Shown piece by piece: positions 1 to 64,000 of a DNA stretch of 64,000 nucleotides (position 1 is its first letter; every line of letters starts with the position of its first letter). The DNA comes from Polyangiaceae bacterium. GTDB lineage: Bacteria > Myxococcota_A > Polyangia > Polyangiales > Polyangiaceae. A program made the position numbers and the translations under genes. Where the stretch lies: assembly GCA_050298815.1 (NCBI GenBank), contig JBNKUV010000104.1, positions 21,631 to 85,630 of the forward strand, in the 5' to 3' direction. The notes beneath the pieces were generated by a model. It made no database searches and had not been told where the DNA came from. It was given only the letters and a program-made list of their open reading frames with translations.

Positions 1-2
1 TG

Positions 3-206
3 AAGGCGCTGGCACACAAGCTCAAGGGGAGTGCTGGTAGTATTGGGGCAAGGCGACTGGCTGAGGTCTGCAACCGCTTGCAGATCCACGCTCCGACCGT
101 CGCCGTCGCTGAACTTCCGGCGTGGGTGGAGCTGATTGAACGATTGCACGCGGCTGTGAGAAAACGAATCGAGCTGCCGCCCCTCTTGGAGTCCTCCGCA
201 CCATGA
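3..206 (+). CDS. Hpt (histidine phosphotransfer) domain protein, 3' part; 5' end lies outside the window
   Basis: Frame 3 reads KALAHKLKGSAGSIGARRLAEVCNRLQ...; HKLKGS is the classic Hpt phospho-His motif. The TGA at 204-206 overlaps the next ATG (ATGA). Confidence 0.7.
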   Translation, partial: KALAHKLKGSAGSIGARRLAEVCNRLQIHAPTVAVAELPAWVELIERLHAAVRKRIELPPLLESSAP

Positions 207-640
207 CAAATCCAAACGACGAAAAGCTGCGCCTGACTTCACGGCGCGTATTGGTCATCGACGATGATGACGTTGCACGTGAGTCCATGGTGGAGCTGCT
301 GCGCAAGGAGGGTCATCACGTGACAAGCCTACCCTCTCCCATCGGTGCGACGAAGCACGTGGTTCAAAGCAAGGTGGACGTCGTTGTCATTGACGTGATG
401 ATGCCGTCGCTTCGTGGCGACAAGTTGGCCTCGCTGCTGACGAAGAATCCGAAACTGCGCAAACTAGGCATCGTTCTGGTGACGGGGGCTCCCGCGGAAG
501 AACTCAATCGCATCGCCAGTCTGGTCAACGCCAGCGCGGTCGTCGAGAAGGACAAGGCGTACGTCGACTTGGATCCTGCGGTGCGTCGGGCAGGACTAAG
601 CGGCACGACGTGGAGAGAGTTGGCGGCGGCCGAGGTATAG
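203..640 (+). CDS. Single-domain response regulator (REC)
   Basis: RVLVIDDDDVARESMVELL ... VVVIDVMMPSLRGDKLASLL ... IVLVTG is a typical receiver-domain pattern (acidic pocket, phospho-Asp, conserved T/K region). It is translationally coupled to the upstream Hpt ORF. Confidence 0.85.
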   Translation: MTNPNDEKLRLTSRRVLVIDDDDVARESMVELLRKEGHHVTSLPSPIGATKHVVQSKVDVVVIDVMMPSLRGDKLASLLTKNPKLRKLGIVLVTGAPAEELNRIASLVNASAVVEKDKAYVDLDPAVRRAGLSGTTWRELAAAEV

Positions 641-658
641 CGCGATCGGTCCGACACA

Positions 659-1648
659 CTAGAGTCGGGCGGTGACGTACTCAGCAAGGGGCTGTTCGGG
701 CCTCGCGCCAAAGTGAGAGATGATCTCTGCGGCGCACAGAGCGCCCCAACGACCGCATTCGGTCAGGGACTTGCCCCGTGCGTAGGCGTACAAGAACCCC
801 GCCGCGTAGAGATCTCCCGCCCCAGTGGTGTCGACTACCTGGTCGACGGGTTCCGCTACCATCTCGACAAACTCTGATCCGGAGATGAGCAAGGCGCCAT
901 CAGCCGAACGTGTGAGCGCGGCCACTTTGCAGCGGCTACGTATGTTGGCAGCGGCCCCTGATAGGTCGTTCGTTTCGCACAGTGAACAGATCTCAGCCTC
1001 GTTGGCGAACACGATGTCTACGTGGTGATCGATTAGATCGTTGAACTCCTGGCGGTGCCGATCCACGCAGAACGCATCCGAGAGAGAGAGCGCTACCTCC
1101 CGATTGGCAGCCCGCGCTGCCTTCATCGCCGCGAGGCACGCTTCTTTGGCGTGGGGCTTGTCCCAGAGATATCCTTCGAGGTACGTGATCTTGCTGTCGG
1201 CAATCACCGAAGTGTCGACGTCTGCGGGTGTCAGCTCGGTGCAAGCGCCGAGGTACGTGTTCATCGTGCGTTGCGCATCTGGGGTAACCAACACGATACA
1301 GCGTGCGGTGGGGGCGCCACCTTCCAGCGGACGGCTCTCGAAATGCGCACCGGTCTGCTGGATGTCTTGTGTGAACGCCTGGCCGAGGGCATCTTTGGCG
1401 ACCTTGCCGATGTAGGCGCAGCTTCCTCCCAAAGCAGCGATGCCGGCGACACTGTTCGCGCAGGACCCACCAGACTGCTCCACCGTGTTTTGCAGCTCGA
1501 GGTAGAGCTTGTCAGCCTGAGCCTGGTCGATGAGCGCCATGCCGCCCTTCGATAGCCCATGCCGTTCTAGAAAGGTGTCGTCGGTGCGAGCGAGCACATC
1601 TACAATGGCATTGCCGAGGCCGGTGACGTCAAAGCGGGAATTGGGCAT
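659..1648 (-). CDS. PfkB-family kinase, adenosine-kinase-like
   Basis: 329-aa ORF. N-terminal GLGNAIVDVL and C-terminal DTTGAGDLYAAGFLYAY match the PfkB signature DTxGAGD. Confidence 0.8.
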   Translation of the reverse strand: MPNSRFDVTGLGNAIVDVLARTDDTFLERHGLSKGGMALIDQAQADKLYLELQNTVEQSGGSCANSVAGIAALGGSCAYIGKVAKDALGQAFTQDIQQTGAHFESRPLEGGAPTARCIVLVTPDAQRTMNTYLGACTELTPADVDTSVIADSKITYLEGYLWDKPHAKEACLAAMKAARAANREVALSLSDAFCVDRHRQEFNDLIDHHVDIVFANEAEICSLCETNDLSGAAANIRSRCKVAALTRSADGALLISGSEFVEMVAEPVDQVVDTTGAGDLYAAGFLYAYARGKSLTECGRWGALCAAEIISHFGARPEQPLAEYVTARL

Positions 1649-2013
1649 GGTTTTCTGGCTCCTTGGGGTCCGTTTCCACGCTTGAATTGGCGCGGCGCTG
1701 CTACCGCTTTACGGACCGCGTGTCTGCAGGTCAAGGGCGGGGCCTCCGCATAGCTTGTGGGCTTTCATTTCGGAATTGTCGATTTCTCGACTCGTCCGAG
1801 GCGACTGCAACCAGCTCTTGCGTTCCGTCAGAAAAAAAGCAAAAGCTGCGCTCCAATGGCCCAATTTGTACCGAGAGGCGTGTTCGCCGCAGTGGTCACG
1901 ATGGTCACGTCCATTGACCGCTCAGGCGAGAAGACTGTGAAGTTGCCGTCGGCTGGCGCCAACGAGGCAGAGAGGCAACACATTCCATCAGCCGTTGAGG
2001 AGTACACAGCACT

Positions 2014-2817
2014 ATGAAGCTCGCGTTGCATGGAGCCACTGGGCGTATGGGGCGTGCGATTGCACGCCTGGCGACGGAGGCAGGAGACATTCAGATAGTT
2101 GGTGCCGTTTCGCATCCAGAGGACGAAAATCAGGGCAGGGATGTCGGCGAGCTTGCTGGAGTAGGCCCCCTGGGTGTCTTCGTGGGGCCCGATTTGGATT
2201 CGGCGCTGCTGGGAGCCGACGTGCTGATTGATTTTTCCCTGGCGCCAGCCTTTCCCGCCGTCGTCAAAGCCGCGCGCCAAGCCAAAGTGCCGCTCGTTGC
2301 CGGAACGACGGGGCTAACGCCGGAGATGATGGCCCTGGTGAACGAGGCTGGCAGCGAGATCCCCGTTCTCTGGGCGCGGAACATGAGCTTCGGCATCCAA
2401 GTGTTGGCCGTGCTCGTCAAAGACGCAGTGGCCCAACTCGGCAAGGACTTCGACGCGGAGATCGTCGAGGTTCATCATCGCCGCAAGGTCGACTCACCCA
2501 GCGGAACGGCGAAGCGCCTGATGGATGCGGTCGCCGAGGGGCGCAGTGACGCCAAGGCGCTCTACGAACGCCACGGCCAAGTTGGTGCCCGCACCGACGC
2601 CGAGGTAGGCGTCTTTGGCTTGCGTGGTGGTGACGTGATTGGCGATCACACGGTGCATCTGATGGGCCCGGGCGAGCGCATCGAACTCACCCACCGCGCT
2701 ACGAGTCGCGACGTGTTCGCGCACGGCGCGCTGCGAGCCGCTCGTTGGCTTGCGACACAGGCGCCGGGGAACTACTCGATCGAAGATGCCGTGCGCGTTG
2801 AAATGGGTCGCACCTAG
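2014..2817 (+). CDS. dapB: 4-hydroxy-tetrahydrodipicolinate reductase
   Basis: GATGRMGRAI NAD-binding loop and the EIVEVHHRRKVDSPSGTAKRL motif (ExHHxxKxDxPSGTA), typical of DapB; 267 aa. Confidence 0.9.
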   Translation: MKLALHGATGRMGRAIARLATEAGDIQIVGAVSHPEDENQGRDVGELAGVGPLGVFVGPDLDSALLGADVLIDFSLAPAFPAVVKAARQAKVPLVAGTTGLTPEMMALVNEAGSEIPVLWARNMSFGIQVLAVLVKDAVAQLGKDFDAEIVEVHHRRKVDSPSGTAKRLMDAVAEGRSDAKALYERHGQVGARTDAEVGVFGLRGGDVIGDHTVHLMGPGERIELTHRATSRDVFAHGALRAARWLATQAPGNYSIEDAVRVEMGRT

Positions 2818-2870
2818 CAGCCTCGAGGGCGGCGTCGGTTCCTACCCGCCTGCAATCGCAGCCCGACGTT

Positions 2871-3869
2871 TCAGGACTTGCTGTTCAAGAGCACCTCGTC
2901 CACATCCTCGTCGCCACCGTCGTCCTCGTCGTCGAGGTCGTCGTCAGATGGCATCGTGCGAACGTTCCAGTGCGCAGGGATGCGTTTCTGGAGACTGACG
3001 TAGACTCCGACGTAGCCGGCCAGCGCCGGAATGATGCTCAACAGCTGGCCTTCCGTCAGTAGAACGGAGCTCGGCAGGCTGTGCATTTGTTCGAGTCCTT
3101 TGGCAATGAACCCAGGGCAGACGGAGCTGTCGAGGCACACCGCCCACTCCTGGAAGTCCTTCCAGTACTCGACGATGAAGCGGCCAGTGAAGTAGAGCGC
3201 GAAGAAGAGCGAAATCATGACGCCCCGGGGGCGCTTCTCTTTGCCAAGCATGCGATCAGCGATGACCAGCGCAGCCATGACGGCCATGCCCATCACTGCT
3301 TCGTAGAGTTGGCTTGGGTGGCGAAGGGGCGCCTCCATGCCCAAGTGCACGTCCGGCGGGTGACGCAGAAACCGCACTCCCCAGCTTTGGTCTGTTTGCC
3401 GGCCAACGATCTCGGAATTGAAGAAGTTGCCGAACCGGATCAGGATCGACCCCAATGCCGCTGAGAAAGCGAACCGGTCGCAACCTTCGATGAAGGACTG
3501 GCGGCGCAGCTTCGTGAATACCCACATTCCGACGAGCAGTCCGATGGTGCCACCGTGACTCGCGAGTCCGCCCTCCCAGATGCGGAACAACCACATCGGA
3601 TCGGCCGCAAACTTGTCGAAGTCGTAGAAGAAGACATGCCCCAATCGACTGCCGCCGAGCACCGCAATGACGCCGTACATGACGAAGTCACTGGCGTCCT
3701 CTTCGGAGCCGCCGGCTCGGCGGATCTGCCAGTCGAGCAGTCGGTAGCCACCGAGGAAAACTCCAACGTAGAGCAGGCTGTAGTAGCGAATGCCATCGCC
3801 AGGCATCCACGACATCCAGTCGGGATACTTGAAGATAGTCGGGCTCAAGTCCCAGTTAAAAGTCGGCAC
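2871..3869 (-). CDS. lgt: Prolipoprotein diacylglyceryl transferase
   Basis: IWEGGLASHGG, RFGNFFNSEIVG and multiple TM segments. The track ORF (2871..4493) is over-extended into the thiC leader. A GTG at 3869 is preceded by AAGGAG with a 6-nt spacer. The C-terminal tail is acidic. Confidence 0.85.
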   Translation of the reverse strand: MPTFNWDLSPTIFKYPDWMSWMPGDGIRYYSLLYVGVFLGGYRLLDWQIRRAGGSEEDASDFVMYGVIAVLGGSRLGHVFFYDFDKFAADPMWLFRIWEGGLASHGGTIGLLVGMWVFTKLRRQSFIEGCDRFAFSAALGSILIRFGNFFNSEIVGRQTDQSWGVRFLRHPPDVHLGMEAPLRHPSQLYEAVMGMAVMAALVIADRMLGKEKRPRGVMISLFFALYFTGRFIVEYWKDFQEWAVCLDSSVCPGFIAKGLEQMHSLPSSVLLTEGQLLSIIPALAGYVGVYVSLQKRIPAHWNVRTMPSDDDLDDEDDGGDEDVDEVLLNSKS

Positions 3870-4065
3870 CCCGGGCTCCTTGTGAACGTGCGGTTGAGGG
3901 GAGCGAAAGGTCCAGCTGGCGCTGGCATCGCTTGGCGCGCCTATGTAGCAAAAAGCGCGCGCGATTGGGCTCAGCCGACCTGAATTTCCGCCATGTGTCC
4001 AGAGTCCGACTGAGACGTGCCGGGTTTCCGGCTGCCCGCCCGGAACCCTTGGCCCTACGCCAAGG

Positions 4066-5889
4066 GTGCGAAAGGAGAAGCCGAGTTTGCAGCTTGCGGG
4101 GCTTGCCGATTTCGACAACACCAGCCGAACTATGCCGACGATACCCCTCCGTGGCGCCCAGAACCCCTCGACTCTCGGCGAAGGAACGACACCCGGTTCC
4201 TTTGCCAATGTGGCACAGGTCGGCGGACCATTGACCTTCTCGTCACCCGACACGCCGGGAATGCCCGAACCCAGTGACAAGACAGCGTGGGACTTCATGC
4301 CCCGCGATTGGGTGCAGAGTCCCGAAGGGTGGAAGCCGCCACCAGGGTTCTCCGCAGTGACGCAGCTCGAATACGCGCGTCTCGGAGTGGTGACCGAGGA
4401 GATGGTGAAGGTCGCACAACGCGAGCGACACTTGACCGCAGACCAGATTCGCGTCGAGGTCGCTGCGGGGCGGATGATCATTCCCGCCAACAAGGTGCAC
4501 CTGCGTTACGAGCTCTCACCGATGTGCATCGGACGGGCTTCACTGACGAAGGTGAATGCCAACATGGGCGCTTCTCCCGTGTCTTCCGGAACGGAGGACG
4601 AAGTCGAGAAGCTCCGTTGGGCTGAGCGTTGGGGCGCAGATACGGTGATGGACCTGTCCACCGGCGGCGATCTGGATGCGTGTCGTGACGCGATAATTCG
4701 CGCCGCTAGAGTGCCAATTGGCACGGTGCCGATCTACAGCATGATCATCGGTCGTCGCATCGAAGACTTGACCGAGAAGGACATCATGGAAGGCCTTCTG
4801 CACCAAGCCAAGCAAGGTGTGGACTACTTCACGATCCACGCTGGCGTGCTGCGAGAGCACCTGCCGTTGGTCCAGCGGCGACTCATTGGCATCGTCAGCC
4901 GTGGCGGGTCGCTGCTGGCCAAGTGGATGCTCGTGCACAACAAGCAGAATCCGATGTACACGCACTTCGATGAGATATGCGACATCATGCGGGAGTATGA
5001 CGTCTCCTTCTCCCTCGGGGACGGTCTGCGTCCCGGTGGCCTCGCGGATGCCACGGACGATGCGCAGCTGGCCGAACTGGCGACCTTGGGTGAACTCACC
5101 GAGAAGGCGTGGCAGAAGGGCTGTCAGGTGATGGTGGAGGGCCCTGGTCACGTGCCCTTCGACCAGATCGAGTACAACATGAAGCTCCAGCGGCGAGTCT
5201 GCCATGGGGCTCCGTTCTACGTGTTGGGGCCCTTGGTAACAGATGTGTTTCCAGGCTACGATCACATGACCAGTGCGATTGGGGCCACTGCTGCGGGCTA
5301 CCATGGCGCGGCAATGCTCTGCTACGTCACCCCCAAGGAGCACCTTGGTCTGCCAAAGAAGGAAGACGTGAAACAGGGTTGCGTGGCCTACAAGATAGCT
5401 GCACACGCATCCGACGTCGCCTTGGGTATCCCAGGCTCGCGCGATTGGGATGACGATCTGACGAAGGCTCGCGCAGCGTTGAACTGGGAGAAGCACTTCG
5501 AACTGGCCTTCGACACCGACGTGGCGCGCGCGTACCACGATGAAGACTTGGACGTCGATACGGACTTCTGCGCCATGTGCGGGCACGATTGGTGTTCTGT
5601 GCGCATCTCGAAAGACATCCAAGAGTTCGCCTCAGGAAAAGCGGACGGTTTCGGCCGGGAACGAGTGATGCAGTCTGCCGCTCTGACTGAAGAACAGAGA
5701 GAGATTCTGCAGAAGCGGGGGGTGCTATCGCCAGAGGAGCTGCATCGCCTTGCAAGCAAGACGAAGCGCGCCGTGGTGAGTGATTCCCCCAAGGCCGGCT
5801 GCCATAGCGATCACGCAGGTCCTGATCAGGCGCGCCTGATTCAGAGCGAGCGCCTCAATCGGTCGAAGCGTTCCACGGCCGCTGAGTGA
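4066..5889 (+). CDS. thiC: Phosphomethylpyrimidine synthase
   Basis: [16 protein letters not shown]..., [20 protein letters not shown] and the C-terminal [14 protein letters not shown] Fe-S motif. The start is uncertain: in-frame ATGs at 4132 and 4261 are alternatives to 4066. Confidence 0.9.
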
Positions 5890-5923
5890 CGTTGGGCTGA
5901 GTGAGGTTGGGCTGAGTGAGCAC

Positions 5924-6781
5924 TCAGTTCTTATCCAACAAGCCGCGTAGCTCAGCGGGAGTGACACGAAACTCGCGCTGGCAATAGTCGCACGAAATCT
6001 CCAAGACTTCGCCGTCGTCGACCATGCTCTGAACCTCACTGCGGTTCAGGCTCGCCAGAGCGCCGAGCATGCTCGATCGGCTGCACCAACAACCGTAGTT
6101 GAACGTGCTGGAGTCCAGGGGGGTATAGGGCATTCCCCACAGCAGCTCTGCCATCAGCGACTCGGGCGAAAACTCTGGATCCCTGAGGAACTTTTCCACG
6201 CTCTGAAAGTCTTCGAGGCGCTCGGTCATGATGGCGAGCGGTGCACGGTCAGCGCCAGGTAGTAGCTGGATCACGTAGCCACCGGAGGCAGTCACGACGC
6301 CGGCGTCGTCGAACAGGGTTTCGACGACGATCATCGTCGTGATTTGTTCGGACTCCTGCATGTATGCCATGAGCCCATGAGAGACATCGGACCCATCCGG
6401 CACTCCCACGACCCCTTGTTGCACCCGGCCGTCATGCAAAGTGCGTACGACCTGCAACATGGCGTCGTCGAGCTCGAAGCCTGCTTGGGTGTGTTTGCCT
6501 CCGACCAGTCCACGAGTGTTGCCCGTGGGGTGGGAGTCTCCCAGCAGGTACCCCTTTTGGTTCTTGCGTTTGAGGATGCCTTGAACGCGAAGCGATGGCG
6601 ACATCGTTTCGCGAATCAGGACAGCGCCGGTCACGAGATCGCCGAGGTGCCGGGCCGTGGTGCCTCTGGCTTCTTGCGCGGCGAGTACACCGCGCACGGT
6701 CTCCGTTGCGCGGACTGTGACGACGCGGAAGGCTCCGTCGTCAGTCATGGCGCGGCAGATGATGTCGCTTGACGTCGTCAC
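5924..6781 (-). CDS. hslO: Hsp33 redox-regulated chaperone
   Basis: GGYVIQLLPG core and the C-terminal zinc centre GCWCS...SCDYCQREF (CxC...CxxC); 285 aa. Confidence 0.85.
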   Translation of the reverse strand: MTTSSDIICRAMTDDGAFRVVTVRATETVRGVLAAQEARGTTARHLGDLVTGAVLIRETMSPSLRVQGILKRKNQKGYLLGDSHPTGNTRGLVGGKHTQAGFELDDAMLQVVRTLHDGRVQQGVVGVPDGSDVSHGLMAYMQESEQITTMIVVETLFDDAGVVTASGGYVIQLLPGADRAPLAIMTERLEDFQSVEKFLRDPEFSPESLMAELLWGMPYTPLDSSTFNYGCWCSRSSMLGALASLNRSEVQSMVDDGEVLEISCDYCQREFRVTPAELRGLLDKN

Positions 6782-6785
6782 GTAC

Positions 6786-6950
6786 TCACTCCAGGTCTTC
6801 GTCGAGGATAGGGCGGGGTATGCGATAGGATTCGTTGAGCCAGTTCGCCAGGTCGCTCAGTTTGCAGCGCATTGAGCAGAACGGGCGGGCTTCGAAGTCT
6901 GCCGGAACTTCTTCGAGCACCTTCTTACACATCGGGCAAACGATACGCAT
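6786..6950 (-). CDS. yacG: DNA gyrase inhibitor YacG (zinc ribbon)
   Basis: MRIVCPMCKKVLEEVPADFEARPFCSMRCKLSDLANWLNESYRIP. The track ORF is over-extended; the internal ATG is at 6950. It lies 4 nt upstream of hslO. Confidence 0.8.
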   Translation of the reverse strand: MRIVCPMCKKVLEEVPADFEARPFCSMRCKLSDLANWLNESYRIPRPILDEDLE

Positions 6951-7136
6951 GACGATGGAGCCTACAGCGTCTTTTGTTGCCTCGCAGCAAGACGCTCCTT
7001 GCGAGCATGTCTCGCACCGGGCCCATGGCGGCCGCCCGTACTCCGGGGATACACTATAAGTGATTGAGATTATTGCGCAAGTCGCAGGTTTCTTAGGCTT
7101 TTGGTCCGGCTTGCGCCGTGTTAGCGTGCGCGCGCC

Positions 7137-9218
7137 ATGGCGCAAGACTTGCTCTTGGAGATAGGTGTCGAAGAACTTCCGGCCTCGTTCGTAGCGGGGG
7201 CGGTGCAGGCGTTGCCCAAGCTGCTATCAGGCGAACTTTCATCGCTGCGGCTGGAACACGGTGAGGTCAAGGCCGGAGGGACCCCGAGGCGTTTGATGGT
7301 CGTGGCCAAAGCCGTCGCGGAGCGACAGTCCGACTTGGACGAGGAGGTGATCGGCCCACCGGCGCGCGTGGCGTTCGACAAGGAGGGCAAGCCAACGCGA
7401 GCTGCGGAGAGTTTTGCCGAAAAGTCCGGCGTTGAGCTGTCTGCGCTGTACACCGTGGAGCAGCCGAAAGGGAGCTACGTCGCCGCTCGGCGCGTCGAAC
7501 CTGGCCAGCTCGCTGAAACGCTCGTGCCCCGAGCGCTCAAGAAGACGTGCGAAGGTATCTCCTTCAGAAAATCGATGCGTTGGTCGGACGGCGACACGAC
7601 GTTCGGTCGTCCTGTGCGATGGCTCTGTGCACTGTTCGGAGACTCCATCGTCAAGTTCGACTTTGCCGATCTCAGCTCATCGAACATCACCTACGGACAT
7701 CGCTTCCTGTCGCCCACCGCGATGGCGCTCGCGCATCCTGGTGACTACGAGGCGTTGCTCAAACGCGCGCACGTCATCGTCGACGTCGACCGGCGGCAAG
7801 CGCTGATGAATGAGCGTTTGAAAACGGCCGCGACCCAAGTCGGCGGCACGTTGATCGAAGACGCATTCCTCGTCGGCGAAAACGCTTCGTTGGTCGAAGA
7901 TCCCCAAGTCGTGGCAGGCTCCTTCGAAGAGCGCTTTCTGGAACTTCCCGAGCGCGTCATTCTGGACGTGGCTCGTGACCACCAGCGCTACTTCGGCGTG
8001 CGTGATGGTGACGGTAAGTTGATGCCGAGATACCTCGCTGTCGTCAACACCGCCCAGGTTCCCGAAAACGTGCGTCGGGGCAACGACCGGGTCATGCGAG
8101 CACGACTTGCTGACGCCAAGTTCTTCTTTGACGAGGATCGGAAGCGACCGCTCGAGGGGCGAGTCAAAGAGCTGGACGCAGTGCTATTTCAGAAACGGCT
8201 CGGTAGCGTTGGGGACAAGGTCAAGCGCATCACGGCATTGAGCAGGCGCATCGGCGACTTGCTCGGATTGTCGGACGCCGAGATCGACGTTGCCTGCAAG
8301 GCCGCACAACTGTGCAAATGCGATCTGGTGACGTTGATGGTTGGCGAGTTCCCTGAACTGCAGGGAGAGATGGGGCGTTCCTACGCGCTCTTGCAGGGAA
8401 TGCCCAGCGCCGTCGCGGACGCCATTGCCGAGCACTACAATCCGAAAGGTGCGAGTGACCCCACGGCGCCGAGCGCGCCAGGCGCTATCGTCGCCCTCGC
8501 CGACCGTTTGGACACCTTGGTCGGCTGCTGTGCCATCAACATCATGCCTTCGGGCAGTGCGGATCCGCTTGGCCTGCGCCGGGCGGCGATCGGACTGTTG
8601 CGCACTCTGGTTGATCACGAATGGTCGCTCGACCTGAAGGAGTTAATCCGTGCTGCTCATGGCGAACTCCGAGCCGTTCAGTTGGACCTGGATCTGGAGG
8701 AAACGCGTCACAAATTGAGCGGCTTCTTGCGTCATCGTCTGCGCGGGATCTTGTCCGAGGCACTGCCCCAGGATGCTGTGGATGCTTGTCTGGACGCTGA
8801 TGCGACCCGCCCCTACGATGCCGCGCAGCGCGCCCGTGCGTTGGCCGTATTGGATGCGGAACAGCGCGCGCAGGTGGGCGAGGTATTCAAACGGGCGGCG
8901 AACATTGCCAAAGAGGCGCCAGACGGAGAGCCCGTGGATCCTGCCGCGGTTTCGAGTGACGTGCACGAGTCGGAGAAGGCGCTCTATGCTGCCTATCAAG
9001 CGCTCGAGTCGTCCCTCAGACAAGGAGCGCGAGACTACATGCGGTCACTGTCAGCGATTTCGGAGTTCGCTCCGGTGCTCGGCAAGTTCTTCGACGACGT
9101 TTTCGTGATGACGGACGAGGCCGCGGTGCGAGAAAACCGTCTTCGCCAGATGGCAGCGATTCATCGGGTTTGCTCCGAGTTCGCAAGCTTCAACCTGCTC
9201 GCCAAACGCGCGTCCTAG
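7137..9218 (+). CDS. glyS: Glycine--tRNA ligase beta subunit
   Basis: N-terminus MAQDLLLEIGVEELPASFV plus length (693 aa) are typical of GlyS. Confidence 0.9.
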   Translation: MAQDLLLEIGVEELPASFVAGAVQALPKLLSGELSSLRLEHGEVKAGGTPRRLMVVAKAVAERQSDLDEEVIGPPARVAFDKEGKPTRAAESFAEKSGVELSALYTVEQPKGSYVAARRVEPGQLAETLVPRALKKTCEGISFRKSMRWSDGDTTFGRPVRWLCALFGDSIVKFDFADLSSSNITYGHRFLSPTAMALAHPGDYEALLKRAHVIVDVDRRQALMNERLKTAATQVGGTLIEDAFLVGENASLVEDPQVVAGSFEERFLELPERVILDVARDHQRYFGVRDGDGKLMPRYLAVVNTAQVPENVRRGNDRVMRARLADAKFFFDEDRKRPLEGRVKELDAVLFQKRLGSVGDKVKRITALSRRIGDLLGLSDAEIDVACKAAQLCKCDLVTLMVGEFPELQGEMGRSYALLQGMPSAVADAIAEHYNPKGASDPTAPSAPGAIVALADRLDTLVGCCAINIMPSGSADPLGLRRAAIGLLRTLVDHEWSLDLKELIRAAHGELRAVQLDLDLEETRHKLSGFLRHRLRGILSEALPQDAVDACLDADATRPYDAAQRARALAVLDAEQRAQVGEVFKRAANIAKEAPDGEPVDPAAVSSDVHESEKALYAAYQALESSLRQGARDYMRSLSAISEFAPVLGKFFDDVFVMTDEAAVRENRLRQMAAIHRVCSEFASFNLLAKRAS

Positions 9219-9366
9219 GACCCCCGAATGGGGGCTGTTTCGAGACACCACCCCACATCGCTCCGGCCGTCGGACTCCTCGTGGGTGGCGGGTTCGGATG
9301 GGTGCAACAGCCCGGCATCTAAATAGATTATTCGTTGGCGCGGACGTGCCGTAGCGGCAAGGGATC

Positions 9367-10464
9367 ATGATGAACCTCCGAGGGTTGGTTGCGGTCGCCG
9401 TGGGAGGGGCGGCGTCGTTGCTTTCGTTTGCCGCTGCCGCACTGCCGGGTACCCATCCCGATCCGGTTTCGACGTTCGATACACGAGGCTCCACCGTCGT
9501 TCTCGGGTACCGCCAAGGCGTTGTTTTCGACGGGACTTCGCGTGTGTTCAGCTACAACGCCAACTTCACGGCGACATCGGGTAACTTCAGTGCGCAGTTC
9601 GGAGCTCACTACATTCAGCTCAAGCTGTCGCCAGACAAGTTGATGATGCACGGTGCGGCGGCGAACGGAACTGCACTGTTTAGCTTGCCGTTGAGCGATC
9701 GGCATCCCAACGGCGTACCCATCACGGCGTTGAACATGTATCTGGGTGCCGTGCCCACCGCCGCAATCAGCGGACCAGAGAACTTCATGAGCGTACCTGT
9801 CAACGTGGGGGTTGGCGTGTCGATTTCTCCGGTGGGATGGTTCACCCTCACGCCGTGGTTCGAAGGTGCCCCGAGTATCAACTTGGACACCAAGATCTCG
9901 GATCTCGACTTCACGGTAGCGCTACGGGAAAATATCGAGGCTGCAGATCTCGAAGCCTCCAACGAAATCACCGTATTGACCCGGGAGGACATCAACCAGG
10001 TGCTGCAGGAAAGCGTGCAGCTCGAGTTCAGCACCCATCTTGCGCTGCGTGGTGGTCTATCCGGCGTCGTGCACCTCGGGTCGACGTGGGATTTGAACCT
10101 GTACGCGACCGCGACGAGCTTCGGCTCCACCTTCGACGGCCAGTTCATCGTGCAGGCGGGGCTCGGAGTCGGCTTTCATTGGGATGACGTCGTGCCCGAG
10201 GTGTTGCCGGCACCGCAGCGCCTGAAGAACGAAAGCTGTGAGGATATCGAGCAACGTTACATGGCGTGTCCCGGATTCAAGAAACAGCGGCAATCGAACA
10301 CAAGCGATCCGGTACCGGCGACACCACCCGCCGCATCGACGAGCCCACAGCCACCCGCACAGCTGCCCACTCAGCCGCCCACTGCAACACCTCCTGCAGA
10401 TCCTCCACCGCCGCCCCCTGGGCCTCCTGATGGTTCCAATGTTCCGTCCCCATCACCGTTCTAG
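9367..10464 (+). CDS. Secreted hypothetical protein, possibly beta-rich or outer-membrane, with a Pro-rich C-terminal tail
   Basis: Signal-peptide-like N-terminus (LVAVAVGGAASLLSFAAAA), alternating beta-like segments, and a C-terminal PATPPAASTSPQPPAQLPTQPPTATPPADPPPPPPGPP tail. Confidence 0.5.
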   Translation: MMNLRGLVAVAVGGAASLLSFAAAALPGTHPDPVSTFDTRGSTVVLGYRQGVVFDGTSRVFSYNANFTATSGNFSAQFGAHYIQLKLSPDKLMMHGAAANGTALFSLPLSDRHPNGVPITALNMYLGAVPTAAISGPENFMSVPVNVGVGVSISPVGWFTLTPWFEGAPSINLDTKISDLDFTVALRENIEAADLEASNEITVLTREDINQVLQESVQLEFSTHLALRGGLSGVVHLGSTWDLNLYATATSFGSTFDGQFIVQAGLGVGFHWDDVVPEVLPAPQRLKNESCEDIEQRYMACPGFKKQRQSNTSDPVPATPPAASTSPQPPAQLPTQPPTATPPADPPPPPPGPPDGSNVPSPSPF

Positions 10465-10521
10465 GGGACGAGCGTTTGACACTGCTCGGCTGACACTCGA
10501 AACTGCAACCGGAGGTAATAA

Positions 10522-11904
<1,383 letters not shown>

Positions 11905-12009
11905 GCCCAAGGCGATCAAGCGTGCTAGTGACGCCGCGTGCCTCGCGTCTGGACAGCACCCATCGCCAGCGACTCGCCGCGCTCTCAAAGAGTCGGACCG
12001 CTGTTGGGG

Positions 12010-13146
12010 ATGCACTACTTCGTGTTCTTTGCCGCGATGGGAACCTATTTCCCCTACATGCCGTCCTGGATGCAGGCGCGGGGGCTGCCTGGATACCAGA
12101 TAGGCATCATCACCTCCCTCTTGCCAGCCATGGCCGTCTTGTCACCGCCGCTGACGGGGATGCTGGCCGACGCCCTCGCTTTGAGGGGGGGCCTCATGCG
12201 GGTGTGCGCGGTCGCCTCAGCACTCTCGCTGGCAGCACTGGCCTGGTCCCTCTTGGAGCAAGCGACTCTCGGTTTCGGGTTCCTTTTCGCTTGTATCTTC
12301 GGGTTTACGTTCTTCCGCAGCCCGGTGTCGCAGCTGGCCGACGTGATGACGCTCGAACACGCGGGCAGCTACGGCCGGATCCGAGTGTGGGGCTCGATCG
12401 GCTTCATGGTGTCCGCGCCACTCGCTGGACGTTTCATCCCGCTCTCGCCGGCGTATGCCGTGCCTCTCGCGTGCACCATTGGATGTATCGTCCTTGCCGT
12501 CGTCAGCTTCTGGCTGCCGAAGCGCGCGAGTTTGGGACCTGCGCCAGCGTTGTCCGAGGCCAAGCGGTTACTAGGAGACTCGGGCTTTCGTTGGCTACTG
12601 GCTTCGGCGGCCGTAGGCCAGGCGTCCCACGCCGCCTATGACCTCTGCGTATCGATGCACCTTGGGAGCCTGGGTGCCTCGGGTACGGTGATTGGAAGTG
12701 CATGGGCGATTGCTACCGGAGGCGAAGTGGTGCTGATGGTCGTCTCTCCCTGGCTGTTCAAGCGCGCGTTGATCCCGTGGTGGTTGGTGCTCGCGTTGGG
12801 AGCGGCTGCGTGTCGTTGGGCTTTGCTCGCTTCGGTGAACGACGTAGGCACCATCTTGCTCAGCCAACCCCTCCACGGCCTCACCTTCGGCTTGCGTTGG
12901 GTGTGCTACCTCACGCTGGTTCGTTCGTTCGCGTCGCCGAACACGATGGCGACGGCTCAAGGTCTGTTCCTGGGTTCGTTCTCGGCGGGCGGAGTTCTGG
13001 GCATGCTCGTTTGGGGCGCAACGTACGATGAGCACCACGGCGCCGGCGTGTTCGCCGCAGCCACCGTCGTCGCGTTGCTAGCGACGGCACTGACTCTACC
13101 TGTTCTCCGCTCCCGTCAAGCGCGCGGCAGCACTGCCGTGGCCTAG
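12010..13146 (+). CDS. MFS transporter
   Basis: About 12 hydrophobic segments. MHYFVFFAAMGTYFPYMPSWMQARGL is a typical MFS N-terminus. The track ORF starts at a GTG at 11938; the ATG at 12010 is preferred. Confidence 0.75.
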   Translation: MHYFVFFAAMGTYFPYMPSWMQARGLPGYQIGIITSLLPAMAVLSPPLTGMLADALALRGGLMRVCAVASALSLAALAWSLLEQATLGFGFLFACIFGFTFFRSPVSQLADVMTLEHAGSYGRIRVWGSIGFMVSAPLAGRFIPLSPAYAVPLACTIGCIVLAVVSFWLPKRASLGPAPALSEAKRLLGDSGFRWLLASAAVGQASHAAYDLCVSMHLGSLGASGTVIGSAWAIATGGEVVLMVVSPWLFKRALIPWWLVLALGAAACRWALLASVNDVGTILLSQPLHGLTFGLRWVCYLTLVRSFASPNTMATAQGLFLGSFSAGGVLGMLVWGATYDEHHGAGVFAAATVVALLATALTLPVLRSRQARGSTAVA

Positions 13147-13374
13147 CGGTGTTGCTCGTCTGCTGGTCTGCTCGTGGTCTAGAGCTGCGTTGCGGTGTTG
13201 CGGGGGCGCGAGAGGGATTCGGCAACGCGCATTCCATCATTCCATCGGAGGAGGAGGCGCACGCGATGCGAATTCAGGCCCCACGGGTCCTGAATTCGAC
13301 ACCCGCGACCCATGACTCAGCCGCTCACGGAGAAGGCGCAGTACCGTCGCGTCCTGGCGGACGTGCGTGCCAGG

Positions 13375-14537
13375 CACGCTGGGAACGGTCAGACCGTTCT
13401 ACGCGGCAACGGTCAGACCGTTGTTCGGGTCGCTGTGGGAACGGTCCGACCGTTCCCTCGACAACGGTCAGACCGTTGTTTGTGTCGACAGCGTGTCATC
13501 GTACGCGGGGCGTCGTCGAGTGGGGAGAGTGCGGTAACTGACTGAAAGTAATTGGGAATGTGTGTGGAATGTCGCGCTGGGGTATCGTTGCTTCGCGAGG
13601 TCGTGGCTCCTCTCTTGGATCGGGGAACGGTCGGACCGTTGTCCCGAGCGGAGAGGGCGGTCGCGGCGTCCACGGCTCCCGAACCATCCGAATGCTGGCC
13701 ACGGCCGCCGCATCGACGACGCCAAAGGCGAAAAAGCATGTCGGCGGTGTCGAGACGCTGCTCGCGGAGGGGCCTGCCAACCCGCTGGGAACGGTCAGAC
13801 CGTTGTGCGCGGCAACGGTCTGACCGTTGTTCGGGTCGCTGTGGGAACTGTCCGACCGTTGTCTCGAGAACGGTCAGACCGTTGTTTGTGTTGACGGCGT
13901 GTCATCGTACGGCGGGCGTCATCGAGTGGGGAAACTAGTGGTAACTAGCTGAAACTAATTGTGAATGTGTGAAGAGCGTCGCGTCGCGGCATCGTTGCTT
14001 CGCGCTGTCGTGGCGTCTCCCTTGGGTCGGGGAACGGTCGGACCGTTCTTCCGAGTAGAGAGAGCGGTCGCGGCGTCCACGTCTCCGGAACCATCCGAAT
14101 GCTGGTCGCGGGCGCCGCATCGACGACGCCAAAGGCCAAAAGCATGTCGGCGGCGGCGAGAAGCTGCTCGCGGAGGTGCTTGCCAACCCGCTGGGAACGG
14201 TCAGACCGTTGTTTGTGTCGATTGCGTGTCATCGTACGGCGGGCGTCATCGAGTGGGGAGACTGCGGTAACTGACTGAAAGTAATTGGGAATATGTGAAA
14301 GATGTCGCACTGTGGCATCGTTGCTTCGCGAGGTCGTGGCGCCTCTGTTGGGTCGGGGAACGGTCGGACCGTTCCTCCGAGCAGAGAGGGTGGTCGCGGC
14401 GTCCACGTCTCCGGAACCATCCGAATGCTAGCCACGGCCGCCGCATCGAAGACGCCAAAGGCGACGAGCATGTCGGCGGCGGCGAGAAGCTGCTCGCGGA
14501 GGTGGCTGCCAACCCGCTGGGAACGGAGCTACGCATT
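13375..14537. repeat. Three tandem ~406-bp units carrying 12 copies of the dyad AACGGTC-N-GACCGTT
   Basis: Dyad centres are at 13391, 13415, 13447, 13470, 13632 / 13797, 13821, 13853, 13876, 14040 / 14203, 14366. The period is 406-408 bp. The third unit lacks about 80 bp. Stops occur in all frames. Confidence 0.9.
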
Positions 14538-14960
14538 CTTTCCAGCAAAGAGTTCGACGCCAGATCGCTACTCTGTGTGGTCTTCGCCGGTGACCGCCGT
14601 CTGCTCGACCGACTCGGGCACCGAGACCTACAACCCATCGAGAGTCGAATTCGGCGCCGCCTCTTACTTGAAGGGGCTCCCAGAGACGAAATGCTCGCCT
14701 GTCTCGACCACCCGCTGATGCAGCTGGCAACCCCGATCTCTCATCGCCACCGACGCGAAGGTCGCCATCGCCGAGCACTCCGCAGCCAACTACCGCAGCA
14801 GATGACCCACTGCGACGAGCTCTTCGCCACCATGCTCGACCGTGACGCCACCATCATCGACGCGGACCTCTTCTTCGATCACTACAAGCCAAAGCGCGCC
14901 AAGCGCCGAAAGAAACTAACCCTCAATTCGCGCGATCAGGCGACCATCAAAATTGCGTGA
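14440..14960 (+). pseudogene. ExeA/TniB-like transposition AAA ATPase relic (3' part, frameshifted, no Walker A)
   Basis: RIEDAK...ELRILSSKEFDARSLLCVVFAGDRRLLDRL...RIRRRLLLEG is in one frame. AGNPDL and LIATDAKVAIAEHSAANYR are in the two other frames. The reading then returns to the first frame (MTHCDELFATML...). That implies at least 3 frameshifts. Confidence 0.6.
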
Positions 14961-14974
14961 TCGCGCTCAAGGAA

Positions 14975-15610
14975 CTACGCCGCCGACTCACTGGGGTCTG
15001 TTCCTGTTGTATCGGGGAAGTACCAGGCATGGTTACTGTGGTAGTCCCATACAGCTGCAGCTGCTGCAGCGACCCCGATCGACGCGGCCGCGATCCAGTT
15101 TGGCGGCGCGAGCAGGAGCAGAGCGACAAGGAGCGTGATTAACAGGATGTTGCTTGTGAGCCACTGGACTTCTGTCTTGGTGCGCTTGTGGTCGGTACCT
15201 TCTAGGATGAAGAGCCATGCGGTGTCGGCGACCAGGACCAGCAGGAAGAGGAACAGGAATACGCCGACGGTTCCAATCGAGATCGCGGTGAGAAAGAAGA
15301 GGACCGATTGCGACAGAAACGCGAGCATGTCCCAGTGCCACTTGCGAGCGGTGCTCAGGGCGCGTAGGTGAATTACCGACCCGTGCGCGAACCGAGTTGT
15401 CGTGCACAAAAAGGCGACCAAAAGGCCGAGCTGATGAACCCGCCTGGCGTCGAACACACCCATGCCAAGCGAAGCTCCGTCGCCAGGTTGTGCAGTAAAG
15501 GTGCGCAGCAGCGACTCCGATATCGCCAGACCCAGAACGACCAAGTAGATGCGAGTAATCCCCTCGGTTGTCGCCTGCCTGACCATGTCGGGTCTGTGCA
15601 CCGGTGTCAT
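14975..15610 (-). CDS. Multi-pass membrane protein, hypothetical, coupled to the NDT-like gene
   Basis: 211 aa with 5-6 hydrophobic helices (e.g. MLAFLSQSVLFFLTAISIGTVGVFLFLFLLVLVADTAWLFIL, LTSNILLITLLVALLLLAP). Its ATG overlaps the upstream TGA (ATGA at 15607-15610). Confidence 0.7.
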   Translation of the reverse strand: MTPVHRPDMVRQATTEGITRIYLVVLGLAISESLLRTFTAQPGDGASLGMGVFDARRVHQLGLLVAFLCTTTRFAHGSVIHLRALSTARKWHWDMLAFLSQSVLFFLTAISIGTVGVFLFLFLLVLVADTAWLFILEGTDHKRTKTEVQWLTSNILLITLLVALLLLAPPNWIAAASIGVAAAAAAVWDYHSNHAWYFPDTTGTDPSESAA

Positions 15611-16080
15611 TCGGTGGACGCGGCCCAGCGCACAAGAGCCTTTTTAGAAGAAGAGAGTTCGTTGAGTGAACTATAGAAATAGTCCTGCCAGCTGATCTCC
15701 GGAAGACCGGCAAACACCATCAAGTTGAGAGGGTAGTCGGTGCTGTCCGAGCACCGCCGAAGGTCATCCCGAAAGAGGAACGTCGGCTTCTGAAGGGCAA
15801 TCGCAACGCCAAGCTCAACCATAACTCCTTCATCGGGAGGTGTACCATTGACAACGGCGAAGATCCCGTCGCATTCCTTGACGCCCTGAAGGTTTAGTTG
15901 CGCAACGGCGTAGGCCCACCCTGGTTCCCGAGCAACGAGGTGCTTAGTTCGCTCGAAGGGTTCCCACACCTCGAGTCCAAGAGCTTCGAGGGCTTCCTTC
16001 AGTCTCGGCAGGACCAGCGCGCTCGCTTGCTCTGAGAAACCATAGCTGTTCGCGAGATAGAGCTTCTTCTTTTCTGTCAC
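15607..16080 (-). CDS. Nucleoside 2-deoxyribosyltransferase-like (NDT/Rcl superfamily) protein
   Basis: KLYLANSYGF ... CDGIFAVVNGTPPDEGVMVELGVAIALQKPTFLF matches the NDT fold pattern, including the DxG..E.G catalytic-Glu segment. GTG start preceded by GGGAGG with a 4-nt spacer. Confidence 0.7.
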   Translation of the reverse strand: MTEKKKLYLANSYGFSEQASALVLPRLKEALEALGLEVWEPFERTKHLVAREPGWAYAVAQLNLQGVKECDGIFAVVNGTPPDEGVMVELGVAIALQKPTFLFRDDLRRCSDSTDYPLNLMVFAGLPEISWQDYFYSSLNELSSSKKALVRWAASTE

Positions 16081-16210
16081 GAAACCTCCCGGAGTGCAGG
16101 GTGAGCCACTGTACGCCCAGGTGTCAAGAATGAGGCGGGAACCAGAGGCGAATGTCTAGAAGAGCTAGACAAACGTGCGTAGTAGCGAACGAGGGTTGCC
16201 TGACCGTGAT

Positions 16211-16522
16211 GTCCGCCCAAACGAGGCCGTAGAAAATCCCACTTTGGCGTGAACGTCAACCTGCCCCCCGCCTCTCGGGCCCCCGCGCTCGATTTTCGTC
16301 GCCCTCGTGCCCGAGCCCTCCGCTGGGGCCACCCCGGTTCACCCGGGGCTGACGCGCTCACTGACGGTGCACTCTGGCGATCTTCTCGATGTTGTGAACG
16401 ATGGTGAAGAGCTGCCACTGGGCGTTCACCTTGAGTTGTCCACGCACCGTAAAGCGGCGCATGCCCTTGTTTTGGATGTTGCCGAAGACGTGTTCGACAG
16501 TGCCGATGCGTTTGCTGTAGAT
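16211..16522 (-). mobile_element. IS1182/IS5-superfamily right-end relic A (last ~55 transposase codons plus terminal region)
   Basis: Aligns by eye with 17978-18290 and 20091-20420. Encodes IYSKRIGTVEHVFGNIQNKGMRRFTVRGQLKVNAQWQLFTIVHNIEKIA. Confidence 0.75.
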
Positions 16523-16532
16523 TGTTGGGCAG

Positions 16533-17159
16533 CTACTCGCGGCTCGTGTCGTCCTCGACTTCGCGTTCTTGCCAGGCTTGGAAGCGTTCGTCCAGAACGT
16601 AGATGTTTAGGACAATTGCCTTGGTCAGCTCCAGCGCCGTTCGAGCTTCTTGTCGCTGAATGGTCGACGAACCGTGGACCGCGGTATTGCCGAAACGGCG
16701 CACTAACCGGTCTGCCCACGTGAACGTCCGTGCGTCGAGGATAGCGTCGGCTTCGAGCTGTCGGAGGTTCTTGTACAGCGACGTACCCTTCGCTCCCTTC
16801 TCGACACATAGCAACTCCAGTGTCCGGCGGCAGGTGATGACCGCCTGGCGATACTCGTGATGCCAGTGAAACGCGCGGTGCGCCTCAGCGTAGCTTTCGA
16901 TGATCGACTTGGGGACCGGCCAGCCCACGCCAGTCTCGTCTTTCGGATAAAGGTACTGAGGCGCCTGCCACTTTGTCAGGTCCGCTGCTGGTTCGCCGCG
17001 GTAGTGGACGAGGAAGTGAGTGCAACAAGCGGGGCAGGACAAGAACGCGATTTGTCCGGGTGGATCTTGGGAGACCACATCCACGCCGTGTCTAACTCCA
17101 CGAACGTGGGTCCTGCACGAGGTACAACGCACGATGTAGTCGGGGTCGGCAGTTATCAT
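16533..17159 (-). CDS. Zinc-ribbon plus DUF4145-like domain protein
   Basis: N-terminal CTSC...CPAC four-Cys ribbon. The C-terminal ESYAEAHRAF...CRRTLELL...ADRLVRRFGNTAVHG...ALELTKAIVLNIYV resembles the DUF4145 pattern (R..GN.AAH). Confidence 0.6.
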   Translation of the reverse strand: MITADPDYIVRCTSCRTHVRGVRHGVDVVSQDPPGQIAFLSCPACCTHFLVHYRGEPAADLTKWQAPQYLYPKDETGVGWPVPKSIIESYAEAHRAFHWHHEYRQAVITCRRTLELLCVEKGAKGTSLYKNLRQLEADAILDARTFTWADRLVRRFGNTAVHGSSTIQRQEARTALELTKAIVLNIYVLDERFQAWQEREVEDDTSRE

Positions 17160-17203
17160 TGGGCGAGCTATGGGGGTGGGGGAGAGCTGGCTCCAGTGGG
17201 GGG

Positions 17204-17845
17204 TTAGTACTGCCGAGTAGAGCCACCGCGCCCTCCAGCACCACCGCCACCGCCGTGGCTGTGGTTGACGGGGGGAGTAGCCGGCGGCGCGGGGAGCGCC
17301 GCAGCGTTGGGGGTCGTCGCAGCTTGGGGTTCTGGGATGTCAGGTGGCGCTGGCAACTGAGTCACGACTTGAAAGGGCACGGCGAGGTCGCCGCGAAGCA
17401 CATTGATTAGGCGCTTTCTTAGCTCGTGCTGATCCCGCTCTAGATCACTGTGCGCGCTGGGCAAGTACGTTTGATTCTTGAGATGGACCTTGTCAAAGTC
17501 GTAGCTTAGGGCTGATGCCATACGACCCAGCAATTCGATGAACAGGTCATCTGTCCTTGTGTGCCACGCTTGAGCGGAGCCGCTCGATGGCGTGTTCAAG
17601 TGGTCGAGGTACTCTTTCCAGGCAAGGGTTACAGGTCGGTCCTCGTAGAACTCGACGTCAATGAGGTTTAGAGCTTCGACATGTGGCGCGCTTAGCTTCT
17701 GAGCGCGAGTCGCCATCAGGGTTTTGAAGACGGCAAGCCGGCGATCACGGCGAACCTTACGATCATCAAGCCGTCGAGCAACCTGCACGGCGAGTATCGG
17801 GCCGAGCAACACTGCCATGATCATCACGGCGTCGGAAATGGTCAT
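17204..17845 (-). CDS. Single-pass membrane-anchored hypothetical protein with Pro/Gly-rich tail
   Basis: N-terminal TM (AVMIMAVLLGPILAVQVA) followed by a basic stretch. The soluble domain reads FKTLMATRAQKLSAPHVEALNLIDVEF... From memory it resembles DUF6680-type proteins; this was not checked. Confidence 0.5.
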   Translation of the reverse strand: MTISDAVMIMAVLLGPILAVQVARRLDDRKVRRDRRLAVFKTLMATRAQKLSAPHVEALNLIDVEFYEDRPVTLAWKEYLDHLNTPSSGSAQAWHTRTDDLFIELLGRMASALSYDFDKVHLKNQTYLPSAHSDLERDQHELRKRLINVLRGDLAVPFQVVTQLPAPPDIPEPQAATTPNAAALPAPPATPPVNHSHGGGGGAGGRGGSTRQY

Positions 17846-17977
17846 GTGGAAAGCGAATCAGATTTGCGTTGGAAGCGCAACTGTCCCGCCTATTGCCGCG
17901 ATAACATATCGACCTTGCTGGGGCAGGGAGCTTCGGAACCCCTCGTCGTCGCAGCCTGCCGCGAGCTGAATGGTGAA

Positions 17978-18977
17978 GTCTGCCCAACGAGGCCGTAGAA
18001 AGACCCACTTTGGCGAAAACGTCAACCTCCCCCCCGCCCCCTCGGGCCCCGCGCTCGGTTTTCTTCGCCCCGTGGCCCCAGCTCCTTCGGATGGGCCACC
18101 CCGGTTCACCCGGGGCTGACGCCCTCACTCACGGTGCACTCTTGGCAATCTTCTCGATGTTGTGAACGATGGTGAAGAGCTGCCACTGGGCGTTCACCTT
18201 GAGTGGTCCACGCAGTGTGAAGCGGCGCATGCCCCTGCTTTGGATGCTGCCGAAGACGGGTTCGACAGTGCCGATGCGTTTACTGTAGATGGCGCGGCCA
18301 ACGGGCGTGTCGAACTTCCTGCGCATGCGCTGGACGGCTGCATTCGAGGTGGCCTTTGTCGCGGGCGCTGGTCCGACTCGCTCCTTGACGACCGTGAGCT
18401 GGCGCTGCTTGGTAAGTTCGGGATGGCGTAAGCATTGGCTCCGCAGCGGGCAACCTCGGCATGCGGTGATGGGTGCTTTGAAGTGAGCGACGCGGTAACC
18501 ATTGAACAGCATGTCTGTGCCGCTCTTGTAGAGCTTGTGGCCAGCGGGGCAGAAGCAGGTTTCGTTCTGTTCATCGTAGACGAAGTCCTCGAGCGTGAAC
18601 TGCTTCTTGGGTAGCTTCGGCCGTGCCTCGCGTTCGCGACGACGCTTCAACGCGCGCTCCTTGAGGCTTCGCTGCTTGTGGCGGGTGGTGTCGGCAAATG
18701 CCGGATCGCGGCGGCGGAAGTCGCGATCGGCGATGTAGGCGTCGGCGCCGGTCTTCTCGACGGCGGTGAGGGCGACCTTGCTGTGGAAGCCGCTGTCAGC
18801 GGTCAATTTGGCTTTGTCGAAAAGATCGACATCGGGGTTGCCTGTCCGCCGAGGCGTGGCAGCCGCTGCCGCATGGGGCTGCAACGTCTGCGTTTGGACG
18901 CAAATAGCCACGGTCCGTGCGAGGTTTGTAGAATCCACCATTGACGGGCCCGGATGCGCGGCGGAGAGTTTGCGCAT
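17978..18977 (-). mobile_element. IS1182/IS5-superfamily relic B (3' ~850 bp of the transposase gene plus right end; 5' part missing)
   Basis: ORF 18129..18977: LTADSGFHSK...GADAYIADRD (DDE region), Cys-rich CPAGHKLY...CRGCPLRSQC, and C-terminal MRRFTLRGPLKVNAQWQLFTIVHNIEKIAK. At 282 aa it is too short for a full transposase. Confidence 0.8.
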
Positions 18978-20037
18978 GCGTATAGCAGTCCTTGGCAGTT
19001 GGCGGCAGGAGGATGCACGGCAGTGGAAGTTGCGCGAAGACGGTGAACAATTCGCCCAAGCGTGTCGTCGAATCGGGCAGGAGCTGATCAGACGGGGTCA
19101 CAGCCTCATCGTAGGCACAGACTCTCGACACACGGCTGACGGTAACGCGGCCCGAGGTGCGTACGACGAACTGGCAGAACAACGGACCGATCGACCAAGA
19201 ATAACAGTAGTCAGGCAAGATGATTCCAGTACATATCTTGCATTCAACGACCAGCGCCGCGCCCACGGTGGCATTTTCGTTGATCACATCGTGCACGGAT
19301 CAAGTTGGGCGGCAGTGAAACTAGTACAGACTCAGCTCGCTGACGCTGTTTTGCTAGTTGGCGGGGCAGAAAAGACGGAGCAGGCTGGATTGACCGCGGC
19401 GGTAGCCAGGAAGCCAATCGCATGCATCGGCTCTTTTGGGGGAGCAGCGTCGAAGCTTAACCAAACGTTCCAGCATTCACCGGCGACATGGGGCTACGAG
19501 CCTTGGGAAACGCGCCGAGTCGGTGAACTACAAGAGCCATTCAGCGAGATAGTACTCAAGTCAGCTCTCGAGCAGGCGTGGATCGAAGGCGCACCGAAAC
19601 TCATGATCATTCACGGCCGCAGTCCCGACCGGAACCTGCTCAAGAGGTACCTCGCTGGCGCTGCAGGAGCAGTGATTGTGCTAGCCGACGAGTTTGATCC
19701 CACGCAACCGATTCCGATAAAACTGGAGCGGTTCGCTTCATCGGTGGATGGGGCGATCGCTTTGCTTACTCCGGACGATGTTGGCGGATTGGCCGACGAT
19801 CCGAGCAATACAGCAAGTCGAGCAAGGGAAAACGTGTGGGTTGAAGTCGGCTGGTTTTGGGGTCGGCGAGGTCGGTCGCATCTGCTGCTTTTGAGAAAGG
19901 GTGACGTGACCATTCCTTCAGACCTTCTCGGCGTAGAAGCCTACAAGTACACCAAGAGTCCCGTTGAGTGCCGCGAAATCATCAACAAGTTCATTTCTCG
20001 GCTACGGGCGGCAAGCGAAGCGACCAATGTTGGATGA
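18976..20037 (+). CDS. SLOG/LOG-like Rossmann domain fused to a TIR-like (Cap12/PycTIR-type, PF10137-like) domain
   Basis: N-terminus: MRIAVLGSW..., LLVGGAEKTEQAG (compare PGGxGTxxE), FGGAAS. C-terminus: KLMIIHGRSPD...AIALLTPDDVG...RARENVWVEVGWFWGRRGRSHLLLLRKGDVTIPSDLLGVEAYKY, the pattern of TIR-like predicted nucleotide-binding proteins. ATG at 18976 with GGAGAG 8 nt upstream. Confidence 0.7.
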   Translation: MRIAVLGSWRQEDARQWKLREDGEQFAQACRRIGQELIRRGHSLIVGTDSRHTADGNAARGAYDELAEQRTDRPRITVVRQDDSSTYLAFNDQRRAHGGIFVDHIVHGSSWAAVKLVQTQLADAVLLVGGAEKTEQAGLTAAVARKPIACIGSFGGAASKLNQTFQHSPATWGYEPWETRRVGELQEPFSEIVLKSALEQAWIEGAPKLMIIHGRSPDRNLLKRYLAGAAGAVIVLADEFDPTQPIPIKLERFASSVDGAIALLTPDDVGGLADDPSNTASRARENVWVEVGWFWGRRGRSHLLLLRKGDVTIPSDLLGVEAYKYTKSPVECREIINKFISRLRAASEATNVG

Positions 20038-20090
20038 ATCGTGGTGACCGAACTGGGGCGTCAAAGGGAGCCGGATTTCGACAAGCTTTC

Positions 20091-20420
20091 GTCTGCCGAA
20101 CGAGGCCGAAGTGAAACCAAATTTGGCGTGAACGTCAACCTGCCCCCCGCCCTCTCGAGCCCCGCGCTCGGTTTTCTTAGACCCGAGCCCCATGGGCTGC
20201 CCCTCGGCTGGGGCCCCCCCGGTGCGCCCCGGGGGGGCGCCCTCACCGACTGTGCACTCCGGCGATCTTCTCGATGTTGTGAACGATGGTGAAGAGCTGC
20301 CACTGGGCGTTGACCTTGAGTTGCCCACGCGTCGTAAAGCGAGTAAAGCGGCGCATGTCCTTGTTTTGGATGTTGCCGGAGACGGGTTCGACAGCGCCCA
20401 TTCGCTTGGCATAGAGCGCT
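20091..20420 (-). mobile_element. IS1182/IS5-superfamily right-end relic C
   Basis: Encodes ALYAKRMGAVEPVSGNIQNKDMRRF(TRF)TTRGQLKVNAQWQLFTIVHNIEKIA with a 9-bp internal duplication. Same orientation as A and B, and nearly the same truncation point as relic A. Confidence 0.7.
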
Positions 20421-20424
20421 GTCG

Positions 20425-21429
20425 TCAGTGACCTTCACGTGTTTCAGAAGATCCCGCCCGCCTGCGAAACAGCAGGAACATCGCAAGTGCGTGCATGGCC
20501 AACGACGTGGGAGGGGGTTCAGGGCTTAGGGAACAGGCGCAGCCGCGGGTGGTGGGTGCGGGGAAGAGCTTGGACGGGCCAGGCGTGGGATGTTCGAGGC
20601 GCAGGGATTGAGTCCAGCCAGAGAAGTTCCCAGCGATGTCGTAGGAGCCGGCTCTAACGGTGATGGGTCCACGCTCGAAGTCCCAGTTTCGGCTGCAGCC
20701 GGAGGAGCCCACGACGATGTCGTCATCTGCGAAAACATCGGAGACCAGAAGAGGCCTCTCTGGCAGCATCGTTGGTCCGTGTGTGAGCGCGAGGGTGACT
20801 GCGACACCGTCATGGGCGAACGGGATTAGGAAGTGGTCACCGCGAAGGCACATCTCGCTGCTGCCGAGATTGTCGAAGATGGCCTCGGGCTGCCCCAACG
20901 TCGGCAGTCTTGGAGGCTGCTCAAGCCGAGAAGAAGTAGCGGTGACAACGATCACGTTGCTGTCGTCAGAGCCGCTGATCGCTGGACGCAACGCTACCGT
21001 TCCGGTGGGCAAGTCTTGGTGAGGAGACAGGATGAAGTAGCGGACGCGCCCCGAGGGTCTGCTGCGGAGTAGCAGGACATCGAAGGCCACACCGTTTCCA
21101 TTGGAGTTGGTGAGGACTAGGCTGTGAGTGAGCTCCTCGCTTGTGGGAGTAAGCTTTCCAAACCCGAACCTGAGGTTGGCGCCACGTTCGGGCTGCGACG
21201 CGATGAGGTGGTTACCGGCTATCCAGGCGGCGGTTGGAGCTGGCAGCCAGAACTTGGCATTGGCCGGTACGACGTCGCCGGTTTTCGGAGCGACGCGGTC
21301 GGGTAGAACCGCACACGAACAGGCGTCGGCCTCGTTTGACAGGCAGCCGAGGACCAGGAGAACGCCCAACGACATGAGCAAACGGCGCGGGACTGAAAGG
21401 TCGTGGCTTGCGGTCGGGCAGCGCAACAT
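20425..21429 (-). CDS. Secreted protein with MYXO-CTERM-like sorting tail
   Basis: Signal peptide (LLMSLGVLLVLGCLS). The C-terminal GCACSLSPEPPPTSLAMHALAMFLLFRRR resembles the MYXO-CTERM motif (GCxC, hydrophobic stretch, RRR). Confidence 0.6.
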   Translation of the reverse strand: MLRCPTASHDLSVPRRLLMSLGVLLVLGCLSNEADACSCAVLPDRVAPKTGDVVPANAKFWLPAPTAAWIAGNHLIASQPERGANLRFGFGKLTPTSEELTHSLVLTNSNGNGVAFDVLLLRSRPSGRVRYFILSPHQDLPTGTVALRPAISGSDDSNVIVVTATSSRLEQPPRLPTLGQPEAIFDNLGSSEMCLRGDHFLIPFAHDGVAVTLALTHGPTMLPERPLLVSDVFADDDIVVGSSGCSRNWDFERGPITVRAGSYDIAGNFSGWTQSLRLEHPTPGPSKLFPAPTTRGCACSLSPEPPPTSLAMHALAMFLLFRRRAGSSETREGH

Positions 21430-21498
21430 CGTGCTCAGACGTTGAAGTCTAGGATTGCTTGGATGTGCGGGGCGCCAAGACGCTGTACGATTCGACCC

Positions 21499-22869
21499 AT
21501 GAAGCGGGGGATTGTGTTGGCGGCCGCAGTACTGGTTTCTTGCTCGGGAACCGCGTCGGAACCGCCCGCTTCTGCCCCGGGTCCCGCCGAGACGACTCGC
21601 CTGCCGGCATGCCTCGTCCTGTCCGTCGGAGCGGAGGCTGGTCTTTCACATGTCGGTGTCATTCAAGCGGTCAAAGAGAAGGGGGTGCGTGTCGACTGTG
21701 TCGTCGGGACGAGCATGGGAGCGATGGTCGGAGGCTTGTTCGCCGCACGGCCCAATAGTGACGTGGCGGATGCCTACCGTGCGGTCGCCGCACGCTATCG
21801 AGAGAAGTCGGAGGCGGAGGCGGGCACATCAGTGCTGTTGGGAGGCGTCATCGTGGGGTTAGTCGTAGCTGCCAGTGGTGGAAGCACCGCGCCGGTGTTG
21901 CTGGGCGCGGCCTCAGGCGGTGCGGCTGGAGCGTCCAGCGTATCGCCGAAAGATTGGAGGCGCCTGCGTGCGGTCCTTCGGGAACAGCACGCTGGTGTCA
22001 CCATCGAATCGCTGCCCATCCGTTTCGGGACAGTGCACCAGGAGCTAACTGATAGCGGGGCGGTAACAGTCGCTGAACGAGGTGGTCTCCTCGCAGACGC
22101 CATCGCGACGAGCATTGCCAATCCACTATTGTTCAGCGACCTGAGTGCGACAAGGGGGCGGAAGATCGACCCAGGTCTTGATCGAGTTTCTGCAATTCCT
22201 GTCGAGGCGGCGTGTGAGATGTTTCCCGGTCACCAGCTGCTGGTGAGCAACGTTATTGGTGGTGAGATATTCACATCTAGGGCGATGAACTGTCCGTACC
22301 AAGAGATCAAGGTGCCACCCGTGATTGTTGACGCAACCGCTGCGATGAGCGCCATGGACCCTGCATTTGGTCAGCTCGTGACTGCGGGATACCAGGCCGC
22401 GGTGGAGAGTGTCGACTGGAACTTGCTACCGGACGCGACATTCCCGGCGGGTACCTCCGGACCCGTTCAGCCTCCGGTCTGGACGGTCCGAGTTGGACTG
22501 GCTATCGACATGGCCACACAGAAGCCATCGGGAAACGCCTGGGACGCGTTCGGTGGTCTCCCTGACATTGAACAGACCACGACGATCTCGGCGTGCGCGG
22601 GATGTGATGGGTTTGGGACGTCCGCCAGTCAGCCCGGTCTCCGCGGAATGGTGAGGGACACATTTCGAGCTGGCTGGGATCTTGGGGTGCTTCGGTTGCG
22701 CGAGGGAATGGTGTTTGACGTTCACGTGGAAGACGCGGACGTATCCAGCGACGACGCCGTGGGTGACTTTCGGCTTGTGTTCGAGGGGCCAGGAACCGTG
22801 GCCACAGCGCAGAACGTCGCGGCGCGCGTCACGCTTACGTTCAGCGGTGACGTCCACGGTCAGCGGTAG
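21499..22869 (+). CDS. Patatin-like phospholipase, lipoprotein
   Basis: MKRGIVLAAAVLVSCSG lipobox. GLSHVGVIQAVKEKGVRVDCVVGTSMGAMVGG contains the GxSxG nucleophile elbow. The track ORF start at 21403 is probably over-extended. Confidence 0.7.
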   Translation: MKRGIVLAAAVLVSCSGTASEPPASAPGPAETTRLPACLVLSVGAEAGLSHVGVIQAVKEKGVRVDCVVGTSMGAMVGGLFAARPNSDVADAYRAVAARYREKSEAEAGTSVLLGGVIVGLVVAASGGSTAPVLLGAASGGAAGASSVSPKDWRRLRAVLREQHAGVTIESLPIRFGTVHQELTDSGAVTVAERGGLLADAIATSIANPLLFSDLSATRGRKIDPGLDRVSAIPVEAACEMFPGHQLLVSNVIGGEIFTSRAMNCPYQEIKVPPVIVDATAAMSAMDPAFGQLVTAGYQAAVESVDWNLLPDATFPAGTSGPVQPPVWTVRVGLAIDMATQKPSGNAWDAFGGLPDIEQTTTISACAGCDGFGTSASQPGLRGMVRDTFRAGWDLGVLRLREGMVFDVHVEDADVSSDDAVGDFRLVFEGPGTVATAQNVAARVTLTFSGDVHGQR

Positions 22870-22995
22870 GCCCCCAGTCCTCACTCACTCGCCAAGCGAG
22901 CGGCGATCAGCCGCTCCCTGGAGGAGAGGCCCCAGCAAGGCGAGGCGCTGCCAGCCCCGCCGCGTTCAAACCCTTGTCAGGCGGCCATTAGGTTA

Positions 22996-23451
22996 TCACT
23001 TGGCAGGTTCGAGTCGTTTTTCGAGGATGATGCTTTGGTGCTTGTCGCCTGACTTCAAGGCCACGCCGGTAATGTCGAAGCCGCAAGCGATGTTGAGCAT
23101 CAGCATTTCTCGATACTTGTTCCTGGTCTGCGTTCTGATGACAGAGTAGCCAAGCGCACGCGCGAAGTCGTGTTGGCGCTCCATGAGTTGGCGGGCGATC
23201 CCGCAGCGCCGGAACTCGGGCAGGACTCCACCGGAGAAGCTGTAGAAGACGTCGGGTGACTGCTCGAATCCGATCTTGTAGGCGCACGGCACAGCGTCTA
23301 CGGCGGCGACGAGAATGCAGAGATTGTGGCGATGGCGAAGCTCCCGCTGGAACGTCTCCTCATCGAAAGGACTCGGGAAGATACCGTGGTCGAGCAGTGC
23401 GACGGTCTGGAGAACGCCTCCGTTGAGCTGAGTGTGAGTCAGAATTTCCAC
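22996..23451 (-). CDS. GNAT-family N-acetyltransferase
   Basis: GVLPEFRRCGIARQLMERQHDFARALGY is the acetyl-CoA binding motif A (Q/RxxGxG/A-like). Confidence 0.75.
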   Translation of the reverse strand: MEILTHTQLNGGVLQTVALLDHGIFPSPFDEETFQRELRHRHNLCILVAAVDAVPCAYKIGFEQSPDVFYSFSGGVLPEFRRCGIARQLMERQHDFARALGYSVIRTQTRNKYREMLMLNIACGFDITGVALKSGDKHQSIILEKRLEPAK

Positions 23452-23631
23452 GGTTGAAACGGACTACCTGTGCCGGGCAGGAAGATTGCCCAGGGTAGCG
23501 AGCCCCTCCTCCCACATCAAGTGAGGTTTTCGCGTCAGGCTGGTCTTGCAAGGAACCACGCGCTGCAGCGGGTACGGACGCTGGTGTCCGGAGCCCATTG
23601 GTCTTTGACCCTCTTTTCGCGGAGGTCGCCG

Positions 23632-23697
23632 ATGGAACTGCTGTTGGCCGGGATGCTCGTTGGTGTCCTGCTTGCGGCGGCGTTCACCCGCCGCTGA
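23632..23697 (+). CDS. Possible 21-aa hydrophobic micropeptide
   Basis: MELLLAGMLVGVLLAAAFTRR. GGAGG at 23621-23625, 6 nt before the ATG. Followed by a strong hairpin. Confidence 0.3.
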   Translation: MELLLAGMLVGVLLAAAFTRR

Positions 23698-23706
23698 TAT
23701 TGGTGC

Positions 23707-23734
23707 CTCGCCGCCCCCTCGAAGGGGCGGCGAG
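23707..23734. terminator. GC-rich hairpin between convergent genes
   Basis: CTCGCCGCCCC-ctcgaa-GGGGCGGCGAG: 11-bp perfect stem, 6-nt loop. It lies 10 nt from the stop of the AAA ATPase gene. No clear U-tract. Confidence 0.5.
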
Positions 23735-23743
23735 CGTCACCGC

Positions 23744-24925
23744 CTACCGTCCCGTTGGGTACGATGCCAGCTCGCCCACCAGCTTCCTCACTCCTATGGC
23801 CTCGATATCCTCGCTCACCGGATACCGATCCTCGCCAGCGTGAACGACAAAGCGCCTGCTAGCTTTGATGTCCTCGCTGGCCAGATGAAAGCCCTTCTTC
23901 GGGCGAGCGGAGAGGCTGCGTTTGACCTCTACCGCCCACCGTTGCTTACCTGGCAAGTCGAGCACCAGGTCCACTTCCGCGCCCGCGGATGTCCGGTAGA
24001 AGCTCGCGGTGGTGCGGGGTGGGGCTACTGCGAGCAGATTCTCGATCACAAACCCCTCCCAGCTCGCTCCGACGACTGGATGTCCAGCGACCCGGTTGTA
24101 GTCCTCCAGGCCCAGCAGGGCGTGCACCAGCCCGCTATCCCGAACGTACACCTTCGGGCTCTTCACCAGCCGCTTGCCGCTATTCGCGTGCAGGGGCGGC
24201 AGCCTGCGCACCAACAGCAAGTCGACGAGCAGGTCGACGTAACGCGTGATCGTCGGCGCGCTTACCGAAAGTCCCGTCGCCAGCCGCGATGCATTGAGCA
24301 GCGTTCCCTGACTATGCGCGAGCATCGTCCACAAGCGTTCGAGCGTGGTGGCAGGAATGCGTGGGCCGAACTGCGGCACGTCCCGCTCGAGATACGTGTG
24401 AATGAAGTCCACACGCCAGGCGAGGCTGTCGGTATCCGATGCAGCCAGAAAGCTGTCGGGGAACCCACCACGCAGCCAAAGCGTGTTCAATGCCTCCGCG
24501 TCCGACGCCGCCTCGGCAACACAAACCGGCCCCATCTCCACGAAGGCGATTCGTCCCGCCAGGCTCTCGCTCGACTGCCGGAGCAAATCGATCGAAGCAG
24601 ACCCGAGCAGCAGAAAACGGCCATGCCGCCGCCCACGCCTCCGCCCGGCGTCGATGAGTCCCCGCAACGCCGTGAAGAGTTCCGGCACCCGGTGAATCTC
24701 GTCAAGAATGACCAGGCGGTCTTCGTAGGCGCGGAGGAACAGCGTCGGGTCGCTGAGTTTGTCGCGATCTTCCTTTGCTTCCAGGTCGAGGTACAGCGCA
24801 TCCGTGCCCTCGGCGACTTCGTGCGCCAGGGTAGTTTTGCCGACCTGCCGGGGGCCAATGAGCGCCACGGAGGCCTGCCGGTTCAGGGCGTCCCGAACCT
24901 TCAGTAACGCCAGCCTAGACAGCAT
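23744..24925 (-). CDS. AAA+ ATPase with DUF4143-type C-terminal domain (COG1373-like)
   Basis: Walker A IGPRQVGKTTLA, Walker B LVILDEIH, and a long C-terminal region typical of AAA_14/DUF4143 proteins. Confidence 0.75.
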   Translation of the reverse strand: MLSRLALLKVRDALNRQASVALIGPRQVGKTTLAHEVAEGTDALYLDLEAKEDRDKLSDPTLFLRAYEDRLVILDEIHRVPELFTALRGLIDAGRRRGRRHGRFLLLGSASIDLLRQSSESLAGRIAFVEMGPVCVAEAASDAEALNTLWLRGGFPDSFLAASDTDSLAWRVDFIHTYLERDVPQFGPRIPATTLERLWTMLAHSQGTLLNASRLATGLSVSAPTITRYVDLLVDLLLVRRLPPLHANSGKRLVKSPKVYVRDSGLVHALLGLEDYNRVAGHPVVGASWEGFVIENLLAVAPPRTTASFYRTSAGAEVDLVLDLPGKQRWAVEVKRSLSARPKKGFHLASEDIKASRRFVVHAGEDRYPVSEDIEAIGVRKLVGELASYPTGR

Positions 24926-24975
24926 CCTTGCAAATTAAACACTACAAATTCAATTTGCAAAGATAATCTTTGCTT
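24926..24975 (-). promoter_or_regulatory. AT-rich operator-like region with two overlapping inverted repeats, immediately 5' of the AAA ATPase ATG
   Basis: TTGCAAATT (24928-36) pairs with AATTTGCAA (24952-60). GCAAAGA-taa-TCTTTGC lies at 24957-73. This is a striking AT-rich patch in a GC-rich genome. Confidence 0.4.
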
Positions 24976-25859
24976 CGCATCGTTGGTCTCACCGGGCTTC
25001 AGCACGGTCTCGATGAGTTGCCCGACCGGCGTTCCGCGTTTGTAGATGCGTACCTGCTCATGCTGGTAGCTCGGAAGTTTCCTGCGGGACATGGCCAAGG
25101 CCCACGCCTGCGAGCGCGTCGCTTATCTGCGCGCGCACATGAACGCCAAGCTTCCCCGCACCTGTCGCTGATCGAAGCTCTTCCATCGACACCGTCGTGC
25201 AGTCACCGTGTTGTTCGACCCTGTGTGCTTCAGTTCCTCGAATGACATCGTGATTCTCTCCTGGACATACGGCTATCCACGAATTCGCACCTGCTTGACG
25301 ACGATTCGCGCTCGCGTGGCCTTTCCGGTGAGTTCTCCGGACTTCACCTTCAGTTTCCGCTGCCGGTCGGACCGCTTTCACGACGCGGGTGGTTTCCTGC
25401 AGAGCTACCGAGTGGAGCCCTCATCGGACGAGTCCACTGTCTCACCCGTCCCATCGCCATCGTCGGTTCCCGAAACCACAGCGACGGTGTCGTTGTCATC
25501 CGAATCACACGCGACAACTCCCAATGTCGTCAGCGATGCGCAAAACACCAGCAACGCTCCCTGATAGACAATCTTAGTGGTGCCCTCCGGGTATACGACG
25601 ACGTCTGGCAACATCGCGGGCACAGGACCCCAACATTCCTGCTGCCCCACACCCTCCTCGCTGCAGTGTACAACTTGCCTTGATCGCCAACGATCAAGAG
25701 CCGTGCGACGAGTCGCGTTATCTCGATGCGCTACGCAAGCGGCACTCCCCCCCCTTGCTCAAGCGCGCTGCCGATTCTTCCAATTAGGACTTGCGGTCCG
25801 CCTCAGAGTGCGAGTTGCGCAGCGGCGGGGTATACCCAGTTTCACTGTGGCTGGGGAAC

Positions 25860-26882
25860 CTAGCTGTCTACGAGAGCGTTGTCTGTGCGAGCACTGAGAT
25901 CCAAGAGTTGAACGCACAGTAGGCCAACGCATTCGTTTGGTGTGGACTGCGCTATGATGGACTGCATTTCACGAAGGTAGTCCATTTGGAGGTCGCGAAT
26001 GCGCCGTAGGTCGCCTCGACTGGCCGAGAACAGGCTGTAGCCGAAGTGGCCAGGGGCTTTCTTTGCCATTCGGTCGCACGCGATCTTCGCCCACGCTTGC
26101 GTTAAGAGACCTCGCGTCGCAGGATCGGTACCTGTCGTTACGGTCAAGGATGGAGCGATCTGCCACTTGGTGTCAGTAGGCACAATCTGCTTCGAACGTT
26201 GCAGGGTGTACAGGGCTCGCTGAGCTTGCTCAGCTGTTATTCCGAGAACATGTTGGAGCCATGCGATCACGTCTTGAATGTCGTCGAACTCGGCGAGTTC
26301 GAGTGCTCGTAGCACTGCATGTGACCAGATGTCCTGGTAGGCCGCTTCGCGCATGCGAAGTAGACGTGTCCATCGCGGTTTGGCTGTTGGGAGGGCTGCA
26401 GGGTCGTGGAACGCGGCAATGAAGTCGAGCGAACGCCGGCTCGCGGCTTCAGTCAACCGCAAGAACTCTGGGAGTTTCGGCTCGGACGTGGCACTGAGCC
26501 AACGCGAAATACGGTATCGACTGTAGCCAGTGCTTTCAGAGAGAGCACTCAGCTTGGCCTTGCCACGGACTTGGCGCAGGAAGGCGGCGATGGCGGCAGC
26601 GGAGCTTGGCTCGAGATGCTGCAGCCAGGAGGGGGTTCTGTGGAAGTATGCCGTGAAGGCCGAGCGCAGGTCTTTGCCCGTCCGCTCACACGCGCGCAAG
26701 AACACCGCCGCTGTTGGCCACGACGTGCCGCGCTCCCAGCGGTGGACGACGCTGCTCGCGTAACCGAGGTGACGGGAAAGGGCAGCCTGTGAACGCCTGC
26801 CGCGGAGCGCCCTGACCCAGTCAGCAGCGATGGCTTCAAAGTCAATGTCCCGTGCCAGCCCTTCAATCTTGTGCGTGTTCAT
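25860..26882 (-). CDS. HTH regulator, DUF4423/TIGR02147-like
   Basis: Two XRE-like HTH segments (RRSQAALSRHLGYASSVVHRWERG; KLSALSESTGYSRYRISRWL) plus a C-terminal domain ending LLCVQLLDLS. The start could instead be 26933 or further upstream (track ORF to 27059). Confidence 0.5.
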   Translation of the reverse strand: MNTHKIEGLARDIDFEAIAADWVRALRGRRSQAALSRHLGYASSVVHRWERGTSWPTAAVFLRACERTGKDLRSAFTAYFHRTPSWLQHLEPSSAAAIAAFLRQVRGKAKLSALSESTGYSRYRISRWLSATSEPKLPEFLRLTEAASRRSLDFIAAFHDPAALPTAKPRWTRLLRMREAAYQDIWSHAVLRALELAEFDDIQDVIAWLQHVLGITAEQAQRALYTLQRSKQIVPTDTKWQIAPSLTVTTGTDPATRGLLTQAWAKIACDRMAKKAPGHFGYSLFSASRGDLRRIRDLQMDYLREMQSIIAQSTPNECVGLLCVQLLDLSARTDNALVDS

Positions 26883-26987
26883 TCTTTGCTCAATTTGCAC
26901 CAGTTGAAGCAGAGCAGGCACAGAAATGTGCATTGTGCGCGCTGAACAGACTTGGCTGAGCTGTGTTGGGATGGCATTGATCCGTGA

Positions 26988-28331
26988 ATGGCGGGGCCGG
27001 TTCAGCGATTCATTCTCCTCACTGGCCTCGCAGTCACGGCGTGCGGAAGTGAGTCGCACCAGCAGTCCGCTCAGGGAAGCGAGACGGACGACGCAGAGGC
27101 GACAGAGTCGAGGGTGCCGGTCGATGAAGGGGAGAACGATGGGGGATGGGTGTCAGCGCGAGCTGGTGGCGAGACTTCCGAGTTCGGTGGCGTCCGACTC
27201 TACTGCTTGGAGGACCTCACTCCAGCGGTGGAACTCGCTCGACCAGACGTAGCGGCATGGGTTCAGGCTGTTGCTGGGGTGCATCGGGTGCCTTTCGCTT
27301 GGAACCCTCGCTTTCTGATGGAGCCTTACACAGACTTCTCGGACTCCACACACATCACCCTCGTGATTGAGCCGCTGAGCGCGCGCGAAGTGATTTTCGA
27401 GACAGGGTGCGTGGACGAGCGCACGCTCCAGCTGGAGCTCTCAGTTGAACTTGAAGTAGAGGACGAATCGCTTGGGGGTTCCATCACGCTCTGGGTTGGT
27501 GGGGTGCCCAACGTCGCTCCGGCCGACGGCGGCGTGTTGAGCAGCGCGTGGAGTCCGCCACACTCGCTCGAAACCTTCCATGGTTCGATTGCGGACTTGG
27601 GCTCGCAGACTGCGGGACGCAGAGAGCTCAGTGTGCGGCTGGTTCTGGACGGGACCTCTGCACGGGGGCAACTGGAGCCATTCTTCGCGCCAGGCGACCT
27701 CGAGGCTGGGCCAGGCGGCGAGCCCGAACCGACCGGTGGCTCGTCACCGCTGGGCGGTGTGTTTCCGGACGACGGCTGCGCTTCAACGGAACGTCCACTT
27801 ACGTTAACCGAGAACCTCGACGACTATGCTGCGCCAACTGCCCGGCAATTGATCGATGATGTGGCTGCGTTCTGGGACGACCGGACTCTTCTCGCGCAGT
27901 GGGAGAATGGCGACGCGACGGAAGCGACGTTCACGGTGGGCGAACCGATGGGAGCGTGTATGACCAGGACCTATCACTATCCTGGCAGCGACGCGTTCCG
28001 ACAACAGGGCGCGATTGGCATTCAGACACTGACGCAGTTTCAGACTGCGGACGCAGCAGTTGCGCTTGAGGAACTTCTTGCGTTTCGATTCGAACCGGGC
28101 AGCACTGGAGTCGTAGCTGAATCCATTCGCCCATCGACGTGGATCCCGGCTGAGTCATTCGAAAGCGCAACCGGCATCGTTGGAGTCAAATTGAGCCAAG
28201 GCAGCTTCGGTTCGCTAGACTTCAGGACCGAATTCGACATCGCTGACGGGACCTTCAGCGGTCGACTCTTCATTGACGAGTGGTTGGAGTCCGATCCTCG
28301 CGGGGCTGACTTCCCGACGTTGGATTGGTAA
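26988..28331 (+). CDS. Hypothetical lipoprotein
   Basis: FILLTGLAVTACGSE lipobox; acidic secreted-type composition; 447 aa. Confidence 0.6.
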   Translation: MAGPVQRFILLTGLAVTACGSESHQQSAQGSETDDAEATESRVPVDEGENDGGWVSARAGGETSEFGGVRLYCLEDLTPAVELARPDVAAWVQAVAGVHRVPFAWNPRFLMEPYTDFSDSTHITLVIEPLSAREVIFETGCVDERTLQLELSVELEVEDESLGGSITLWVGGVPNVAPADGGVLSSAWSPPHSLETFHGSIADLGSQTAGRRELSVRLVLDGTSARGQLEPFFAPGDLEAGPGGEPEPTGGSSPLGGVFPDDGCASTERPLTLTENLDDYAAPTARQLIDDVAAFWDDRTLLAQWENGDATEATFTVGEPMGACMTRTYHYPGSDAFRQQGAIGIQTLTQFQTADAAVALEELLAFRFEPGSTGVVAESIRPSTWIPAESFESATGIVGVKLSQGSFGSLDFRTEFDIADGTFSGRLFIDEWLESDPRGADFPTLDW

Positions 28332-28359
28332 ACTACTCACTCTCCTGTACGTAGCGCTG

Positions 28360-28532
28360 TCATGACGCGGCGACGATAGTGCCTGAGTGGCCTCGGTTGC
28401 ACCAGTGCGGAGGCATGTCGAGTCGTACTCGACCAGTCGAAGGACAAGTCCGTCGCGGCGGTGCACCTTGTGGCGGATGCCTTCTCCGCACTGCACCCAG
28501 GGTAGGCCTTCAAACGAAATGCGGTAGCTCAT
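28360..28532 (-). pseudogene. Cupin-domain gene relic (frameshifted and truncated)
   Basis: MSYRISFEGLPWVQCGEGIRHKVHRRDGLVLRLVEYD is in one frame. PPHWCNRGHSGTIVAAS-stop follows in a shifted frame. It abuts the 3' end of the lipoprotein gene. Confidence 0.45.
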
Positions 28533-28835
28533 TGGTGCGGAGTGTAGCAGGAAGCGAGCGCGGAGCTTGGAGTCCCGCAGAGGCTAGCAAGCGCGAGGGC
28601 CAGGCATCTCGGCGGTCCCGTCCAACTCTTGCCGCGATTCGCCGGGACGTCAGGTAGCGGAGCCCGGGGCGTGGGGTGGCGAAGTGGCCTGAAGTCTGGC
28701 CCGCTCGATCGGCATTGAGAGCACCGGCGCGTTGTGCGCACGCTCTCTCGCGGAATGCGGGGCGATCGTGAACGAAGCCGCTCCGCGGCGGTAGTCGTGC
28801 ACCGACGCGAGGCGCTGCAGCCTCCCCGTCGGAGT

Positions 28836-29402
28836 TCACGGGCTTGTTGGATCGCCCGGAGCCATCTGTCGCACCCAAATCCAGCCCTCGCGCTTCGCCA
28901 AGTCGAGGTCAGTTGGGGCGACTGCATCGCCAACGGCGTAGTCGGCTCCGGCAAGGGTGCAGACGGCAGCGTCGAACGCATCATCGGAGGCAATGGCGTT
29001 GTCGCAAGCGTCCGGCTCGAACTCGACTTGAGGCATGGCTTCGATGAGGGGTGACCGCATCGCGTCAGAGCCGACCCCCTTGTAGCCGGAGCTAGGCAAA
29101 CCGAGCGCCTTCAGAGTGGCGGCCGGATACACCTCGATGACTTGGTGGGAATGGACAACGCCAGGGGTCCAACCCATGACGAGAGGCAGGGTGTTTCGGA
29201 TTTCGGAAAGGATGCCGAGGGCAGCGTGCGCGGTTCGCGCAATGCGGTCGGCGCCGACATCGAGAGACTGCTTGCCCAGGCGCTGCTTGATGGCGCGGTC
29301 GGTCTCACGGCGAAAGAGCGAGTGAGCATCAAACGGAAGGGGGTCACCGGCGCTATGTGAGTGGAGCGCTTCGGCAAATGCGGTGGCAAGACGATCACAC
29401 AT
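28836..29402 (-). CDS. DUF429-like (predicted RNase H-fold) protein, possibly N-terminally truncated
   Basis: VIEVYPAATLKALGLPSSGYKG ... SDDAFDAAVCTLAGADY ... REGWIWV matches the remembered DUF429 pattern. The expected N-terminal strand is not seen. Confidence 0.5.
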   Translation of the reverse strand: MCDRLATAFAEALHSHSAGDPLPFDAHSLFRRETDRAIKQRLGKQSLDVGADRIARTAHAALGILSEIRNTLPLVMGWTPGVVHSHQVIEVYPAATLKALGLPSSGYKGVGSDAMRSPLIEAMPQVEFEPDACDNAIASDDAFDAAVCTLAGADYAVGDAVAPTDLDLAKREGWIWVRQMAPGDPTSP

Positions 29403-29464
29403 CAGCCTGGGCGTGCCAACGGTGGCGTTTGCAATTTGGGACGGACGTGTGAAGCTAGGAGCAG

Positions 29465-29938
29465 ATGCTTTTGGCGAAGAACAGGGCCGATGGGGTCGGT
29501 TGGCTTATTCGGTTGGTGCTTGCCGTAGCGGGACCGGCGGCGGTGCTGGGTTGCGGCAGCGACGACGACGATGAGCCGAGCATGACGGTGTACGAGGACC
29601 GAGGAAAAGTCTGCATCGAGTCGGAGGACGACGGAGCAGTGAGGGTCCTGGTCGAGTTCCCAACGTGCTTGTCCAGTTCCTGTGATCAGGTGAAGGAGCG
29701 CACGTGCTCGGTGGCGGTGACGAGTGAAATGATCAACATCACCAGTCGCGGCGTGGTGGAGCACCGTGGCACGGATTGCACGTCGGATTGCGGGATATTC
29801 ACCACAGAATGCCGGTCAGAGGCGGTGGAAGCCGGCACGTATTCCATCGTTCATGGAGAGGATTCAGCCGGCGTGACGCTACCGACGGACGCAATGCAGG
29901 TGCTTGGGGACGGGATGCTGCTCGGAGGATGCGAGTAG
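29465..29938 (+). CDS. Small Cys-rich lipoprotein, hypothetical
   Basis: LVLAVAGPAAVLGCGSDDDDE lipobox; 9 further Cys residues. Confidence 0.55.
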   Translation: MLLAKNRADGVGWLIRLVLAVAGPAAVLGCGSDDDDEPSMTVYEDRGKVCIESEDDGAVRVLVEFPTCLSSSCDQVKERTCSVAVTSEMINITSRGVVEHRGTDCTSDCGIFTTECRSEAVEAGTYSIVHGEDSAGVTLPTDAMQVLGDGMLLGGCE

Positions 29939-29963
29939 CGATCGAACGCGGGAAGCTCGGACA

Positions 29964-30080
29964 CATCGCGTTATCGGTTCCCCGCGGTTCGACCGGTCGC
30001 AATGCAAGGTCTGCCCAGTGCGGATACTGCTCAGCAACAAGCCCAGCCACCAACTCGACGCCGACAGGAAACCTCGTCAT
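29964..30080 (-). pseudogene. Aminoglycoside/choline-kinase-type phosphotransferase (APH) N-terminal fragment
   Basis: MTRFPVGVELVAGLVAEQYPHWADLALRPVEPRGTDNAM, after which similarity is lost. Its ATG overlaps the stop of the upstream APH fragment (ATGA at 30077-30080). Confidence 0.5.
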
Positions 30081-30315
30081 CGTGCATTCGCTCGCTCTAC
30101 GGCGGCCTGGCCCGGATCCAGACGTTCGAGAAATCGTGCTCTCGATTCGTCGGTAAACAACGGCGACCAAGCAACCTGCACGTCGACCGCCGGGTCGCCA
30201 ACGCACGCCGAGCCCCAATCGACCAGGCCGCTGAGGTGCCCGTCCAACGCCAGACAGTTGCCCTCGAGATCCCCGTGCACCCAACGCAGAGATCCCACAT
30301 GGGGCTCAGCTGCCA
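30077..30315 (-). pseudogene. APH-family C-terminal fragment
   Basis: WVHGDLEGNCLALDGHLSGLVDWGSACVGDPAVDVQVAW is the HGD catalytic loop plus the DWG..GDP motif. There is no N-lobe upstream. Confidence 0.55.
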
Positions 30316-30381
30316 GACCGGCTTTCCCAGATCGAAGTCGAAGAGAACAGCGGTGAGCATGCCAAAGGGGAGGCGGCGTGG

Positions 30382-30954
30382 CTATCTGGAGTCGGAGGGT
30401 GGGTGGATGGTGAGGCGAGGCCAGCGAGCACGCCATCTCTTGGTGCGAAGTCTGGAGAGATAAGCGCTCCTGTCGACCAACGCAGGGGCCGGGCGGAGCT
30501 GCAGTCCGAACAGATCGCCCAGGCCGTACGGTGCGACAACAGCGAACGTGTCCTTTTCGCCAAGCCTAACAGCGACCGCAGTAGCGGTTTCCGGCCAAGC
30601 GGAGATGGCAGCGTCGAGTGACTCGTACGGGGCGACTGGACGACGAAGCTCGCGACTCTGCCACTGATGGACCTCAGCCTGGTTTGTGACGTCCCATCGA
30701 AATCCTGGCAGGGCATTGTCGAGCCGTTGGCTCCAATTCGCGGGCGCTGCCTGGGGGGCGAAGAAGACAACGTCTACATCGGCGGTTGGTGAAGCGCTGT
30801 TGGCATCATGCAGGACGTTCCAGACGACGTCGCGGACGACGCCAGCGCCGACGTAGGCTTCGGATGGGCCGACGTCACGGACGACTCGGAGCACTTCTAG
30901 GAGCCAGGGGGTCCCGAGGACGATACCTTGGAGTCTAGCGTGGAGGTCGCTCAT
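30382..30954 (-). CDS. Nucleotidyltransferase-family protein (NTP_transf_6-like)
   Basis: YVGAGVVRDVVWNVL...DVDVVFF...WDVTNQAEVHQW...WPETATAVAVRL...APYGLGDLF...RPAP...KRWRARWPRLTI matches the remembered PF06042-type pattern. Confidence 0.55.
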   Translation of the reverse strand: MSDLHARLQGIVLGTPWLLEVLRVVRDVGPSEAYVGAGVVRDVVWNVLHDANSASPTADVDVVFFAPQAAPANWSQRLDNALPGFRWDVTNQAEVHQWQSRELRRPVAPYESLDAAISAWPETATAVAVRLGEKDTFAVVAPYGLGDLFGLQLRPAPALVDRSAYLSRLRTKRWRARWPRLTIHPPSDSR

Positions 30955-31229
30955 TGCGTTGTCGGTCTAAGGACTTGCCGTGATCCGCGAGGATTCCGTT
31001 TACAATGAGGGCGCGCACGACGTCTTCCGTGTTGGCGGCGATGTGGATGAACGACATTCGCTCATACGCGGTCGCGTTGAACAGGGAGTAGCCGATAGCC
31101 GTTCGATGATCTGGGTTAACAAAGTAGCGGTTGCAGCTCAGGCCGCCAACGGCTCGAGGGAGAGCCGTTGGCGGGGTTTGGGCACTTGCAGTCCGAAGGA
31201 GTGAACAACGATCGGGCCGCGGTGGTAGC

Positions 31230-31445
31230 TCATCCAGTAGAGCTCCCGTTGCGCACGGATGCGGTGTTGTCAGGTGAGACGCTTGGCTGCTCGGGGGTCG
31301 ATTCCGGTCCGGGAATGATGCGACCGGTGAAAGTCGCCTGCATTTGCCGGTAGCGGTCGATGAGGCGCGCGGCGTCGTGGTCGACGTCGTCTGAAATCTG
31401 GTGTCGTGCCCTGCGGATGGCGTCGAGGGCTGGATCAGGTGTCAT
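31230..31445 (-). CDS. Small hypothetical protein
   Basis: 71-aa ORF (DAIRRARHQISDDVDHDAARLIDRY...). Its TGA overlaps the ATG of a downstream frameshifted ORF (MSYHRGPIVVHSF...). Confidence 0.3.
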   Translation of the reverse strand: MTPDPALDAIRRARHQISDDVDHDAARLIDRYRQMQATFTGRIIPGPESTPEQPSVSPDNTASVRNGSSTG

Positions 31446-31555
31446 TGTCGGCTCCGAGGAGTTCGAGTGGCGTGACGAGGGAAGGATTGTAGAGGCCGAG
31501 CACCCAACACGAAGGAAATACCTCAGGCGCCTGGACTGGTCTCGCAGGCGACGCG

Positions 31556-32728
31556 ATGATGGCCGCCGTGGACGATATCACGCTTCGCTACGGCCTCAAC
31601 CCACACCAGAAGCCCGCTCGCGCATACGGTGAGCAGGTCCCACTCCGCGTCCTGAGCGGCCAACCAGGGGCGATCAATGTCCTGGATGCGTTGAACGCTT
31701 GGCAGCTCGTCCGCGATTTGTATCGCGCCACAGGTCTGCCTGCGGCAGCCTCGTTCAAGCACGTCAGCCCTTCGGGGGCCGCGCTAGGCGTGGAGTTGAC
31801 TGACGTCGAGCGCCGGTCCTACCTGGTGGAGAATCTCGAGCTATCGCCGTTGGCGACAGCCTATGCTCGAGCCCGCGGCGCTGACCGCCTGTGCTCGTAC
31901 CTTGACTGGGTTGCGGTTAGCGATCCACTCGACCAGAGTACCGCAGCGCTACTGGCGCGTGAGGCGTCAGATGGAGTGATTGCGCCGAGTTTCGAGCCAG
32001 GGGCTCTCGAGGTTTTGAAACGCAAGCGGGGCGGACGCTTCTGCGTTCTCGAGATCGAGCCCGAGTTTGAGCCGGATGCCATTGAACGCAGGCAGGTGTT
32101 CGGGGTCTGGCTCGAACAACCGCGAAATGCCACACCGCTCACAGGTGCCCTCCTGGACAACGTGGTCACGCGGGCGTCAATTCCTCCGGCTGCTCGCCGA
32201 GACCTACTGGTAGCCCTCTGCATAGCCAAATACACACAGTCGAACTCGGTCTGCTTGGTCCGTGATGGTCAGGCCATCGGCGTTGGTGCTGGGCAGCAAT
32301 CTCGAGTGCACTGTGTACGCCTAGCGGGGGAAAAGGCCCGGAGGTGGCACTTGCGAAAGCACCCCAAAGCGCTCTCACTGCCGTTTCGGTCGGGGCTCCG
32401 TCGACCGGACCGCGACAACGCCATCGACGCCTACATCTGCGGTGACTTGAGCCCGCCGGAGCATGAAGCGTGGCTATCGCTATTCGAGCACGAGCCAGAG
32501 CCTCTGACGGAAGATGAGAAAGCTGAGTGGTCCCGTAGTCTAGCCGGTGTCTCGCTCGCGTCCGACGGCCTCTTTCCATTTCGCGACAACATCGATGTCG
32601 CAGCGAAGTATGGCGTCCAGTTCGTCGCGCAACCTGGCGGGTCCAACCGCGACGACGCCGTGATTGAAGCTTGCGATGACTACGGCGTTGCCATGGCAAT
32701 GACGGGGCTTCGACTCTTCCATCACTGA
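31556..32728 (+). CDS. AICAR formyltransferase domain protein (PurH-like, no IMP cyclohydrolase/MGS domain)
   Basis: Starts directly at DDITLRYGLNPHQKPA (the LRYGxNPHQ motif that opens the AICARFT domain). ASFKHVSPSGAA is present. 390 aa. Confidence 0.75.
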   Translation: MMAAVDDITLRYGLNPHQKPARAYGEQVPLRVLSGQPGAINVLDALNAWQLVRDLYRATGLPAAASFKHVSPSGAALGVELTDVERRSYLVENLELSPLATAYARARGADRLCSYLDWVAVSDPLDQSTAALLAREASDGVIAPSFEPGALEVLKRKRGGRFCVLEIEPEFEPDAIERRQVFGVWLEQPRNATPLTGALLDNVVTRASIPPAARRDLLVALCIAKYTQSNSVCLVRDGQAIGVGAGQQSRVHCVRLAGEKARRWHLRKHPKALSLPFRSGLRRPDRDNAIDAYICGDLSPPEHEAWLSLFEHEPEPLTEDEKAEWSRSLAGVSLASDGLFPFRDNIDVAAKYGVQFVAQPGGSNRDDAVIEACDDYGVAMAMTGLRLFHH

Positions 32729-32929
32729 CGAATCGAGCACCCCTCGACGGAGCCAGTGACCCACGACGCTCTGTGCCTCTAACCGCGGAACCGGCTCCCA
32801 TATTGCTTACGCCAGAACCAAGCTCGCATGTCGTCGAGGATGATAGCGGAACGGAGGCGAAAGGCCAGCGACCTTCCCTTTGGCAGGTGACCAACGAGAC
32901 TGAACTCTTGGACGGACCTACGCTGCGCT

Positions 32930-33328
32930 CTATCGAAAGAACTTGAGGCCGAGGACAACCTGGCCTGGGATAGGACTGCCGTTGGCATCCAGAGCAGGCA
33001 GGAACGGCGTACTCAGCAGGCAATCGCGAGCGGCGTCCCCAGCGCCTTCGACGGACTCATAGACGATGTCGACGGCGGTAGCCTTTCCGAACTTGTCGAC
33101 GTGGGCGACCACCCGTGCCTGGACAACGATGTCCTTGGGGGGCCACACGTCCGGGCCTGGACAGCGCGAGAGCGCGGAGCTTGCTCGTGGCTGGGAGGTA
33201 TCGGTTCCCAGGAAACGGTCAGAAGGACGTATTGTTACCGGAGGTTGGCCGGAGCGCGCCACGCACGCAGTAGTGGACTGCAGCACGAATGCGGCGACTA
33301 GCGCTAGCCGTTGAATTCTTGAGAGCAT
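32930..33328 (-). CDS. Lipoprotein with TonB-C-like domain
   Basis: MLSRIQRLALVAAFVLQSTTAC lipobox. The C-terminal VVAHVDKFGKATAVDIVYES...PALDANGSPIPGQV resembles a TonB C-terminal fold. Confidence 0.4.
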   Translation of the reverse strand: MLSRIQRLALVAAFVLQSTTACVARSGQPPVTIRPSDRFLGTDTSQPRASSALSRCPGPDVWPPKDIVVQARVVAHVDKFGKATAVDIVYESVEGAGDAARDCLLSTPFLPALDANGSPIPGQVVLGLKFFR

Positions 33329-33536
33329 GTTGTCGTCTGGCCAAAGACCTGCCAGGGCCAGGAAACAACCCATCAGCAGTCAATACAACAACAAACAGTG
33401 GCGGCGACCAGCCGCCGCCTGGAAACACGACCTGCCATTAACCCACGAGCGCCGCCCGGCGCGGGGAATGCCCGGCTACTAGCGCCCCCGCTCCTGCTGT
33501 GAACGAAGCCTTGTTAGCCTGCGTCGGTCACTGAGG

Positions 33537-33953
33537 TTACAGTGCAAAGACACGGACCTTCCGGTTGGACCCGAGCAGGCGTTTGATGTCCTTGGGGTCA
33601 CCGGTGGCGATGACGGCAGAGTCGAACTCGAGGGCAGTGGAGACGACGAAAGCGTCGACGGCATGCTCGGACGCGAGCTTTGCTTTGGCCAACAGACCGC
33701 CAGCGCGCTGAGCGACATCCCTGGTGAGGTCGAAGACGGCGATGCCCTTGTTGTTGAGGACATGGTTGATGGCAGCGTCGAAACGTGGCCCACGGCAGAC
33801 TTCAGCCAAGACGGGTGCGGGGACGCGTACGAGAGCACGGCGCTCGTACGCTGTTGAGAGGATGGCTCTGGCGCGCTCGGCGAGGGCGCCACGCTGAGTG
33901 GGATGAGCCAGCGCATTGAGCGCCTCGGAATCGAGGATCAGCGCTTCGGCCAT
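33537..33953 (-). CDS. vapC: PIN-domain toxin
   Basis: LILDSEAL..., acidic residues at PIN positions (D8, E41-like, D101, D119-like), 138 aa. Overlaps the upstream antitoxin gene by 16 nt. Confidence 0.75.
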   Translation of the reverse strand: MAEALILDSEALNALAHPTQRGALAERARAILSTAYERRALVRVPAPVLAEVCRGPRFDAAINHVLNNKGIAVFDLTRDVAQRAGGLLAKAKLASEHAVDAFVVSTALEFDSAVIATGDPKDIKRLLGSNRKVRVFAL

Positions 33954-34165
33954 GCTTTTCTGGCTCGAGAGATTTCCTTCTTCGACACGGCGCCAGCGGA
34001 TTCTTCGAGCTCGACGAGGAAGGAGCCGAGCTGCTCGCGTTCGAGCTCATGGGAGATGGCCCTGGCGACAAAGCCGGACAATCCCCGCGGCCCGACGCGG
34101 CGGCGAACGGCTTTGGCAAGGTCATGGGGAATACTCACAGAGAGCTTCGCGGCGGTCTCGGACAT
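33938..34165 (-). CDS. vapB: Ribbon-helix-helix antitoxin
   Basis: MSETAAKLSVSIPHDLAKAVRRRVGPRGLSGFVARAISHELE is RHH-like. Internal ATG at 34165 in track ORF 33938..34282. Confidence 0.65.
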   Translation of the reverse strand: MSETAAKLSVSIPHDLAKAVRRRVGPRGLSGFVARAISHELEREQLGSFLVELEESAGAVSKKEISRARKAWPKR

Positions 34166-34602
34166 GGTGGATTCATACCACGGTAGGAAAGCGGCAGCAA
34201 TCCAGCAAGGGCATGCCGGCATGGGGCGTCCGTTCACGGACGCCCATTCGGGGTGGGGCAGCCGGGTGTAGGCCACCGGCATTGCAGACCGTCCTGAGCT
34301 TGAGCCGCGTAGTGGCTGTCGGCGGTCACGTTGGGAAGCGGGCCGCCTGCGTCAGCAGCAACGGCCCTATGGGAGGCCGTTCCCACCAAGTCATACGAGA
34401 TTAGGAAGCCGCCTTGACTTCTACCTTGGCGGAGACGCCAGTGTCGTCGAGCATGTCCAAAGTAGAGCTCGTCGTAGCCGAGAACTTGGGCGAAACGGAC
34501 AGCGAGCGTTGAGTCGGTGAGACTGTCAACCGGATGGGTTGACGGCGATAGAGTGTCGTCCGGATGCTGACGGGGTCCGCCGACGCGTTCGCTTGACTGG
34601 TG

Positions 34603-35736
34603 TCAAGTGAACACCAACGACAGCACGTCGGTCAATCGCTCCAAATCCTCGTGCTCATGACAGGCACTGACTGCGATTCGGAAGTACCTGCTCGCGGGCC
34701 CACCGGGATAGCCGATGAGTGGGAGCAGGAGGCCAGCTTCTTCCGCGGCTCGTAGCAGACGTTGCTCACGGTCTTCGTCGTCGCTGGTAATGGCAAACAC
34801 CGGTACTTCTTCGCTGGCCGGAAGTCTCAGGCCGAGAGTCGAGAACACGGATCGCAGATGTGCGATGTTCTGCCGCAGGCGGTCCAGCAGCTCCCCGCTT
34901 CGCAACAGGCTCAACGCTGTTCGCGCCCCCTCGGCCATGGCCGGCGGGATCGGCGTGGAGCCGCGATACGCGATGGATCGGCTTTGCACAGCTTCCACGA
35001 TGTCGGTCCCGCCAGCAACGACCCCGCCGAAACAGCCTATCGCCTTAGCCAGACTTGCGGTGACGACGACTGGCACGCTGGATGGCAGGGCTGGCGATAA
35101 ACCGGCAGCGCATCCAGCGCCCCTGTCCCCGATGACCCCCAGCGCGTGGCTCTCATCGATGAGCAAGGAGTTGCCGTCGTTCAGTAACCCGAACAGGGCG
35201 TCCACCTGCGCTAACTCGCCACTAGCACCAAACACCCCGTCGGTCAGCAACGCATAACCTGTCCGTTGCCGCTGGTCCGCGTATCCAGGCGCTGGTTGGT
35301 GGGTGGGAGAGGTAAATGAAGGATGCTCGACTGCGACTGTAGTGTCTGTAGTGAGCGCCGCGCGCGCTGCGTCTGTGGAGCCGTGTGCGAACCCGGTCAA
35401 GGCTAGACCCGCTGCGCGTGCCGCCGCGGCGAGGCTGCCGTGGCTCATTTCGTCGATGAGTCCCTTGCCGTGTCGGGTTGCCAGCGCTTCACACGCCGCC
35501 AAGTTGGCAAGGCTGCCAGCCGGTGTCAGCAATGCCGCTGGCTGACCCAAGAAGTCAGCCAGCTCGGCTTCGAGTGCGACGTGTGCCTCCGAGCTACCCG
35601 TCGTCGTTCGGGAGCCGTTGGCGCCAGCTCCGTAGCGCCGCAAACCCAGATCGATGGCTTCCAGCACCTTCGGGTGATGCGACAGGCCCAGGTAGTCGCA
35701 GCCAGAGAAAGCCAGCAGCACCGCTCCGTCGACCAC
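34603..35736 (-). CDS. Alpha-oxoamine synthase family PLP enzyme (BioF/Kbl-like)
   Basis: FSGCDYLGLSHHPKV, LIDESHALGVIGDRGAG, and SLAKAIGCFGG with the PLP lysine. Confidence 0.7.
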   Translation of the reverse strand: MVDGAVLLAFSGCDYLGLSHHPKVLEAIDLGLRRYGAGANGSRTTTGSSEAHVALEAELADFLGQPAALLTPAGSLANLAACEALATRHGKGLIDEMSHGSLAAAARAAGLALTGFAHGSTDAARAALTTDTTVAVEHPSFTSPTHQPAPGYADQRQRTGYALLTDGVFGASGELAQVDALFGLLNDGNSLLIDESHALGVIGDRGAGCAAGLSPALPSSVPVVVTASLAKAIGCFGGVVAGGTDIVEAVQSRSIAYRGSTPIPPAMAEGARTALSLLRSGELLDRLRQNIAHLRSVFSTLGLRLPASEEVPVFAITSDDEDREQRLLRAAEEAGLLLPLIGYPGGPASRYFRIAVSACHEHEDLERLTDVLSLVFT

Positions 35737-35798
35737 GACGCGTGTTGCCGCGGGCCAGGCGCTGGCGAGTCGACCGGAGTCTGTCGAGCGGTGCGTCG

Positions 35799-37085
35799 TC
35801 AGATCTTCTCCAAGGCGTTCTTTGCAGCGGCGATGGTGGCGTCGATATCGTCATTGGTGTGAGCGGTAGAAATGAACGCCGCTTCAAACTGCGCCGGCGG
35901 CCAGTAGATGCCTTGCTCAATCAGGCTACGGTGGAAGATGCCGAACCGTTCAGTATTGCACTGTCCAGCTTCTTCCCAACTATGGATTGGGCCGCCATGG
36001 AAGAAGACCGTAATCATCGAACCGACGCGCTGCACACAGGCGACGACACGCGCATCGGTGATGGCTCGATTCAAGCCCTTTTCGAGGCGTGCACCCAAGA
36101 CTTCCAGTTTGTCGTAGACTTCGGGGGTGAGCTTGTTGAGCGTCGTCAGTCCGGCCGTGACAGCGACGGGATTGCCGCTCAGCGTTCCAGCCTGATAGAC
36201 CGCTCCCAAGGGCGCTATGCGCTCCATGATGTTCTGGCGACCGCCGTACACGGCCAGCGGCATCCCACCACCGATGATCTTGCCCAGGCAAGTCATGTGC
36301 GGCTGCACCCCAAATCGCTCCTGTGCGCCGCCGCGAGCGACGCGACATCCTGTCATGACCTCGTCGAAGATCGCGACCGAGCCGTTCTTGTCGCACAGCT
36401 CCACGAGTCCTTCGAGAAAGCCTGGTTTGGGGGGAACACACCCCATATTTCCCGCCACGGGTTCGACGATGACGGCGGCGATTCGACTGCCTTGTTCTTC
36501 GAATAGCTGAGTGAGGCCTTCTACGTCGTTGTAGGTCGCAACGAGCGTGTCCTCCACGAGCTTGCCGGGTACGCCAGCGGAGTCAGGTGAGCCGAAGGTC
36601 GCTGCCCCGCTTCCGGCTTTGACCAACAAGCAGTCGCTATGTCCGTGATACCCACCTTGGAACTTGACTATCACGTCCCGCCCCGTAAATCCGCGAGCGG
36701 CACGCAGCGCACTCATCGTCGCTTCGGTACCGCTGGAGACGCAGCGCAGCATCTCGATGGATGGGTAGAGTTCGGTCAGCTTCTCGGCGAACTCCACCTC
36801 CAGCTCCGTCGGAGCGCCAAAAGACAAGCCCTTCGCAGCCACGGCTTGGACGGCTGCGACGACATCGGGGTCTGCATGACCGAGAATCGCCGGACCCCAA
36901 CTCCCCACGTAGTCGATGTACTCGTTGCCGTCGATGTCGGTGAGTCGGGATCCCGCCGCGCTCGCAATAAACGGGGGGCGTCCGCCGACTGCTGCAAAAG
37001 CTCGGACGGGGCTGTTGACGCCGCCGGGTAGTTTCTGCGTGGCACGAGCTAGTATTGCTTCGCTGGTGCTCCGTTCGTTGCTCAT
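35799..37085 (-). CDS. hemL: Glutamate-1-semialdehyde 2,1-aminomutase
   Basis: LPGGVNSPVRAF, FDEVMTGCRVA, GKIIGGGMPL; 428 aa. Confidence 0.9.
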   Translation of the reverse strand: MSNERSTSEAILARATQKLPGGVNSPVRAFAAVGGRPPFIASAAGSRLTDIDGNEYIDYVGSWGPAILGHADPDVVAAVQAVAAKGLSFGAPTELEVEFAEKLTELYPSIEMLRCVSSGTEATMSALRAARGFTGRDVIVKFQGGYHGHSDCLLVKAGSGAATFGSPDSAGVPGKLVEDTLVATYNDVEGLTQLFEEQGSRIAAVIVEPVAGNMGCVPPKPGFLEGLVELCDKNGSVAIFDEVMTGCRVARGGAQERFGVQPHMTCLGKIIGGGMPLAVYGGRQNIMERIAPLGAVYQAGTLSGNPVAVTAGLTTLNKLTPEVYDKLEVLGARLEKGLNRAITDARVVACVQRVGSMITVFFHGGPIHSWEEAGQCNTERFGIFHRSLIEQGIYWPPAQFEAAFISTAHTNDDIDATIAAAKNALEKI

Positions 37086-37217
37086 TCTGTCCTCGCTGGT
37101 GAGTGTGACGCTGCCGCATCCGGCCGAACTGTCTTGCCGGGAAACGCCAGAGTCGTTATAGCGTCAAGCGCTCGGCGGCGATACCAAGCTCTGGCGTCGC
37201 CGGCGTTGGACCGACAA

Positions 37218-37589
37218 GTGAAGCTCCTACGGCTATCCCACGTCAATATCCGAACCCCGAGGCTGCGGGAGATGGTGGACTTCTACGAAACGGTGCTTGG
37301 CCTCGAGTGCGGCGAGCGCCCACCATTTTCGTTCGGGGGCGCCTGGCTCTACTGCGCGGGCCTTCCCGTGGTCCATTTGGTCGAGGTGGACGCTGAGCCG
37401 ACGCCCGGGGAGAGTCTGAGACTCCAACACTTCGCCTTCGACGCGACCGACTTGGAGGGGTGCTTGCGCCGGCTGGACAGTAGCGGGATCTCTTATAGAA
37501 TTGGTGAGTTAGCCGGATGGCGGCATCCCCAGGTCCACCTTCGAGACCCAGACGGCAACGCCCTTCACCTCGATTTTCCCCTGACCTGA
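37218..37589 (+). CDS. VOC/glyoxalase-family protein
   Basis: LRLSHVNIRTPRLREMVDFYETVLGL ... QHFAFDATDLEG ... LRDPDGNALHLDF. GTG at 37218 is preferred over the track start (TTG at 37134). Confidence 0.7.
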   Translation: MKLLRLSHVNIRTPRLREMVDFYETVLGLECGERPPFSFGGAWLYCAGLPVVHLVEVDAEPTPGESLRLQHFAFDATDLEGCLRRLDSSGISYRIGELAGWRHPQVHLRDPDGNALHLDFPLT

Positions 37590-37636
37590 GACTGCGCTCG
37601 AGGGCGTCGGGCGTCACGCAGAGTTCGTGCAGGTCG

Positions 37637-40600
37637 TCAGACTTGGTCGCGTCGGGCGTGGTCGTGGATTATCCCGCGCCACTCCTCCACTGCGTCCAAC
37701 GCCTCGGGATCAGGCCAGGGTAGGCGGGTGAGGCGTGCCAAGAGGTGCGGCGTGTGATCACCGACTTGCCAGGGGCGCGTGAACACGTCCGGTGCTGCCT
37801 TGAGCGATTCCACTGCCCCAACGGCGTCTCCGCTCTCGAATTGGAACCATGCCCGAGTCAACAGGTAGTGTTGACGCGGCTCTGGCTCGCGCACGCTGAT
37901 CTCTCGGGCCTGCATCAACACCTTGCGGGCCGCGGTCAGATCCCGAGTCGCCAACGCTAATTGAGCGCGCAGAAGACGTGCCTCGACAACTCCCAACGGA
38001 TCGCGCATCTCCGTATAGAGTCGCTCGGCTCGCTCCGCGTGGAGCTCTCCCAAGTCCAGGTTGTCCGTATCCAGTGCGACCATTGCGAGCAGGCGCTCGC
38101 AGGACGCCTGTCCGCGGATGGTCTTCAGCGACTCGAATGTGCCTAGGGCATCTTGTGCATTGCGCTCGGCGTTGAAGAAGTTGCTGAGGCGATGTTCGAG
38201 ATGTGCCAATGAAGCGGCGGTTTCCGCCTGCCCCAGCTGGTAACCACAGCGCTCGAACTCTCCGCGGGCGTCCAAAGTCAGTCGTCGCGCGCGTTCCGTG
38301 GCACCTTCGGAGTGCTCGACGGAAGCGAGCAACAGCAAACACTGACCGCGCCCCATCGCCTGATCGAGATTGGCGAAGTGTTGCTCGCCGCTCTGAGCGA
38401 ACTCGCGCGCCGTATTGTAGCGACCGAGAGTCAGCTCGATTTGACCGATGACTTGATCGGCCTGGGCTATGCCAACCAGGTTGCCGCTGCGCTTGAACGC
38501 GTTGAGTGCGCCGTGCGCTAACTCCAAACCGCCCTCCGAGTCTCCCTGTTCGCTCTTGAGCTGTCCAAGCAGGCGCTGGCAGTGAGCGAGTTGTTCACGC
38601 TCTTGACTAGACTGCAGCGCCCGCATCGCTTGCTCGGCGAAGTGGTTGGCCTCTTCGTTGCGCCCGATCTGACGCAGAGCTTCCGCGCGCCAGCGCTGAG
38701 CGATGGCCAGGGGGGCTCCGGACAGCTGATTCTTGAACAGATCCAAGTCCGCAATCGTTGCAAGCGGCTGCCGTGCGCCGTTCCAAGATTGCTCGAGAAA
38801 CTCGAAGAAGACCTGGGCGGCCTGGGTGGCGTCGCCGGCATACAGTAGGTTGACGACACGCTGCCGAACGACTCGGCGCGAATTGGCGAGGGGGTGGGAG
38901 CGCAACGCCTCTGCAGCGGCTTGGAATAGCTGCGCAGAGTCTTTGCGCTCGCTGAGTTGGCGAAACAGGTACTCCTGCAGCAGTGCGTGGGGCCAGTGGT
39001 AACGGCCTGGTCCCCGAGGCAAGATGATCTCCGCGTTCTGCAGGGAGACGATGGCATCGTGGGCTGATAGCGAAAGCTCTTGGAGCAACGCCTTGAGCAC
39101 ATTGCGCCGGATATCGAGACCCAGAGTAGCGACCGCGTATGCCGCCTGAGCGTACTCGATCGGCAGCGCAGCCAAGCGACTCTCCCAGAGATCTGCGGTG
39201 GTTTTTGGACGAACAGCGAGCACGTCCGAGGGAACCCGGAACGTACCATCTTGGTAAGCGAGGTCCCCAGCGTGGGCCCAAGCGTGCAGCTGCTGCAGAG
39301 CAAACAGGGGGAAACCACGGCTGCGCCGCGCTGCTTCGTTCACGGCGTCGTCGTCGAGGGGCAGGGAGGCCTTGAGCAGAGCCGCTGTTTCCTCCCGGTC
39401 CATCGGATTGACCTCGATGACCTCGCCATCGAGTTGCTCGCGCAGACGCCTCAGGCGTTCGGCTGTAGAAGTTCCGAGCTGCACGTCCTCAGCCCGCACC
39501 GTGGCCACCATGAAGATGCGCTGGTCGGTTTCCGTCGCGTGGATCCGGAGCAGACCTTCCAACGTCGTTTGGGCGGCGTTGTGCAGGTCGTCCAAGATGA
39601 AGAGCAGTGGGCGCTTGTTGGCGATACGGCGCAACGTGAAGCGCACGACTTGGCGTCGAACCTCCAGGGTATCCAGCGTAAACAGGACGCCGCTCGGTCC
39701 CACGGTTTCCTTGCCGGGGGGATTCGGTCGCAACCACTCGCCGGCGCCCGCCACCCAGGTTCTCATCTTCTGGTCGCTGTTGCGTACGTCCCACCGCAGC
39801 ATCAGGGAACGTTCGATGGTGTCGCGGTCGGCTCGCTCGAAGTTGTAGTGCTGTGTGACGGCTCCTAGCATGCCATCTAGCGCACCGCGCATGCGTCGGT
39901 ACCGAGCCACCAACGGTACGGCGTGGCCCTCTTCGTGTGCGGCTTCGGCGAGCCATTCGGCGATGCGGCTCTTGCCGACCCCCGCGGGCCCGACGAGAAT
40001 CACCAATCGGTGGGGTGCTCCCTGACCGCTAACGACCTCGTTGTTAATTTGAAGCAGACGTTCTCGGATATCGTCTCTGCCGACTAGCGGGCTTGGCCTA
40101 ATGCCGAGTAACCCGCGCGTACGGTCCGGACCACGGTCCACGGCGCGACCATCGGGGCGCGCTGTCGTCAGCTCTGCCGCAGAAAGACTTGGGGGCGGAG
40201 CCGACCCCGCGACTCGCGGGAAGCGCCACAAGCGTGGGTCGATGTTGTCGCCAGGTTTGAACTCCGACCACGCACGCCGAGCCTCCGCGGCGAACTCGAA
40301 GCGGTCCCAAGGCTTCTTCTTCAAACAACGGCCGACAAACGGGGCAACGCCAGCGGGTGCGGTCACCGCAGGTCTCAATGGCGGCGGTTCTTCATAGGCA
40401 TGCAGTTTGAGTAGCTCTTTGGGGTCCCCGGTGAAGATGGCTCTGCCACTGAGCAGCTTGTAGAGGATGCAGGCCAGGGAGTAGATGTCCGTCGCACCGC
40501 AGACGTGATGCATCTCGTGCATGATCTGCTCGGGCGCCATGTAGCCAGGCGTTCCCGCCCCGGCGTGGGGCTGGAATTCCATCGGTTTCTCACCATCCAG

Positions 40601-41281
40601 GCGCTCGTCGTGGGGGTCGTCCTTGAGCCATGCTAGGCCAAAGTCGAGAATGTGAACACGCGGGGCACTCCCGTTCACTTCCTCCACGATAACGTTGGAA
40701 GGTTTCAAGTCACCGTGGATGACGCGGCGGGAATGAGCGTGAGCAAGTGCTCCCAAGACCTGATCCACGATCGACCAGATGATGGGAAAGCTCAGCCGGG
40801 CGTTGCTATAGTCGTGCAGCGAAAGGCCATTGACGAGCTCCATCGCGAGGTACGGCGTGCCATCGAGCAACTGTCCGAAGTCGCGTGCGCCAACGATGTT
40901 TGGATGATTGAGCGAAGCTAAGGCCCTGGCCTCCTTGTAGAACCAGGTGATGTAGTCATCCGCGAGCCGCCCCTCCGGCGGGATGACGCGCTTGACGGCC
41001 GTCTGCCCACCGGTGTGTCGATCCTTGCAGCGATAGACGATGCCCATGCCCCCCTCGCCAAGGATACCCAGCACCTCGTAGCGCTGGGCGATGATCGAAC
41101 CTGTTCTGATCTTGTGGGGGTTGCGCGCCAGGGGAACGCTGGGTTCACTCAGGTAGGAATCTCCACTGATGAGGGAGTCCTCCTCCGCGGGGCTCAACCC
41201 ACCCGCCGGAGGCGGTCCACGCCGCTCCGTTGGGGCGGTGGCGCTCACCGCTTTGAAGGGTTCTTTGTCTCCCCGAGCCAT
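37637..41281 (-). CDS. Ser/Thr protein kinase fused to a STAND-type AAA ATPase and TPR repeats
   Basis: GEGGMGIVYRC...AVKR, VIHGDLKPSN, DFGLA, MAPEQ. Then Walker A GPAGVGKSRIAEWL. Long C-terminal helical repeats. 1214 aa. Confidence 0.85.
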   Translation of the reverse strand: MARGDKEPFKAVSATAPTERRGPPPAGGLSPAEEDSLISGDSYLSEPSVPLARNPHKIRTGSIIAQRYEVLGILGEGGMGIVYRCKDRHTGGQTAVKRVIPPEGRLADDYITWFYKEARALASLNHPNIVGARDFGQLLDGTPYLAMELVNGLSLHDYSNARLSFPIIWSIVDQVLGALAHAHSRRVIHGDLKPSNVIVEEVNGSAPRVHILDFGLAWLKDDPHDERLDGEKPMEFQPHAGAGTPGYMAPEQIMHEMHHVCGATDIYSLACILYKLLSGRAIFTGDPKELLKLHAYEEPPPLRPAVTAPAGVAPFVGRCLKKKPWDRFEFAAEARRAWSEFKPGDNIDPRLWRFPRVAGSAPPPSLSAAELTTARPDGRAVDRGPDRTRGLLGIRPSPLVGRDDIRERLLQINNEVVSGQGAPHRLVILVGPAGVGKSRIAEWLAEAAHEEGHAVPLVARYRRMRGALDGMLGAVTQHYNFERADRDTIERSLMLRWDVRNSDQKMRTWVAGAGEWLRPNPPGKETVGPSGVLFTLDTLEVRRQVVRFTLRRIANKRPLLFILDDLHNAAQTTLEGLLRIHATETDQRIFMVATVRAEDVQLGTSTAERLRRLREQLDGEVIEVNPMDREETAALLKASLPLDDDAVNEAARRSRGFPLFALQQLHAWAHAGDLAYQDGTFRVPSDVLAVRPKTTADLWESRLAALPIEYAQAAYAVATLGLDIRRNVLKALLQELSLSAHDAIVSLQNAEIILPRGPGRYHWPHALLQEYLFRQLSERKDSAQLFQAAAEALRSHPLANSRRVVRQRVVNLLYAGDATQAAQVFFEFLEQSWNGARQPLATIADLDLFKNQLSGAPLAIAQRWRAEALRQIGRNEEANHFAEQAMRALQSSQEREQLAHCQRLLGQLKSEQGDSEGGLELAHGALNAFKRSGNLVGIAQADQVIGQIELTLGRYNTAREFAQSGEQHFANLDQAMGRGQCLLLLASVEHSEGATERARRLTLDARGEFERCGYQLGQAETAASLAHLEHRLSNFFNAERNAQDALGTFESLKTIRGQASCERLLAMVALDTDNLDLGELHAERAERLYTEMRDPLGVVEARLLRAQLALATRDLTAARKVLMQAREISVREPEPRQHYLLTRAWFQFESGDAVGAVESLKAAPDVFTRPWQVGDHTPHLLARLTRLPWPDPEALDAVEEWRGIIHDHARRDQV

Positions 41282-41499
41282 ATCGCCGCGAGTTTAGTGG
41301 TTCCTTCCGTAGCGTCGAGGGCCACAGGGTTCATTGGGCGGACCTCGGATGTCGTACTAGCAACCACCTTGGGGCCGCCACCCGGCAGGTAGGTCGAAAC
41401 CCATGACGTACAGCCTACTCCTTCCTGGACTCGGGGCTCGTCCTCTTCGGTACGGTCCACTGGTTCCGCCGGCCGCCGGGTAGGAGCTACACAGCTGGG

Positions 41500-42630
41500 C
41501 TATTGCCTAGGAACATCGAGTGTGAACTCCGCAGAAGCGAGGCGCTGACCGTTGATGCTCACCTCGATCAGGTGCCGCCCGCTGTAGTACTTGCGCGTCG
41601 TGATGCGCCGCACCGTATGGCGCTTTCGAAGGACTGCCGAGCTTCTTGCTGGTAGCTCCAAGACCTTCCATTTGAAGACTTTGCCTGCAGTGCTTTGGTT
41701 GGCCTTCTGGTGATGGATGATGAAGTCGATCACCAGCTTCTGAACTCGGTTGCTCTTTGAGATGACCCTCGCGTCGAGGGTCAGAGTTCCTCCAAGCTCG
41801 AGGTGCTTTGGGGTAACGCTGAAGTCGACGCGAACATTTGGCGTCCTTGCCGCACCGAGTAACTCGAGCGCGCCCTGGTTCCCGAGTTTCACGAGCGAGC
41901 GGGTGGCGTGCTTGATGAGCCGTTCGATGGGCTCTCGTTGGGTCGGCGTTGCTCGCTCGAGCCAACGTCGGCAGGTCTGAACGGCCAGGTCAGGATGGCT
42001 CTTACCGATGTCATTGATGTTGTTGGCCACTGAACGACGCACATCCGCGCTTGGGTCCTCCACCAGCTCGTCCAAGATGGCGACAATCGTTTCTGGATTC
42101 TCTGTCAGGTACGGGACCCGCTTGCCCCACGGAAGTAGCGGGCGAAGCCCTTCGCTGCACAGGCGTCGCACCGCGGGGTCGCTGTCTCGCGTCCATTTCC
42201 GAATCGTGGATAGGGCTCGTTCGGGGTTGTCGCGGATGAACGGGCGAATCGCGAACTCTGCGGTGAAGAGCCCGGTCAGGTCGTGCAGCGTTGCCATGCC
42301 GAGGTCGAAGTCTTTGAGACCGCGGACACCGACGTAGTCGATCATTGGCCAGGCAGCGAATCCCCGAAGCGGGTCGCTCGGATCTCCGGCGTCCCAATTG
42401 CTGGCGGCACGGCGCAAGATCTGACTAGATTGAGCGAACGACTGCGGCAGGTGGCGGTCGAGCCCCTCGATGACGTGCAGCACGCGCTGCTTCAGTTCGA
42501 GCTTGGCCAAGCCACGAACGCATCGCCTGGTGAACGCTTCGGCGTCGAAGTCTCCGTCCGCTCGCTTCAGATTTCGAGCCAAGCGCAGGATGGCAGGCTT
42601 TCCCAACCCATCTTTCATCGGTGTCGCCAT
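41500..42630 (-). CDS. DNA alkylation repair protein (AlkC/AlkD HEAT-like repeat family) with C-terminal beta domain
   Basis: FTAEFAIRPFI, DPAVRRLCSEGLRPLLPWG, DVRRSVANNINDIGKSHPD. An extra ~110-aa C-terminal domain is present. Confidence 0.65.
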   Translation of the reverse strand: MATPMKDGLGKPAILRLARNLKRADGDFDAEAFTRRCVRGLAKLELKQRVLHVIEGLDRHLPQSFAQSSQILRRAASNWDAGDPSDPLRGFAAWPMIDYVGVRGLKDFDLGMATLHDLTGLFTAEFAIRPFIRDNPERALSTIRKWTRDSDPAVRRLCSEGLRPLLPWGKRVPYLTENPETIVAILDELVEDPSADVRRSVANNINDIGKSHPDLAVQTCRRWLERATPTQREPIERLIKHATRSLVKLGNQGALELLGAARTPNVRVDFSVTPKHLELGGTLTLDARVISKSNRVQKLVIDFIIHHQKANQSTAGKVFKWKVLELPARSSAVLRKRHTVRRITTRKYYSGRHLIEVSINGQRLASAEFTLDVPRQ

Positions 42631-42864
42631 CGGCTCCGACTTCTGTCAGCGTACGTCGCCGAAAAGTAGAAGAAAAAAAGGTGGCAGAAACTGATGAGTC
42701 AGTTCCCCTCGTCCGCCCGGCCAGCGCAACCTACGGGACACCCCCTGGCTGCCCCACCCCATCTTGGACTTGGTGAAGGCAGACAGCCGCGTCCAGCATC
42801 GTGCCGAGCAGGAAGGACGTCCACAACTGGGACCGAGTCCCAAATTCTGGCGATGGGGGAACGC

Positions 42865-44421
42865 TCACGGCGTTTCATGAGTGACCACAAATGAGTAGGT
42901 CTCTGCGAGGTGCTCTGGGATTGCGCCGATGTACATCGAAGGAACCGAGGAAGAGAACTCGTATATTCGTATGTAGTGCGTGCCGGAGGTCGCGACGTCG
43001 AAACTCCAACTGGCGAGCGCGCCTGTCGACGTCAGACCGAGTGATTCGGTCACCAAACTGGGGTTGGTCGCGGAGACATTGAACCGCAGGTTACCTGGTA
43101 CCGCCAAGAACGTGAACGTCGCCACACCTTCGTCCAGCTCGATCGCATACCAATCGTCCGCTGTCTTGTCTGTGTTCGAGATGTAGGCCTTGATGAACTG
43201 GCCGCTCACTTCTTCGTCGACATCGATGCTCGCTGGCTCGTCGATGTTGTCGTTCGGTTCGTGCGCGTCGAGCTCCGGGGTCATCGTGTAGGTGAAGTCG
43301 ACCCGACCGCTGAAGTCCGCGAACGACGAAAAGTTGAGTAGTGTGCGAGAACCTCCCCCAACCGTTACGTAGACGGAGCTACTAGCGCCTTGGTCGAGTA
43401 GTACGGTGTCGAGGACGCTGAAGTCGGCGGCGGCCATCGCCTGGACGTTGGTACGAGCGTCCGCATCCTGTGCGATGTCCAACGTGATGATGTACGCGCG
43501 GTCTTCTGGCGGAGCATCGATGTAGAACCAGTCTTCATCAGTGCCGTGAGTCCAGATGCTCGCCGAGGCAGGCAGTTCGATGTTGTTGTCACGGTCGTTG
43601 TTATCGACCTCCTCTAGGCCGTCTGAGGGTTCGAAATAGTCGACCATCGACATCGGACCTTCGACTTCCGTGCTGTCAGTGGTCATTGCGTCGCTGTCGG
43701 TGGTCGCTGCGGCGCTGTCAGTGGTCGCTGCGTCGCTGTCGGTGGTCGCTGCGTCGCTGTCAGTGGTCACTGCGTCGCTGTCAGTGGTCACTGCGCTGGA
43801 GCTGTCCGTTCCCATCACTCCGTCGGTACCCTCGGGGTCCGAGTCAGCGGTGTCGTTGGCGTCCGTGGCGTCGGTCTCCGCCCCCTCTTCCGAAGTGGCG
43901 CCAGCGTCGACGTCGTCAGTCTCAGCCACTCGAAGTACCCCATCGTCATCGACTTCGTCCTCGTCCGCGCAGACGCCGTCCGGCGTGCAGAGCTGCTCAT
44001 CTGGACAATCTTGGCTGTCGTCACACGGGCCACGACATTGTCCATCGACGGAACAAAGAAGCGGCGAGTCGCAGGAGTCTTTCGTTTGTTTCGGCGAGCA
44101 CTCCGCTTCTTCTGGGAATTGGCAAACGAACACGCGCGTGCGGTCGGATTGAACACAGCGTGCAGGGTACGGGCAGTCCCCGCTTTCCTCGCACTCTTTG
44201 TGGCAGCGCTCGAACACGCACACGAGGTCTGCGTCGCAATCTGAGTTCAGCGCGCACTTTTCAGTCAGGGACGCGATTTCTGCGTCAATTTCGTCATCGT
44301 CCCCACAGGCCGCGAGGGCAAAGCACAAGCTTGCGGCCGCCAACGGTTTGCCCGTCAGACGGAAAGCCAGCGTGCGGACGGCCATGTAACGCCAACTGGA
44401 ATGTCGTTTCAGAATAGCCAT
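42865..44421 (-). CDS. Lipoprotein with Cys-rich repeats, a (DSDAxTT)n low-complexity tract and PPC-like (pre-peptidase C-terminal) domains
   Basis: ASLCFALAACGDDDE lipobox. Repeated CxxxxDCxxxxxC units. DEDWFYIDAP and ADDWYAIELDEG motifs. The track ORF is over-extended to 44589. Confidence 0.6.
   Translation of the reverse strand: MAILKRHSSWRYMAVRTLAFRLTGKPLAAASLCFALAACGDDDEIDAEIASLTEKCALNSDCDADLVCVFERCHKECEESGDCPYPARCVQSDRTRVFVCQFPEEAECSPKQTKDSCDSPLLCSVDGQCRGPCDDSQDCPDEQLCTPDGVCADEDEVDDDGVLRVAETDDVDAGATSEEGAETDATDANDTADSDPEGTDGVMGTDSSSAVTTDSDAVTTDSDAATTDSDAATTDSAAATTDSDAMTTDSTEVEGPMSMVDYFEPSDGLEEVDNNDRDNNIELPASASIWTHGTDEDWFYIDAPPEDRAYIITLDIAQDADARTNVQAMAAADFSVLDTVLLDQGASSSVYVTVGGGSRTLLNFSSFADFSGRVDFTYTMTPELDAHEPNDNIDEPASIDVDEEVSGQFIKAYISNTDKTADDWYAIELDEGVATFTFLAVPGNLRFNVSATNPSLVTESLGLTSTGALASWSFDVATSGTHYIRIYEFSSSVPSMYIGAIPEHLAETYSFVVTHETP
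43672..43797. repeat. Six tandem 21-bp repeats inside the lipoprotein gene
   Basis: GCTGTC(A/G)GTGGTC(A/G)(C/T)TGCG(T/G)C x6, encoding DSDA(V/A/M)TT heptads on the minus strand. Confidence 0.85.
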
Positions 44422-44652
44422 GTTCAAAGAGTTCCTGCTTGGAGGGCGTCGCAGGCTGCTTGCCCTGGGTTCTTGGGATCGGCGAGAGAATGCCGAAAGC
44501 TGAGCTTCGTGTCGATGGGAGTGATTGCAGGCGTTGTTACCATGGTGGGCGATAGGTGAGATCCTGCTGGCGGAGCGGCAAGCGCCCAACAGTGAAACGA
44601 CGACCGCAGCAGATGGCCAATCGGTCGTTGTTGCACTGTTGGGCTTGCACGC

Positions 44653-46533
44653 CTAGCGCTGCACGTATCGAACTTCGGTGTCCAAGTGCGCTGGCACGCT
44701 ATCACTGGCGAGCTGGTGCTGGAGCTCTCGCCACTGTTTGCTGCCTTTGTTTACTTTGCGTCGCTTGGTTCCGAGATTCGGGAACTCGAGGCTTCCAAAA
44801 AGGTCACCCACCGGAATCGTGGCTTGCGGGATCCACAGTGTCACCTCGAAGACGTCCGAGTAGAACGGTTGGGCGTTTATGTTCAGCGTGCCCTTTACTC
44901 CGGGCACGACCTCGAGATCGAGCGCGTATTCCGCATCCGATAGGCGATAGCCGAAGGACTTCGTTCCAGGTTCTTCCAATGCCGGTAGTTCGGTCACGAA
45001 GTGGCGAGAGCTTTCTTGGTTGAAGGTGAGGCGATGGGTCAGCTCGTCGTTCCCAGCGCGCTGGCTGACGACCTCTTCGTCGTCGAACAGCGATTCGTAG
45101 TCCAGGCTGATGCTACCATCTCCTGTCAGCAGCATTCCGAGCTGCGCCTCGCCGTGAACGATGCCAGCAAAGTTGATGTTCGTGCGGGTGACGTTGGAGG
45201 GGATCCAGAACTCGATGCCGCAGTTCGAGCCGCAGCTCTCTCCCAACGGTGGGGTGAAGTTCTGGCCGTGGTCGAACACCGGGTCCTTCGGGAACGTCTC
45301 ATCCACCTTGATCAAGCCGAAGCCGAATTCGAGGTCGATAGTCATGTAGGCACTGGCTGTCGCTACGAACTCGTCCCCCTCGTAGACTTCGTCTGCTGGA
45401 ACACCAGCGGCCTCGTAGAAGGCAGCGTCGCCGTCCACAGTCTCGACGGAGAGGTCGGTCTCGAACTCGCCGTCCACGTCTTCGGACCCGTGCAGGACGA
45501 TGCTGGTCGGCGACATCGTGCCGGTCACTTCAAACGGGAACCGGATCCCGAGGGCGAAGTAGACTCCTGCGCCGAGCGTCAAGTGTCCGTCAGCCAAACT
45601 CCAAGTCTCGTCCCAATACCAGCCGTCACCAACTTGAAAACCTGCGACGAACTTGCTCACCGTCGTGGCTTCTCCCCAAGTGTACGGGTCCTGCTCCGGG
45701 ACGTCGTTCGGTATAGTGGCTTGTAGGCCCATGCTGGTGGACTCGAGTGGCACCTTGGTGTCCACCGCGAACGGCAACTTCAAGGGGCGCGTCTCTTCGT
45801 AGTCCAAACCCTTTCCGCTGCCCTTGTAGCTCGGTACCATCAAGTTCTGCCCCTGGCGCTCGAGGGCTCCACGTTTGGGCATTCGAACGACGGAGGTGAC
45901 CAGGACGTTGCCCAGCCCCCGGATGACTGCGTCGAGCAGCGCCTGGTCGCCTTGTCCTGCTGCAACCTTCAGCGGGTGGTCGTCGGGTTCGTCGCGCAGA
46001 CTGCGCTTGAGTGCGTTGAACTTTTCTCGTTGCTCGGCGTTGAAGTCTGTCACGAACGCCGTGCCGGGTTTCGTGCCTCGGCGAAAGTTCGAGAATCGCT
46101 TGGAACTCTCGCGCAGTTGCTTAGGATCGCGAACGACGAACGCGGTGCTCGCTTCGAGGACGACTTCCCGATCGGTTTCGACGAAGCGTTCTCGCGTGAC
46201 GGGTTCACCGAACAACGCGTCGGGTACACGTTCCAGCTCGTCCGTGAGCTCATGGTGACGAGCGAGGGATGCTTGGGCGGCTTCCGATACCAACAGGATG
46301 TCGCCATTTTCGAGTTCGAGGGGTGTGTCGCCGATGGCCTCCAGAGAGACCTCCCGCAGGATCGTACTTGGGTCGAGCTTGTCGGCACCAACCAGGGGCT
46401 TGTTGCTCGCGCTGGCGGTTGGGCTCAGGGCTTGTTGTAGGTTATCTGCTTCAGAGTCCGTGACGGGAGCCCCACAAGCACCGAGGAGCAGACTTGTGGC
46501 AAGGAGGGCCGGGACGAGAGTGATAGTTCGCAT
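44653..46533 (-). CDS. Large hypothetical lipoprotein
   Basis: MRTITLVPALLATSLLLGACGAP lipobox. No recognisable domain. The track ORF extends to 46593. Confidence 0.55.
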   Translation of the reverse strand: MRTITLVPALLATSLLLGACGAPVTDSEADNLQQALSPTASASNKPLVGADKLDPSTILREVSLEAIGDTPLELENGDILLVSEAAQASLARHHELTDELERVPDALFGEPVTRERFVETDREVVLEASTAFVVRDPKQLRESSKRFSNFRRGTKPGTAFVTDFNAEQREKFNALKRSLRDEPDDHPLKVAAGQGDQALLDAVIRGLGNVLVTSVVRMPKRGALERQGQNLMVPSYKGSGKGLDYEETRPLKLPFAVDTKVPLESTSMGLQATIPNDVPEQDPYTWGEATTVSKFVAGFQVGDGWYWDETWSLADGHLTLGAGVYFALGIRFPFEVTGTMSPTSIVLHGSEDVDGEFETDLSVETVDGDAAFYEAAGVPADEVYEGDEFVATASAYMTIDLEFGFGLIKVDETFPKDPVFDHGQNFTPPLGESCGSNCGIEFWIPSNVTRTNINFAGIVHGEAQLGMLLTGDGSISLDYESLFDDEEVVSQRAGNDELTHRLTFNQESSRHFVTELPALEEPGTKSFGYRLSDAEYALDLEVVPGVKGTLNINAQPFYSDVFEVTLWIPQATIPVGDLFGSLEFPNLGTKRRKVNKGSKQWRELQHQLASDSVPAHLDTEVRYVQR

Positions 46534-46792
46534 GGTTCGCACGTTTCGCTTTCTTGTTCGTGGTTGGCGGGGAGGGGCGAGCCCCTCGGACAACCGCTAA
46601 GAGCAACGCGGGTGCCAACCAGGGATGGCGACCGGTGTGACTTGTAAGTTGCTGAAAATATGATGCAAATAGGCGCGGTGCTCCCACGCGCCGCCCCTGC
46701 GTTGCATCCACTCGAACAGTTCGTGGACTGTTCTCGAACGCTTCGTCGTCGTCTACCCGCGCCCGCGAGATAGAGCGAGGTGACGGCGAATA

Positions 46793-47530
46793 GTGGCACG
46801 GCATATTCCAGTCGAATCGACTTCTCACTTGCCGATGCGCCGTCGTAGGTGCATGTGTGCCGTCTGCTCGTGCTTGCAGCCGGCGTCGGCTTCTCGCATT
46901 CTCTCGGGGGAAGGCTGGAAAGATTTGGGAACGTTATATCTCGTCGCGTTGTGCATTGGGTTGGGCACGATCATCGTTCAGCTGATGCTGTCCGCCGACA
47001 AAGACGTCTCCCACGGCGCTTTCGACATGGACGGGGATGTGCACGCAGGTGGCGACGCCCTGGTCGACGTCGATGCGGACCACGGGGACGATGTGGCTCA
47101 TGGCATGGCGCCTCTGGCAATCCTCTTGAGCCTACGTTTCTGGACCTTCGCACTGATGGCGTTCGGCATGTTTGGCAGCTTCATGCACTTCCTGGATCTG
47201 GCGGCGCCGATGGTGACGGTGGGTTCGGCTGCCGTACTCGGCTTTGTCAGCGGGTGGCTTGCGAGTTGGACGTTCTTCAAGCTGTCCAGCTCGGTCCCGA
47301 ACTCTGGTGCTGACTCCACGGAGTTGCTGGGGCAGGTGGGCAAGGTGATCCTGCCGCCGAATGAGGCGGGGCGAAGCAAAGTGCGCTTCCGCGTCAAAGG
47401 TCAAATCATCGACTATTTGGCCACTGCCGATGACGTTCTCCAGCCTGGCGCCAGCGTCATGGTGGAGGAGGTGCGTGGCGAGCAGGTGCACGTTTCAGCC
47501 GCGCCCGCTGGGCTCGAGTACACCGAGTAG
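46793..47530 (+). CDS. NfeD-like membrane protein
   Basis: Hydrophobic N-terminal half. The C-terminal OB-like LLGQVGKVILPPNEAGRSKVRFRVKGQIIDYLATADDVLQPGASVMVEEVRGEQVHV. The start is uncertain (possible TTG at 46925). Confidence 0.6.
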   Translation: MARHIPVESTSHLPMRRRRCMCAVCSCLQPASASRILSGEGWKDLGTLYLVALCIGLGTIIVQLMLSADKDVSHGAFDMDGDVHAGGDALVDVDADHGDDVAHGMAPLAILLSLRFWTFALMAFGMFGSFMHFLDLAAPMVTVGSAAVLGFVSGWLASWTFFKLSSSVPNSGADSTELLGQVGKVILPPNEAGRSKVRFRVKGQIIDYLATADDVLQPGASVMVEEVRGEQVHVSAAPAGLEYTE

Positions 47531-47753
47531 GCAGCGAGGGATTGGGTTCCGCCACGCAGGCAACACATCCCGCGTCGCTCCCGCCCTCCGTGCGACCGCT
47601 GCTGGGGTGGGGCGCCTGCCTACACGCCGGGCAGCCGAGTCGTGCGATGCGAGTGGAGTGCGGCGGCGGCCAGGCTTTGCAAGCGCAAGAAAACGCGAGA
47701 GACTCCGCGTCGGGCGAATACTCGCAGAGCAGAAAGGGCAGGTAGGGGAGCAG

Positions 47754-49055
47754 ATGGATTCATCGATGGAACGCTTACTCAACGAGGTCGATTGGGGATT
47801 GGTGGTCATGGCGGGCTTCGGCGTCGTCACGGTGATCACCATCATCGTCGTGACCATCTCCAAAGTGCTCTGTATTTGCGGTCCGAACGAGATCTTGGTG
47901 ATCAGTGGTCGCACGCAAACGCTGCCGGATGGGTCCACGGTCGGCTACCAGATATTGCACGGCGGTCGCGGTCTGCGCATTCCGGTCATCGAAGAGATCA
48001 ACCGAATGGACATTCGTTTGATCCCGGTGATTGTCGAAGTGCAAAACGCGTTCTCCAAAGGCGGCATTCCGCTCGTGGTTCACGCAGTCGCCAACGTCAA
48101 GATCACGACGGATAAGTCGAAGATCAGGAATGCCATCGAGCGCTTGCTGACGCTCTCACCCCGACAGATTGGGTCGATTGCGCAGCAGACTCTGGAAGGC
48201 GCGTTGCGCGAAGTCGTGGCGGAACTCACCCCAGAAGAGGTGAATCAGGACCGCTTGAAGTTCGCTGAAACCTTGATGCGCAATGCGAAGGACGACTTCG
48301 ACAAGCTCGGCCTAGAGCTCGACGTGCTGAAGATCCAAAGCGTGTCGGACGAGCAAGGCTACCTCAAGAGCATGGGGCGAGCTCGAATTGCACGCATGGT
48401 GCGTGACGCAGAGAACGCGGAAAACACCTCCAAGCAGGCGATCGCCGAAGCGACCGCCGCTGCCAAGCAGCGTTCGCAGACTGCTGCAAAGCAAGCAGAG
48501 GCCAGAGTACTGACCCGGCGAAATGAACTGCGCGCCGTGGAGGCCCAGCTGGAAGCGGAGGCAAAGGCCGTCGAGAACGAGGCGGCCGTAGCCGCTGAGA
48601 CAGCTCGCGCTCAGGCCGACCAAGAGCTTCAAGGGTTGCGCGCGGAGTTGGAAAAAGAACGACTGGTGGCGGATGTTTTTCTCCCTGCTGAGGCCTCTCG
48701 CCTCGCGGAGCAGGAGCGCGCGAAGGCCGAAGCCGCACCGGTCATCGAATCTGGCAAGGCGTCTGCCGAGGCGTTGAAACTCGTTGCGACCGCGTGGACA
48801 GACGCAGGTCAAGCTGGGCGGGACCTATATGTTTTGCAGCACTTGCGTGAGTTCGTCGAAGCTGCCACTCAGCGTGTGCAAGGAGCAAGCATTGCAGAGC
48901 TCAATGTTGTCGACGGTGGAGACGGCAAGAGCTACGCGAACGCAATCGCGATGTATCCGGCGGCAGTCGCCGAGGTGCTGCGCGAAACGGGGAAAGCATT
49001 CGGTGTGGATATGGCGGCGCTCTTGCGTCAGTCAAACCTGGGAGGAAATAGCTGA
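47754..49055 (+). CDS. Flotillin/SPFH-domain protein
   Basis: N-terminal TM, PNEILVISGR..., SPFH core, and a long Ala/Glu-rich coiled coil. ATG at 47754 with GGGGAG upstream. The track ORF start at 47361 is over-extended. Confidence 0.8.
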   Translation: MDSSMERLLNEVDWGLVVMAGFGVVTVITIIVVTISKVLCICGPNEILVISGRTQTLPDGSTVGYQILHGGRGLRIPVIEEINRMDIRLIPVIVEVQNAFSKGGIPLVVHAVANVKITTDKSKIRNAIERLLTLSPRQIGSIAQQTLEGALREVVAELTPEEVNQDRLKFAETLMRNAKDDFDKLGLELDVLKIQSVSDEQGYLKSMGRARIARMVRDAENAENTSKQAIAEATAAAKQRSQTAAKQAEARVLTRRNELRAVEAQLEAEAKAVENEAAVAAETARAQADQELQGLRAELEKERLVADVFLPAEASRLAEQERAKAEAAPVIESGKASAEALKLVATAWTDAGQAGRDLYVLQHLREFVEAATQRVQGASIAELNVVDGGDGKSYANAIAMYPAAVAEVLRETGKAFGVDMAALLRQSNLGGNS

Positions 49056-50287
49056 TGTTCTTGGCATTTGGAGGCGGCGTCGTCGTCTTTGTCATCGTCA
49101 TTCTGTTCATCTATTTGATGATCACGAAGCTCCTGTACGTTGCCACACCCAACGAGGTTCTCGTGTTCAGCGGAACCACACGCACGATCAATGGGCGCAC
49201 GTTGCCCTACCGATTCGTTCGCGGTGGTCGTTCGTTGCGGAAACCACTCATCGAAAAGGTAGAGCGCCTGGACCTGAGCATGTTCACGGTGATGGTGAAC
49301 GTTGAACAAGCCTTCACCAAGGGTGGCATTCCCTTGAACGTCCAAGGCGTTGCCAACGTGAAGCTGCCGGGTGAGGAGCCGCTGCTCACCAATGCAGTGG
49401 TTCGCTTCTTGGGTCGTTCGCGTCAAGAGATCTACCACATCGCCAAGGAGACGTTGGAAGGCAACCTACGCGGTGTGCTCGCGAGCCTCACGCCGGAAGA
49501 AGTCAACGAAGACAAAGTGCGATTCGCTCAGACACTCGTAGAAGAAGCCGAGCACGACATGAATCGGATCGGTTTGGTGCTCGACACCCTGAAGATCCAG
49601 AACGTCTACGATAGCGTGAATTACCTGTCGTCGATCGGTCGCATTCGGTCAGCTGGGCTCAACCAGCAGCAGGCCACCGGGGAGGTGGAAGCCCAAGCCG
49701 ACGCCGAAGTGCAACAGGCTGCGAACTGGGCGGCGTCCGAGGTTGCCAAGCTCGACGCTCAAATCGAGATCGCTCGCCAGGAAACGGCCAAGCGCATTGC
49801 GGACGCACGCAGTCGGCGAGAGGCGTTGATTATGGAAGCGCGCGGTGAGGTGTCTGCGCGTCAGGCGGAAGTCAGCGCCGATATCGAGCGTCAGCGTGCC
49901 CGCGCCCTCCAGGTCAAGCGTCAGCTCGAAGCTGACGTCGTCCAGCCAGCTGTCGCGGCGCGGCAGGCAGCCGAGGAGGCCGCGCGCGGTGCTGCCGCGC
50001 AGACCATCGAACGTGGCCGAGCGGAAGCCGAATCCCTTGGGAAATTGGTCGACGCCTACCGGGTCGGCGGCCCCGGCGCGCGGGACGTGCTGGTGCTGCA
50101 GAACCTGCTTCCGCTCTTGAACGAAGTGTCCGGCGCGAACCAAAAGCTCGTGTTGAGCAAGGTCAGCTTCCTGCCCGGCAATGCACCGGGCTCGGATCTC
50201 GCGCGCACGACGGTCGGCGCCGCCGAACAAGTCCAGGCTGCCACCGGTGTGGACCTGGGCCGGATAGCGCGTCGTCTGGGCGGATGA
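49055..50287 (+). CDS. Second flotillin/SPFH-domain protein
   Basis: TM, PNEVLVFSG..., SPFH core and coiled coil. Its ATG overlaps the upstream TGA by 1 nt. Confidence 0.8.
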   Translation: MFLAFGGGVVVFVIVILFIYLMITKLLYVATPNEVLVFSGTTRTINGRTLPYRFVRGGRSLRKPLIEKVERLDLSMFTVMVNVEQAFTKGGIPLNVQGVANVKLPGEEPLLTNAVVRFLGRSRQEIYHIAKETLEGNLRGVLASLTPEEVNEDKVRFAQTLVEEAEHDMNRIGLVLDTLKIQNVYDSVNYLSSIGRIRSAGLNQQQATGEVEAQADAEVQQAANWAASEVAKLDAQIEIARQETAKRIADARSRREALIMEARGEVSARQAEVSADIERQRARALQVKRQLEADVVQPAVAARQAAEEAARGAAAQTIERGRAEAESLGKLVDAYRVGGPGARDVLVLQNLLPLLNEVSGANQKLVLSKVSFLPGNAPGSDLARTTVGAAEQVQAATGVDLGRIARRLGG

Positions 50288-50355
50288 GGCGGAGGAGCAG
50301 GAGTGCCACGGTCTTCGAGTCGCGAGGACCGTGGCGTCGGAGAATCACGCTCTGC

Positions 50356-51699
50356 TTAGCGCTGGAACTCGTAGACGCTTCCCAATTGAAGTATTCCCGT
50401 CAGCTCATCCAACGCACGTCTGCATTCGAATAGTAGCTCAGGATCGCTCAAGTCTGCGGGCGCCAAACGGTCTCTGTAGTGCGTTTCGATCCAGCGCTCC
50501 AAGGCGCTCGCCAGTGCATCATCCAACAAGACGCGTGCGCCCAGCCGCCCCCGTTCCTCCTCGGTGAGCACCACCCGCAACCGCAAGCACGCCGGGCCCC
50601 CGCCGTTGGCCATCGATTGCCGCACGTCGAGATACTCGACGCGAGCGACGGCGTTATCCTCCGACACCACACGCTCCAGGAATCGTCGCGTCGAGGTCGT
50701 CTCTTCGGATTCGAGTGGGGCGATGATGCACATTTCACCCCCCGGCAGAGTCACGACCTGAGAGTTGAAGGGGTAACTGGCGATGGCGTCTGCAACAGGC
50801 AACTCGGTGTCTCTGGCCAACACATATCGAAATGAGGGGCCGATGTGCTGGCCCAGGAGTTCGACGAGCCGCTGGTGTTCGACGAAGGCGAGCTCGTGCA
50901 GCATGAAAAAGTCTTCATTCCCCACGGCGAGCACATCGGTGTGAAACGCCCCGTGGTCGATCCCCGATGGGTGCTGCTGCCAGAACACGACCTGGGCCGA
51001 GCGCAGCTGCTGCAGTCGAGCCACCGCCTGGCTGGCACCCAACGATTGGCGCGCTGGGTGCTTTAGGGGTTTCGCGGTGCGCCCTTCGGGGTCTTGGCCC
51101 CAAGCGAACAGGTGAGCGCTCCCCAAAGAGCTGCTCAGACGTGTATGATTGGCGGCACCTTCGTCTCCAAATCCGGGGAGAGCCGGCAGTGCTTCGTGCA
51201 CGACGAATGCTCCCTCGTCGGCAAAAATGCGGCTCAGGATCCTCGTGGTGCTGCGTGACTCGATGCTTCGGTGAAATAGGCTGGTTAGGTTGGCTGGGAC
51301 GATGTGAACACGCCCATCCAGGGTGTCGTCGCTTGGGGCGACCGTCGCAGCGTTTGCCGTCCACATGCAAGAAGCGCTGCTACAACGCACGAGGAGGTGA
51401 GCGGCCTGCTTGGCGGCTTTCTCGATGACACGCCGATCGTCGCCAACGAAGCCGAGTCGTTTCAGCGTGGCGACGTCGGGGCGCTCTTGCGGAGGCAATA
51501 CGGCTTGGGGCACGCCCAGCTTCGCCAGGTGCCGCATCTTGCGCAGGCCTTCGAGGGCTGCCTGTTTCGGGTTTGCGACTTGCCCGCCGTGACCGATGCT
51601 CGCCAGGTTGCCAGGCGAAAGGCCGGCATAGTTGTGAGTGGGACCAACCAATCCGTCGAAGTTCACCTCCGCCGCGTTGTTGGTCGTTGGTGCGGGCAT
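50356..51699 (-). CDS. astB: N-succinylarginine dihydrolase
   Basis: EVNFDGLVGPTHNYAGLSPGNLAS signature; 447 aa. Confidence 0.85.
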   Translation of the reverse strand: MPAPTTNNAAEVNFDGLVGPTHNYAGLSPGNLASIGHGGQVANPKQAALEGLRKMRHLAKLGVPQAVLPPQERPDVATLKRLGFVGDDRRVIEKAAKQAAHLLVRCSSASCMWTANAATVAPSDDTLDGRVHIVPANLTSLFHRSIESRSTTRILSRIFADEGAFVVHEALPALPGFGDEGAANHTRLSSSLGSAHLFAWGQDPEGRTAKPLKHPARQSLGASQAVARLQQLRSAQVVFWQQHPSGIDHGAFHTDVLAVGNEDFFMLHELAFVEHQRLVELLGQHIGPSFRYVLARDTELPVADAIASYPFNSQVVTLPGGEMCIIAPLESEETTSTRRFLERVVSEDNAVARVEYLDVRQSMANGGGPACLRLRVVLTEEERGRLGARVLLDDALASALERWIETHYRDRLAPADLSDPELLFECRRALDELTGILQLGSVYEFQR

Positions 51700-51711
51700 G
51701 GCGTAGTTCCC

Positions 51712-52563
51712 TCAAAGGGTTTCTGGCTTGCGCGCCGCGGCCACGGCTTGGGCGACGGCGGGGCGGCTGAAGCCGACGAGGATCTTGCCTCCGACATCGA
51801 TGACGGGGATTGAAGCCCCCATGCGGCCGGCGCTGGCGAGTTTTTTCTGCATCTCAGCACGGGCCGCACGACTCTCCTCGATGTCTTTTTTGGTCACGTC
51901 GACGCCGAGTTTCTTCAGGTAGTTCTCTGCATCGTGGCACGGCTTGCACCAGTCAGCGCCGTAGATGACCGCTCGCACCTTGGCGTTGAGTTTCTTCTCG
52001 TCTTCCGTTGGCTCCTCGCTGGCCCCCGCGGCGGTGCCTGCGGCTTTGGGCACTTCGGGCATTTCCTTGGCCAGCTCGTCCATCCGGACTTTGCGTCGCT
52101 CCGCCCCCAGCTCGTTCCACTGAGCGCGGGTGAGCGTCTTGACGGGGTAGGTGCCGGCGGGTGACTTCTGCGTGAGATCGGCAACGTAGACGAGGCGACC
52201 CGTGCCGTCCGTCTGGGTGGTGACGACCACACGTACTTGGGACCGGCCCTCCTGCGGCACGTCGCTCGGTTTGGGAACGACGTGGAAATCGCCCTTGTCG
52301 TCGATCCAGGTGATGAGCAGATCGGGCGTGTCGTCGCGGAGTTCGAGGGCGGGAAGTTCGTTGGGGGCTGGCGTATCGCCGCTCGTTGCCTCCTGGGTGT
52401 CTTCGGCCGCTGGTGTGGCCTGTTTGCAGGCCGGGACTGCCACGACGAAGACCAGGCTTGCCAGAAGCGCGCCCAAGCGCGCCGCTGTCCGCAAGCGCCC
52501 CGAAGCGGAGCAAAGATTGTCGCTCTGACGAGTCATGGGCCGCGTTCTACTCGATCGTGGCAT
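51712..52563 (-). CDS. Lipoprotein with C-terminal glutaredoxin-like domain
   Basis: LVFVVAVPACKQ lipobox. VIYGADWCKPCHDAENYLKKLGV...IPVIDVGGKILVGF carries the CxxC thioredoxin fold. Confidence 0.65.
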   Translation of the reverse strand: MPRSSRTRPMTRQSDNLCSASGRLRTAARLGALLASLVFVVAVPACKQATPAAEDTQEATSGDTPAPNELPALELRDDTPDLLITWIDDKGDFHVVPKPSDVPQEGRSQVRVVVTTQTDGTGRLVYVADLTQKSPAGTYPVKTLTRAQWNELGAERRKVRMDELAKEMPEVPKAAGTAAGASEEPTEDEKKLNAKVRAVIYGADWCKPCHDAENYLKKLGVDVTKKDIEESRAARAEMQKKLASAGRMGASIPVIDVGGKILVGFSRPAVAQAVAAARKPETL

Positions 52564-52588
52564 CCGTTTTTAGGTGGATGTTGGGGGG

Positions 52589-53440
52589 TCAGTGGGCGTT
52601 GGCATCGCTGCGCGCCGAGTTCGGTGGCGCGTCCGCATCGTCAATGGGCGACCGCCTGAATTTTCCGGCAAGTGCCCGTGCAGTCTCGAACAGACCGATG
52701 AGAACGTAGAAACAGAGCAGCCACAGCAAGACGAACTGCGGGCGCGTGAAGCGCCAGACGAGCACGGAGGACGTGACGGCGCTCATCACCAAGACCGCTG
52801 TTCCAACGTTGAAGTGCAGATCCTTGAAGGAACGAAACTTCACGTTCGAGACCATCAGCAGGCTCAGAACCAGCGTCACCAACGCCACGGCGACGGTGTA
52901 TTTCTCATCGCCCAGCGCCCCCCCCACTGCGTGGTTGGCGAGCAAGAGCGCCACCAGCACGCCGGAGGCTGGAGGGATCGGGAGCCCCGTCGTGAACCTG
53001 CCCGGTTTGACGGGCGTTCCGCTCGCGTTCGAGCTCAGCACGTTGAAACGTGCCAGGCGAATTGCGCCGCACGCCATGAACACGAATGCAATGAAGGCAC
53101 CACCCGGCAGGCGCCACAGCATCCATTTGTACATCAGCAACGACGGAGCCGCGCCAAAGCTCACGATGTCGGCGAGCGAATCGAGCTGCAAGCCAAACGC
53201 GCTCTGAGTGCGGGTCATGCGCGCGATACGACCATCGAGCAGATCGAAGAGCATCGCGAACATCAGCAGAATCGCGGCGCGGTAGAAGTCGTCCACACTG
53301 GGGTTGTCGGTGGCCACGACACGCATGGCGCTGAACCCGCAGAAGATGCTTGCCAGCGTGACCAGATTCGGAAGCACGAACAGTGTCTTCCGGAGGTCGA
53401 TCTGCCGGATCCTGCGCGGCCGCTGTCGTCTTTTTCCCAC
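52589..53440 (-). CDS. pssA: CDP-diacylglycerol--serine O-phosphatidyltransferase
   Basis: DLLDGRIARMTRTQSAFGLQLDSLADIVSFG is the CDP-alcohol phosphatidyltransferase motif DGx2ARx8Gx3Dx3D. Multiple TM segments. Confidence 0.8.
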   Translation of the reverse strand: MGKRRQRPRRIRQIDLRKTLFVLPNLVTLASIFCGFSAMRVVATDNPSVDDFYRAAILLMFAMLFDLLDGRIARMTRTQSAFGLQLDSLADIVSFGAAPSLLMYKWMLWRLPGGAFIAFVFMACGAIRLARFNVLSSNASGTPVKPGRFTTGLPIPPASGVLVALLLANHAVGGALGDEKYTVAVALVTLVLSLLMVSNVKFRSFKDLHFNVGTAVLVMSAVTSSVLVWRFTRPQFVLLWLLCFYVLIGLFETARALAGKFRRSPIDDADAPPNSARSDANAH

Positions 53441-53563
53441 GAAGCCCTAGGCTAGCTACCTGCCGTCAGCGCGTCCAGCTGCGGACGCGACATCTGTTCC
53501 AGGGCTGAGCCGTCTGCGACAAATTTAGCCTGTCGTCGTCGAGCGCTTTAGGATGCCCGCATC

Positions 53564-53977
53564 ATGGGATACACCCGGATTTCCGTTGTCGCTATAACCG
53601 TCCTCCTACCTGCAGTCGTCGTCGGGTGCGCCGGGCAAAGTGAGCAGACGAAGAAGGAAATCCAGGGTTTGCAAGACCGCGTGGCGATCCTTCAAAACGA
53701 GCGAGATCGCCTGGATGAGCGATTGAGTGCGCTCGAGCAGCAACAACAAATCCTGATGACGTCTGCCAAGTCCGAGCCGGCGGTCGCCAACGACGGACGC
53801 CCCCCGCTTCGCGTCGTTCGCCTTTCTCCGGAGGACGCAGGCCAGTCGGCGTCGCCGCCCATCGATCACCAGGACGCACCGATCGCCGCTCCCACGGACG
53901 CCGACGAGACCCGGGTGCTGATCTCCGGAAGTGGTACCGAATTGACGGCGACTCCCGTCAAAGAGGCGAAGAAGTGA
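53564..53977 (+). CDS. Coiled-coil lipoprotein, hypothetical
   Basis: LLPAVVVGCAGQ lipobox; heptad-like IQGLQDRVAILQNERDRLDERLSALEQQQ. Confidence 0.55.
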   Translation: MGYTRISVVAITVLLPAVVVGCAGQSEQTKKEIQGLQDRVAILQNERDRLDERLSALEQQQQILMTSAKSEPAVANDGRPPLRVVRLSPEDAGQSASPPIDHQDAPIAAPTDADETRVLISGSGTELTATPVKEAKK

Positions 53978-55350
53978 GACGACTGGCGGTATTGGCCATT
54001 GGGCTCGGCGGCTTCGTGCCCCACGCACATGCCCAGGACTCCTCTGGCGCGTCTCCATCTCCGGCGGCGCCACCGCCGGCCGCCCCTGGTGGTGGCGCCT
54101 CGCAGCCCACGCAATCTACGGTGACCGGTACCTACAGTCCGCCCATCGTCAACACGACCAAGACGACGAGCACCATCGATCCGAACTACAACTTCGATTC
54201 GCATCTACCTTCTGACGCGCAGTCCGTCGTCGACATCAACCAGGGCGACTCCTTTGATCTGGGCCGCGGTTCTTCGGGGCCCACCGTGGTTCGTGGCAAA
54301 GCGGGCGCGCCGGGGTTCGTCGCTCGTGAAGTTGGCAGCAATACGGGCGTTTATGTGGTGCAAGCAGGGGATACCCTGTCGAACATCTCGCAGCAGGTGT
54401 ACGGGCAACCGTGGATGTGGCCCAAGCTCTGGTCGCTCAATCCACAGATCCAAAACCCGCACTGGATTTACCCCGGGGATCAAATTCGCCTAGCGGGCGC
54501 CACGACGGCGTCGAGCCCGACAGAGGCTCGAACACTGGGCTCCGGGACTGCCGGTCCTTTGCGCAGACAGCTCGTTCCAGCCGATAGCGTGTTCTTGCGG
54601 CAGCTCGGCTACATCGACGACCCCGCGAAGGGCATCAAAGGCGAAGTGGTCGGAGCGGTGGAGCCGGTGCAGATGATGGCCCACGAGCAGCATGTCTACA
54701 TCGTGCTCAAGCCGAACGAGAGCGCCGAAGTGGGTCAGGAGATGACGGTGTTCCGCGAGGTGCGGGATCCTCCCAAGGTGCGCGATTCGCGCACGCCGCC
54801 GGGCAAACTGGTCAAGATCCAGGGCATCGTGAAGATCGAGTACGTCAATCTCCAGACGCGCGTCGCTCGCGCGTTGGTGGTCGAGTCGATTGACGTCGTC
54901 GAACGCGGAGCCAAGGTGGGATTCCTGGAGAACGAATACCGCATCGTTCCTCCCCGTAAGGCCGAAAAAGACGTCACTGCGAGGGTGCTGACGAGCATGT
55001 ACCCCCACGTGATGATGGGCAAAGACCAGGTAGTGTTCATCGATCGCGGTAAGCAGGATGGCCTGGAGGCGGGCAATCGACTCTTCATCACCAGGCGCGG
55101 AGACACTTGGCGCCGCACGTTGATCACGACGACACGCTTCGCCCGCACCCGTGCCAACATGGAAGCATCCACGCCCAGCGGCATCTTCGAAGCTGTGCCG
55201 CTCCACGGAGACGAGCAGGACTTTCCCGAAGAGGTAGTGGCTGAGCTACGCATCGTTCGGGCCCACAAGTTCAGCTCCCTGGCATTGGTTACATCGTCCA
55301 GCGTGGAGATCGAGCCGGGCGACCGCGCGATCGCGCGTGCCGGGTTCTGA
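53974..55350 (+). CDS. LysM-domain protein
   Basis: YVVQAGDTLSNISQQVYGQPWMWPKLWSLNPQIQNPHWIYPGDQIRL is a LysM motif. Signal peptide present. The start overlaps the upstream stop. Confidence 0.7.
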   Translation: MRRLAVLAIGLGGFVPHAHAQDSSGASPSPAAPPPAAPGGGASQPTQSTVTGTYSPPIVNTTKTTSTIDPNYNFDSHLPSDAQSVVDINQGDSFDLGRGSSGPTVVRGKAGAPGFVAREVGSNTGVYVVQAGDTLSNISQQVYGQPWMWPKLWSLNPQIQNPHWIYPGDQIRLAGATTASSPTEARTLGSGTAGPLRRQLVPADSVFLRQLGYIDDPAKGIKGEVVGAVEPVQMMAHEQHVYIVLKPNESAEVGQEMTVFREVRDPPKVRDSRTPPGKLVKIQGIVKIEYVNLQTRVARALVVESIDVVERGAKVGFLENEYRIVPPRKAEKDVTARVLTSMYPHVMMGKDQVVFIDRGKQDGLEAGNRLFITRRGDTWRRTLITTTRFARTRANMEASTPSGIFEAVPLHGDEQDFPEEVVAELRIVRAHKFSSLALVTSSSVEIEPGDRAIARAGF

Positions 55351-55530
55351 GCTGCCCGCCCGGGCGACCTCGGAAAAGTAGTGCCAGGTCGCTTTCGGTT
55401 GGGGCAGCGATGACCCGTGTAGGGAGTAGGCGGGCGATTCCTGCAAGCTGACCACCCGAAATCGACGCCATCCAACCAATCGGGGGTTTTTTGGTTGCCC
55501 TAGCGCTCCGAGAGACGAAGATCCGGTGAA

Positions 55531-56349
55531 ATGGAGCCCTTGACGAGCATCGCTTTCCTCCTCGGGGTTGTCGCGTACACCGCGTCAGCGACGTTGTTCT
55601 TTGTCGATCTGGCTCGGAGGGAGGGCGCGCCCCTGGCGGTGATTTGGGCCCCGCGTGCTCTGGTCGTCGGAGTACTCGCGCATTCGGTGCACTTGGTGGT
55701 GGCTAGCTTCGTGACCCGCGTTTGCCCCGTAGAATCGCTGCCGTTCGCGCTGAGCTTGAGCGCCGTCGTGACCAGCGCGGCCTACTTGGTGATGCGCAGC
55801 CGCACCCAAGTGCAGGCCATGGGGGTGGCGGTGGCGCCGTTGGCACTCATGTTCCTCGTCGGCGCTCAGTTTGTCGGTCAGGCGAACGTCGAGTCCGAGG
55901 TCCCCCGGACACTGCTGGCTTTTCACGTCACAGCGAATCTCTTGGGGCTGGGATTGTTTCTGCTGGCGGGCGCAGCCGGGGGTTTTTACCTGTTTCAGGA
56001 GCGGCGTCTGAAGCACAAGCGCAAAGCTCTCGCCGGCGGGAAGTTGCCTGCTCTCGACTTGCTCGACCTCACAGAGCACCGCTTGCTCCTCGCCGGTTTC
56101 CCTTTGCTGACGTTTGGCGTAGTGACCGGGGCGATGTTCATGACCTCCCTTGGACACCTGTCATTTGCCGCGATGCTGAGAATCGCTCTGGCCTATTTGG
56201 CCTGGTTTCTCGTGGCTGGCGTGTTGCTGCTTCGGGCGGTCTTGGGGTGGCGGGGCCGGAAGACGGCCTACGGCACATTGGCAGGGCTGGTCTGCGTGTT
56301 GCTGGTGATTGCCGCCTATGTCGTGCGCGCTGGAGGTTCTCCCGCATGA
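55531..56349 (+). CDS. HemX/CcsA-family integral membrane protein
   Basis: About 8 TM segments. Positioned directly before hemA, with an ATGA overlap. Confidence 0.5.
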   Translation: MEPLTSIAFLLGVVAYTASATLFFVDLARREGAPLAVIWAPRALVVGVLAHSVHLVVASFVTRVCPVESLPFALSLSAVVTSAAYLVMRSRTQVQAMGVAVAPLALMFLVGAQFVGQANVESEVPRTLLAFHVTANLLGLGLFLLAGAAGGFYLFQERRLKHKRKALAGGKLPALDLLDLTEHRLLLAGFPLLTFGVVTGAMFMTSLGHLSFAAMLRIALAYLAWFLVAGVLLLRAVLGWRGRKTAYGTLAGLVCVLLVIAAYVVRAGGSPA

Positions 56350-57821
56350 TCGCCGTCGTGGGGCTGTCCCACAAGACCGCCAGCATCGACATTCGCGAGA
56401 AGCTGGCGTTGTCGTCTGATTTGGCGGACGCGCTTCTGGAAGAACTGGTGCGTCATCAAGCGATCGGTGAGGCGTTGGTCGTTTCGACGTGCAATCGCGT
56501 CGAGGTCATTGCCTCAGGGAAACAACCGATACAGGCCTTGGAGGACGTGGCGGGGGCCGCCCGCGACGTACTCGAGTTGCACGCCCCTGGGATCAAGCCG
56601 TACCTTTATTCGCACACGGGGACCGATGCCGTGCGTCATGTCTTCAGGGTGGCGAGTTCCCTCGATTCGTTGGTCATGGGAGAGCCGCAAATCCTCGGCC
56701 AGGTCAAGATGGCCTACGACAAGGCGCGCAAGGTCGGCACCGTCGCGGGCAATCTCAATCGAGTCGTATCCCACGCCCTCCGGGCCGCCAAGCGTGTGCG
56801 CACGGAGACGACGCTCGGCGCCGGCCAGGTGAGTGTGCCAAGCGTCGCGATGGATTTGGCGCGTCAGATATTCGGCGGGCTGGAGGGGCACCGTGCGTTG
56901 CTGATCGGATCGGGTCAGATGGGCGAGGCTGCCGCTAAGCTGCTGACCGCTGCCGGTGCGAGCTTGGGGGTCGTGGGGCGCAATCGCGAACGCGTCGCCG
57001 AGTTAGCGCAACAGATGAATGGTGCGCCATTGGGCTTCGAGGACCTGCAAGAGCAGCTCGCGGTGGTCGACGTCATCATCACCACGACGAGCTCCCCTCA
57101 CTACGTCGTGACGAAGGAGCAAGTTGCTCGGGTTCGCAAGAAGCGTCGCGGGCGCAGCTTGTTCTTGATCGATCTCGCGGTGCCCCGTGACGTGGACCCG
57201 GGGGTGGACGACCTCGATAGCGTGTTCCTCTACAACGTCGACGATCTATCGCAGATCGTCTCGGAAACGCTGAGCTCACGCCAGCGCGAAGCTGAAGCCG
57301 CTGAGCACATCGTCGAGTTGGAGACGAAGAACTACCAGCGGGCCTTGCACGCCGAACAGGCGACTCCGACGATCGTTTCGTTGCGTCGCCAGTTGCGAGG
57401 GATTCTGGAGGCTGAGCTGTCACGTAGTCTTCGTTCGCGGCTCAAACACCTGACCGCGGATGATCGGGAAGCGCTCAGCAAGATGACCGAATCCGCGCTC
57501 AACAAGATGTTGCATCCTGCGACTCGACATTTGCGCGGTCTGGCGGCAGACGCATCTGCCCAGGCGGAGCTCGACAGCTGCGTCGCGACATTGCAGGACC
57601 TGTTCGCATTGAACGTCGACGCCGCGGCGCAGCCTCACAGTGGCGCGCCCACCGGCCCGGTTGACGGAGCTCTGCCCGACGCCGCAACGGAACAACCATC
57701 AATTGACGATGGCGCGTCGGGTGCACCGGCGGAGCCAACAGAAACGGGCTCCACGGCGGAGCCGACAGAAACGGGCGCGACGGCGGCTGACTCACGAGAG
57801 CACAGCCTATCCACTGGGTGA
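56346..57821 (+). CDS. hemA: Glutamyl-tRNA reductase
   Basis: MIAVVGLSHKTASIDIREKLAL, VSTCNRVEV, GEPQILGQVK, IGSGQMGE. Internal ATG of track ORF 55722..57821. The C-terminal extension is low-complexity. Confidence 0.9.
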   Translation: MIAVVGLSHKTASIDIREKLALSSDLADALLEELVRHQAIGEALVVSTCNRVEVIASGKQPIQALEDVAGAARDVLELHAPGIKPYLYSHTGTDAVRHVFRVASSLDSLVMGEPQILGQVKMAYDKARKVGTVAGNLNRVVSHALRAAKRVRTETTLGAGQVSVPSVAMDLARQIFGGLEGHRALLIGSGQMGEAAAKLLTAAGASLGVVGRNRERVAELAQQMNGAPLGFEDLQEQLAVVDVIITTTSSPHYVVTKEQVARVRKKRRGRSLFLIDLAVPRDVDPGVDDLDSVFLYNVDDLSQIVSETLSSRQREAEAAEHIVELETKNYQRALHAEQATPTIVSLRRQLRGILEAELSRSLRSRLKHLTADDREALSKMTESALNKMLHPATRHLRGLAADASAQAELDSCVATLQDLFALNVDAAAQPHSGAPTGPVDGALPDAATEQPSIDDGASGAPAEPTETGSTAEPTETGATAADSREHSLSTG

Positions 57822-57830
57822 ATAAGGAGG

Positions 57831-58736
57831 ATGCAGAACAAGATGTCGACGGTCACGATTGCGACCCGAAAGAGCGCACTCGCTCTGGCCCAGGCCCGAG
57901 CGTGGATGCAGGAGTTTCGCCAAGCCACGGGCTGCGCCACGGAGGAGCTGCATGTGGTGACGACGGGCGACCGGATCCAGGATCGCGCTCTGAACGAGAT
58001 TGGCGGCAAGGGTCTGTTCATCAAAGAGATCGAGGAAGCGATTCTCGATGGCCGTGCGGACTGTGCGGTTCACTCGCTCAAGGACGTGCCCGCTGAGCTC
58101 GCCCCGGGACTGGCTCTCGGGTGCATTCCCCCCCGCGCCCCCGCCCAGGACGTGATCAAGACGCGCAGTGGCTGCACGTTCGACGACCTGCCCCGGGGAG
58201 CCAAAGTCGGCACTTCTTCGCTGCGGCGTATCGTGCAACTTCGTGCGCGGCGGCCCGATCTCGAGTTCTTACCCCTGCGCGGTAACGTGGATACGCGTCT
58301 GCGAAAGTGCGAAGAGGGGCAGGTGGACGCCGTGATTCTCGCAAGCGCAGGACTTCGTCGCTTGGGGTTGCAAGAGCACATCACTGAAACGCTGAACGAC
58401 GAGTGGTGTCTTCCCGCGGTGGGGCAGGGAGCGTTGGCCATCGAGCTACGCACCGAAGACGATCGTTTGGCTGCATTGCTCGCCCAGGTGAACGACCGTG
58501 AAACAGAGTTGGGTGTGGCTGCTGAACGCGGCGTGATGGCCGCGGTCGAGGGGAACTGTCAGGTGCCGGTTGCTGGGTACGCCGTCAGGGATGGGCGCGA
58601 GATGTATCTTCGCGCAATGCTGGCGGAGCCAGACGGTAGCAACATGCGCCGCAGCGATGTGCGGGTACAATGGCCCGAAACGCCCGAGATAGCGCACCGC
58701 GTCGGTTGGGAACTCGGACAACAACTGAGGCGCTGA
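57831..58736 (+). CDS. hemC: Hydroxymethylbilane synthase
   Basis: IATRKSALALAQA, HSLKDVP, VGTSSLRR, RGNVDTRL, and NCQVPVAGYA containing the cofactor Cys. Confidence 0.9.
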   Translation: MQNKMSTVTIATRKSALALAQARAWMQEFRQATGCATEELHVVTTGDRIQDRALNEIGGKGLFIKEIEEAILDGRADCAVHSLKDVPAELAPGLALGCIPPRAPAQDVIKTRSGCTFDDLPRGAKVGTSSLRRIVQLRARRPDLEFLPLRGNVDTRLRKCEEGQVDAVILASAGLRRLGLQEHITETLNDEWCLPAVGQGALAIELRTEDDRLAALLAQVNDRETELGVAAERGVMAAVEGNCQVPVAGYAVRDGREMYLRAMLAEPDGSNMRRSDVRVQWPETPEIAHRVGWELGQQLRR

Positions 58737-58909
58737 TCTGAGGCGTCGCCAAGTCGGGCTAACCAACATCAGCCATACTTGGGCCCCCCTAGCGGAGCCA
58801 ACGCTGCACTTTCTACCAAGGTTGGTCGGTGGGTTGTCCCCGAGCGACGTGCGTATTGTTTCTTCGAGTACACCTCCCTATCCTCGCCTCGTAAGAGGAG
58901 GTGGTTTGG

Positions 58910-59731
58910 ATGGCAAGTTCGGTACTCGAACAGGCTCGGGATGCTGCGCGTCTATTCTCAGAAGGCACGGACACGGATCCGACGCGGATCGTCGCTCTGA
59001 CGACGCTGCTCGGACTGCCCCGCGAGCTTGCGCCACCAGTTGCTGTTCAGCCGGGAGATGCGGCGTCGGCGCTGGCAGCCATCGAAGCCATCGTGGAGCA
59101 GGCCGAGGCAGGCCACAACGCACAACTCGTATCGCTGGTTGAGCTCGAACAGATCCAGGAGCGAACCAAGCACATGACCGACTTCCTCCGGCGCGAACTA
59201 GCGACCACGGAGCCCATCAGCGGATCCAGGCTGGGGACGGTGATGGTGGCGCTCTCCCAAATCGGTCGAGTGCGAGCGAACAAGAGAGGCGCACTCGCTG
59301 ACGATGGCAAGGCAACTCGCGAGGGGTGGCAGCATCTGGACGGCTACTTCAGGACGGCCTTCGGAGAGAGCTACGGCCCGGCCTTGAAGAAGACGGTGAG
59401 GTGTCATGACCTGAAGCTAGTGGCCTGGTGCGGGATCTTCTGTGTGTGGGCAATGAAAGCTGCCGGCGTCCAATGCAAAGACTGGAAACTCGGAAGCGGC
59501 ATCGCCAGCGTTCTCCAGCCCACGAGGACACCCCGGGCGGGGGACGTCGCGTTCTTGGACGGCAAAGGCTTGCACATGTGCCTGGTTCTTCGAATCACCG
59601 AAGACAAACTGTTCAGTATCGACGGCAATACGAACGCCGCTGGTGCTGCTACCGGTGGCCAAGTCGCCGTGCAGGAGCGGCGCCGCAAACGTGTGCTCGG
59701 CTTCTACTCTCAAGATGCGCCGCTCACCTGA
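58910..59731 (+). CDS. CHAP/NlpC-P60-like amidase domain protein, no signal peptide
   Basis: VAWCGIFCVWAMKAAGV (Cys nucleophile), GDVAFLDGKGLHMCLVL (His), FSIDGNTN. AGGAGG upstream of the ATG at 58910. Confidence 0.55.
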   Translation: MASSVLEQARDAARLFSEGTDTDPTRIVALTTLLGLPRELAPPVAVQPGDAASALAAIEAIVEQAEAGHNAQLVSLVELEQIQERTKHMTDFLRRELATTEPISGSRLGTVMVALSQIGRVRANKRGALADDGKATREGWQHLDGYFRTAFGESYGPALKKTVRCHDLKLVAWCGIFCVWAMKAAGVQCKDWKLGSGIASVLQPTRTPRAGDVAFLDGKGLHMCLVLRITEDKLFSIDGNTNAAGAATGGQVAVQERRRKRVLGFYSQDAPLT

Positions 59732-60193
59732 CGGCGGGCAGACGAAGTGCGCGCGACGGTGACCGAGGCATTACCCGCCGAGTACGTCGATTGGCAGAAG
59801 GACGCCGATGTGCCGCTCTGGGCGGTGATGGCGCGGCCTACGGTGAATGGCTCCGTCGGGAAATGCCGGCTTGCCGCACGCCGTTGCTAGCCGAGCCGAG
59901 GCCGCCAACACGGTTTGTTAGCTCATGGAAATCCGCCGCATTGCTCCTTCCTCCCGGACGCTCGGGTCGCGACATCGGAGTCAGGAGGCCAGCGGCAATT
60001 GTGGTGTCAAGCAACAGGCGGGTGGCTTGCTTGGTTGCCCGCTTTGGGCTACGAACCCGAGCGCAGTTACCGGCTGCGCCATGCCCCACTTGGTCACAAG
60101 TGAGGAGGGTTCCCCACCTCGCCCGGGGATGTAGTCATCCCCGAGTGGGCATCGCTACCGGCGATTGCACGCAACTCGCTTCAAAACCGAGCA

Positions 60194-60213
60194 CTCCGCT
60201 GCGCGGGGTTTTT
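60194..60213 (+). terminator. Intrinsic-terminator-like hairpin plus T5
   Basis: CTCCGC-tgc-GCGGGG followed by TTTTT, 44 nt upstream of the aspC ATG. Confidence 0.4.
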
Positions 60214-60256
60214 CCACAACCGTCACATAGACCGCTCACTTTACAGGCAACGAGTC

Positions 60257-61447
60257 ATGTTCGAATCCGTTCAGACCGCTCCTCCCGACCCTATTCTCGG
60301 GCTCACCGAGGCGTTCAACAACGACGCACGCCCCAACAAGATCAACCTCTCAGTCGGTGTCTACAAGGACGCAGACGGGACTACGCCTGTGCTTGCCTGC
60401 GTCAAGGAAGCGGAACGGCGCATTTCGGAGACGGAGAAGAGCAAGGGCTACAAGCCCATCTCTGGAGACCCAGAGTACGGCAGGTTGGTGCGCCAGCTAC
60501 TGTTCGGAGCCGGAAGCGATCTTGTCGTCGGGGGCCGCGCCCAGACGGCGCACACGCCCGGCGGAACGGGTGCTCTTCGTGTTGCTGGCGATTACCTCCA
60601 CACCCAGCATCCCGGGGCGACGATCTGGCTCAGCCAACCCACCTGGGCAAACCATCCCAAAGTGTTCGAAGCCGCAGGAGTCCCCCACAAGCAGTACCCG
60701 TATTTCGACGCCAGCAAGAACCAGCTGGATATCGACGGCATGCTGGGCGCCTTGGCGAAGGTCGCACCGGGTGACGTCGTGCTGTTGCACGCTTGCTGTC
60801 ACAATCCGACGGGTGTCGATCCCTCTGGCGAACAGTGGGCGCAGATCGCTCAGACATTGGCCGAGAGAAACGCGCTGCCCCTGGTGGACTTCGCTTATCA
60901 GGGGTTTGGCACGGGTCTGGAAGACGACGCCATCGGACTCCGCACCCTCAGCGGCACGCTCGAGGAGCTGCTCATCTGCTCATCGTTCTCCAAGAACTTC
61001 GGCTTGTACAACGAGCGAACAGGCGCGCTCACCGCGGTGGCCAAAAGCGCAGAGAACGCTGCGGCGGTCATGAGTCAAATCAAGACCTGCATTCGCACGA
61101 ACTACTCCAACCCGCCCGCCCATGGCGGCGCCATCGTCAAGGAGATCCTGAGCGATGACGCGCTACGCGTTCAGTGGGAGGCCGAGCTCAGCGAGATGCG
61201 TTCGCGAATTCACACAATGCGCGTGCGTTTTGCGGAGACGCTGACGAAGAAGGGCGCCAAGGGCGACTTCAGCTTCATCACTCGACAGAACGGGATGTTC
61301 AGCTTCTCCGGGCTGTCCAAGGAGCAAGTCGAGCGCCTGCGCGCCGACCACGCCATTTACATCGTGGGCTCGGGCCGCATCAACGTTGCGGGCATGACCG
61401 ACGCCAACATGGACCGTCTGACGGACGCCATCATCGCCGTCCAATGA
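60257..61447 (+). CDS. aspC: Aspartate/aromatic amino acid aminotransferase (class I)
   Basis: MFESVQTAPPDPILGL, INLSVGVY, SFSKNFGLYNERTGAL (PLP Lys); 396 aa. Confidence 0.85.
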   Translation: MFESVQTAPPDPILGLTEAFNNDARPNKINLSVGVYKDADGTTPVLACVKEAERRISETEKSKGYKPISGDPEYGRLVRQLLFGAGSDLVVGGRAQTAHTPGGTGALRVAGDYLHTQHPGATIWLSQPTWANHPKVFEAAGVPHKQYPYFDASKNQLDIDGMLGALAKVAPGDVVLLHACCHNPTGVDPSGEQWAQIAQTLAERNALPLVDFAYQGFGTGLEDDAIGLRTLSGTLEELLICSSFSKNFGLYNERTGALTAVAKSAENAAAVMSQIKTCIRTNYSNPPAHGGAIVKEILSDDALRVQWEAELSEMRSRIHTMRVRFAETLTKKGAKGDFSFITRQNGMFSFSGLSKEQVERLRADHAIYIVGSGRINVAGMTDANMDRLTDAIIAVQ

Positions 61448-61631
61448 CCGGTGGGCGGGGGCCGCGCTCTGCTGGGGCGCGGCTCTCGATGTCAACCGCC
61501 TCGAAAATCTCCTGCAGCCGTGCATCCTCGGCCGCGCGTTCGTGGTCTGCCTGGCCGCGTTGGGCAAGGAACCCCCGCGCTGGGCGTAATCGGTAGTTCC
61601 CTTCGTCGGAAAACCGGATAGATTCCCGGCC

Positions 61632-62255
61632 ATGGCTCGATCTCGAAGACTCCCCCAGGCAGTAATCTCCCTCGCGCTCTTGGCCCCACTCTCGACTGTC
61701 GCGTGCGGTCCGAAGGAGCCGGAAGTCGTCAAGGCGAATGTTGTCGCCGGCGACATGCCTGCGGAAGGGAAGTGGCGCGGCGTTTGGTACAGCCAGACCT
61801 ACGGCTACCTGCACCTCGAGACTGAAGGCAGCAACGCTCACGGTAAGTGGCGCACGGCGGCCGGCGACAAATGGGGGGAACTCCACGGGACGACTGAAGG
61901 GGACCTGCTGCGCTTTGACTGGGTAGAGCACAAGATCGGCATGTTCGGGCCCAACGCTGAGAGCAGCGGCAAGGGTTACTTCAAGTACATCGTGCCCAAG
62001 GAAGACAATGCCGATCACGAGATCGCTGGCGAATGGGGTCTAGGCGAGGACGAAGCCGGCTACACGTGGACCGCGATCAAGCAGCGTCGGATGGAGCCAG
62101 ATCTAAACAGTGTGATGCCCGACGAAGCGGAGAGCGCGGTGGAAGGCGCTGACTGGGACGGCACCAAGAGTGACGCCGCCTCAGGCACGCCTGAGGAATC
62201 AGGCACGACTGAGGAGAAGTCGGGCGACCCTGCCGAGGACGACGGGTGGGAATAG
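61632..62255 (+). CDS. Hypothetical lipoprotein
   Basis: ISLALLAPLSTVACGPKE lipobox; acidic C-terminus. It overlaps the gcvPB start by 10 nt. Confidence 0.55.
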   Translation: MARSRRLPQAVISLALLAPLSTVACGPKEPEVVKANVVAGDMPAEGKWRGVWYSQTYGYLHLETEGSNAHGKWRTAAGDKWGELHGTTEGDLLRFDWVEHKIGMFGPNAESSGKGYFKYIVPKEDNADHEIAGEWGLGEDEAGYTWTAIKQRRMEPDLNSVMPDEAESAVEGADWDGTKSDAASGTPEESGTTEEKSGDPAEDDGWE

Positions 62256-63748
62256 ATCCGCAACAGGCCTCTCCTGGCCTGCAGTTCAACGAACCGAGCA
62301 TCTTCGAGCGAGGTAGTCCCGGGCGCAGCGGCGCTTCGTTGCCAGAGCTCGACGTTCCGGAGGTGGCCCTCGCAGACGCACTCGGCGATCTCGAACGAAA
62401 GGAACGAGCCCATCTGCCTGAGGTGAGCGAACCCGAGGCCTTTCGTCACTTCGTGCGCTTGAGTCAGTGGAACTTCTGTATCGACAGCCAGTTCTACCCG
62501 CTGGGCTCGTGCACCATGAAGTACAACCCCAAGTTGAACGAGTGGGCGGCGCGCCTGCCCGGCATGTCGGCGATACATCCGTTGATGGACGCTGACCTCG
62601 TTCAGGGAGCGCTCCAGTTGATGGTGGAGTTGCAAGCGCTCTTGGCCGAGATCGCGGGGATGGATGCCGTCAGTTTGCAACCAGCGGCGGGTGCCCAGGG
62701 CGAGCTGACTGGCTTGATGATGATCCGCGCCTGCCACCAAGCGGAGGGGCGATCTCCGCGGAAGGTCCTCATTCCGGACAGCGCCCACGGCACGAATCCG
62801 GCATCCTGTGCCTTGAACGGCTTCGAGACGGTTGCGTTCGAGACTCGTGATGGTCGGGTTGACATCGATGTCTTGCGGGCCGCAATCGAAAAGGCCGGCG
62901 ATGACATCGCGGGGCTGATGCTCACCAACCCGAACACCGTCGGCTTGTACGAGACGGAAATGCCGCGGATTTGCCAACTGGTGCACGACGCAGGCGGTTT
63001 GGTCTACGGGGATGGGGCGAACATGAACGCCGTCCTCGGGCGGGCGCGTCCGGGTGACGTTGGGGTGGACGTGATGCAGTACAACCTGCACAAGACGTTC
63101 ACCACCCCCCATGGCGGAGGTGGTCCCGGCTCTGGTCCAGTTGCTTTCAAGGCGCGATTGGCCCCATTCCAGCCGACACCCGTGGTGCGGCAAGAGGGTG
63201 ACGGCTTCATCTTGGACGAGCAATGCCCCCAGAGCATTGGCCGAGTTCGTTCGTTCATCGGCAACTTTGGCATGATGGTTCGCGCCTATGTCTACATTCG
63301 GGAGTTGGGTTATCAGGGCTTGAAAGACGTCACGGACATGGCCGTCCTCAACGCCAACTACCTGGCGGCACGTTTGAAGGATGAGTACGCACTCGCGTTC
63401 GATCACCCGGTGATGCATGAGGCTGTGTTCACCGACAAGGCGATCGAAGCGGAGACTGGGGTCAAGACCCTAGACATTGCCAAGCGCCTGATTGACTACG
63501 GGTTTCATCCTCCCACGGTGTACTTCCCCCTGGTGGTTCGTGGCGCACTGATGATTGAACCCACCGAAACAGAGACGAAAGAGACAATCGACGCTTTTGT
63601 CGAAGCCATGTTGCGCATCAAGCAGGAGGCGAAAGAAAACCCGAACCTCGTTCGCCGCGCGCCAACGAATACGCGCCTCCGCCGATTGGACGAGGCTCGC
63701 GCCGCCCGCAGGCCGCGACTTCGGTGGACAGCAATGGACCCGATCTGA
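62246..63748 (+). CDS. gcvPB: Glycine dehydrogenase (decarboxylating) subunit 2
   Basis: SIFERGSPGRSG..LPELDVP, SEPEAFRHFVRLSQ, GSCTMKYNPK, NLHKTFTTPHGGGGPG (PLP Lys); 500 aa. GTG start. Confidence 0.9.
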   Translation: MGIDPQQASPGLQFNEPSIFERGSPGRSGASLPELDVPEVALADALGDLERKERAHLPEVSEPEAFRHFVRLSQWNFCIDSQFYPLGSCTMKYNPKLNEWAARLPGMSAIHPLMDADLVQGALQLMVELQALLAEIAGMDAVSLQPAAGAQGELTGLMMIRACHQAEGRSPRKVLIPDSAHGTNPASCALNGFETVAFETRDGRVDIDVLRAAIEKAGDDIAGLMLTNPNTVGLYETEMPRICQLVHDAGGLVYGDGANMNAVLGRARPGDVGVDVMQYNLHKTFTTPHGGGGPGSGPVAFKARLAPFQPTPVVRQEGDGFILDEQCPQSIGRVRSFIGNFGMMVRAYVYIRELGYQGLKDVTDMAVLNANYLAARLKDEYALAFDHPVMHEAVFTDKAIEAETGVKTLDIAKRLIDYGFHPPTVYFPLVVRGALMIEPTETETKETIDAFVEAMLRIKQEAKENPNLVRRAPTNTRLRRLDEARAARRPRLRWTAMDPI

Positions 63749-63903
63749 ACACCGACGTCCGTTAGTCGACGCTCGGTAACGTTCCCGGAAACATTGGTGC
63801 AGTAGAGCTTGGTGGGCTCGGGGTTCGGTGGACTGGATCGTTCCGGCCGCGTTACTCGATTCGGGCTTCTCTCTCGGGTGGCATTGGCTATTGTCCCGCC
63901 GGT

Positions 63904-64000
63904 CATGGCACTCAAGCGCGACTTTCAGTCCTTTTCAGAACGTTACACCGAGTTTCCCGAGCTTCAGCTCGCTGTCGATCTGAGCTGTGTGGGTTATCCC
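63904..64000 (+). CDS. 5' end of an unidentified ORF running off the window
   Basis: ATG at 63904 opens MALKRDFQSFSERYTEFPELQLAVDLSCVGYP with no stop before the window end. No product can be assigned. Confidence 0.3.

Follow-up and report, generated by a model that had tools for sequence, protein, structure and literature searches.

A conserved dyad array at the edge of a Polyangiaceae genomic island and its kinship with arrays upstream of an orphan gene family

The window analysed here is a 64-kb stretch (64,000 nucleotides) of a chromosomal contig from a Polyangiaceae MAG, in which a dense array of short palindromes is flanked by housekeeping genes on one side and by a variable island on the other. 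The locus raises the question of what this array is and what has kept its palindromes intact. All sequences used were short-read MAG assemblies, and the genome scan covered 185,579 species genomes. The array (13377–14525) comprises 2.8 tandem units with lengths of 406, 406, and 326 bp, and the features of the locus are as follows.

12010–13146, plus strand: MFS_1_like transporter gene, final core gene ahead of the array (Pfam match; called gene in L072)
13147–34602, no strand: variable island of ~21.5 kb, missing from the sister species, with the array as its left edge
13354–13376, no strand: stretch ahead of unit 1, with partial homology to the 3′ end of the repeat unit (the self-BLAST match between units 1 and 2 reaches 13354; alignment)
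13377–13782, plus strand: repeat unit 1, 406 bp (TRF, exact search, alignment), with dyads D1–D5 at 13384–13398, 13408–13422, 13440–13454, 13463–13477, and 13626–13640
13689–13778, minus strand: orphan-gene fragment in the tail of unit 1, frameshifted, about amino acids 114–143 (located through its homology to units 2 and 3)
13783–14188, plus strand: repeat unit 2, 406 bp (TRF, exact and mismatch search, alignment), with dyads at 13790–13804, 13814–13828, 13846–13860 (one mismatch), 13869–13883, and 14033–14047
14095–14184, minus strand: orphan-gene fragment in the tail of unit 2, HMM positions 114–143 (hmmsearch i-E 0.02; translation VGKHLREQLLAAADMLLAFGVVDAAPATSIR)
14189–14514, plus strand: repeat unit 3, 326 bp, without D1–D3 through a dyad-to-dyad deletion, with a D1/D4 hybrid dyad at 14196–14210 and D5 at 14359–14373
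14421–14507, minus strand: orphan-gene fragment in the tail of unit 3, HMM positions 115–143 (hmmsearch i-E 6.3e-5)
14515–14525, plus strand: start of a fourth unit (CGCTGGGAACG), cut within its first dyad (from the sequence itself and the IS homology from 14526)
14526–14969, plus strand: 3′-terminal remnant of a three-gene IS-like element (81–87% nucleotide identity to the intact copies L076–L083)

Exact search recovered 11 perfect AACGGTCNGACCGTT cores, against an expectation of 0.00 from shuffled sequences, and the twelfth AACGGTC-N-GACCGTT dyad (13846–13860) carries a single mismatch. The entire 64 kb contained no further dyad outside the array at up to two mismatches. The copy at 13437–13457 is extended to GGGAACGGTCCGACCGTTCCC. 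TRF reported periods of 406 bp over 13377–14212 and 326 bp over 13868–14526, and the units showed 87–90% identity to one another by self-BLAST. These searches bore out the tandem ~406-bp units, the 12 dyads, and the 24/32/23-bp spacing described in the initial annotation; its dyad centres also stood, apart from that of the fifth dyad, which lies at 13633 rather than 13632. Its proposal that unit 3 was shortened by recombination between D1 and D4 fits the unit alignment, where the unit is short by 79–80 bp and the deletion edges fall inside dyads 1 and 4. The ORF list of the window contained no ORF across the whole array, in agreement with the earlier view that it does not encode a repeat protein.

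At the right edge, the fourth unit is cut in its first dyad at 14525/14526 by a 5′-truncated remnant of an IS-like element that encodes a 208-aa ORF, an rve transposase, and an AAA_22 ExeA-like ATPase. The remnant retains the last 130 codons of the ATPase, frameshifted, together with the right terminal repeat, and contains no dyads. All of the rearrangement breakpoints examined lie in dyads: those between units, those of the unit-3 deletion, the one with the IS remnant, and those at the edges of paralogous arrays. On the left, the MFS gene of the sister species directly adjoins a convergent aminotransferase gene. The ~21.5-kb island is of the defence type, carrying TIR, patatin, NTP_transf_6, Nuc_deoxyrib_tr, DUF4145, DUF6680, AAA_14, and HTH_3/DUF4423 genes in addition to IS fragments. 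A tRNA-linked integrative element was rejected, as the window contained no tRNA and no integrase was seen in the island. A second periodic array (window 43672–43795) was found to be an unrelated coding peptide repeat.

The dyads are kept invariant by selection. When the three units were compared with the conspecific copy L084, only 1/70 dyad columns varied, compared with 50/199 non-dyad columns (p=1.5e-6), and the sites are thus under selection. Conservation drops sharply at the dyad edges, with 12/40 columns within 4 nt of a dyad being variable (p=1.5e-5). The divergence between units (10–15%) exceeds the intergenic divergence between strains (6–7.5%), so the unit copies are old. In L084, all five dyads are perfect though the module has diverged by 7.5%, and conspecific assemblies soon differ downstream of D5. 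It is the dyad sequence, rather than its pairing, that is conserved: 43 of the 47 variant pair positions were altered on one side only (38 of these break the pair outright), and two were compensated. The earlier argument that a 1-nt centre excludes hairpins was wrong, since single-stranded dyads fold with a 3-nt loop and 6–9-bp stems (−4.4 to −9.3 kcal/mol). Its reading of the dyads as double-strand recognition sites nevertheless agrees with how they behave, given the sharp edges and the conservation of sequence over pairing, and the array is most likely a protein-binding array.

In the genome scan, five further species-level MAGs, of which four carry the label Polyangiaceae, had AACGGTC-N-GACCGTT arrays of 4–10 copies; the motif is present in L002, L011, L014, L016, L017, L021, L025, and L027. 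At most three array-bearing contigs were found per MAG, and no isolated single dyad occurred in 240 kb of Polyangiaceae DNA. A metagenome scan yielded 44 matches, mostly unrelated microsatellites or local duplications, among which L034 and L043 were genuine cassettes. The related arrays have a regular spacing of 42–43 bp, each interval between dyads being centred on an A/T tract, and they occur in both orientations. The window, L009, and L015 form a variant class in which a 24/32/24 cluster is followed by a distal dyad, not spaced at 41–43 bp. The L009 and L015 modules are paralogues sitting in unrelated loci; the L009 array lies near a tRNA-Ser gene, and the 63-bp flank that the two share is not tRNA-derived and has no homology to the pre-module spacer of the window. 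One MAG carries three paralogous arrays (L014, L021, and L027) whose similarity spans the full array and breaks off abruptly at the outermost dyads, beyond which the flanking DNA is unrelated. Several dyad arrays are true orphans, including ones between convergent genes in L017 and L021. A literature search for the motif string returned primer sequences only.

The intact form of this element is a cassette, in which an array with a 41–43-bp period lies 57–383 bp upstream of a gene for a ~300-aa, all-alpha orphan protein. Each array unit contains two boxes: the half-site of box 1 is RR(S)GGTC, which takes the symmetric form AACGGTC-N-GACCGTT in the lineage of the window, and box 2 is an A/T-centred palindrome. 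The orphan family comprises 4,679 clusters, of which only the nearest relatives were checked for arrays, and showed no Pfam, fold, PDB, or literature match. Its members are acidic (pI about 5), end in a conserved C-terminal GLPGxSPF tail, and are often encoded first in conflict-type operons with an FtsK/HerA-like ATPase or PT-HINT toxins. Family genes are located just downstream of the dyad arrays in L002, L014, L016, L025, and L034/L043. More distant or paralogous family genes (L090 twice, L091, L092, and L093) each have their own 41–43-bp array with a different but related unit, and in L091 and L092 these arrays carry long inverted blocks. At 9 independent loci, the top lag of the upstream autocorrelation was 41–43 bp, above the 99% null. 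The array motif varies with the lineage of the orphan gene.

The window array is a relic or orphan of this array-plus-gene cassette and not an intact member. Its twelve dyads match box 1; the 41–43-bp periodicity with an A/T-centred box 2 is absent, and instead of an intact family gene 57–383 bp downstream there are only fragments, one of ~90 bp per unit, antisense and internal. The unit 3 fragment shows 67% identity to P0171 over 27 aa by tblastn, and the minus strand of the unit 1 fragment translates in two frames as ..GRPLREQRL.. and ..FAFGVVDAAAVASIR...

Our preferred reading, to which we give about an even chance, is that the window array is a rearranged and amplified relic of such a cassette whose dyads are still bound by a dimeric factor. 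The family gene would have been destroyed except for the antisense fragment, the five-dyad module and this fragment would then have been amplified by unequal exchange at the dyads, and an illegitimate junction with the IS remnant would finally have cut the array. The dyads would be occupied by a dimeric, sequence-specific factor that binds double-stranded DNA. In intact cassettes, this factor may bind the phased sites cooperatively and thereby regulate the gene that follows, making the array an operator or activator-site array, while the orphan copy in the window, placed where the core genome meets the island, may titrate the factor or serve as an architectural binding site. Clustered short recognition sites whose roles the orphan arrays might share are known: Streptomyces clt has 8-bp, non-palindromic, irregularly spaced repeats that load the FtsK-like translocase TraB, and E. 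coli datA, which has DnaA boxes and IHF, titrates DnaA.

The GT-N3-AC core of the dyad would suit a winged-helix binder of the FadR/GntR type. Operators of this class are palindromes of the form NyGT-Nx-ACNy, with GTM-N0-1-KAC as the template of the FadR subfamily (PMC4494728), as in the E. coli FadR site at fadL, AGCTGGTCCGACCTATA (PMC4259882). The dyad fits the FadR template, its GT and AC being 3 nt apart, and its GGTC-N-GACC core likewise brings the half-sites very close (PMC4494728, PMC4259882), although its outer positions are AACG in place of the usual T-K. FadR-type regulators normally have one or two sites near their own or target operon, whereas a crude tblastn search of the window and array loci with GntR, FadR, and HutC HTH consensus sequences found no GntR-type gene near the arrays. 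A GntR lead in L013 was dismissed as a peptide repeat within the coding sequence of a phage-type replication protein, and no other obvious binder candidate was encoded near any array. The orphan family protein, being acidic and having no recognisable DNA-binding fold or domain and no PDB match, is a poor candidate for direct binding.

Myxobacterial intergenic DNA offers a further parallel in the sites of the Myxococcus xanthus bEBP PexR (CACCG-n6-CGGTG, three to six copies), which are likewise tandem interrupted palindromes of the 5-N5/6-5 type and bind dimers that go on to form higher oligomers (PMC12754779). Unlike the PexR sites, the arrays have up to 10–12 sites, a strict 41–43-bp periodicity, no adjacent EBP gene, and no conserved downstream sigma-54 promoter. 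With TGGCAC-N5-TTGC at −24/−12, 100–200 bp downstream of the sites, as the sigma-54 criterion, 11 leaders gave no GG-N10-GC match scoring at least 9/12; upstream of D5, the window unit has only TGGCxC-N5-TTGG as read from its sequence. Nor was a conserved sigma-70 promoter found in the window unit or the leaders. Several observations speak against the preferred reading, namely the acidic family protein, the candidate-free surroundings and the promoters not found, the departure of the 24/32/23 spacing in the window from the canonical 41–43 bp, and the antisense, internal position of the gene fragment. Orphan arrays between convergent genes (L017 and L021) would also be odd for simple operators.

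Among the alternatives, we consider it unlikely that the arrays are chromosomal centromere-like elements or translocase loading sites, where phased dyads would nucleate a nucleoprotein complex, as in sopC–SopB or clt–TraB, to be handled by an FtsK/HerA-like ATPase, with orphan arrays as extra loading or anchoring sites. Type III partition cassettes have the order array, small protein, and NTPase, which is also the order in L014 and L016. The ATPase has weak matches among translocases of DNA or substrates (CedB/CedD, TraD, VirB4, and EccC types). Single dyads do not occur; the motif is confined to arrays, of which each genome has few. F sopC has 12 × 43 bp, each with a 16-bp inverted repeat, and is paralleled by the 42–43-bp period, the short perfect 7-N-7 dyad in each unit, the location of the sites on one helical face, and the restriction of the motif to arrays (PMC3177203). 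Unlike sopC, however, the dyad arrays are chromosomal, have two-box units, occur several per genome with orphans included, and are accompanied by an acidic orphan protein that is not ParB and, as an adaptor candidate, has no DNA-binding fold. No ParA, ParB, ParM, or TubZ-type gene accompanies them, and the ATPase is confined to the dyad-type subgroup, whereas other family genes have arrays without an NTPase. Regular tandem arrays as in partition loci are seen in the relatives at 42–43 bp, whereas the window has 12 dyads spaced 24/32/23 bp within a 406-bp unit.

The plasmid or phage framing of the initial annotation does not hold. The array lies in chromosomal DNA, and genes for par, rep, integrase, or conjugation functions were not seen beside it. 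The repeat unit (as DNA) and the family protein had no match in plasmid or phage records, no viral contig carried dyad pairs, and the window island contained no ParA/ParB, ParM/ParR, or TubZ/TubR genes. A plasmid or phage partition centromere was rejected on these grounds, with both the partition NTPase and the centromere-binding genes absent. An iteron origin would have direct ~17–22-bp repeats by a rep gene, DnaA boxes, and an AT-rich unwinding element; here the sites are palindromic, a rep gene is absent, and AT enrichment is limited to a short patch between D4 and D5. A CRISPR array, which would have identical repeats, unique spacers of about 30 bp or more, and cas genes or a leader, was also rejected, as the period is 41–43 or 24/32 bp, paralogous arrays share homologous ‘spacers’, and no cas genes were seen. 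Of the likenesses proposed earlier, the plasmid or phage centromere and the iteron array were thus discarded, and a multi-operator sponge is possible for the window copy. A bolder and unlikely extension is that the arrays, the GLPGxSPF orphan protein, and the FtsK/HerA-like ATPase together form a new chromosomal DNA-handling system, for instance a centromere or loading array like sopC in which the adaptor is not a ParB and the motor is a translocase. Orphan arrays such as the 12-dyad locus of the window would then be further sites for anchoring or loading that mark island boundaries, and several thousand myxobacterial genes would each be under the control of their own 41–43-bp iteron array through co-evolving recognition.

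It is similarly doubtful that the window array is functionless debris of a wrecked cassette, decaying in an island prone to recombination, with dyads that only appear conserved through short-tract conversion or the youth of the copies. Such a state would be in line with the fragmented cognate gene, the IS remnant and IS debris around the array, the absence of the island from the sister species, and the differences between conspecific assemblies just past D5. Conversion would, however, have homogenised the flanks too, and these vary at 12/40 columns within 4 nt against 1/70 in the dyads; young copies would be at odds with the divergence of the units, which exceeds that of strain intergenic DNA, and the five L084 dyads are perfect despite the 7.5% divergence of their module.

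Less probable still is a selfish palindromic repeat of the REP/BIME or MITE kind, in which a transposase acting in trans would use the dyad as its hairpin substrate and arrays would spread and amplify as mobile units. Like REP/BIME and BOX elements, the dyads are short, GC-rich, intergenic palindromes that are sometimes clustered and could form hairpins; paralogous copies sit at unrelated loci (L014, L021, and L027; L009 and L015), arrays occur in all intergenic contexts, including between convergent genes, and breakpoints fall in dyads. Unlike REP/BIME, they are low in copy number and lack compensatory changes. The GTAG/CGTC tag that defines REPs (PMC3733652) was absent within 8 nt of 70/71 dyads. 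The arrays have no RAYT or other transposase as a consistent neighbour, the motif is missing from the adjacent IS, and the arrays are tied to one gene family, with their position upstream of the same gene kept across species and the motif co-varying with its lineage. The REP-like scatter named earlier as a refuting outcome was not found, given the few array contigs per MAG and the lack of lone dyads in 240 kb.

An RNA-level element, that is, a transcribed leader whose periodic hairpins control the stability or translation of the downstream gene, is very unlikely. Arrays do lie between an upstream gene and the start codon of the family gene, hairpins are thermodynamically feasible, and the inverted blocks of L091 and L092 are long; the array nevertheless showed no covariation or Rfam match, and the dyads are perfectly symmetric with a free central base, occur in both orientations, and are present in orphan arrays between convergent genes.

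There is hardly any chance that the dyads are end-binding sites of the neighbouring IS or an assembly artefact, even though the array directly adjoins a transposon ATPase pseudogene and short-read assemblies break here: the eight intact IS copies (L076–L083) have no dyads at up to two mismatches and are homologous to the window only from 14526, as the initial annotation had anticipated in doubting transposase ends, and the units differ by 10–15%. The breaks lie within the array in three independent short-read assemblies: at window position 13445 in L073, and 463 bp (L085) and 920 bp (L084) beyond the MFS gene. An artefactual duplication cannot yield old copies that differ this much, so the artefact raised earlier was ruled out, and the number of units rests on short reads.

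Phased binding-site arrays, such as centromeres, iterons, and operator or activator arrays, are known, and the 41–43-bp two-box family appears to be undescribed. For annotation, the conspicuous repeat can be taken neither for a plasmid centromere nor for a transposon end. The binder, if found, would explain why bare arrays are kept at island borders and would provide a handle on the control of a large, uncharacterised set of myxobacterial genes.

The dyad array at window positions 13377–14525 was as the initial annotation had described it, with 11 exact cores (AACGGTCNGACCGTT), tandem units, and a shortened unit 3. Dinucleotide shuffles yielded 0 exact cores, and a search allowing ≤2 mismatches added one copy (13846–13860) and no other in the 64 kb. 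TRF reported periods of 406 and 326 bp, and self-BLAST with a three-way alignment gave unit lengths of 406, 406, and 326 bp and identities of 87–90%. According to the three-way alignment, unit 3 was without 79–80 bp between dyads 1 and 4. A fourth unit started at 14515 and was broken off within its first dyad. An assembly artefact was ruled out, since the 10–15% divergence between units excludes artefactual duplication. An independent Logan assembly stopped at 13445, within the dyad cluster, and two conspecific MAGs (98.4% identical in coding DNA) stopped 463 and 920 bp past the MFS gene, inside or just beyond the module; because these assemblies all end in or near the module, they cannot confirm the unit copy number.

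The window has housekeeping genes as neighbours, and its nearest relative at species level carries the label Polyangiaceae. In a sister species, the MFS gene is immediately next to a convergent aminotransferase gene, and synteny picks up again at ~34.6–35.5 kb; therefore, the array forms the left edge of an insertion. The features concerned are as follows.

12010–13146, plus strand: MFS gene, the last core gene before the array
13147–34602: variable island of ~21.5 kb, absent from the sister species
14526–14969: IS remnant, from ATPase codon ~146 to the right terminal repeat at 14969

The island carries defence-type genes (CAP12/Pycsar-like TIR, patatin, NTP_transf_6 nucleotidyltransferase, Nuc_deoxyrib_tr, DUF4145, DUF6680, AAA_14/DUF4143, and HTH_3+DUF4423) together with IS debris; genes for an integrase, for conjugation, or of the par and rep kinds were not seen in it. 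Three related fragments with similar ORF translations (e.g., LTFTPKWDFLRPR) at ~16077–16418, 17766–18128, and 20002–20486 flank a DDE_Tnp_1_6 transposase gene (18129–18977) and look like IS1182/IS5-type end debris. Conspecific assemblies have the same five-dyad module at this site, and one of them (L084) departs from the window sequence ~20 bp past the fifth dyad. An inverted repeat (GAATTCAGG-N10-CCTGAATTC, 13263–13291) lies ~120 bp past the MFS stop codon, is kept in L084, and may represent a terminator-like hairpin that has no T-run. A tandem repeat at 43672–43795 (21 bp × 5.9, containing CAGTGGTCACTG) was rejected as a further dyad array, being an unrelated AVTTDSD peptide repeat coded on the minus strand in a 574-aa secreted Cys-rich protein.

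The ORF leaving the array is the decayed C-terminal portion of an ExeA-like AAA_22 ATPase, whose intact relatives (78–85% identity) reside in a ~3.1–3.3-kb three-gene IS-like element. Intact copies (L076–L083) encode a 208-aa ORF without a Pfam hit, a 472–480-aa rve transposase, and the 275-aa ATPase. The element also occurs as stand-alone ~3.1–3.6-kb contigs in many metagenomes. Homology to it begins at 14526 and no dyads were found in intact copies; therefore, the array predates the junction and does not represent binding sites of that transposase. The array may once have been longer, before the IS junction.

The dyads are under selection as sequence-specific sites. When the three window units and L084 were compared column by column, 1 of 70 dyad columns varied, versus 50 of 199 non-dyad columns (Fisher p=1.5e-6) and 12 of the 40 columns ≤4 nt from a dyad (p=1.5e-5). 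Conservation therefore ends where the dyads end, an argument against tract-wise homogenisation. The initial annotation had considered stable single-stranded hairpins impossible; that argument fails, as the dyads can fold as ssDNA with computed energies of −4.4 to −9.3 kcal/mol. Nevertheless, among 90 dyads from all loci, changes were one-sided at 43 of the 47 variant pair positions (38 breaking the pair outright and 5 leaving a G-T pair) and compensated at only 2. What the dyads keep is their sequence and not their pairing.

A scan for two cores 7–37 nt apart, with one genome taken from each of 185,579 species, yielded 27 loci, of which 10 were true arrays of the full 15-mer, from five MAGs, four of them labelled Polyangiaceae. 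One class (L002, L011, L014, L016, L017, L021, L025, and L027) has 4–10 dyads at a strict 42–43-bp period, where decayed dyads show as gaps of two or three periods; halfway from one dyad to the next is an A/T tract (AT content 0.57–0.64), and 19 of 38 spacers contain A/T runs ≥4 bp, compared with ~8% in background. The other class, comprising the window, L009, and L015, has a cluster at 24/32/24 spacing plus a distal dyad. Directly beside the cluster, L009 (5590–5652) and L015 (1613–1675), two paralogous modules of one MAG, share a ~92% identical 63-bp segment (AGCCTGCCTAACGC..TGTTCCCGTCCGCAGGCG..CAACCCAGCCCG) that is not tRNA-derived and of which no further copy was found. Dyad arrays are flanked by unrelated chromosomal genes, including convergent pairs. 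No isolated dyad was found in 240 kb of Polyangiaceae sequence, the REP-defining GTAG/CGTC tag was absent at the dyads, viral contigs gave no match to the motif, and the majority of metagenome matches were unrelated.

In three species (L014, L016, and L025), an orthologous ~300-aa gene lies downstream of the array and is followed in L014 and L016 by an FtsK/HerA-like ATPase gene; in L002, the family gene starts 178 bp from the array. More distant and paralogous homologues were fetched for comparison, and none had the AACGGTC-N-GACCGTT dyad. Each had its own 41–43-bp tandem array in an upstream gap of 360–850 bp, with a two-box unit that differs but is related: box 1 has the form GAAsGGTC-N-GrGCTT, and box 2 is a palindrome centred on A/T, for example CAACGAAACCGTTG or CGAATTCG. 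Some of these arrays consist of two inverted blocks. The mid-spacer A/T tract seen in the dyad arrays is what remains of box 2. Just upstream of a ~28%-identical member (L034/L043) is an array of six 43-bp units with GACGGTC-N-GACCGTC. An unbiased autocorrelation test covered 620 bp upstream of each available family gene; in 9 independent loci, the strongest lag was 41–43 bp and above the 99% null, with L094 borderline. Different motifs occur within one MAG (L025 and L092), and therefore array and gene co-vary.

The leaders and neighbourhoods showed additional features. In L016, the dyad array is separated from the family gene by a second, different array of ~43-bp period (5080–5400; GATCACGCACCGCGGCAAC, ~7 copies); two array types can thus occur in series within a single leader. 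L025, L090, and L092 share a purine-rich element, GGCGA(C/A)-A7-(C)GATCGG, between array and gene, ~130–170 bp upstream of the start codons; it may represent one subfamily's promoter or leader motif. L090 has two tandem cassettes (4879–7424 and 9181–11769), each a family gene followed by a PT-HINT polymorphic-toxin gene, with Imm21 after the second; other members adjoin GmrSD, HipA, or ParE genes. This company suggests that the orphan family belongs to conflict systems.

The window array itself belongs to this system. The family profile HMM matched the unit tails on their minus strand, at family positions 114/115–143 (E=6.3e-5 in unit 3 and 0.02 in unit 2, with unit 1 frameshifted), a stretch covering the motif most conserved in the family, RPLRExLL...FGxxDxxxVAxIR. 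The 406-bp units therefore each consist of a five-dyad module and a ~90-bp antisense family-gene fragment. The junction between units, the junction with the IS, the deletion in unit 3, and the ends of paralogous arrays are all located within dyads, which are thus also the preferred breakpoints.

A full profile search retrieved 4,679 cluster representatives at E≤0.001 (1,556 at E≤1e-30); those with a name were called 'hypothetical protein', and the single representative that had taxonomy came from Myxococcales. The protein had no match in Pfam, NCBIfam, PADLOC, or PDB sequences and no meaningful match in PHROGs. Its AlphaFold model (pLDDT 77.6, pTM 0.70), with eleven helices and a disordered acidic tail ending in GLPGxSPF, had no fold match in PDB or BFVD. 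The arrays thus have in this protein their co-varying partner, but, being acidic (pI about 5) and lacking domain and fold matches, it is a poor candidate for a direct DNA binder. GLPGxSPF is conserved at the C-termini of P0144–P0178 after a disordered acidic/proline-rich linker; speculatively, together with the adjacent FtsK/HerA-like ATPase, which has a weak EccC/TraD-type match, it could act as a signal for secretion or coupling.

A plasmid or phage centromere, one of several likenesses drawn in the initial annotation, was rejected for the window array, and the repeat unit had no match in plasmid and phage collections. In architecture, the closest analogue of the arrays is sopC, with 12 × 43 bp and a 16-bp inverted repeat in each (PMC3177203). 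The core GGTC-N-GACC agrees with the operator template of the FadR subfamily, GTM-N0-1-KAC, in which 3 nt separate GT from AC (PMC4494728; FadR fadL site, PMC4259882), and PexR of Myxococcus is an oligomerising regulator that binds tandem interrupted palindromes (PMC12754779). These likenesses to FadR/GntR and PexR sites are resemblances rather than identifications, and neither a GntR gene nor a sigma-54 box was found near the arrays. Intact arrays might serve as operators, as sites for an activator, or for centromere-like loading.

Overall, the finding is real and of more interest than a generic repeat. The best-supported reading is that the window array derives from a lineage-specific cassette of the 'periodic site array + orphan gene' kind, of which it is a relic, rearranged and amplified. 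The dyads of the window array are still maintained, most likely because a dimeric sequence-specific factor still binds them.

Follow-up and report, generated by a model that had tools for sequence, protein, structure and literature searches.

The window (the whole 64-kb stretch of DNA analysed here) carries an intact gene for a 353-aa protein in which an N-terminal SLOG-like domain is joined to a C-terminal PF10137 TIR domain of the Cap12/PycTIR type. The protein belongs to a large family that couples a Cap12-type TIR to a divergent SLOG lacking a Pfam model, and whose gene mostly travels alone. The domains are identified, the catalytic residues are intact and the organisation of the gene is solitary and mobile. 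The evidence leans, if only somewhat, towards a self-contained ligand-gated NAD+ hydrolase whose gene would form a conflict or anti-phage module on its own.

The features of the gene and of its borders are collected in Table 1. All the motifs quoted in a previous sequence-only reading of this DNA are present in the translation of the ORF, which aligned at 100% coverage with over 100 homologues, 346-362 aa in length. The N-termini of these homologues all start with MR[VI]A..GSW, and the ATG at 18976 was therefore taken as the start codon, and not the GTG at 18766. The longer ORF opening at this GTG was rejected: it passes through an IS relic, and the extension is absent from every homologue.

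Table 1 Features of the SLOG-TIR gene and its borders (positions in the window).
Feature	Position	Strand	Basis
SLOG-TIR fusion ORF, 353 aa plus stop (ATG 18976, TGA 20037)	18976-20037	+	intact, translated
Weak sigma-70-like promoter match, 9/12, within the IS relic	18905-18934	+	consensus match only
Shine-Dalgarno-like GGAG, 9 nt upstream of the ATG	18963-18966	+	read from sequence
N-terminal SLOG-like sensor domain, aa 1-205 (predicted)	18976-19590	+	AF2 model, Foldseek, Pfam matches of relatives
C-terminal PF10137 (Cap12/PycTIR-type) TIR domain, aa 209-325	19600-19950	+	Pfam, PDB sequence matches, Foldseek
Active-site segment R284-E-N286-V-W-V-E290	19825-19845	+	aligned to SfSTING R78-D-N80-V-V-F-E84
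E290 codon, GAA	19843-19845	+	codon checked in sequence
D316 codon, invariant P-S-D motif, equivalent of SfSTING D110	19921-19923	+	alignment, codon check
Upstream IS relic: IS end and 5'-truncated DDE_Tnp_1_6 transposase remnant	17978-18977	-	PF13751 E 3e-22; repeats
Downstream IS relic: same IS end, 52-aa transposase fragment only	20091-20407	-	repeat copies, PF13751

The TIR half was matched by PF10137 with an E-value of 7.8e-21 (74.7 bits against a Pfam cut-off of 24.7), the match spanning positions 2-117 of the 119 in the profile. Its sequence matches in the PDB were the Cap12/TIR-STING structures 9lmq (E 3e-6) and 7un8, and PycTIR 8jsj; Foldseek matched the C-terminal domain to 9lmq/7un8 at E-values of 2e-7 to 7e-6. 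Residues R78, N80, E84 and the trans-acting D110 of SfSTING, whose roles have been described (PMC9402430), correspond to R284, N286, E290 and D316. The four residues are invariant across 47 aligned family sequences, and of 80 divergent full-length representatives between 65 and 73 retain each of them (73 for E290). In SfSTING, D110 completes the active site of the neighbouring TIR, so that activity is tied to filament packing (PMC9402430). The protein discussed here is likewise predicted to be an NAD+ hydrolase. The sequence-only reading had assigned the C-terminal part to a Cap12/PycTIR-type TIR, with a candidate catalytic Glu in the motif VEVG, and had proposed hmmscan and Foldseek searches as checks. 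The assignment is backed by the PF10137 HMM, the structure prediction and the residue mapping; both searches found TIR-like similarity, and the Glu, which is kept, is E290, aligned with SfSTING E84 and invariant in the 47 family members.

The N-terminal domain showed no match above threshold in Pfam, NCBIfam or PADLOC, and the best Pfam SLOG match of the protein itself, LD_cluster2, had an E-value of 0.057. Predicted structure and transitive sequence links nevertheless support a SLOG sensor fold. The AF2 model has a pLDDT of 86.7 (mostly above 85 in the N-domain), and Foldseek matched this domain to the SLOG of BcThsA with 3'cADPR (7uxs; E 1e-4, TM 0.71), to TM1055 (1rcu), to plant and bacterial LOGs and to structures of TRPM channels, whose N-terminal MHR1/2 region we take to be SLOG-like. 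The Foldseek probability was 1.00 for 7uxs, 1rcu, 1ydh, 5its and 6lhx, with target-normalised TM values of 0.6-0.7. A sequence profile of the N-domain only gave no SLOG match in the PDB; the broader family profile found 1rcu by sequence (E 1e-4). Pfam recognised LDcluster4 in 12 of 148 N-domain relatives and STALD in six (best E 3e-7), and in the relative P0142 the STALD match lies over the same region, sub-threshold at 20 bits against 24. The N-terminal SLOG-like sensor proposed in the previous reading thus gains backing from the predicted fold (ThsA SLOG, TM1055, LOGs) and from the Pfam matches of the relatives.

The conserved core of the domain comprises G7-S8, T53-A54-D55, a basic residue at position 115, D123, G129-G130...T134 and F154-G155-G156, and includes the SLOG-type Gly-rich loop after beta1 (G7-S8) and a GGxxxT-type loop (G129-G130..T134). 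The position of the LOG catalytic Glu (E135) is variable, mostly Tyr in the divergent representatives, which argues for ligand binding over a LOG-like enzymatic role. A LOG-like enzyme was rejected as the main model on account of this unconserved Glu.

More than 200 close homologues share the N-domain, and its profile found 963 cluster representatives (clusters at 50% identity). Of the top 148 of these, 73 carry the domain fused to PF10137, 11 to TIR_2 and three to TIR, and there are single fusions to CHAT, Trypsin_2, Metallophos, PNP_UDP_1 and others. The SLOG domain is swapped modularly among effector domains, and one sensor module with exchangeable effectors is the pattern expected of sensor logic. 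The family is scattered patchily over taxa that range from Proteobacteria to Asgard archaea. No full-length relative was found in PLSDB plasmids or GenBank phages, where the sole matches were two TIR-only ones, on Rhizobium plasmids.

The organisation of the loci bears directly on how the protein might be switched on. No conserved neighbour was found across 35 homologue loci, and SMODS, cyclase and CD-NTase families are absent from the 25 commonest families of their 126 neighbour ORFs; neither a CD-NTase nor PycC nor any other cyclase was found in 39 homologous contexts. When the N-domain profile was compared by hhalign with each of the 126 neighbour ORFs, nothing matched. Ten contexts annotated with Pfam were each different, and the DNA similarity to the nearest relative stops at the ends of the ORF (18976-20021). 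The gene moves alone, as a single horizontally mobile unit. Its neighbours across the loci suggest a conflict context and include IS elements, integrases, toxin-antitoxin genes, ThsA, AriA, LmuA, Dsr1, NsnB, CHAT, patatin and TPR-S. The patchy occurrence among taxa and a GC3 of the ORF below that of a housekeeping gene point the same way. PADLOC reported one ThsA-like neighbour among the homologue loci.

In the window, transposase remnants lie on both sides of the ORF, as the previous reading had noted: a DDE_Tnp_1_6 remnant (18129-18977, minus strand) abuts the start of the ORF, and a 52-aa fragment (PF13751) lies at 20243-20401 (minus strand). Both belong to three direct copies of one IS end, the copies being 79-84% identical; repeat families D2, D3 and D6 mark the upstream relic. 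Of its 63 ORFs of at least 100 aa, 41 were scanned against Pfam (the remainder being mostly shorter than 190 aa), and these yielded no gene for a cyclase, a CD-NTase or a TIR protein, in agreement with the earlier statement that no signal generator is nearby. The solitary state is normal for the family, given the lack of CD-NTase, PycC and conserved neighbours and the end of DNA similarity at the ORF borders, so the flanking IS relics do not account for the missing generator. The sequence-only reading had called the gene an orphan; this description stands as far as the nearby absence of a cyclase is concerned, and is not supported in the sense of an orphan from a CBASS- or Pycsar-type system, since CD-NTase and PycC are absent from the 39 contexts. 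A gene that is mobile by itself and normally lacks a dedicated generator is not a degraded CBASS or Pycsar operon.

Two formal assignments to such systems were tried and rejected. Membership of CBASS Cap12 was dismissed because NF050172 and NF050171 scored 30.3 and 21.8 bits against a cut-off of 450 and no CD-NTase is adjacent; membership of Pycsar, because the PADLOC PycTIR model matched only aa 232-346 (E 5.6e-8) and no cyclase occurs in any context. The Cap12 proteins (TIR-STING, TIR-SAVED) and PycTIR share the PF10137 subfamily and the same R/N/E and trans-Asp residues with the SLOG-TIR protein, and the same output, NAD+ hydrolysis via ligand-induced oligomerisation, would be expected; their sensors, in contrast, are STING, SAVED or cNMP-binding domains instead of SLOG. 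The best PADLOC match was PDC-S35 (E 4e-25), aligning aa 204-326 to positions 116-237 of a 264-position profile. PDC-S35 is an uncharacterised candidate single-gene defence system that is also solitary and contains PF10137; only the TIR half aligns with it, indicating that its N-terminal region is a different, shorter module.

The proper comparators are the Thoeris effectors ThsA (SIR2-SLOG) and type IX ThsJ (TIR plus SLOG), the latter validated only recently. ThsJ of Bacillus cereus VD021 (L051:4877-6748), which together with its ThsB protects B. subtilis against phage SP82G (bioRxiv 10.64898/2025.12.03.692087, Table S2), likewise carries a SLOG sensor and a TIR in one effector polypeptide, and the SLOG core motifs GG..T and IGS.GG of the two proteins align. 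ThsJ has, however, 623 aa, with TIR_2 at 147-235 and SLOG (LD_cluster3/2, STALD) at 437-601, whereas the protein of the window has 353 aa, an N-terminal SLOG of a clade without a Pfam model and a C-terminal PF10137 TIR. ThsJ also has an adjoining ThsB, and no such gene accompanies the SLOG-TIR gene among the scanned ORFs of the window. The similarity between the two amounts to a BLASTP E-value of 0.01 over 86 residues and an hhalign probability of 0.5%. Given the reversed domain order, the different TIR and SLOG subfamilies and this low similarity, the protein is not an orthologue of ThsJ.

The SLOG of type I ThsA is among the best structural matches of the N-domain (7uxs; 8bto, 6lhx), and both proteins would be ligand-gated NAD+-depleting effectors, by prediction in the case of the SLOG-TIR protein; activation through filaments is a feature of ThsA. 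In ThsA the effector is SIR2, the SLOG is C-terminal and the gene is operonic with ThsB; Pfam found no SIR2 domain in the SLOG-TIR protein, whose effector is the PF10137 TIR. For Glu403 of the ThsA STALD (residue list in PMC7272460) the SLOG-TIR family offers no clearly conserved equivalent, position 135 being variable. Among the weak structural matches in Foldseek was SARM1 (7knq). In SARM1 (ARM-SAM-TIR) a domain that binds nucleotides controls a TIR NADase allosterically within one polypeptide, without a dedicated generator enzyme. SARM1 is a mechanistic analogue; it is eukaryotic, and its ARM sensor fold is unrelated to SLOG.

According to the reading that we favour, the N-terminal SLOG would sense a small ligand derived from a nucleotide, with an ADP-ribose derivative as the most plausible candidate; this ligand may be phage-derived, host-derived, the product of the protein's own TIR or that of unlinked TIR proteins. 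Binding would drive oligomerisation and pack the C-terminal Cap12-type TIR domains together, D316 from one subunit would complete the R284/N286/E290 site of the neighbouring subunit, and the resulting hydrolysis of NAD+ would halt the growth of the infected cell or kill it (abortive infection). A more specific form of this, which we advance tentatively, is a single-protein TIR immune switch with no separate generator. The SLOG might directly read a nucleotide that the phage makes or that infection induces, such as an ADPR derivative, an intermediate of NAD+ salvage or a modified nucleotide; or, in a feed-forward version, it might read a cyclic-ADPR-type product of its own TIR, giving an autocatalytic, all-or-none NADase. 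A switch of this kind, if real, would be a bacterial SLOG-based counterpart of the metabolic gating of SARM1, a 'single-gene Thoeris'. The SLOG of ThsA binds 3'cADPR, and ThsA is activated via filament formation (bioRxiv 10.64898/2026.03.01.708072; PDB 7uxs, 8bto). As one of the explanations offered in the sequence-only reading has it, the SLOG domain may sense a nucleotide directly, and the frequency of the solitary state favours this.

That reading had also suggested a generator encoded elsewhere. To our knowledge, SLOG sensors have been described in TIR/ADPR (Thoeris) signalling but not in systems with a cyclase, and any partner would therefore be expected to be a TIR protein. Since a canonical TIR_2 gene was found within 7 kb in eight of the 39 contexts (L002, L011, L018, L020, L021, L048, L049 and the P0025 contig), a generator elsewhere may exist, as a TIR protein rather than a cyclase, and these contexts hint that some members at least need a separate generator. 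An HMM made ad hoc from six TIR_2 sequences found these genes, and Pfam confirmed the matches. The protein would, on this account, be an in-trans Thoeris-like effector whose SLOG senses an ADPR-derived signal made by separately encoded TIR proteins (ThsB-like, TIR-WD40, TIR-TPR), a shared NADase effector like ThsA/ThsJ unable to sense infection alone; we regard this as rather unlikely. In L021, L018 (a TIR-fragment ORF) and the P0025 contig the homologue has a nearby co-directional TIR gene, and in L020 the homologue lies beside SLATT and two TIR genes in a Thoeris-like cluster. ThsA, the characterised SLOG sensor, responds to a TIR product, ThsJ is partnered by a 3'cADPR-making ThsB, and many TIR proteins are encoded in Myxococcota and Acidobacteriota, which also speaks for action in trans. 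TIR_2 is the most frequent neighbour Pfam family, yet accounts for only four of the 126 neighbour ORFs, and about 80% of the contexts, including the scanned ORFs of the window, are without a nearby TIR gene. The TIR neighbours are, moreover, mixed (small TIR, TIR-WD40, TIR-TPR) with no single homologous cluster, and often lie on the opposite strand or several genes off, whereas the Thoeris pairs known so far are tightly operonic and the SLOG-TIR gene transfers by itself.

Two further explanations weigh less. The truncated transposase abutting the start codon and the second IS fragment after the stop would suit a decayed remnant of a CBASS-, Pycsar- or Thoeris-type operon, its generator deleted by IS activity and the gene functionless or awaiting loss, as would the closest relative (P0002, 80% identical), where the gene overlaps a GT4-conflict glycosyltransferase gene on its upstream side; the latter is missing here. 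We consider such decay very improbable: the ORF is complete and has kept all the invariant residues, the Shine-Dalgarno-like site is kept, homology to relatives stops at the ORF borders, and the 39 homologue contexts have neither a cyclase or CD-NTase nor a common partner. The loss of a generator put forward in the sequence-only reading is therefore unlikely in a family that is solitary as a rule. We think it quite improbable, too, that the protein is a nucleotide-processing enzyme, a LOG-like catalytic SLOG joined to a TIR-like nucleoside or nucleotide hydrolase (MilB/DNPH1-like) with a role in salvage, cytokinin-like metabolism or detoxification of modified nucleotides. LOG enzymes and DNPH1 are among the Foldseek matches, a Nuc_deoxyrib_tr gene lies 3 kb off in the same island, and TIR-like folds include nucleotide hydrolases, SfSTING having been compared with MilB (PMC9402430). 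No LOG Pfam family matched, however, and the LOG motif Glu position is unconserved, while the TIR keeps the NADase-type R/N/E and trans-D set of SfSTING; in other proteins the N-domain is joined to proteases (CHAT, trypsin) and further killing effectors, and the contexts vary and abound in mobile elements instead of forming metabolic operons.

We know of no characterised SLOG/TIR immune effector that is not paired with a dedicated generator (ThsB, CD-NTase or PycC). A recent systematic Thoeris screen explicitly excluded standalone TIR proteins, and the solitary SLOG-TIR class is thereby filtered from discovery pipelines. If the protein works alone, it would show how a SLOG senses infection directly and provide a small NADase under ligand control. 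Should it need TIR proteins encoded at unlinked sites, it would illustrate how 'multicellular' bacteria with many TIR proteins share one effector acting in trans. It is tractable either way, with 353 aa and a clear catalytic mutant.

In the search for promoters, one sigma-70-like consensus match was found against 0.4 expected. The relatives of GlyS and a weak MYXO-CTERM match suggest a source of Myxococcota/Polyangiaceae type. The GC content of the SLOG-TIR ORF is 0.567 (GC3 0.572), compared to 0.617 (GC3 0.723) in the housekeeping gene glyS.

The gene under study encodes an intact, conserved, two-domain protein, whose sequence and predicted structure point to a SLOG-gated TIR NADase, predominantly solitary and carrying a SLOG domain of an uncatalogued clade. 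A longer ORF opening at a GTG at 18766, present in the mechanical ORF list, was rejected, as the extension crosses a transposase relic; every homologue starts with MR[VI]AxxGSW, and a GGAG lies 9 nt 5' of the ATG at 18976. The coordinates of the sequence-only reading were therefore right, and all the motifs that it quoted were found in the translation.

Residues 209-325 match PF10137, "CAP12/Pycsar effector protein, TIR domain" (Pfam; E 7.8e-21, 74.7 bits, cut-off 24.7), and the sole matches in PDB sequence searches were Cap12 (TIR-STING; 9lmq, 7un8) and PycTIR (8jsj). The C-terminal half of an AlphaFold2 model built from 47 family members (mean pLDDT 86.7, pTM 0.84) resembles the TIR domain of TIR-STING (Foldseek, E 2e-7 to 7e-6), bearing out the TIR-like domain first read from the sequence. 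In the cryo-EM structure of SfSTING, NAD+ is coordinated by S10, R78 and N80, the catalytic residue is E84, and D110 from the opposing TIR completes the active site (PMC9402430). The HMMER alignment places R78, N80, E84 and D110 on R284, N286, E290 and D316 of the window protein; the +8 SEQRES offset is validated by the agreement of residue types at all four positions. These four residues are invariant across the 47-sequence family alignment and are kept in 72, 68, 73 and 65, respectively, of 80 divergent full-length representatives. The catalytic Glu proposed earlier thus survives proper alignment (E290, corresponding to SfSTING E84), and the domain is, as judged from its residues, a Cap12-type TIR with a complete predicted NADase set, including the trans-acting Asp.

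The N-terminal region (residues 1-205) matched no Pfam, NCBIfam or PADLOC model at useful significance (LD_cluster2 reached E 0.057), and a profile of this domain alone found no SLOG structure by sequence. The predicted structure settles its fold as SLOG, the type of sensor originally suggested: the modelled domain resembles the BcThsA SLOG bound to 3'cADPR (7uxs; Foldseek E 1e-4, target-normalised TM 0.71), with further matches to full-length ThsA, to TM1055 (1rcu), to LOG proteins from plants and bacteria and to structures of TRPM channels; these channels have a SLOG-like MHR1/2 region at the N terminus, which in TRPM2 binds ADP-ribose. Apparent sequence links to SLOG families also exist via intermediates: the N-domain profile finds 963 cluster representatives (E <= 1e-3) among 1.84 billion, and the best 148 include 12 matching Pfam LDcluster4 and 6 matching STALD ("Sir2- and TIR-associating SLOG family"), while a broader family profile matches 1rcu by sequence (E 1e-4). 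The conserved core (G7-S8, T53-A54-D55, basic residue 115, D123, G129-G130..T134, F154-G155-G156) is compatible with a ligand pocket. The catalytic-Glu position of the LOG motif PGGxGTxxE is variable, mostly Tyr, and this speaks for a binding role rather than catalysis of the LOG type.

The SLOG-fold domain is a module used with many effectors. Its partners in the same best 148 relatives were PF10137 (73), TIR_2 (11) and TIR (3), with single cases of CHAT, Trypsin_2 (N-terminal to SLOG), Metallophos, PNP_UDP_1, EAD7 and a Cap17-like domain. These are effector classes known from CBASS, Thoeris and Avs systems, and one sensor with exchangeable killing modules is what marks a family of ligand-gated effectors.

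Judged by the relatives of its GlyS, the host is a Myxococcota (Polyangiaceae-like) MAG, GCA_050299775.1. The gene lies within an accessory island of ~18 kb (~13.1-31 kb), flanked by pepA/MFS on one side and a purH-like gene on the other. Three IS-end copies divide it into cassettes, of which one holds Nuc_deoxyrib_tr and a multi-TM protein, one DUF4145 and DUF6680 (edged by IS-end relics), and one the SLOG-TIR gene. Each copy adjoins a different cargo cassette, which suggests repeated IS-associated build-up. The neighbours are IS relics, as originally described: the copy 5' of the gene retains 282 aa of the DDE_Tnp_1_6 transposase, which breaks off precisely where the ORF starts, and another IS end follows. 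Beyond the three cassettes lie a MYXO-CTERM-like protein, a patatin, the PDC-S01 ATPase and others. Of the 41 window ORFs scanned against Pfam, none proved to be a TIR, cyclase or CD-NTase gene, in agreement with the earlier remark that no signal generator lay nearby. The NTP_transf_6 protein is the sole nucleotidyltransferase found in the window, 10 kb away, and no link was found between it, or the DUF429 gene, and the SLOG-TIR gene. The deoxyribosyltransferase-family gene and its overlapping membrane ORF (low GC, 0.579) are possibly a two-gene nucleotide-hydrolase and membrane-effector cassette, and the kinase-STAND-TPR architecture is one that Myxococcota typically use in regulated proteins of conflict or signalling.

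Features of the SLOG-TIR gene region (window positions)
Feature	Position	Strand	Remarks
Multi-transmembrane ORF	14975-15610	-	211 aa; 4-nt overlap with PF05014 gene
Nucleoside 2-deoxyribosyltransferase-family gene	15607-16080	-	PF05014, E 4e-28
IS-end copies, three, direct	16212-16522, 17978-18290, 20091-20407		67-93% identical; DDE_Tnp_1_6-type IS (IS1182/IS5-like)
DUF4145 and DUF6680 proteins	16533-17845	-	PADLOC PD-T7-4 weak, E 2e-6; DUF6680 E 7e-54
SLOG-TIR ORF	18976-20037	+	ATG to TGA; 353 aa
Patatin-like phospholipase	21403-22869
AAA_14/DUF4143 ATPase	23744-24925	-	Strong match to PADLOC candidate system PDC-S01, E 7e-93
HTH/DUF4423 regulator	25860-27059
DUF429	28839-29402	-	Far island edge
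NTP_transf_6 nucleotidyltransferase	30385-30954	-	E 4e-47; far island edge
Ser/Thr kinase fused to STAND-type NTPase (AAA_16/NACHT) and TPR repeats	37640-41281	-	1214 aa

The family is large and its distribution patchy: 217 close homologues, mostly of 346-362 aa, with GTDB species representatives in Mesorhizobium, Acidobacteriota, Ideonella, Planctomycetota, Nitrospirota, Thermosipho, Chloroflexota, Actinomycetota, Bacteroidota and two Asgard archaea. When every ORF lying up to 7 kb from the gene was clustered at 35 loci, the sole cluster present across most of them was the SLOG-TIR gene itself, followed by unrelated kinases (4 loci). TIR_2 was the commonest Pfam family among 126 flanking ORFs (two per side), with 4 members, and neither SMODS, CD-NTase nor cyclase appeared among the 25 commonest families listed. 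PADLOC-matching neighbours (ThsA, AriA, LmuA, Dsr1, NsnB, AbiLi, mad2, PDC candidates) accounted for one or two ORFs each; integrases, IS elements, toxin-antitoxin pairs, CHAT, patatin and TPR-S proteins recur, and no two of the ten contexts with precomputed Pfam annotation were alike. The setting is variable and conflict-rich across these loci and contexts, and the housekeeping neighbourhoods that would argue against the sequence-only reading were not seen. DNA similarity of the window to relatives is restricted to 18976-20021 and the GC and GC3 of the ORF (0.567 and 0.572) are below those of glyS (0.617 and 0.723), indicating that the gene moves as a single-gene unit; full-length relatives were not found on plasmids or phages. 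The gene is solitary and mobile.

Compared with known systems, the protein is like Cap12/PycTIR at its effector end and like ThsA at its sensor end. CBASS or Pycsar membership was rejected, there being neither CD-NTase nor PycC, and no STING, SAVED or cNMP domain; against the NCBIfam models for Cap12 (cut-off 450) the protein reaches 30 and 22 bits. The original observation and both domain assignments stood; the framing around CBASS/Pycsar found no support. PDC-S35, a candidate single-gene system and the best PADLOC match, shares the TIR half only. Among validated systems, type IX Thoeris (December 2025) comes nearest; in it, a 3'cADPR-making ThsB and a "TIR and SLOG" effector, ThsJ, protect B. 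subtilis from SP82G, and 3'cADPR alone fails to trigger the effector (bioRxiv 10.64898/2025.12.03.692087). ThsJ of B. cereus VD021, recovered via the location of its ThsB, is a 623-aa protein whose TIR_2 spans 147-235 and whose LD_cluster3/STALD SLOG spans 437-601. Its similarity to the window protein is weak (BLASTP E 0.01, only over shared SLOG motifs; hhalign probability <1%), which makes the window family a separate combination of these two domain classes, put together independently, in reverse order and from different subfamilies. That screen excluded "TIRs found in standalone proteins" (bioRxiv 10.64898/2025.12.03.692087), which accounts for the family's absence from it. Specialists would expect SLOG-TIR fusions, since STALD owes its name to an association with Sir2 and TIR; the predominance of solitary genes is real and testable, and so is the question of what the SLOG senses without a partner.

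The two well-studied SLOG sensors each bind a derivative of ADP-ribose (ThsA, 3'cADPR; TRPM2 MHR1/2, ADPR), so that an ADPR-like ligand is, by analogy, our best guess. By comparison with characterised relatives, ligand binding would promote oligomerisation, as ThsA oligomerises on 3'cADPR (8bto, 8btp; bioRxiv 10.64898/2026.03.01.708072); TIR packing would let D316 complete the neighbour's active site, the part that D110 plays in filaments of SfSTING (PMC9402430), and NAD+ depletion would abort infection. We lean slightly towards an autonomous single-gene switch, whose ligand would come from the phage, from the host or from the protein's own activity.

That the protein instead depends on unlinked TIR proteins seems rather unlikely. 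Eight of 39 contexts, not all independent, have a Pfam-confirmed canonical TIR (TIR_2) gene no more than 7 kb away (L002, L011, L018, L020, L021, L048, L049 and the P0025 contig); this is well above what a random 14-kb window should show, roughly estimated at ~1-4%, but far short of the obligate pairing of Thoeris operons. The neighbouring TIR proteins are heterogeneous (small TIRs, TIR-WD40, TIR-TPR), and their genes range in placement from adjoining and co-directional, in L021, L018 (a TIR-fragment ORF) and the P0025 contig, to opposite-strand and several genes off. In Mesorhizobium kowhaii ICMP 19512 (L020:10001-17037), a homologue with an in-frame stop (pseudogene or sequencing error) clusters with a SLATT_1/DUF4231 protein, a TIR_2-TPR protein and a second TIR_2 protein, and looks like part of a Thoeris-type island. 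We give little weight to a decayed remnant or to a metabolic role; the autonomous switch stays our preferred reading.

The closest relative (80% identical; soil metagenome, L002:8880-13108) overlaps by 10 nt at its start an upstream GT4-conflict glycosyltransferase gene and is followed by DUF4062-GAF and TIR_2 genes on the opposite strand; the P0025 homologue is likewise flanked by DUF4062 and TIR genes. Just 3' of the MFS transporter gene, three tandem copies (13377-14540; unit ~330-406 bp, 70-93% identical) yield many look-alike spurious ORFs. In four representatives from the N-domain search (P0149, P0184, P0239, P0242) the same SLOG clade is joined to CHAT (caspase-like), Metallophos, Trypsin_2 and PNP_UDP_1 domains, which makes these proteins uncharacterised candidates for SLOG-gated effectors of the protease, phosphoesterase and nucleosidase kinds.
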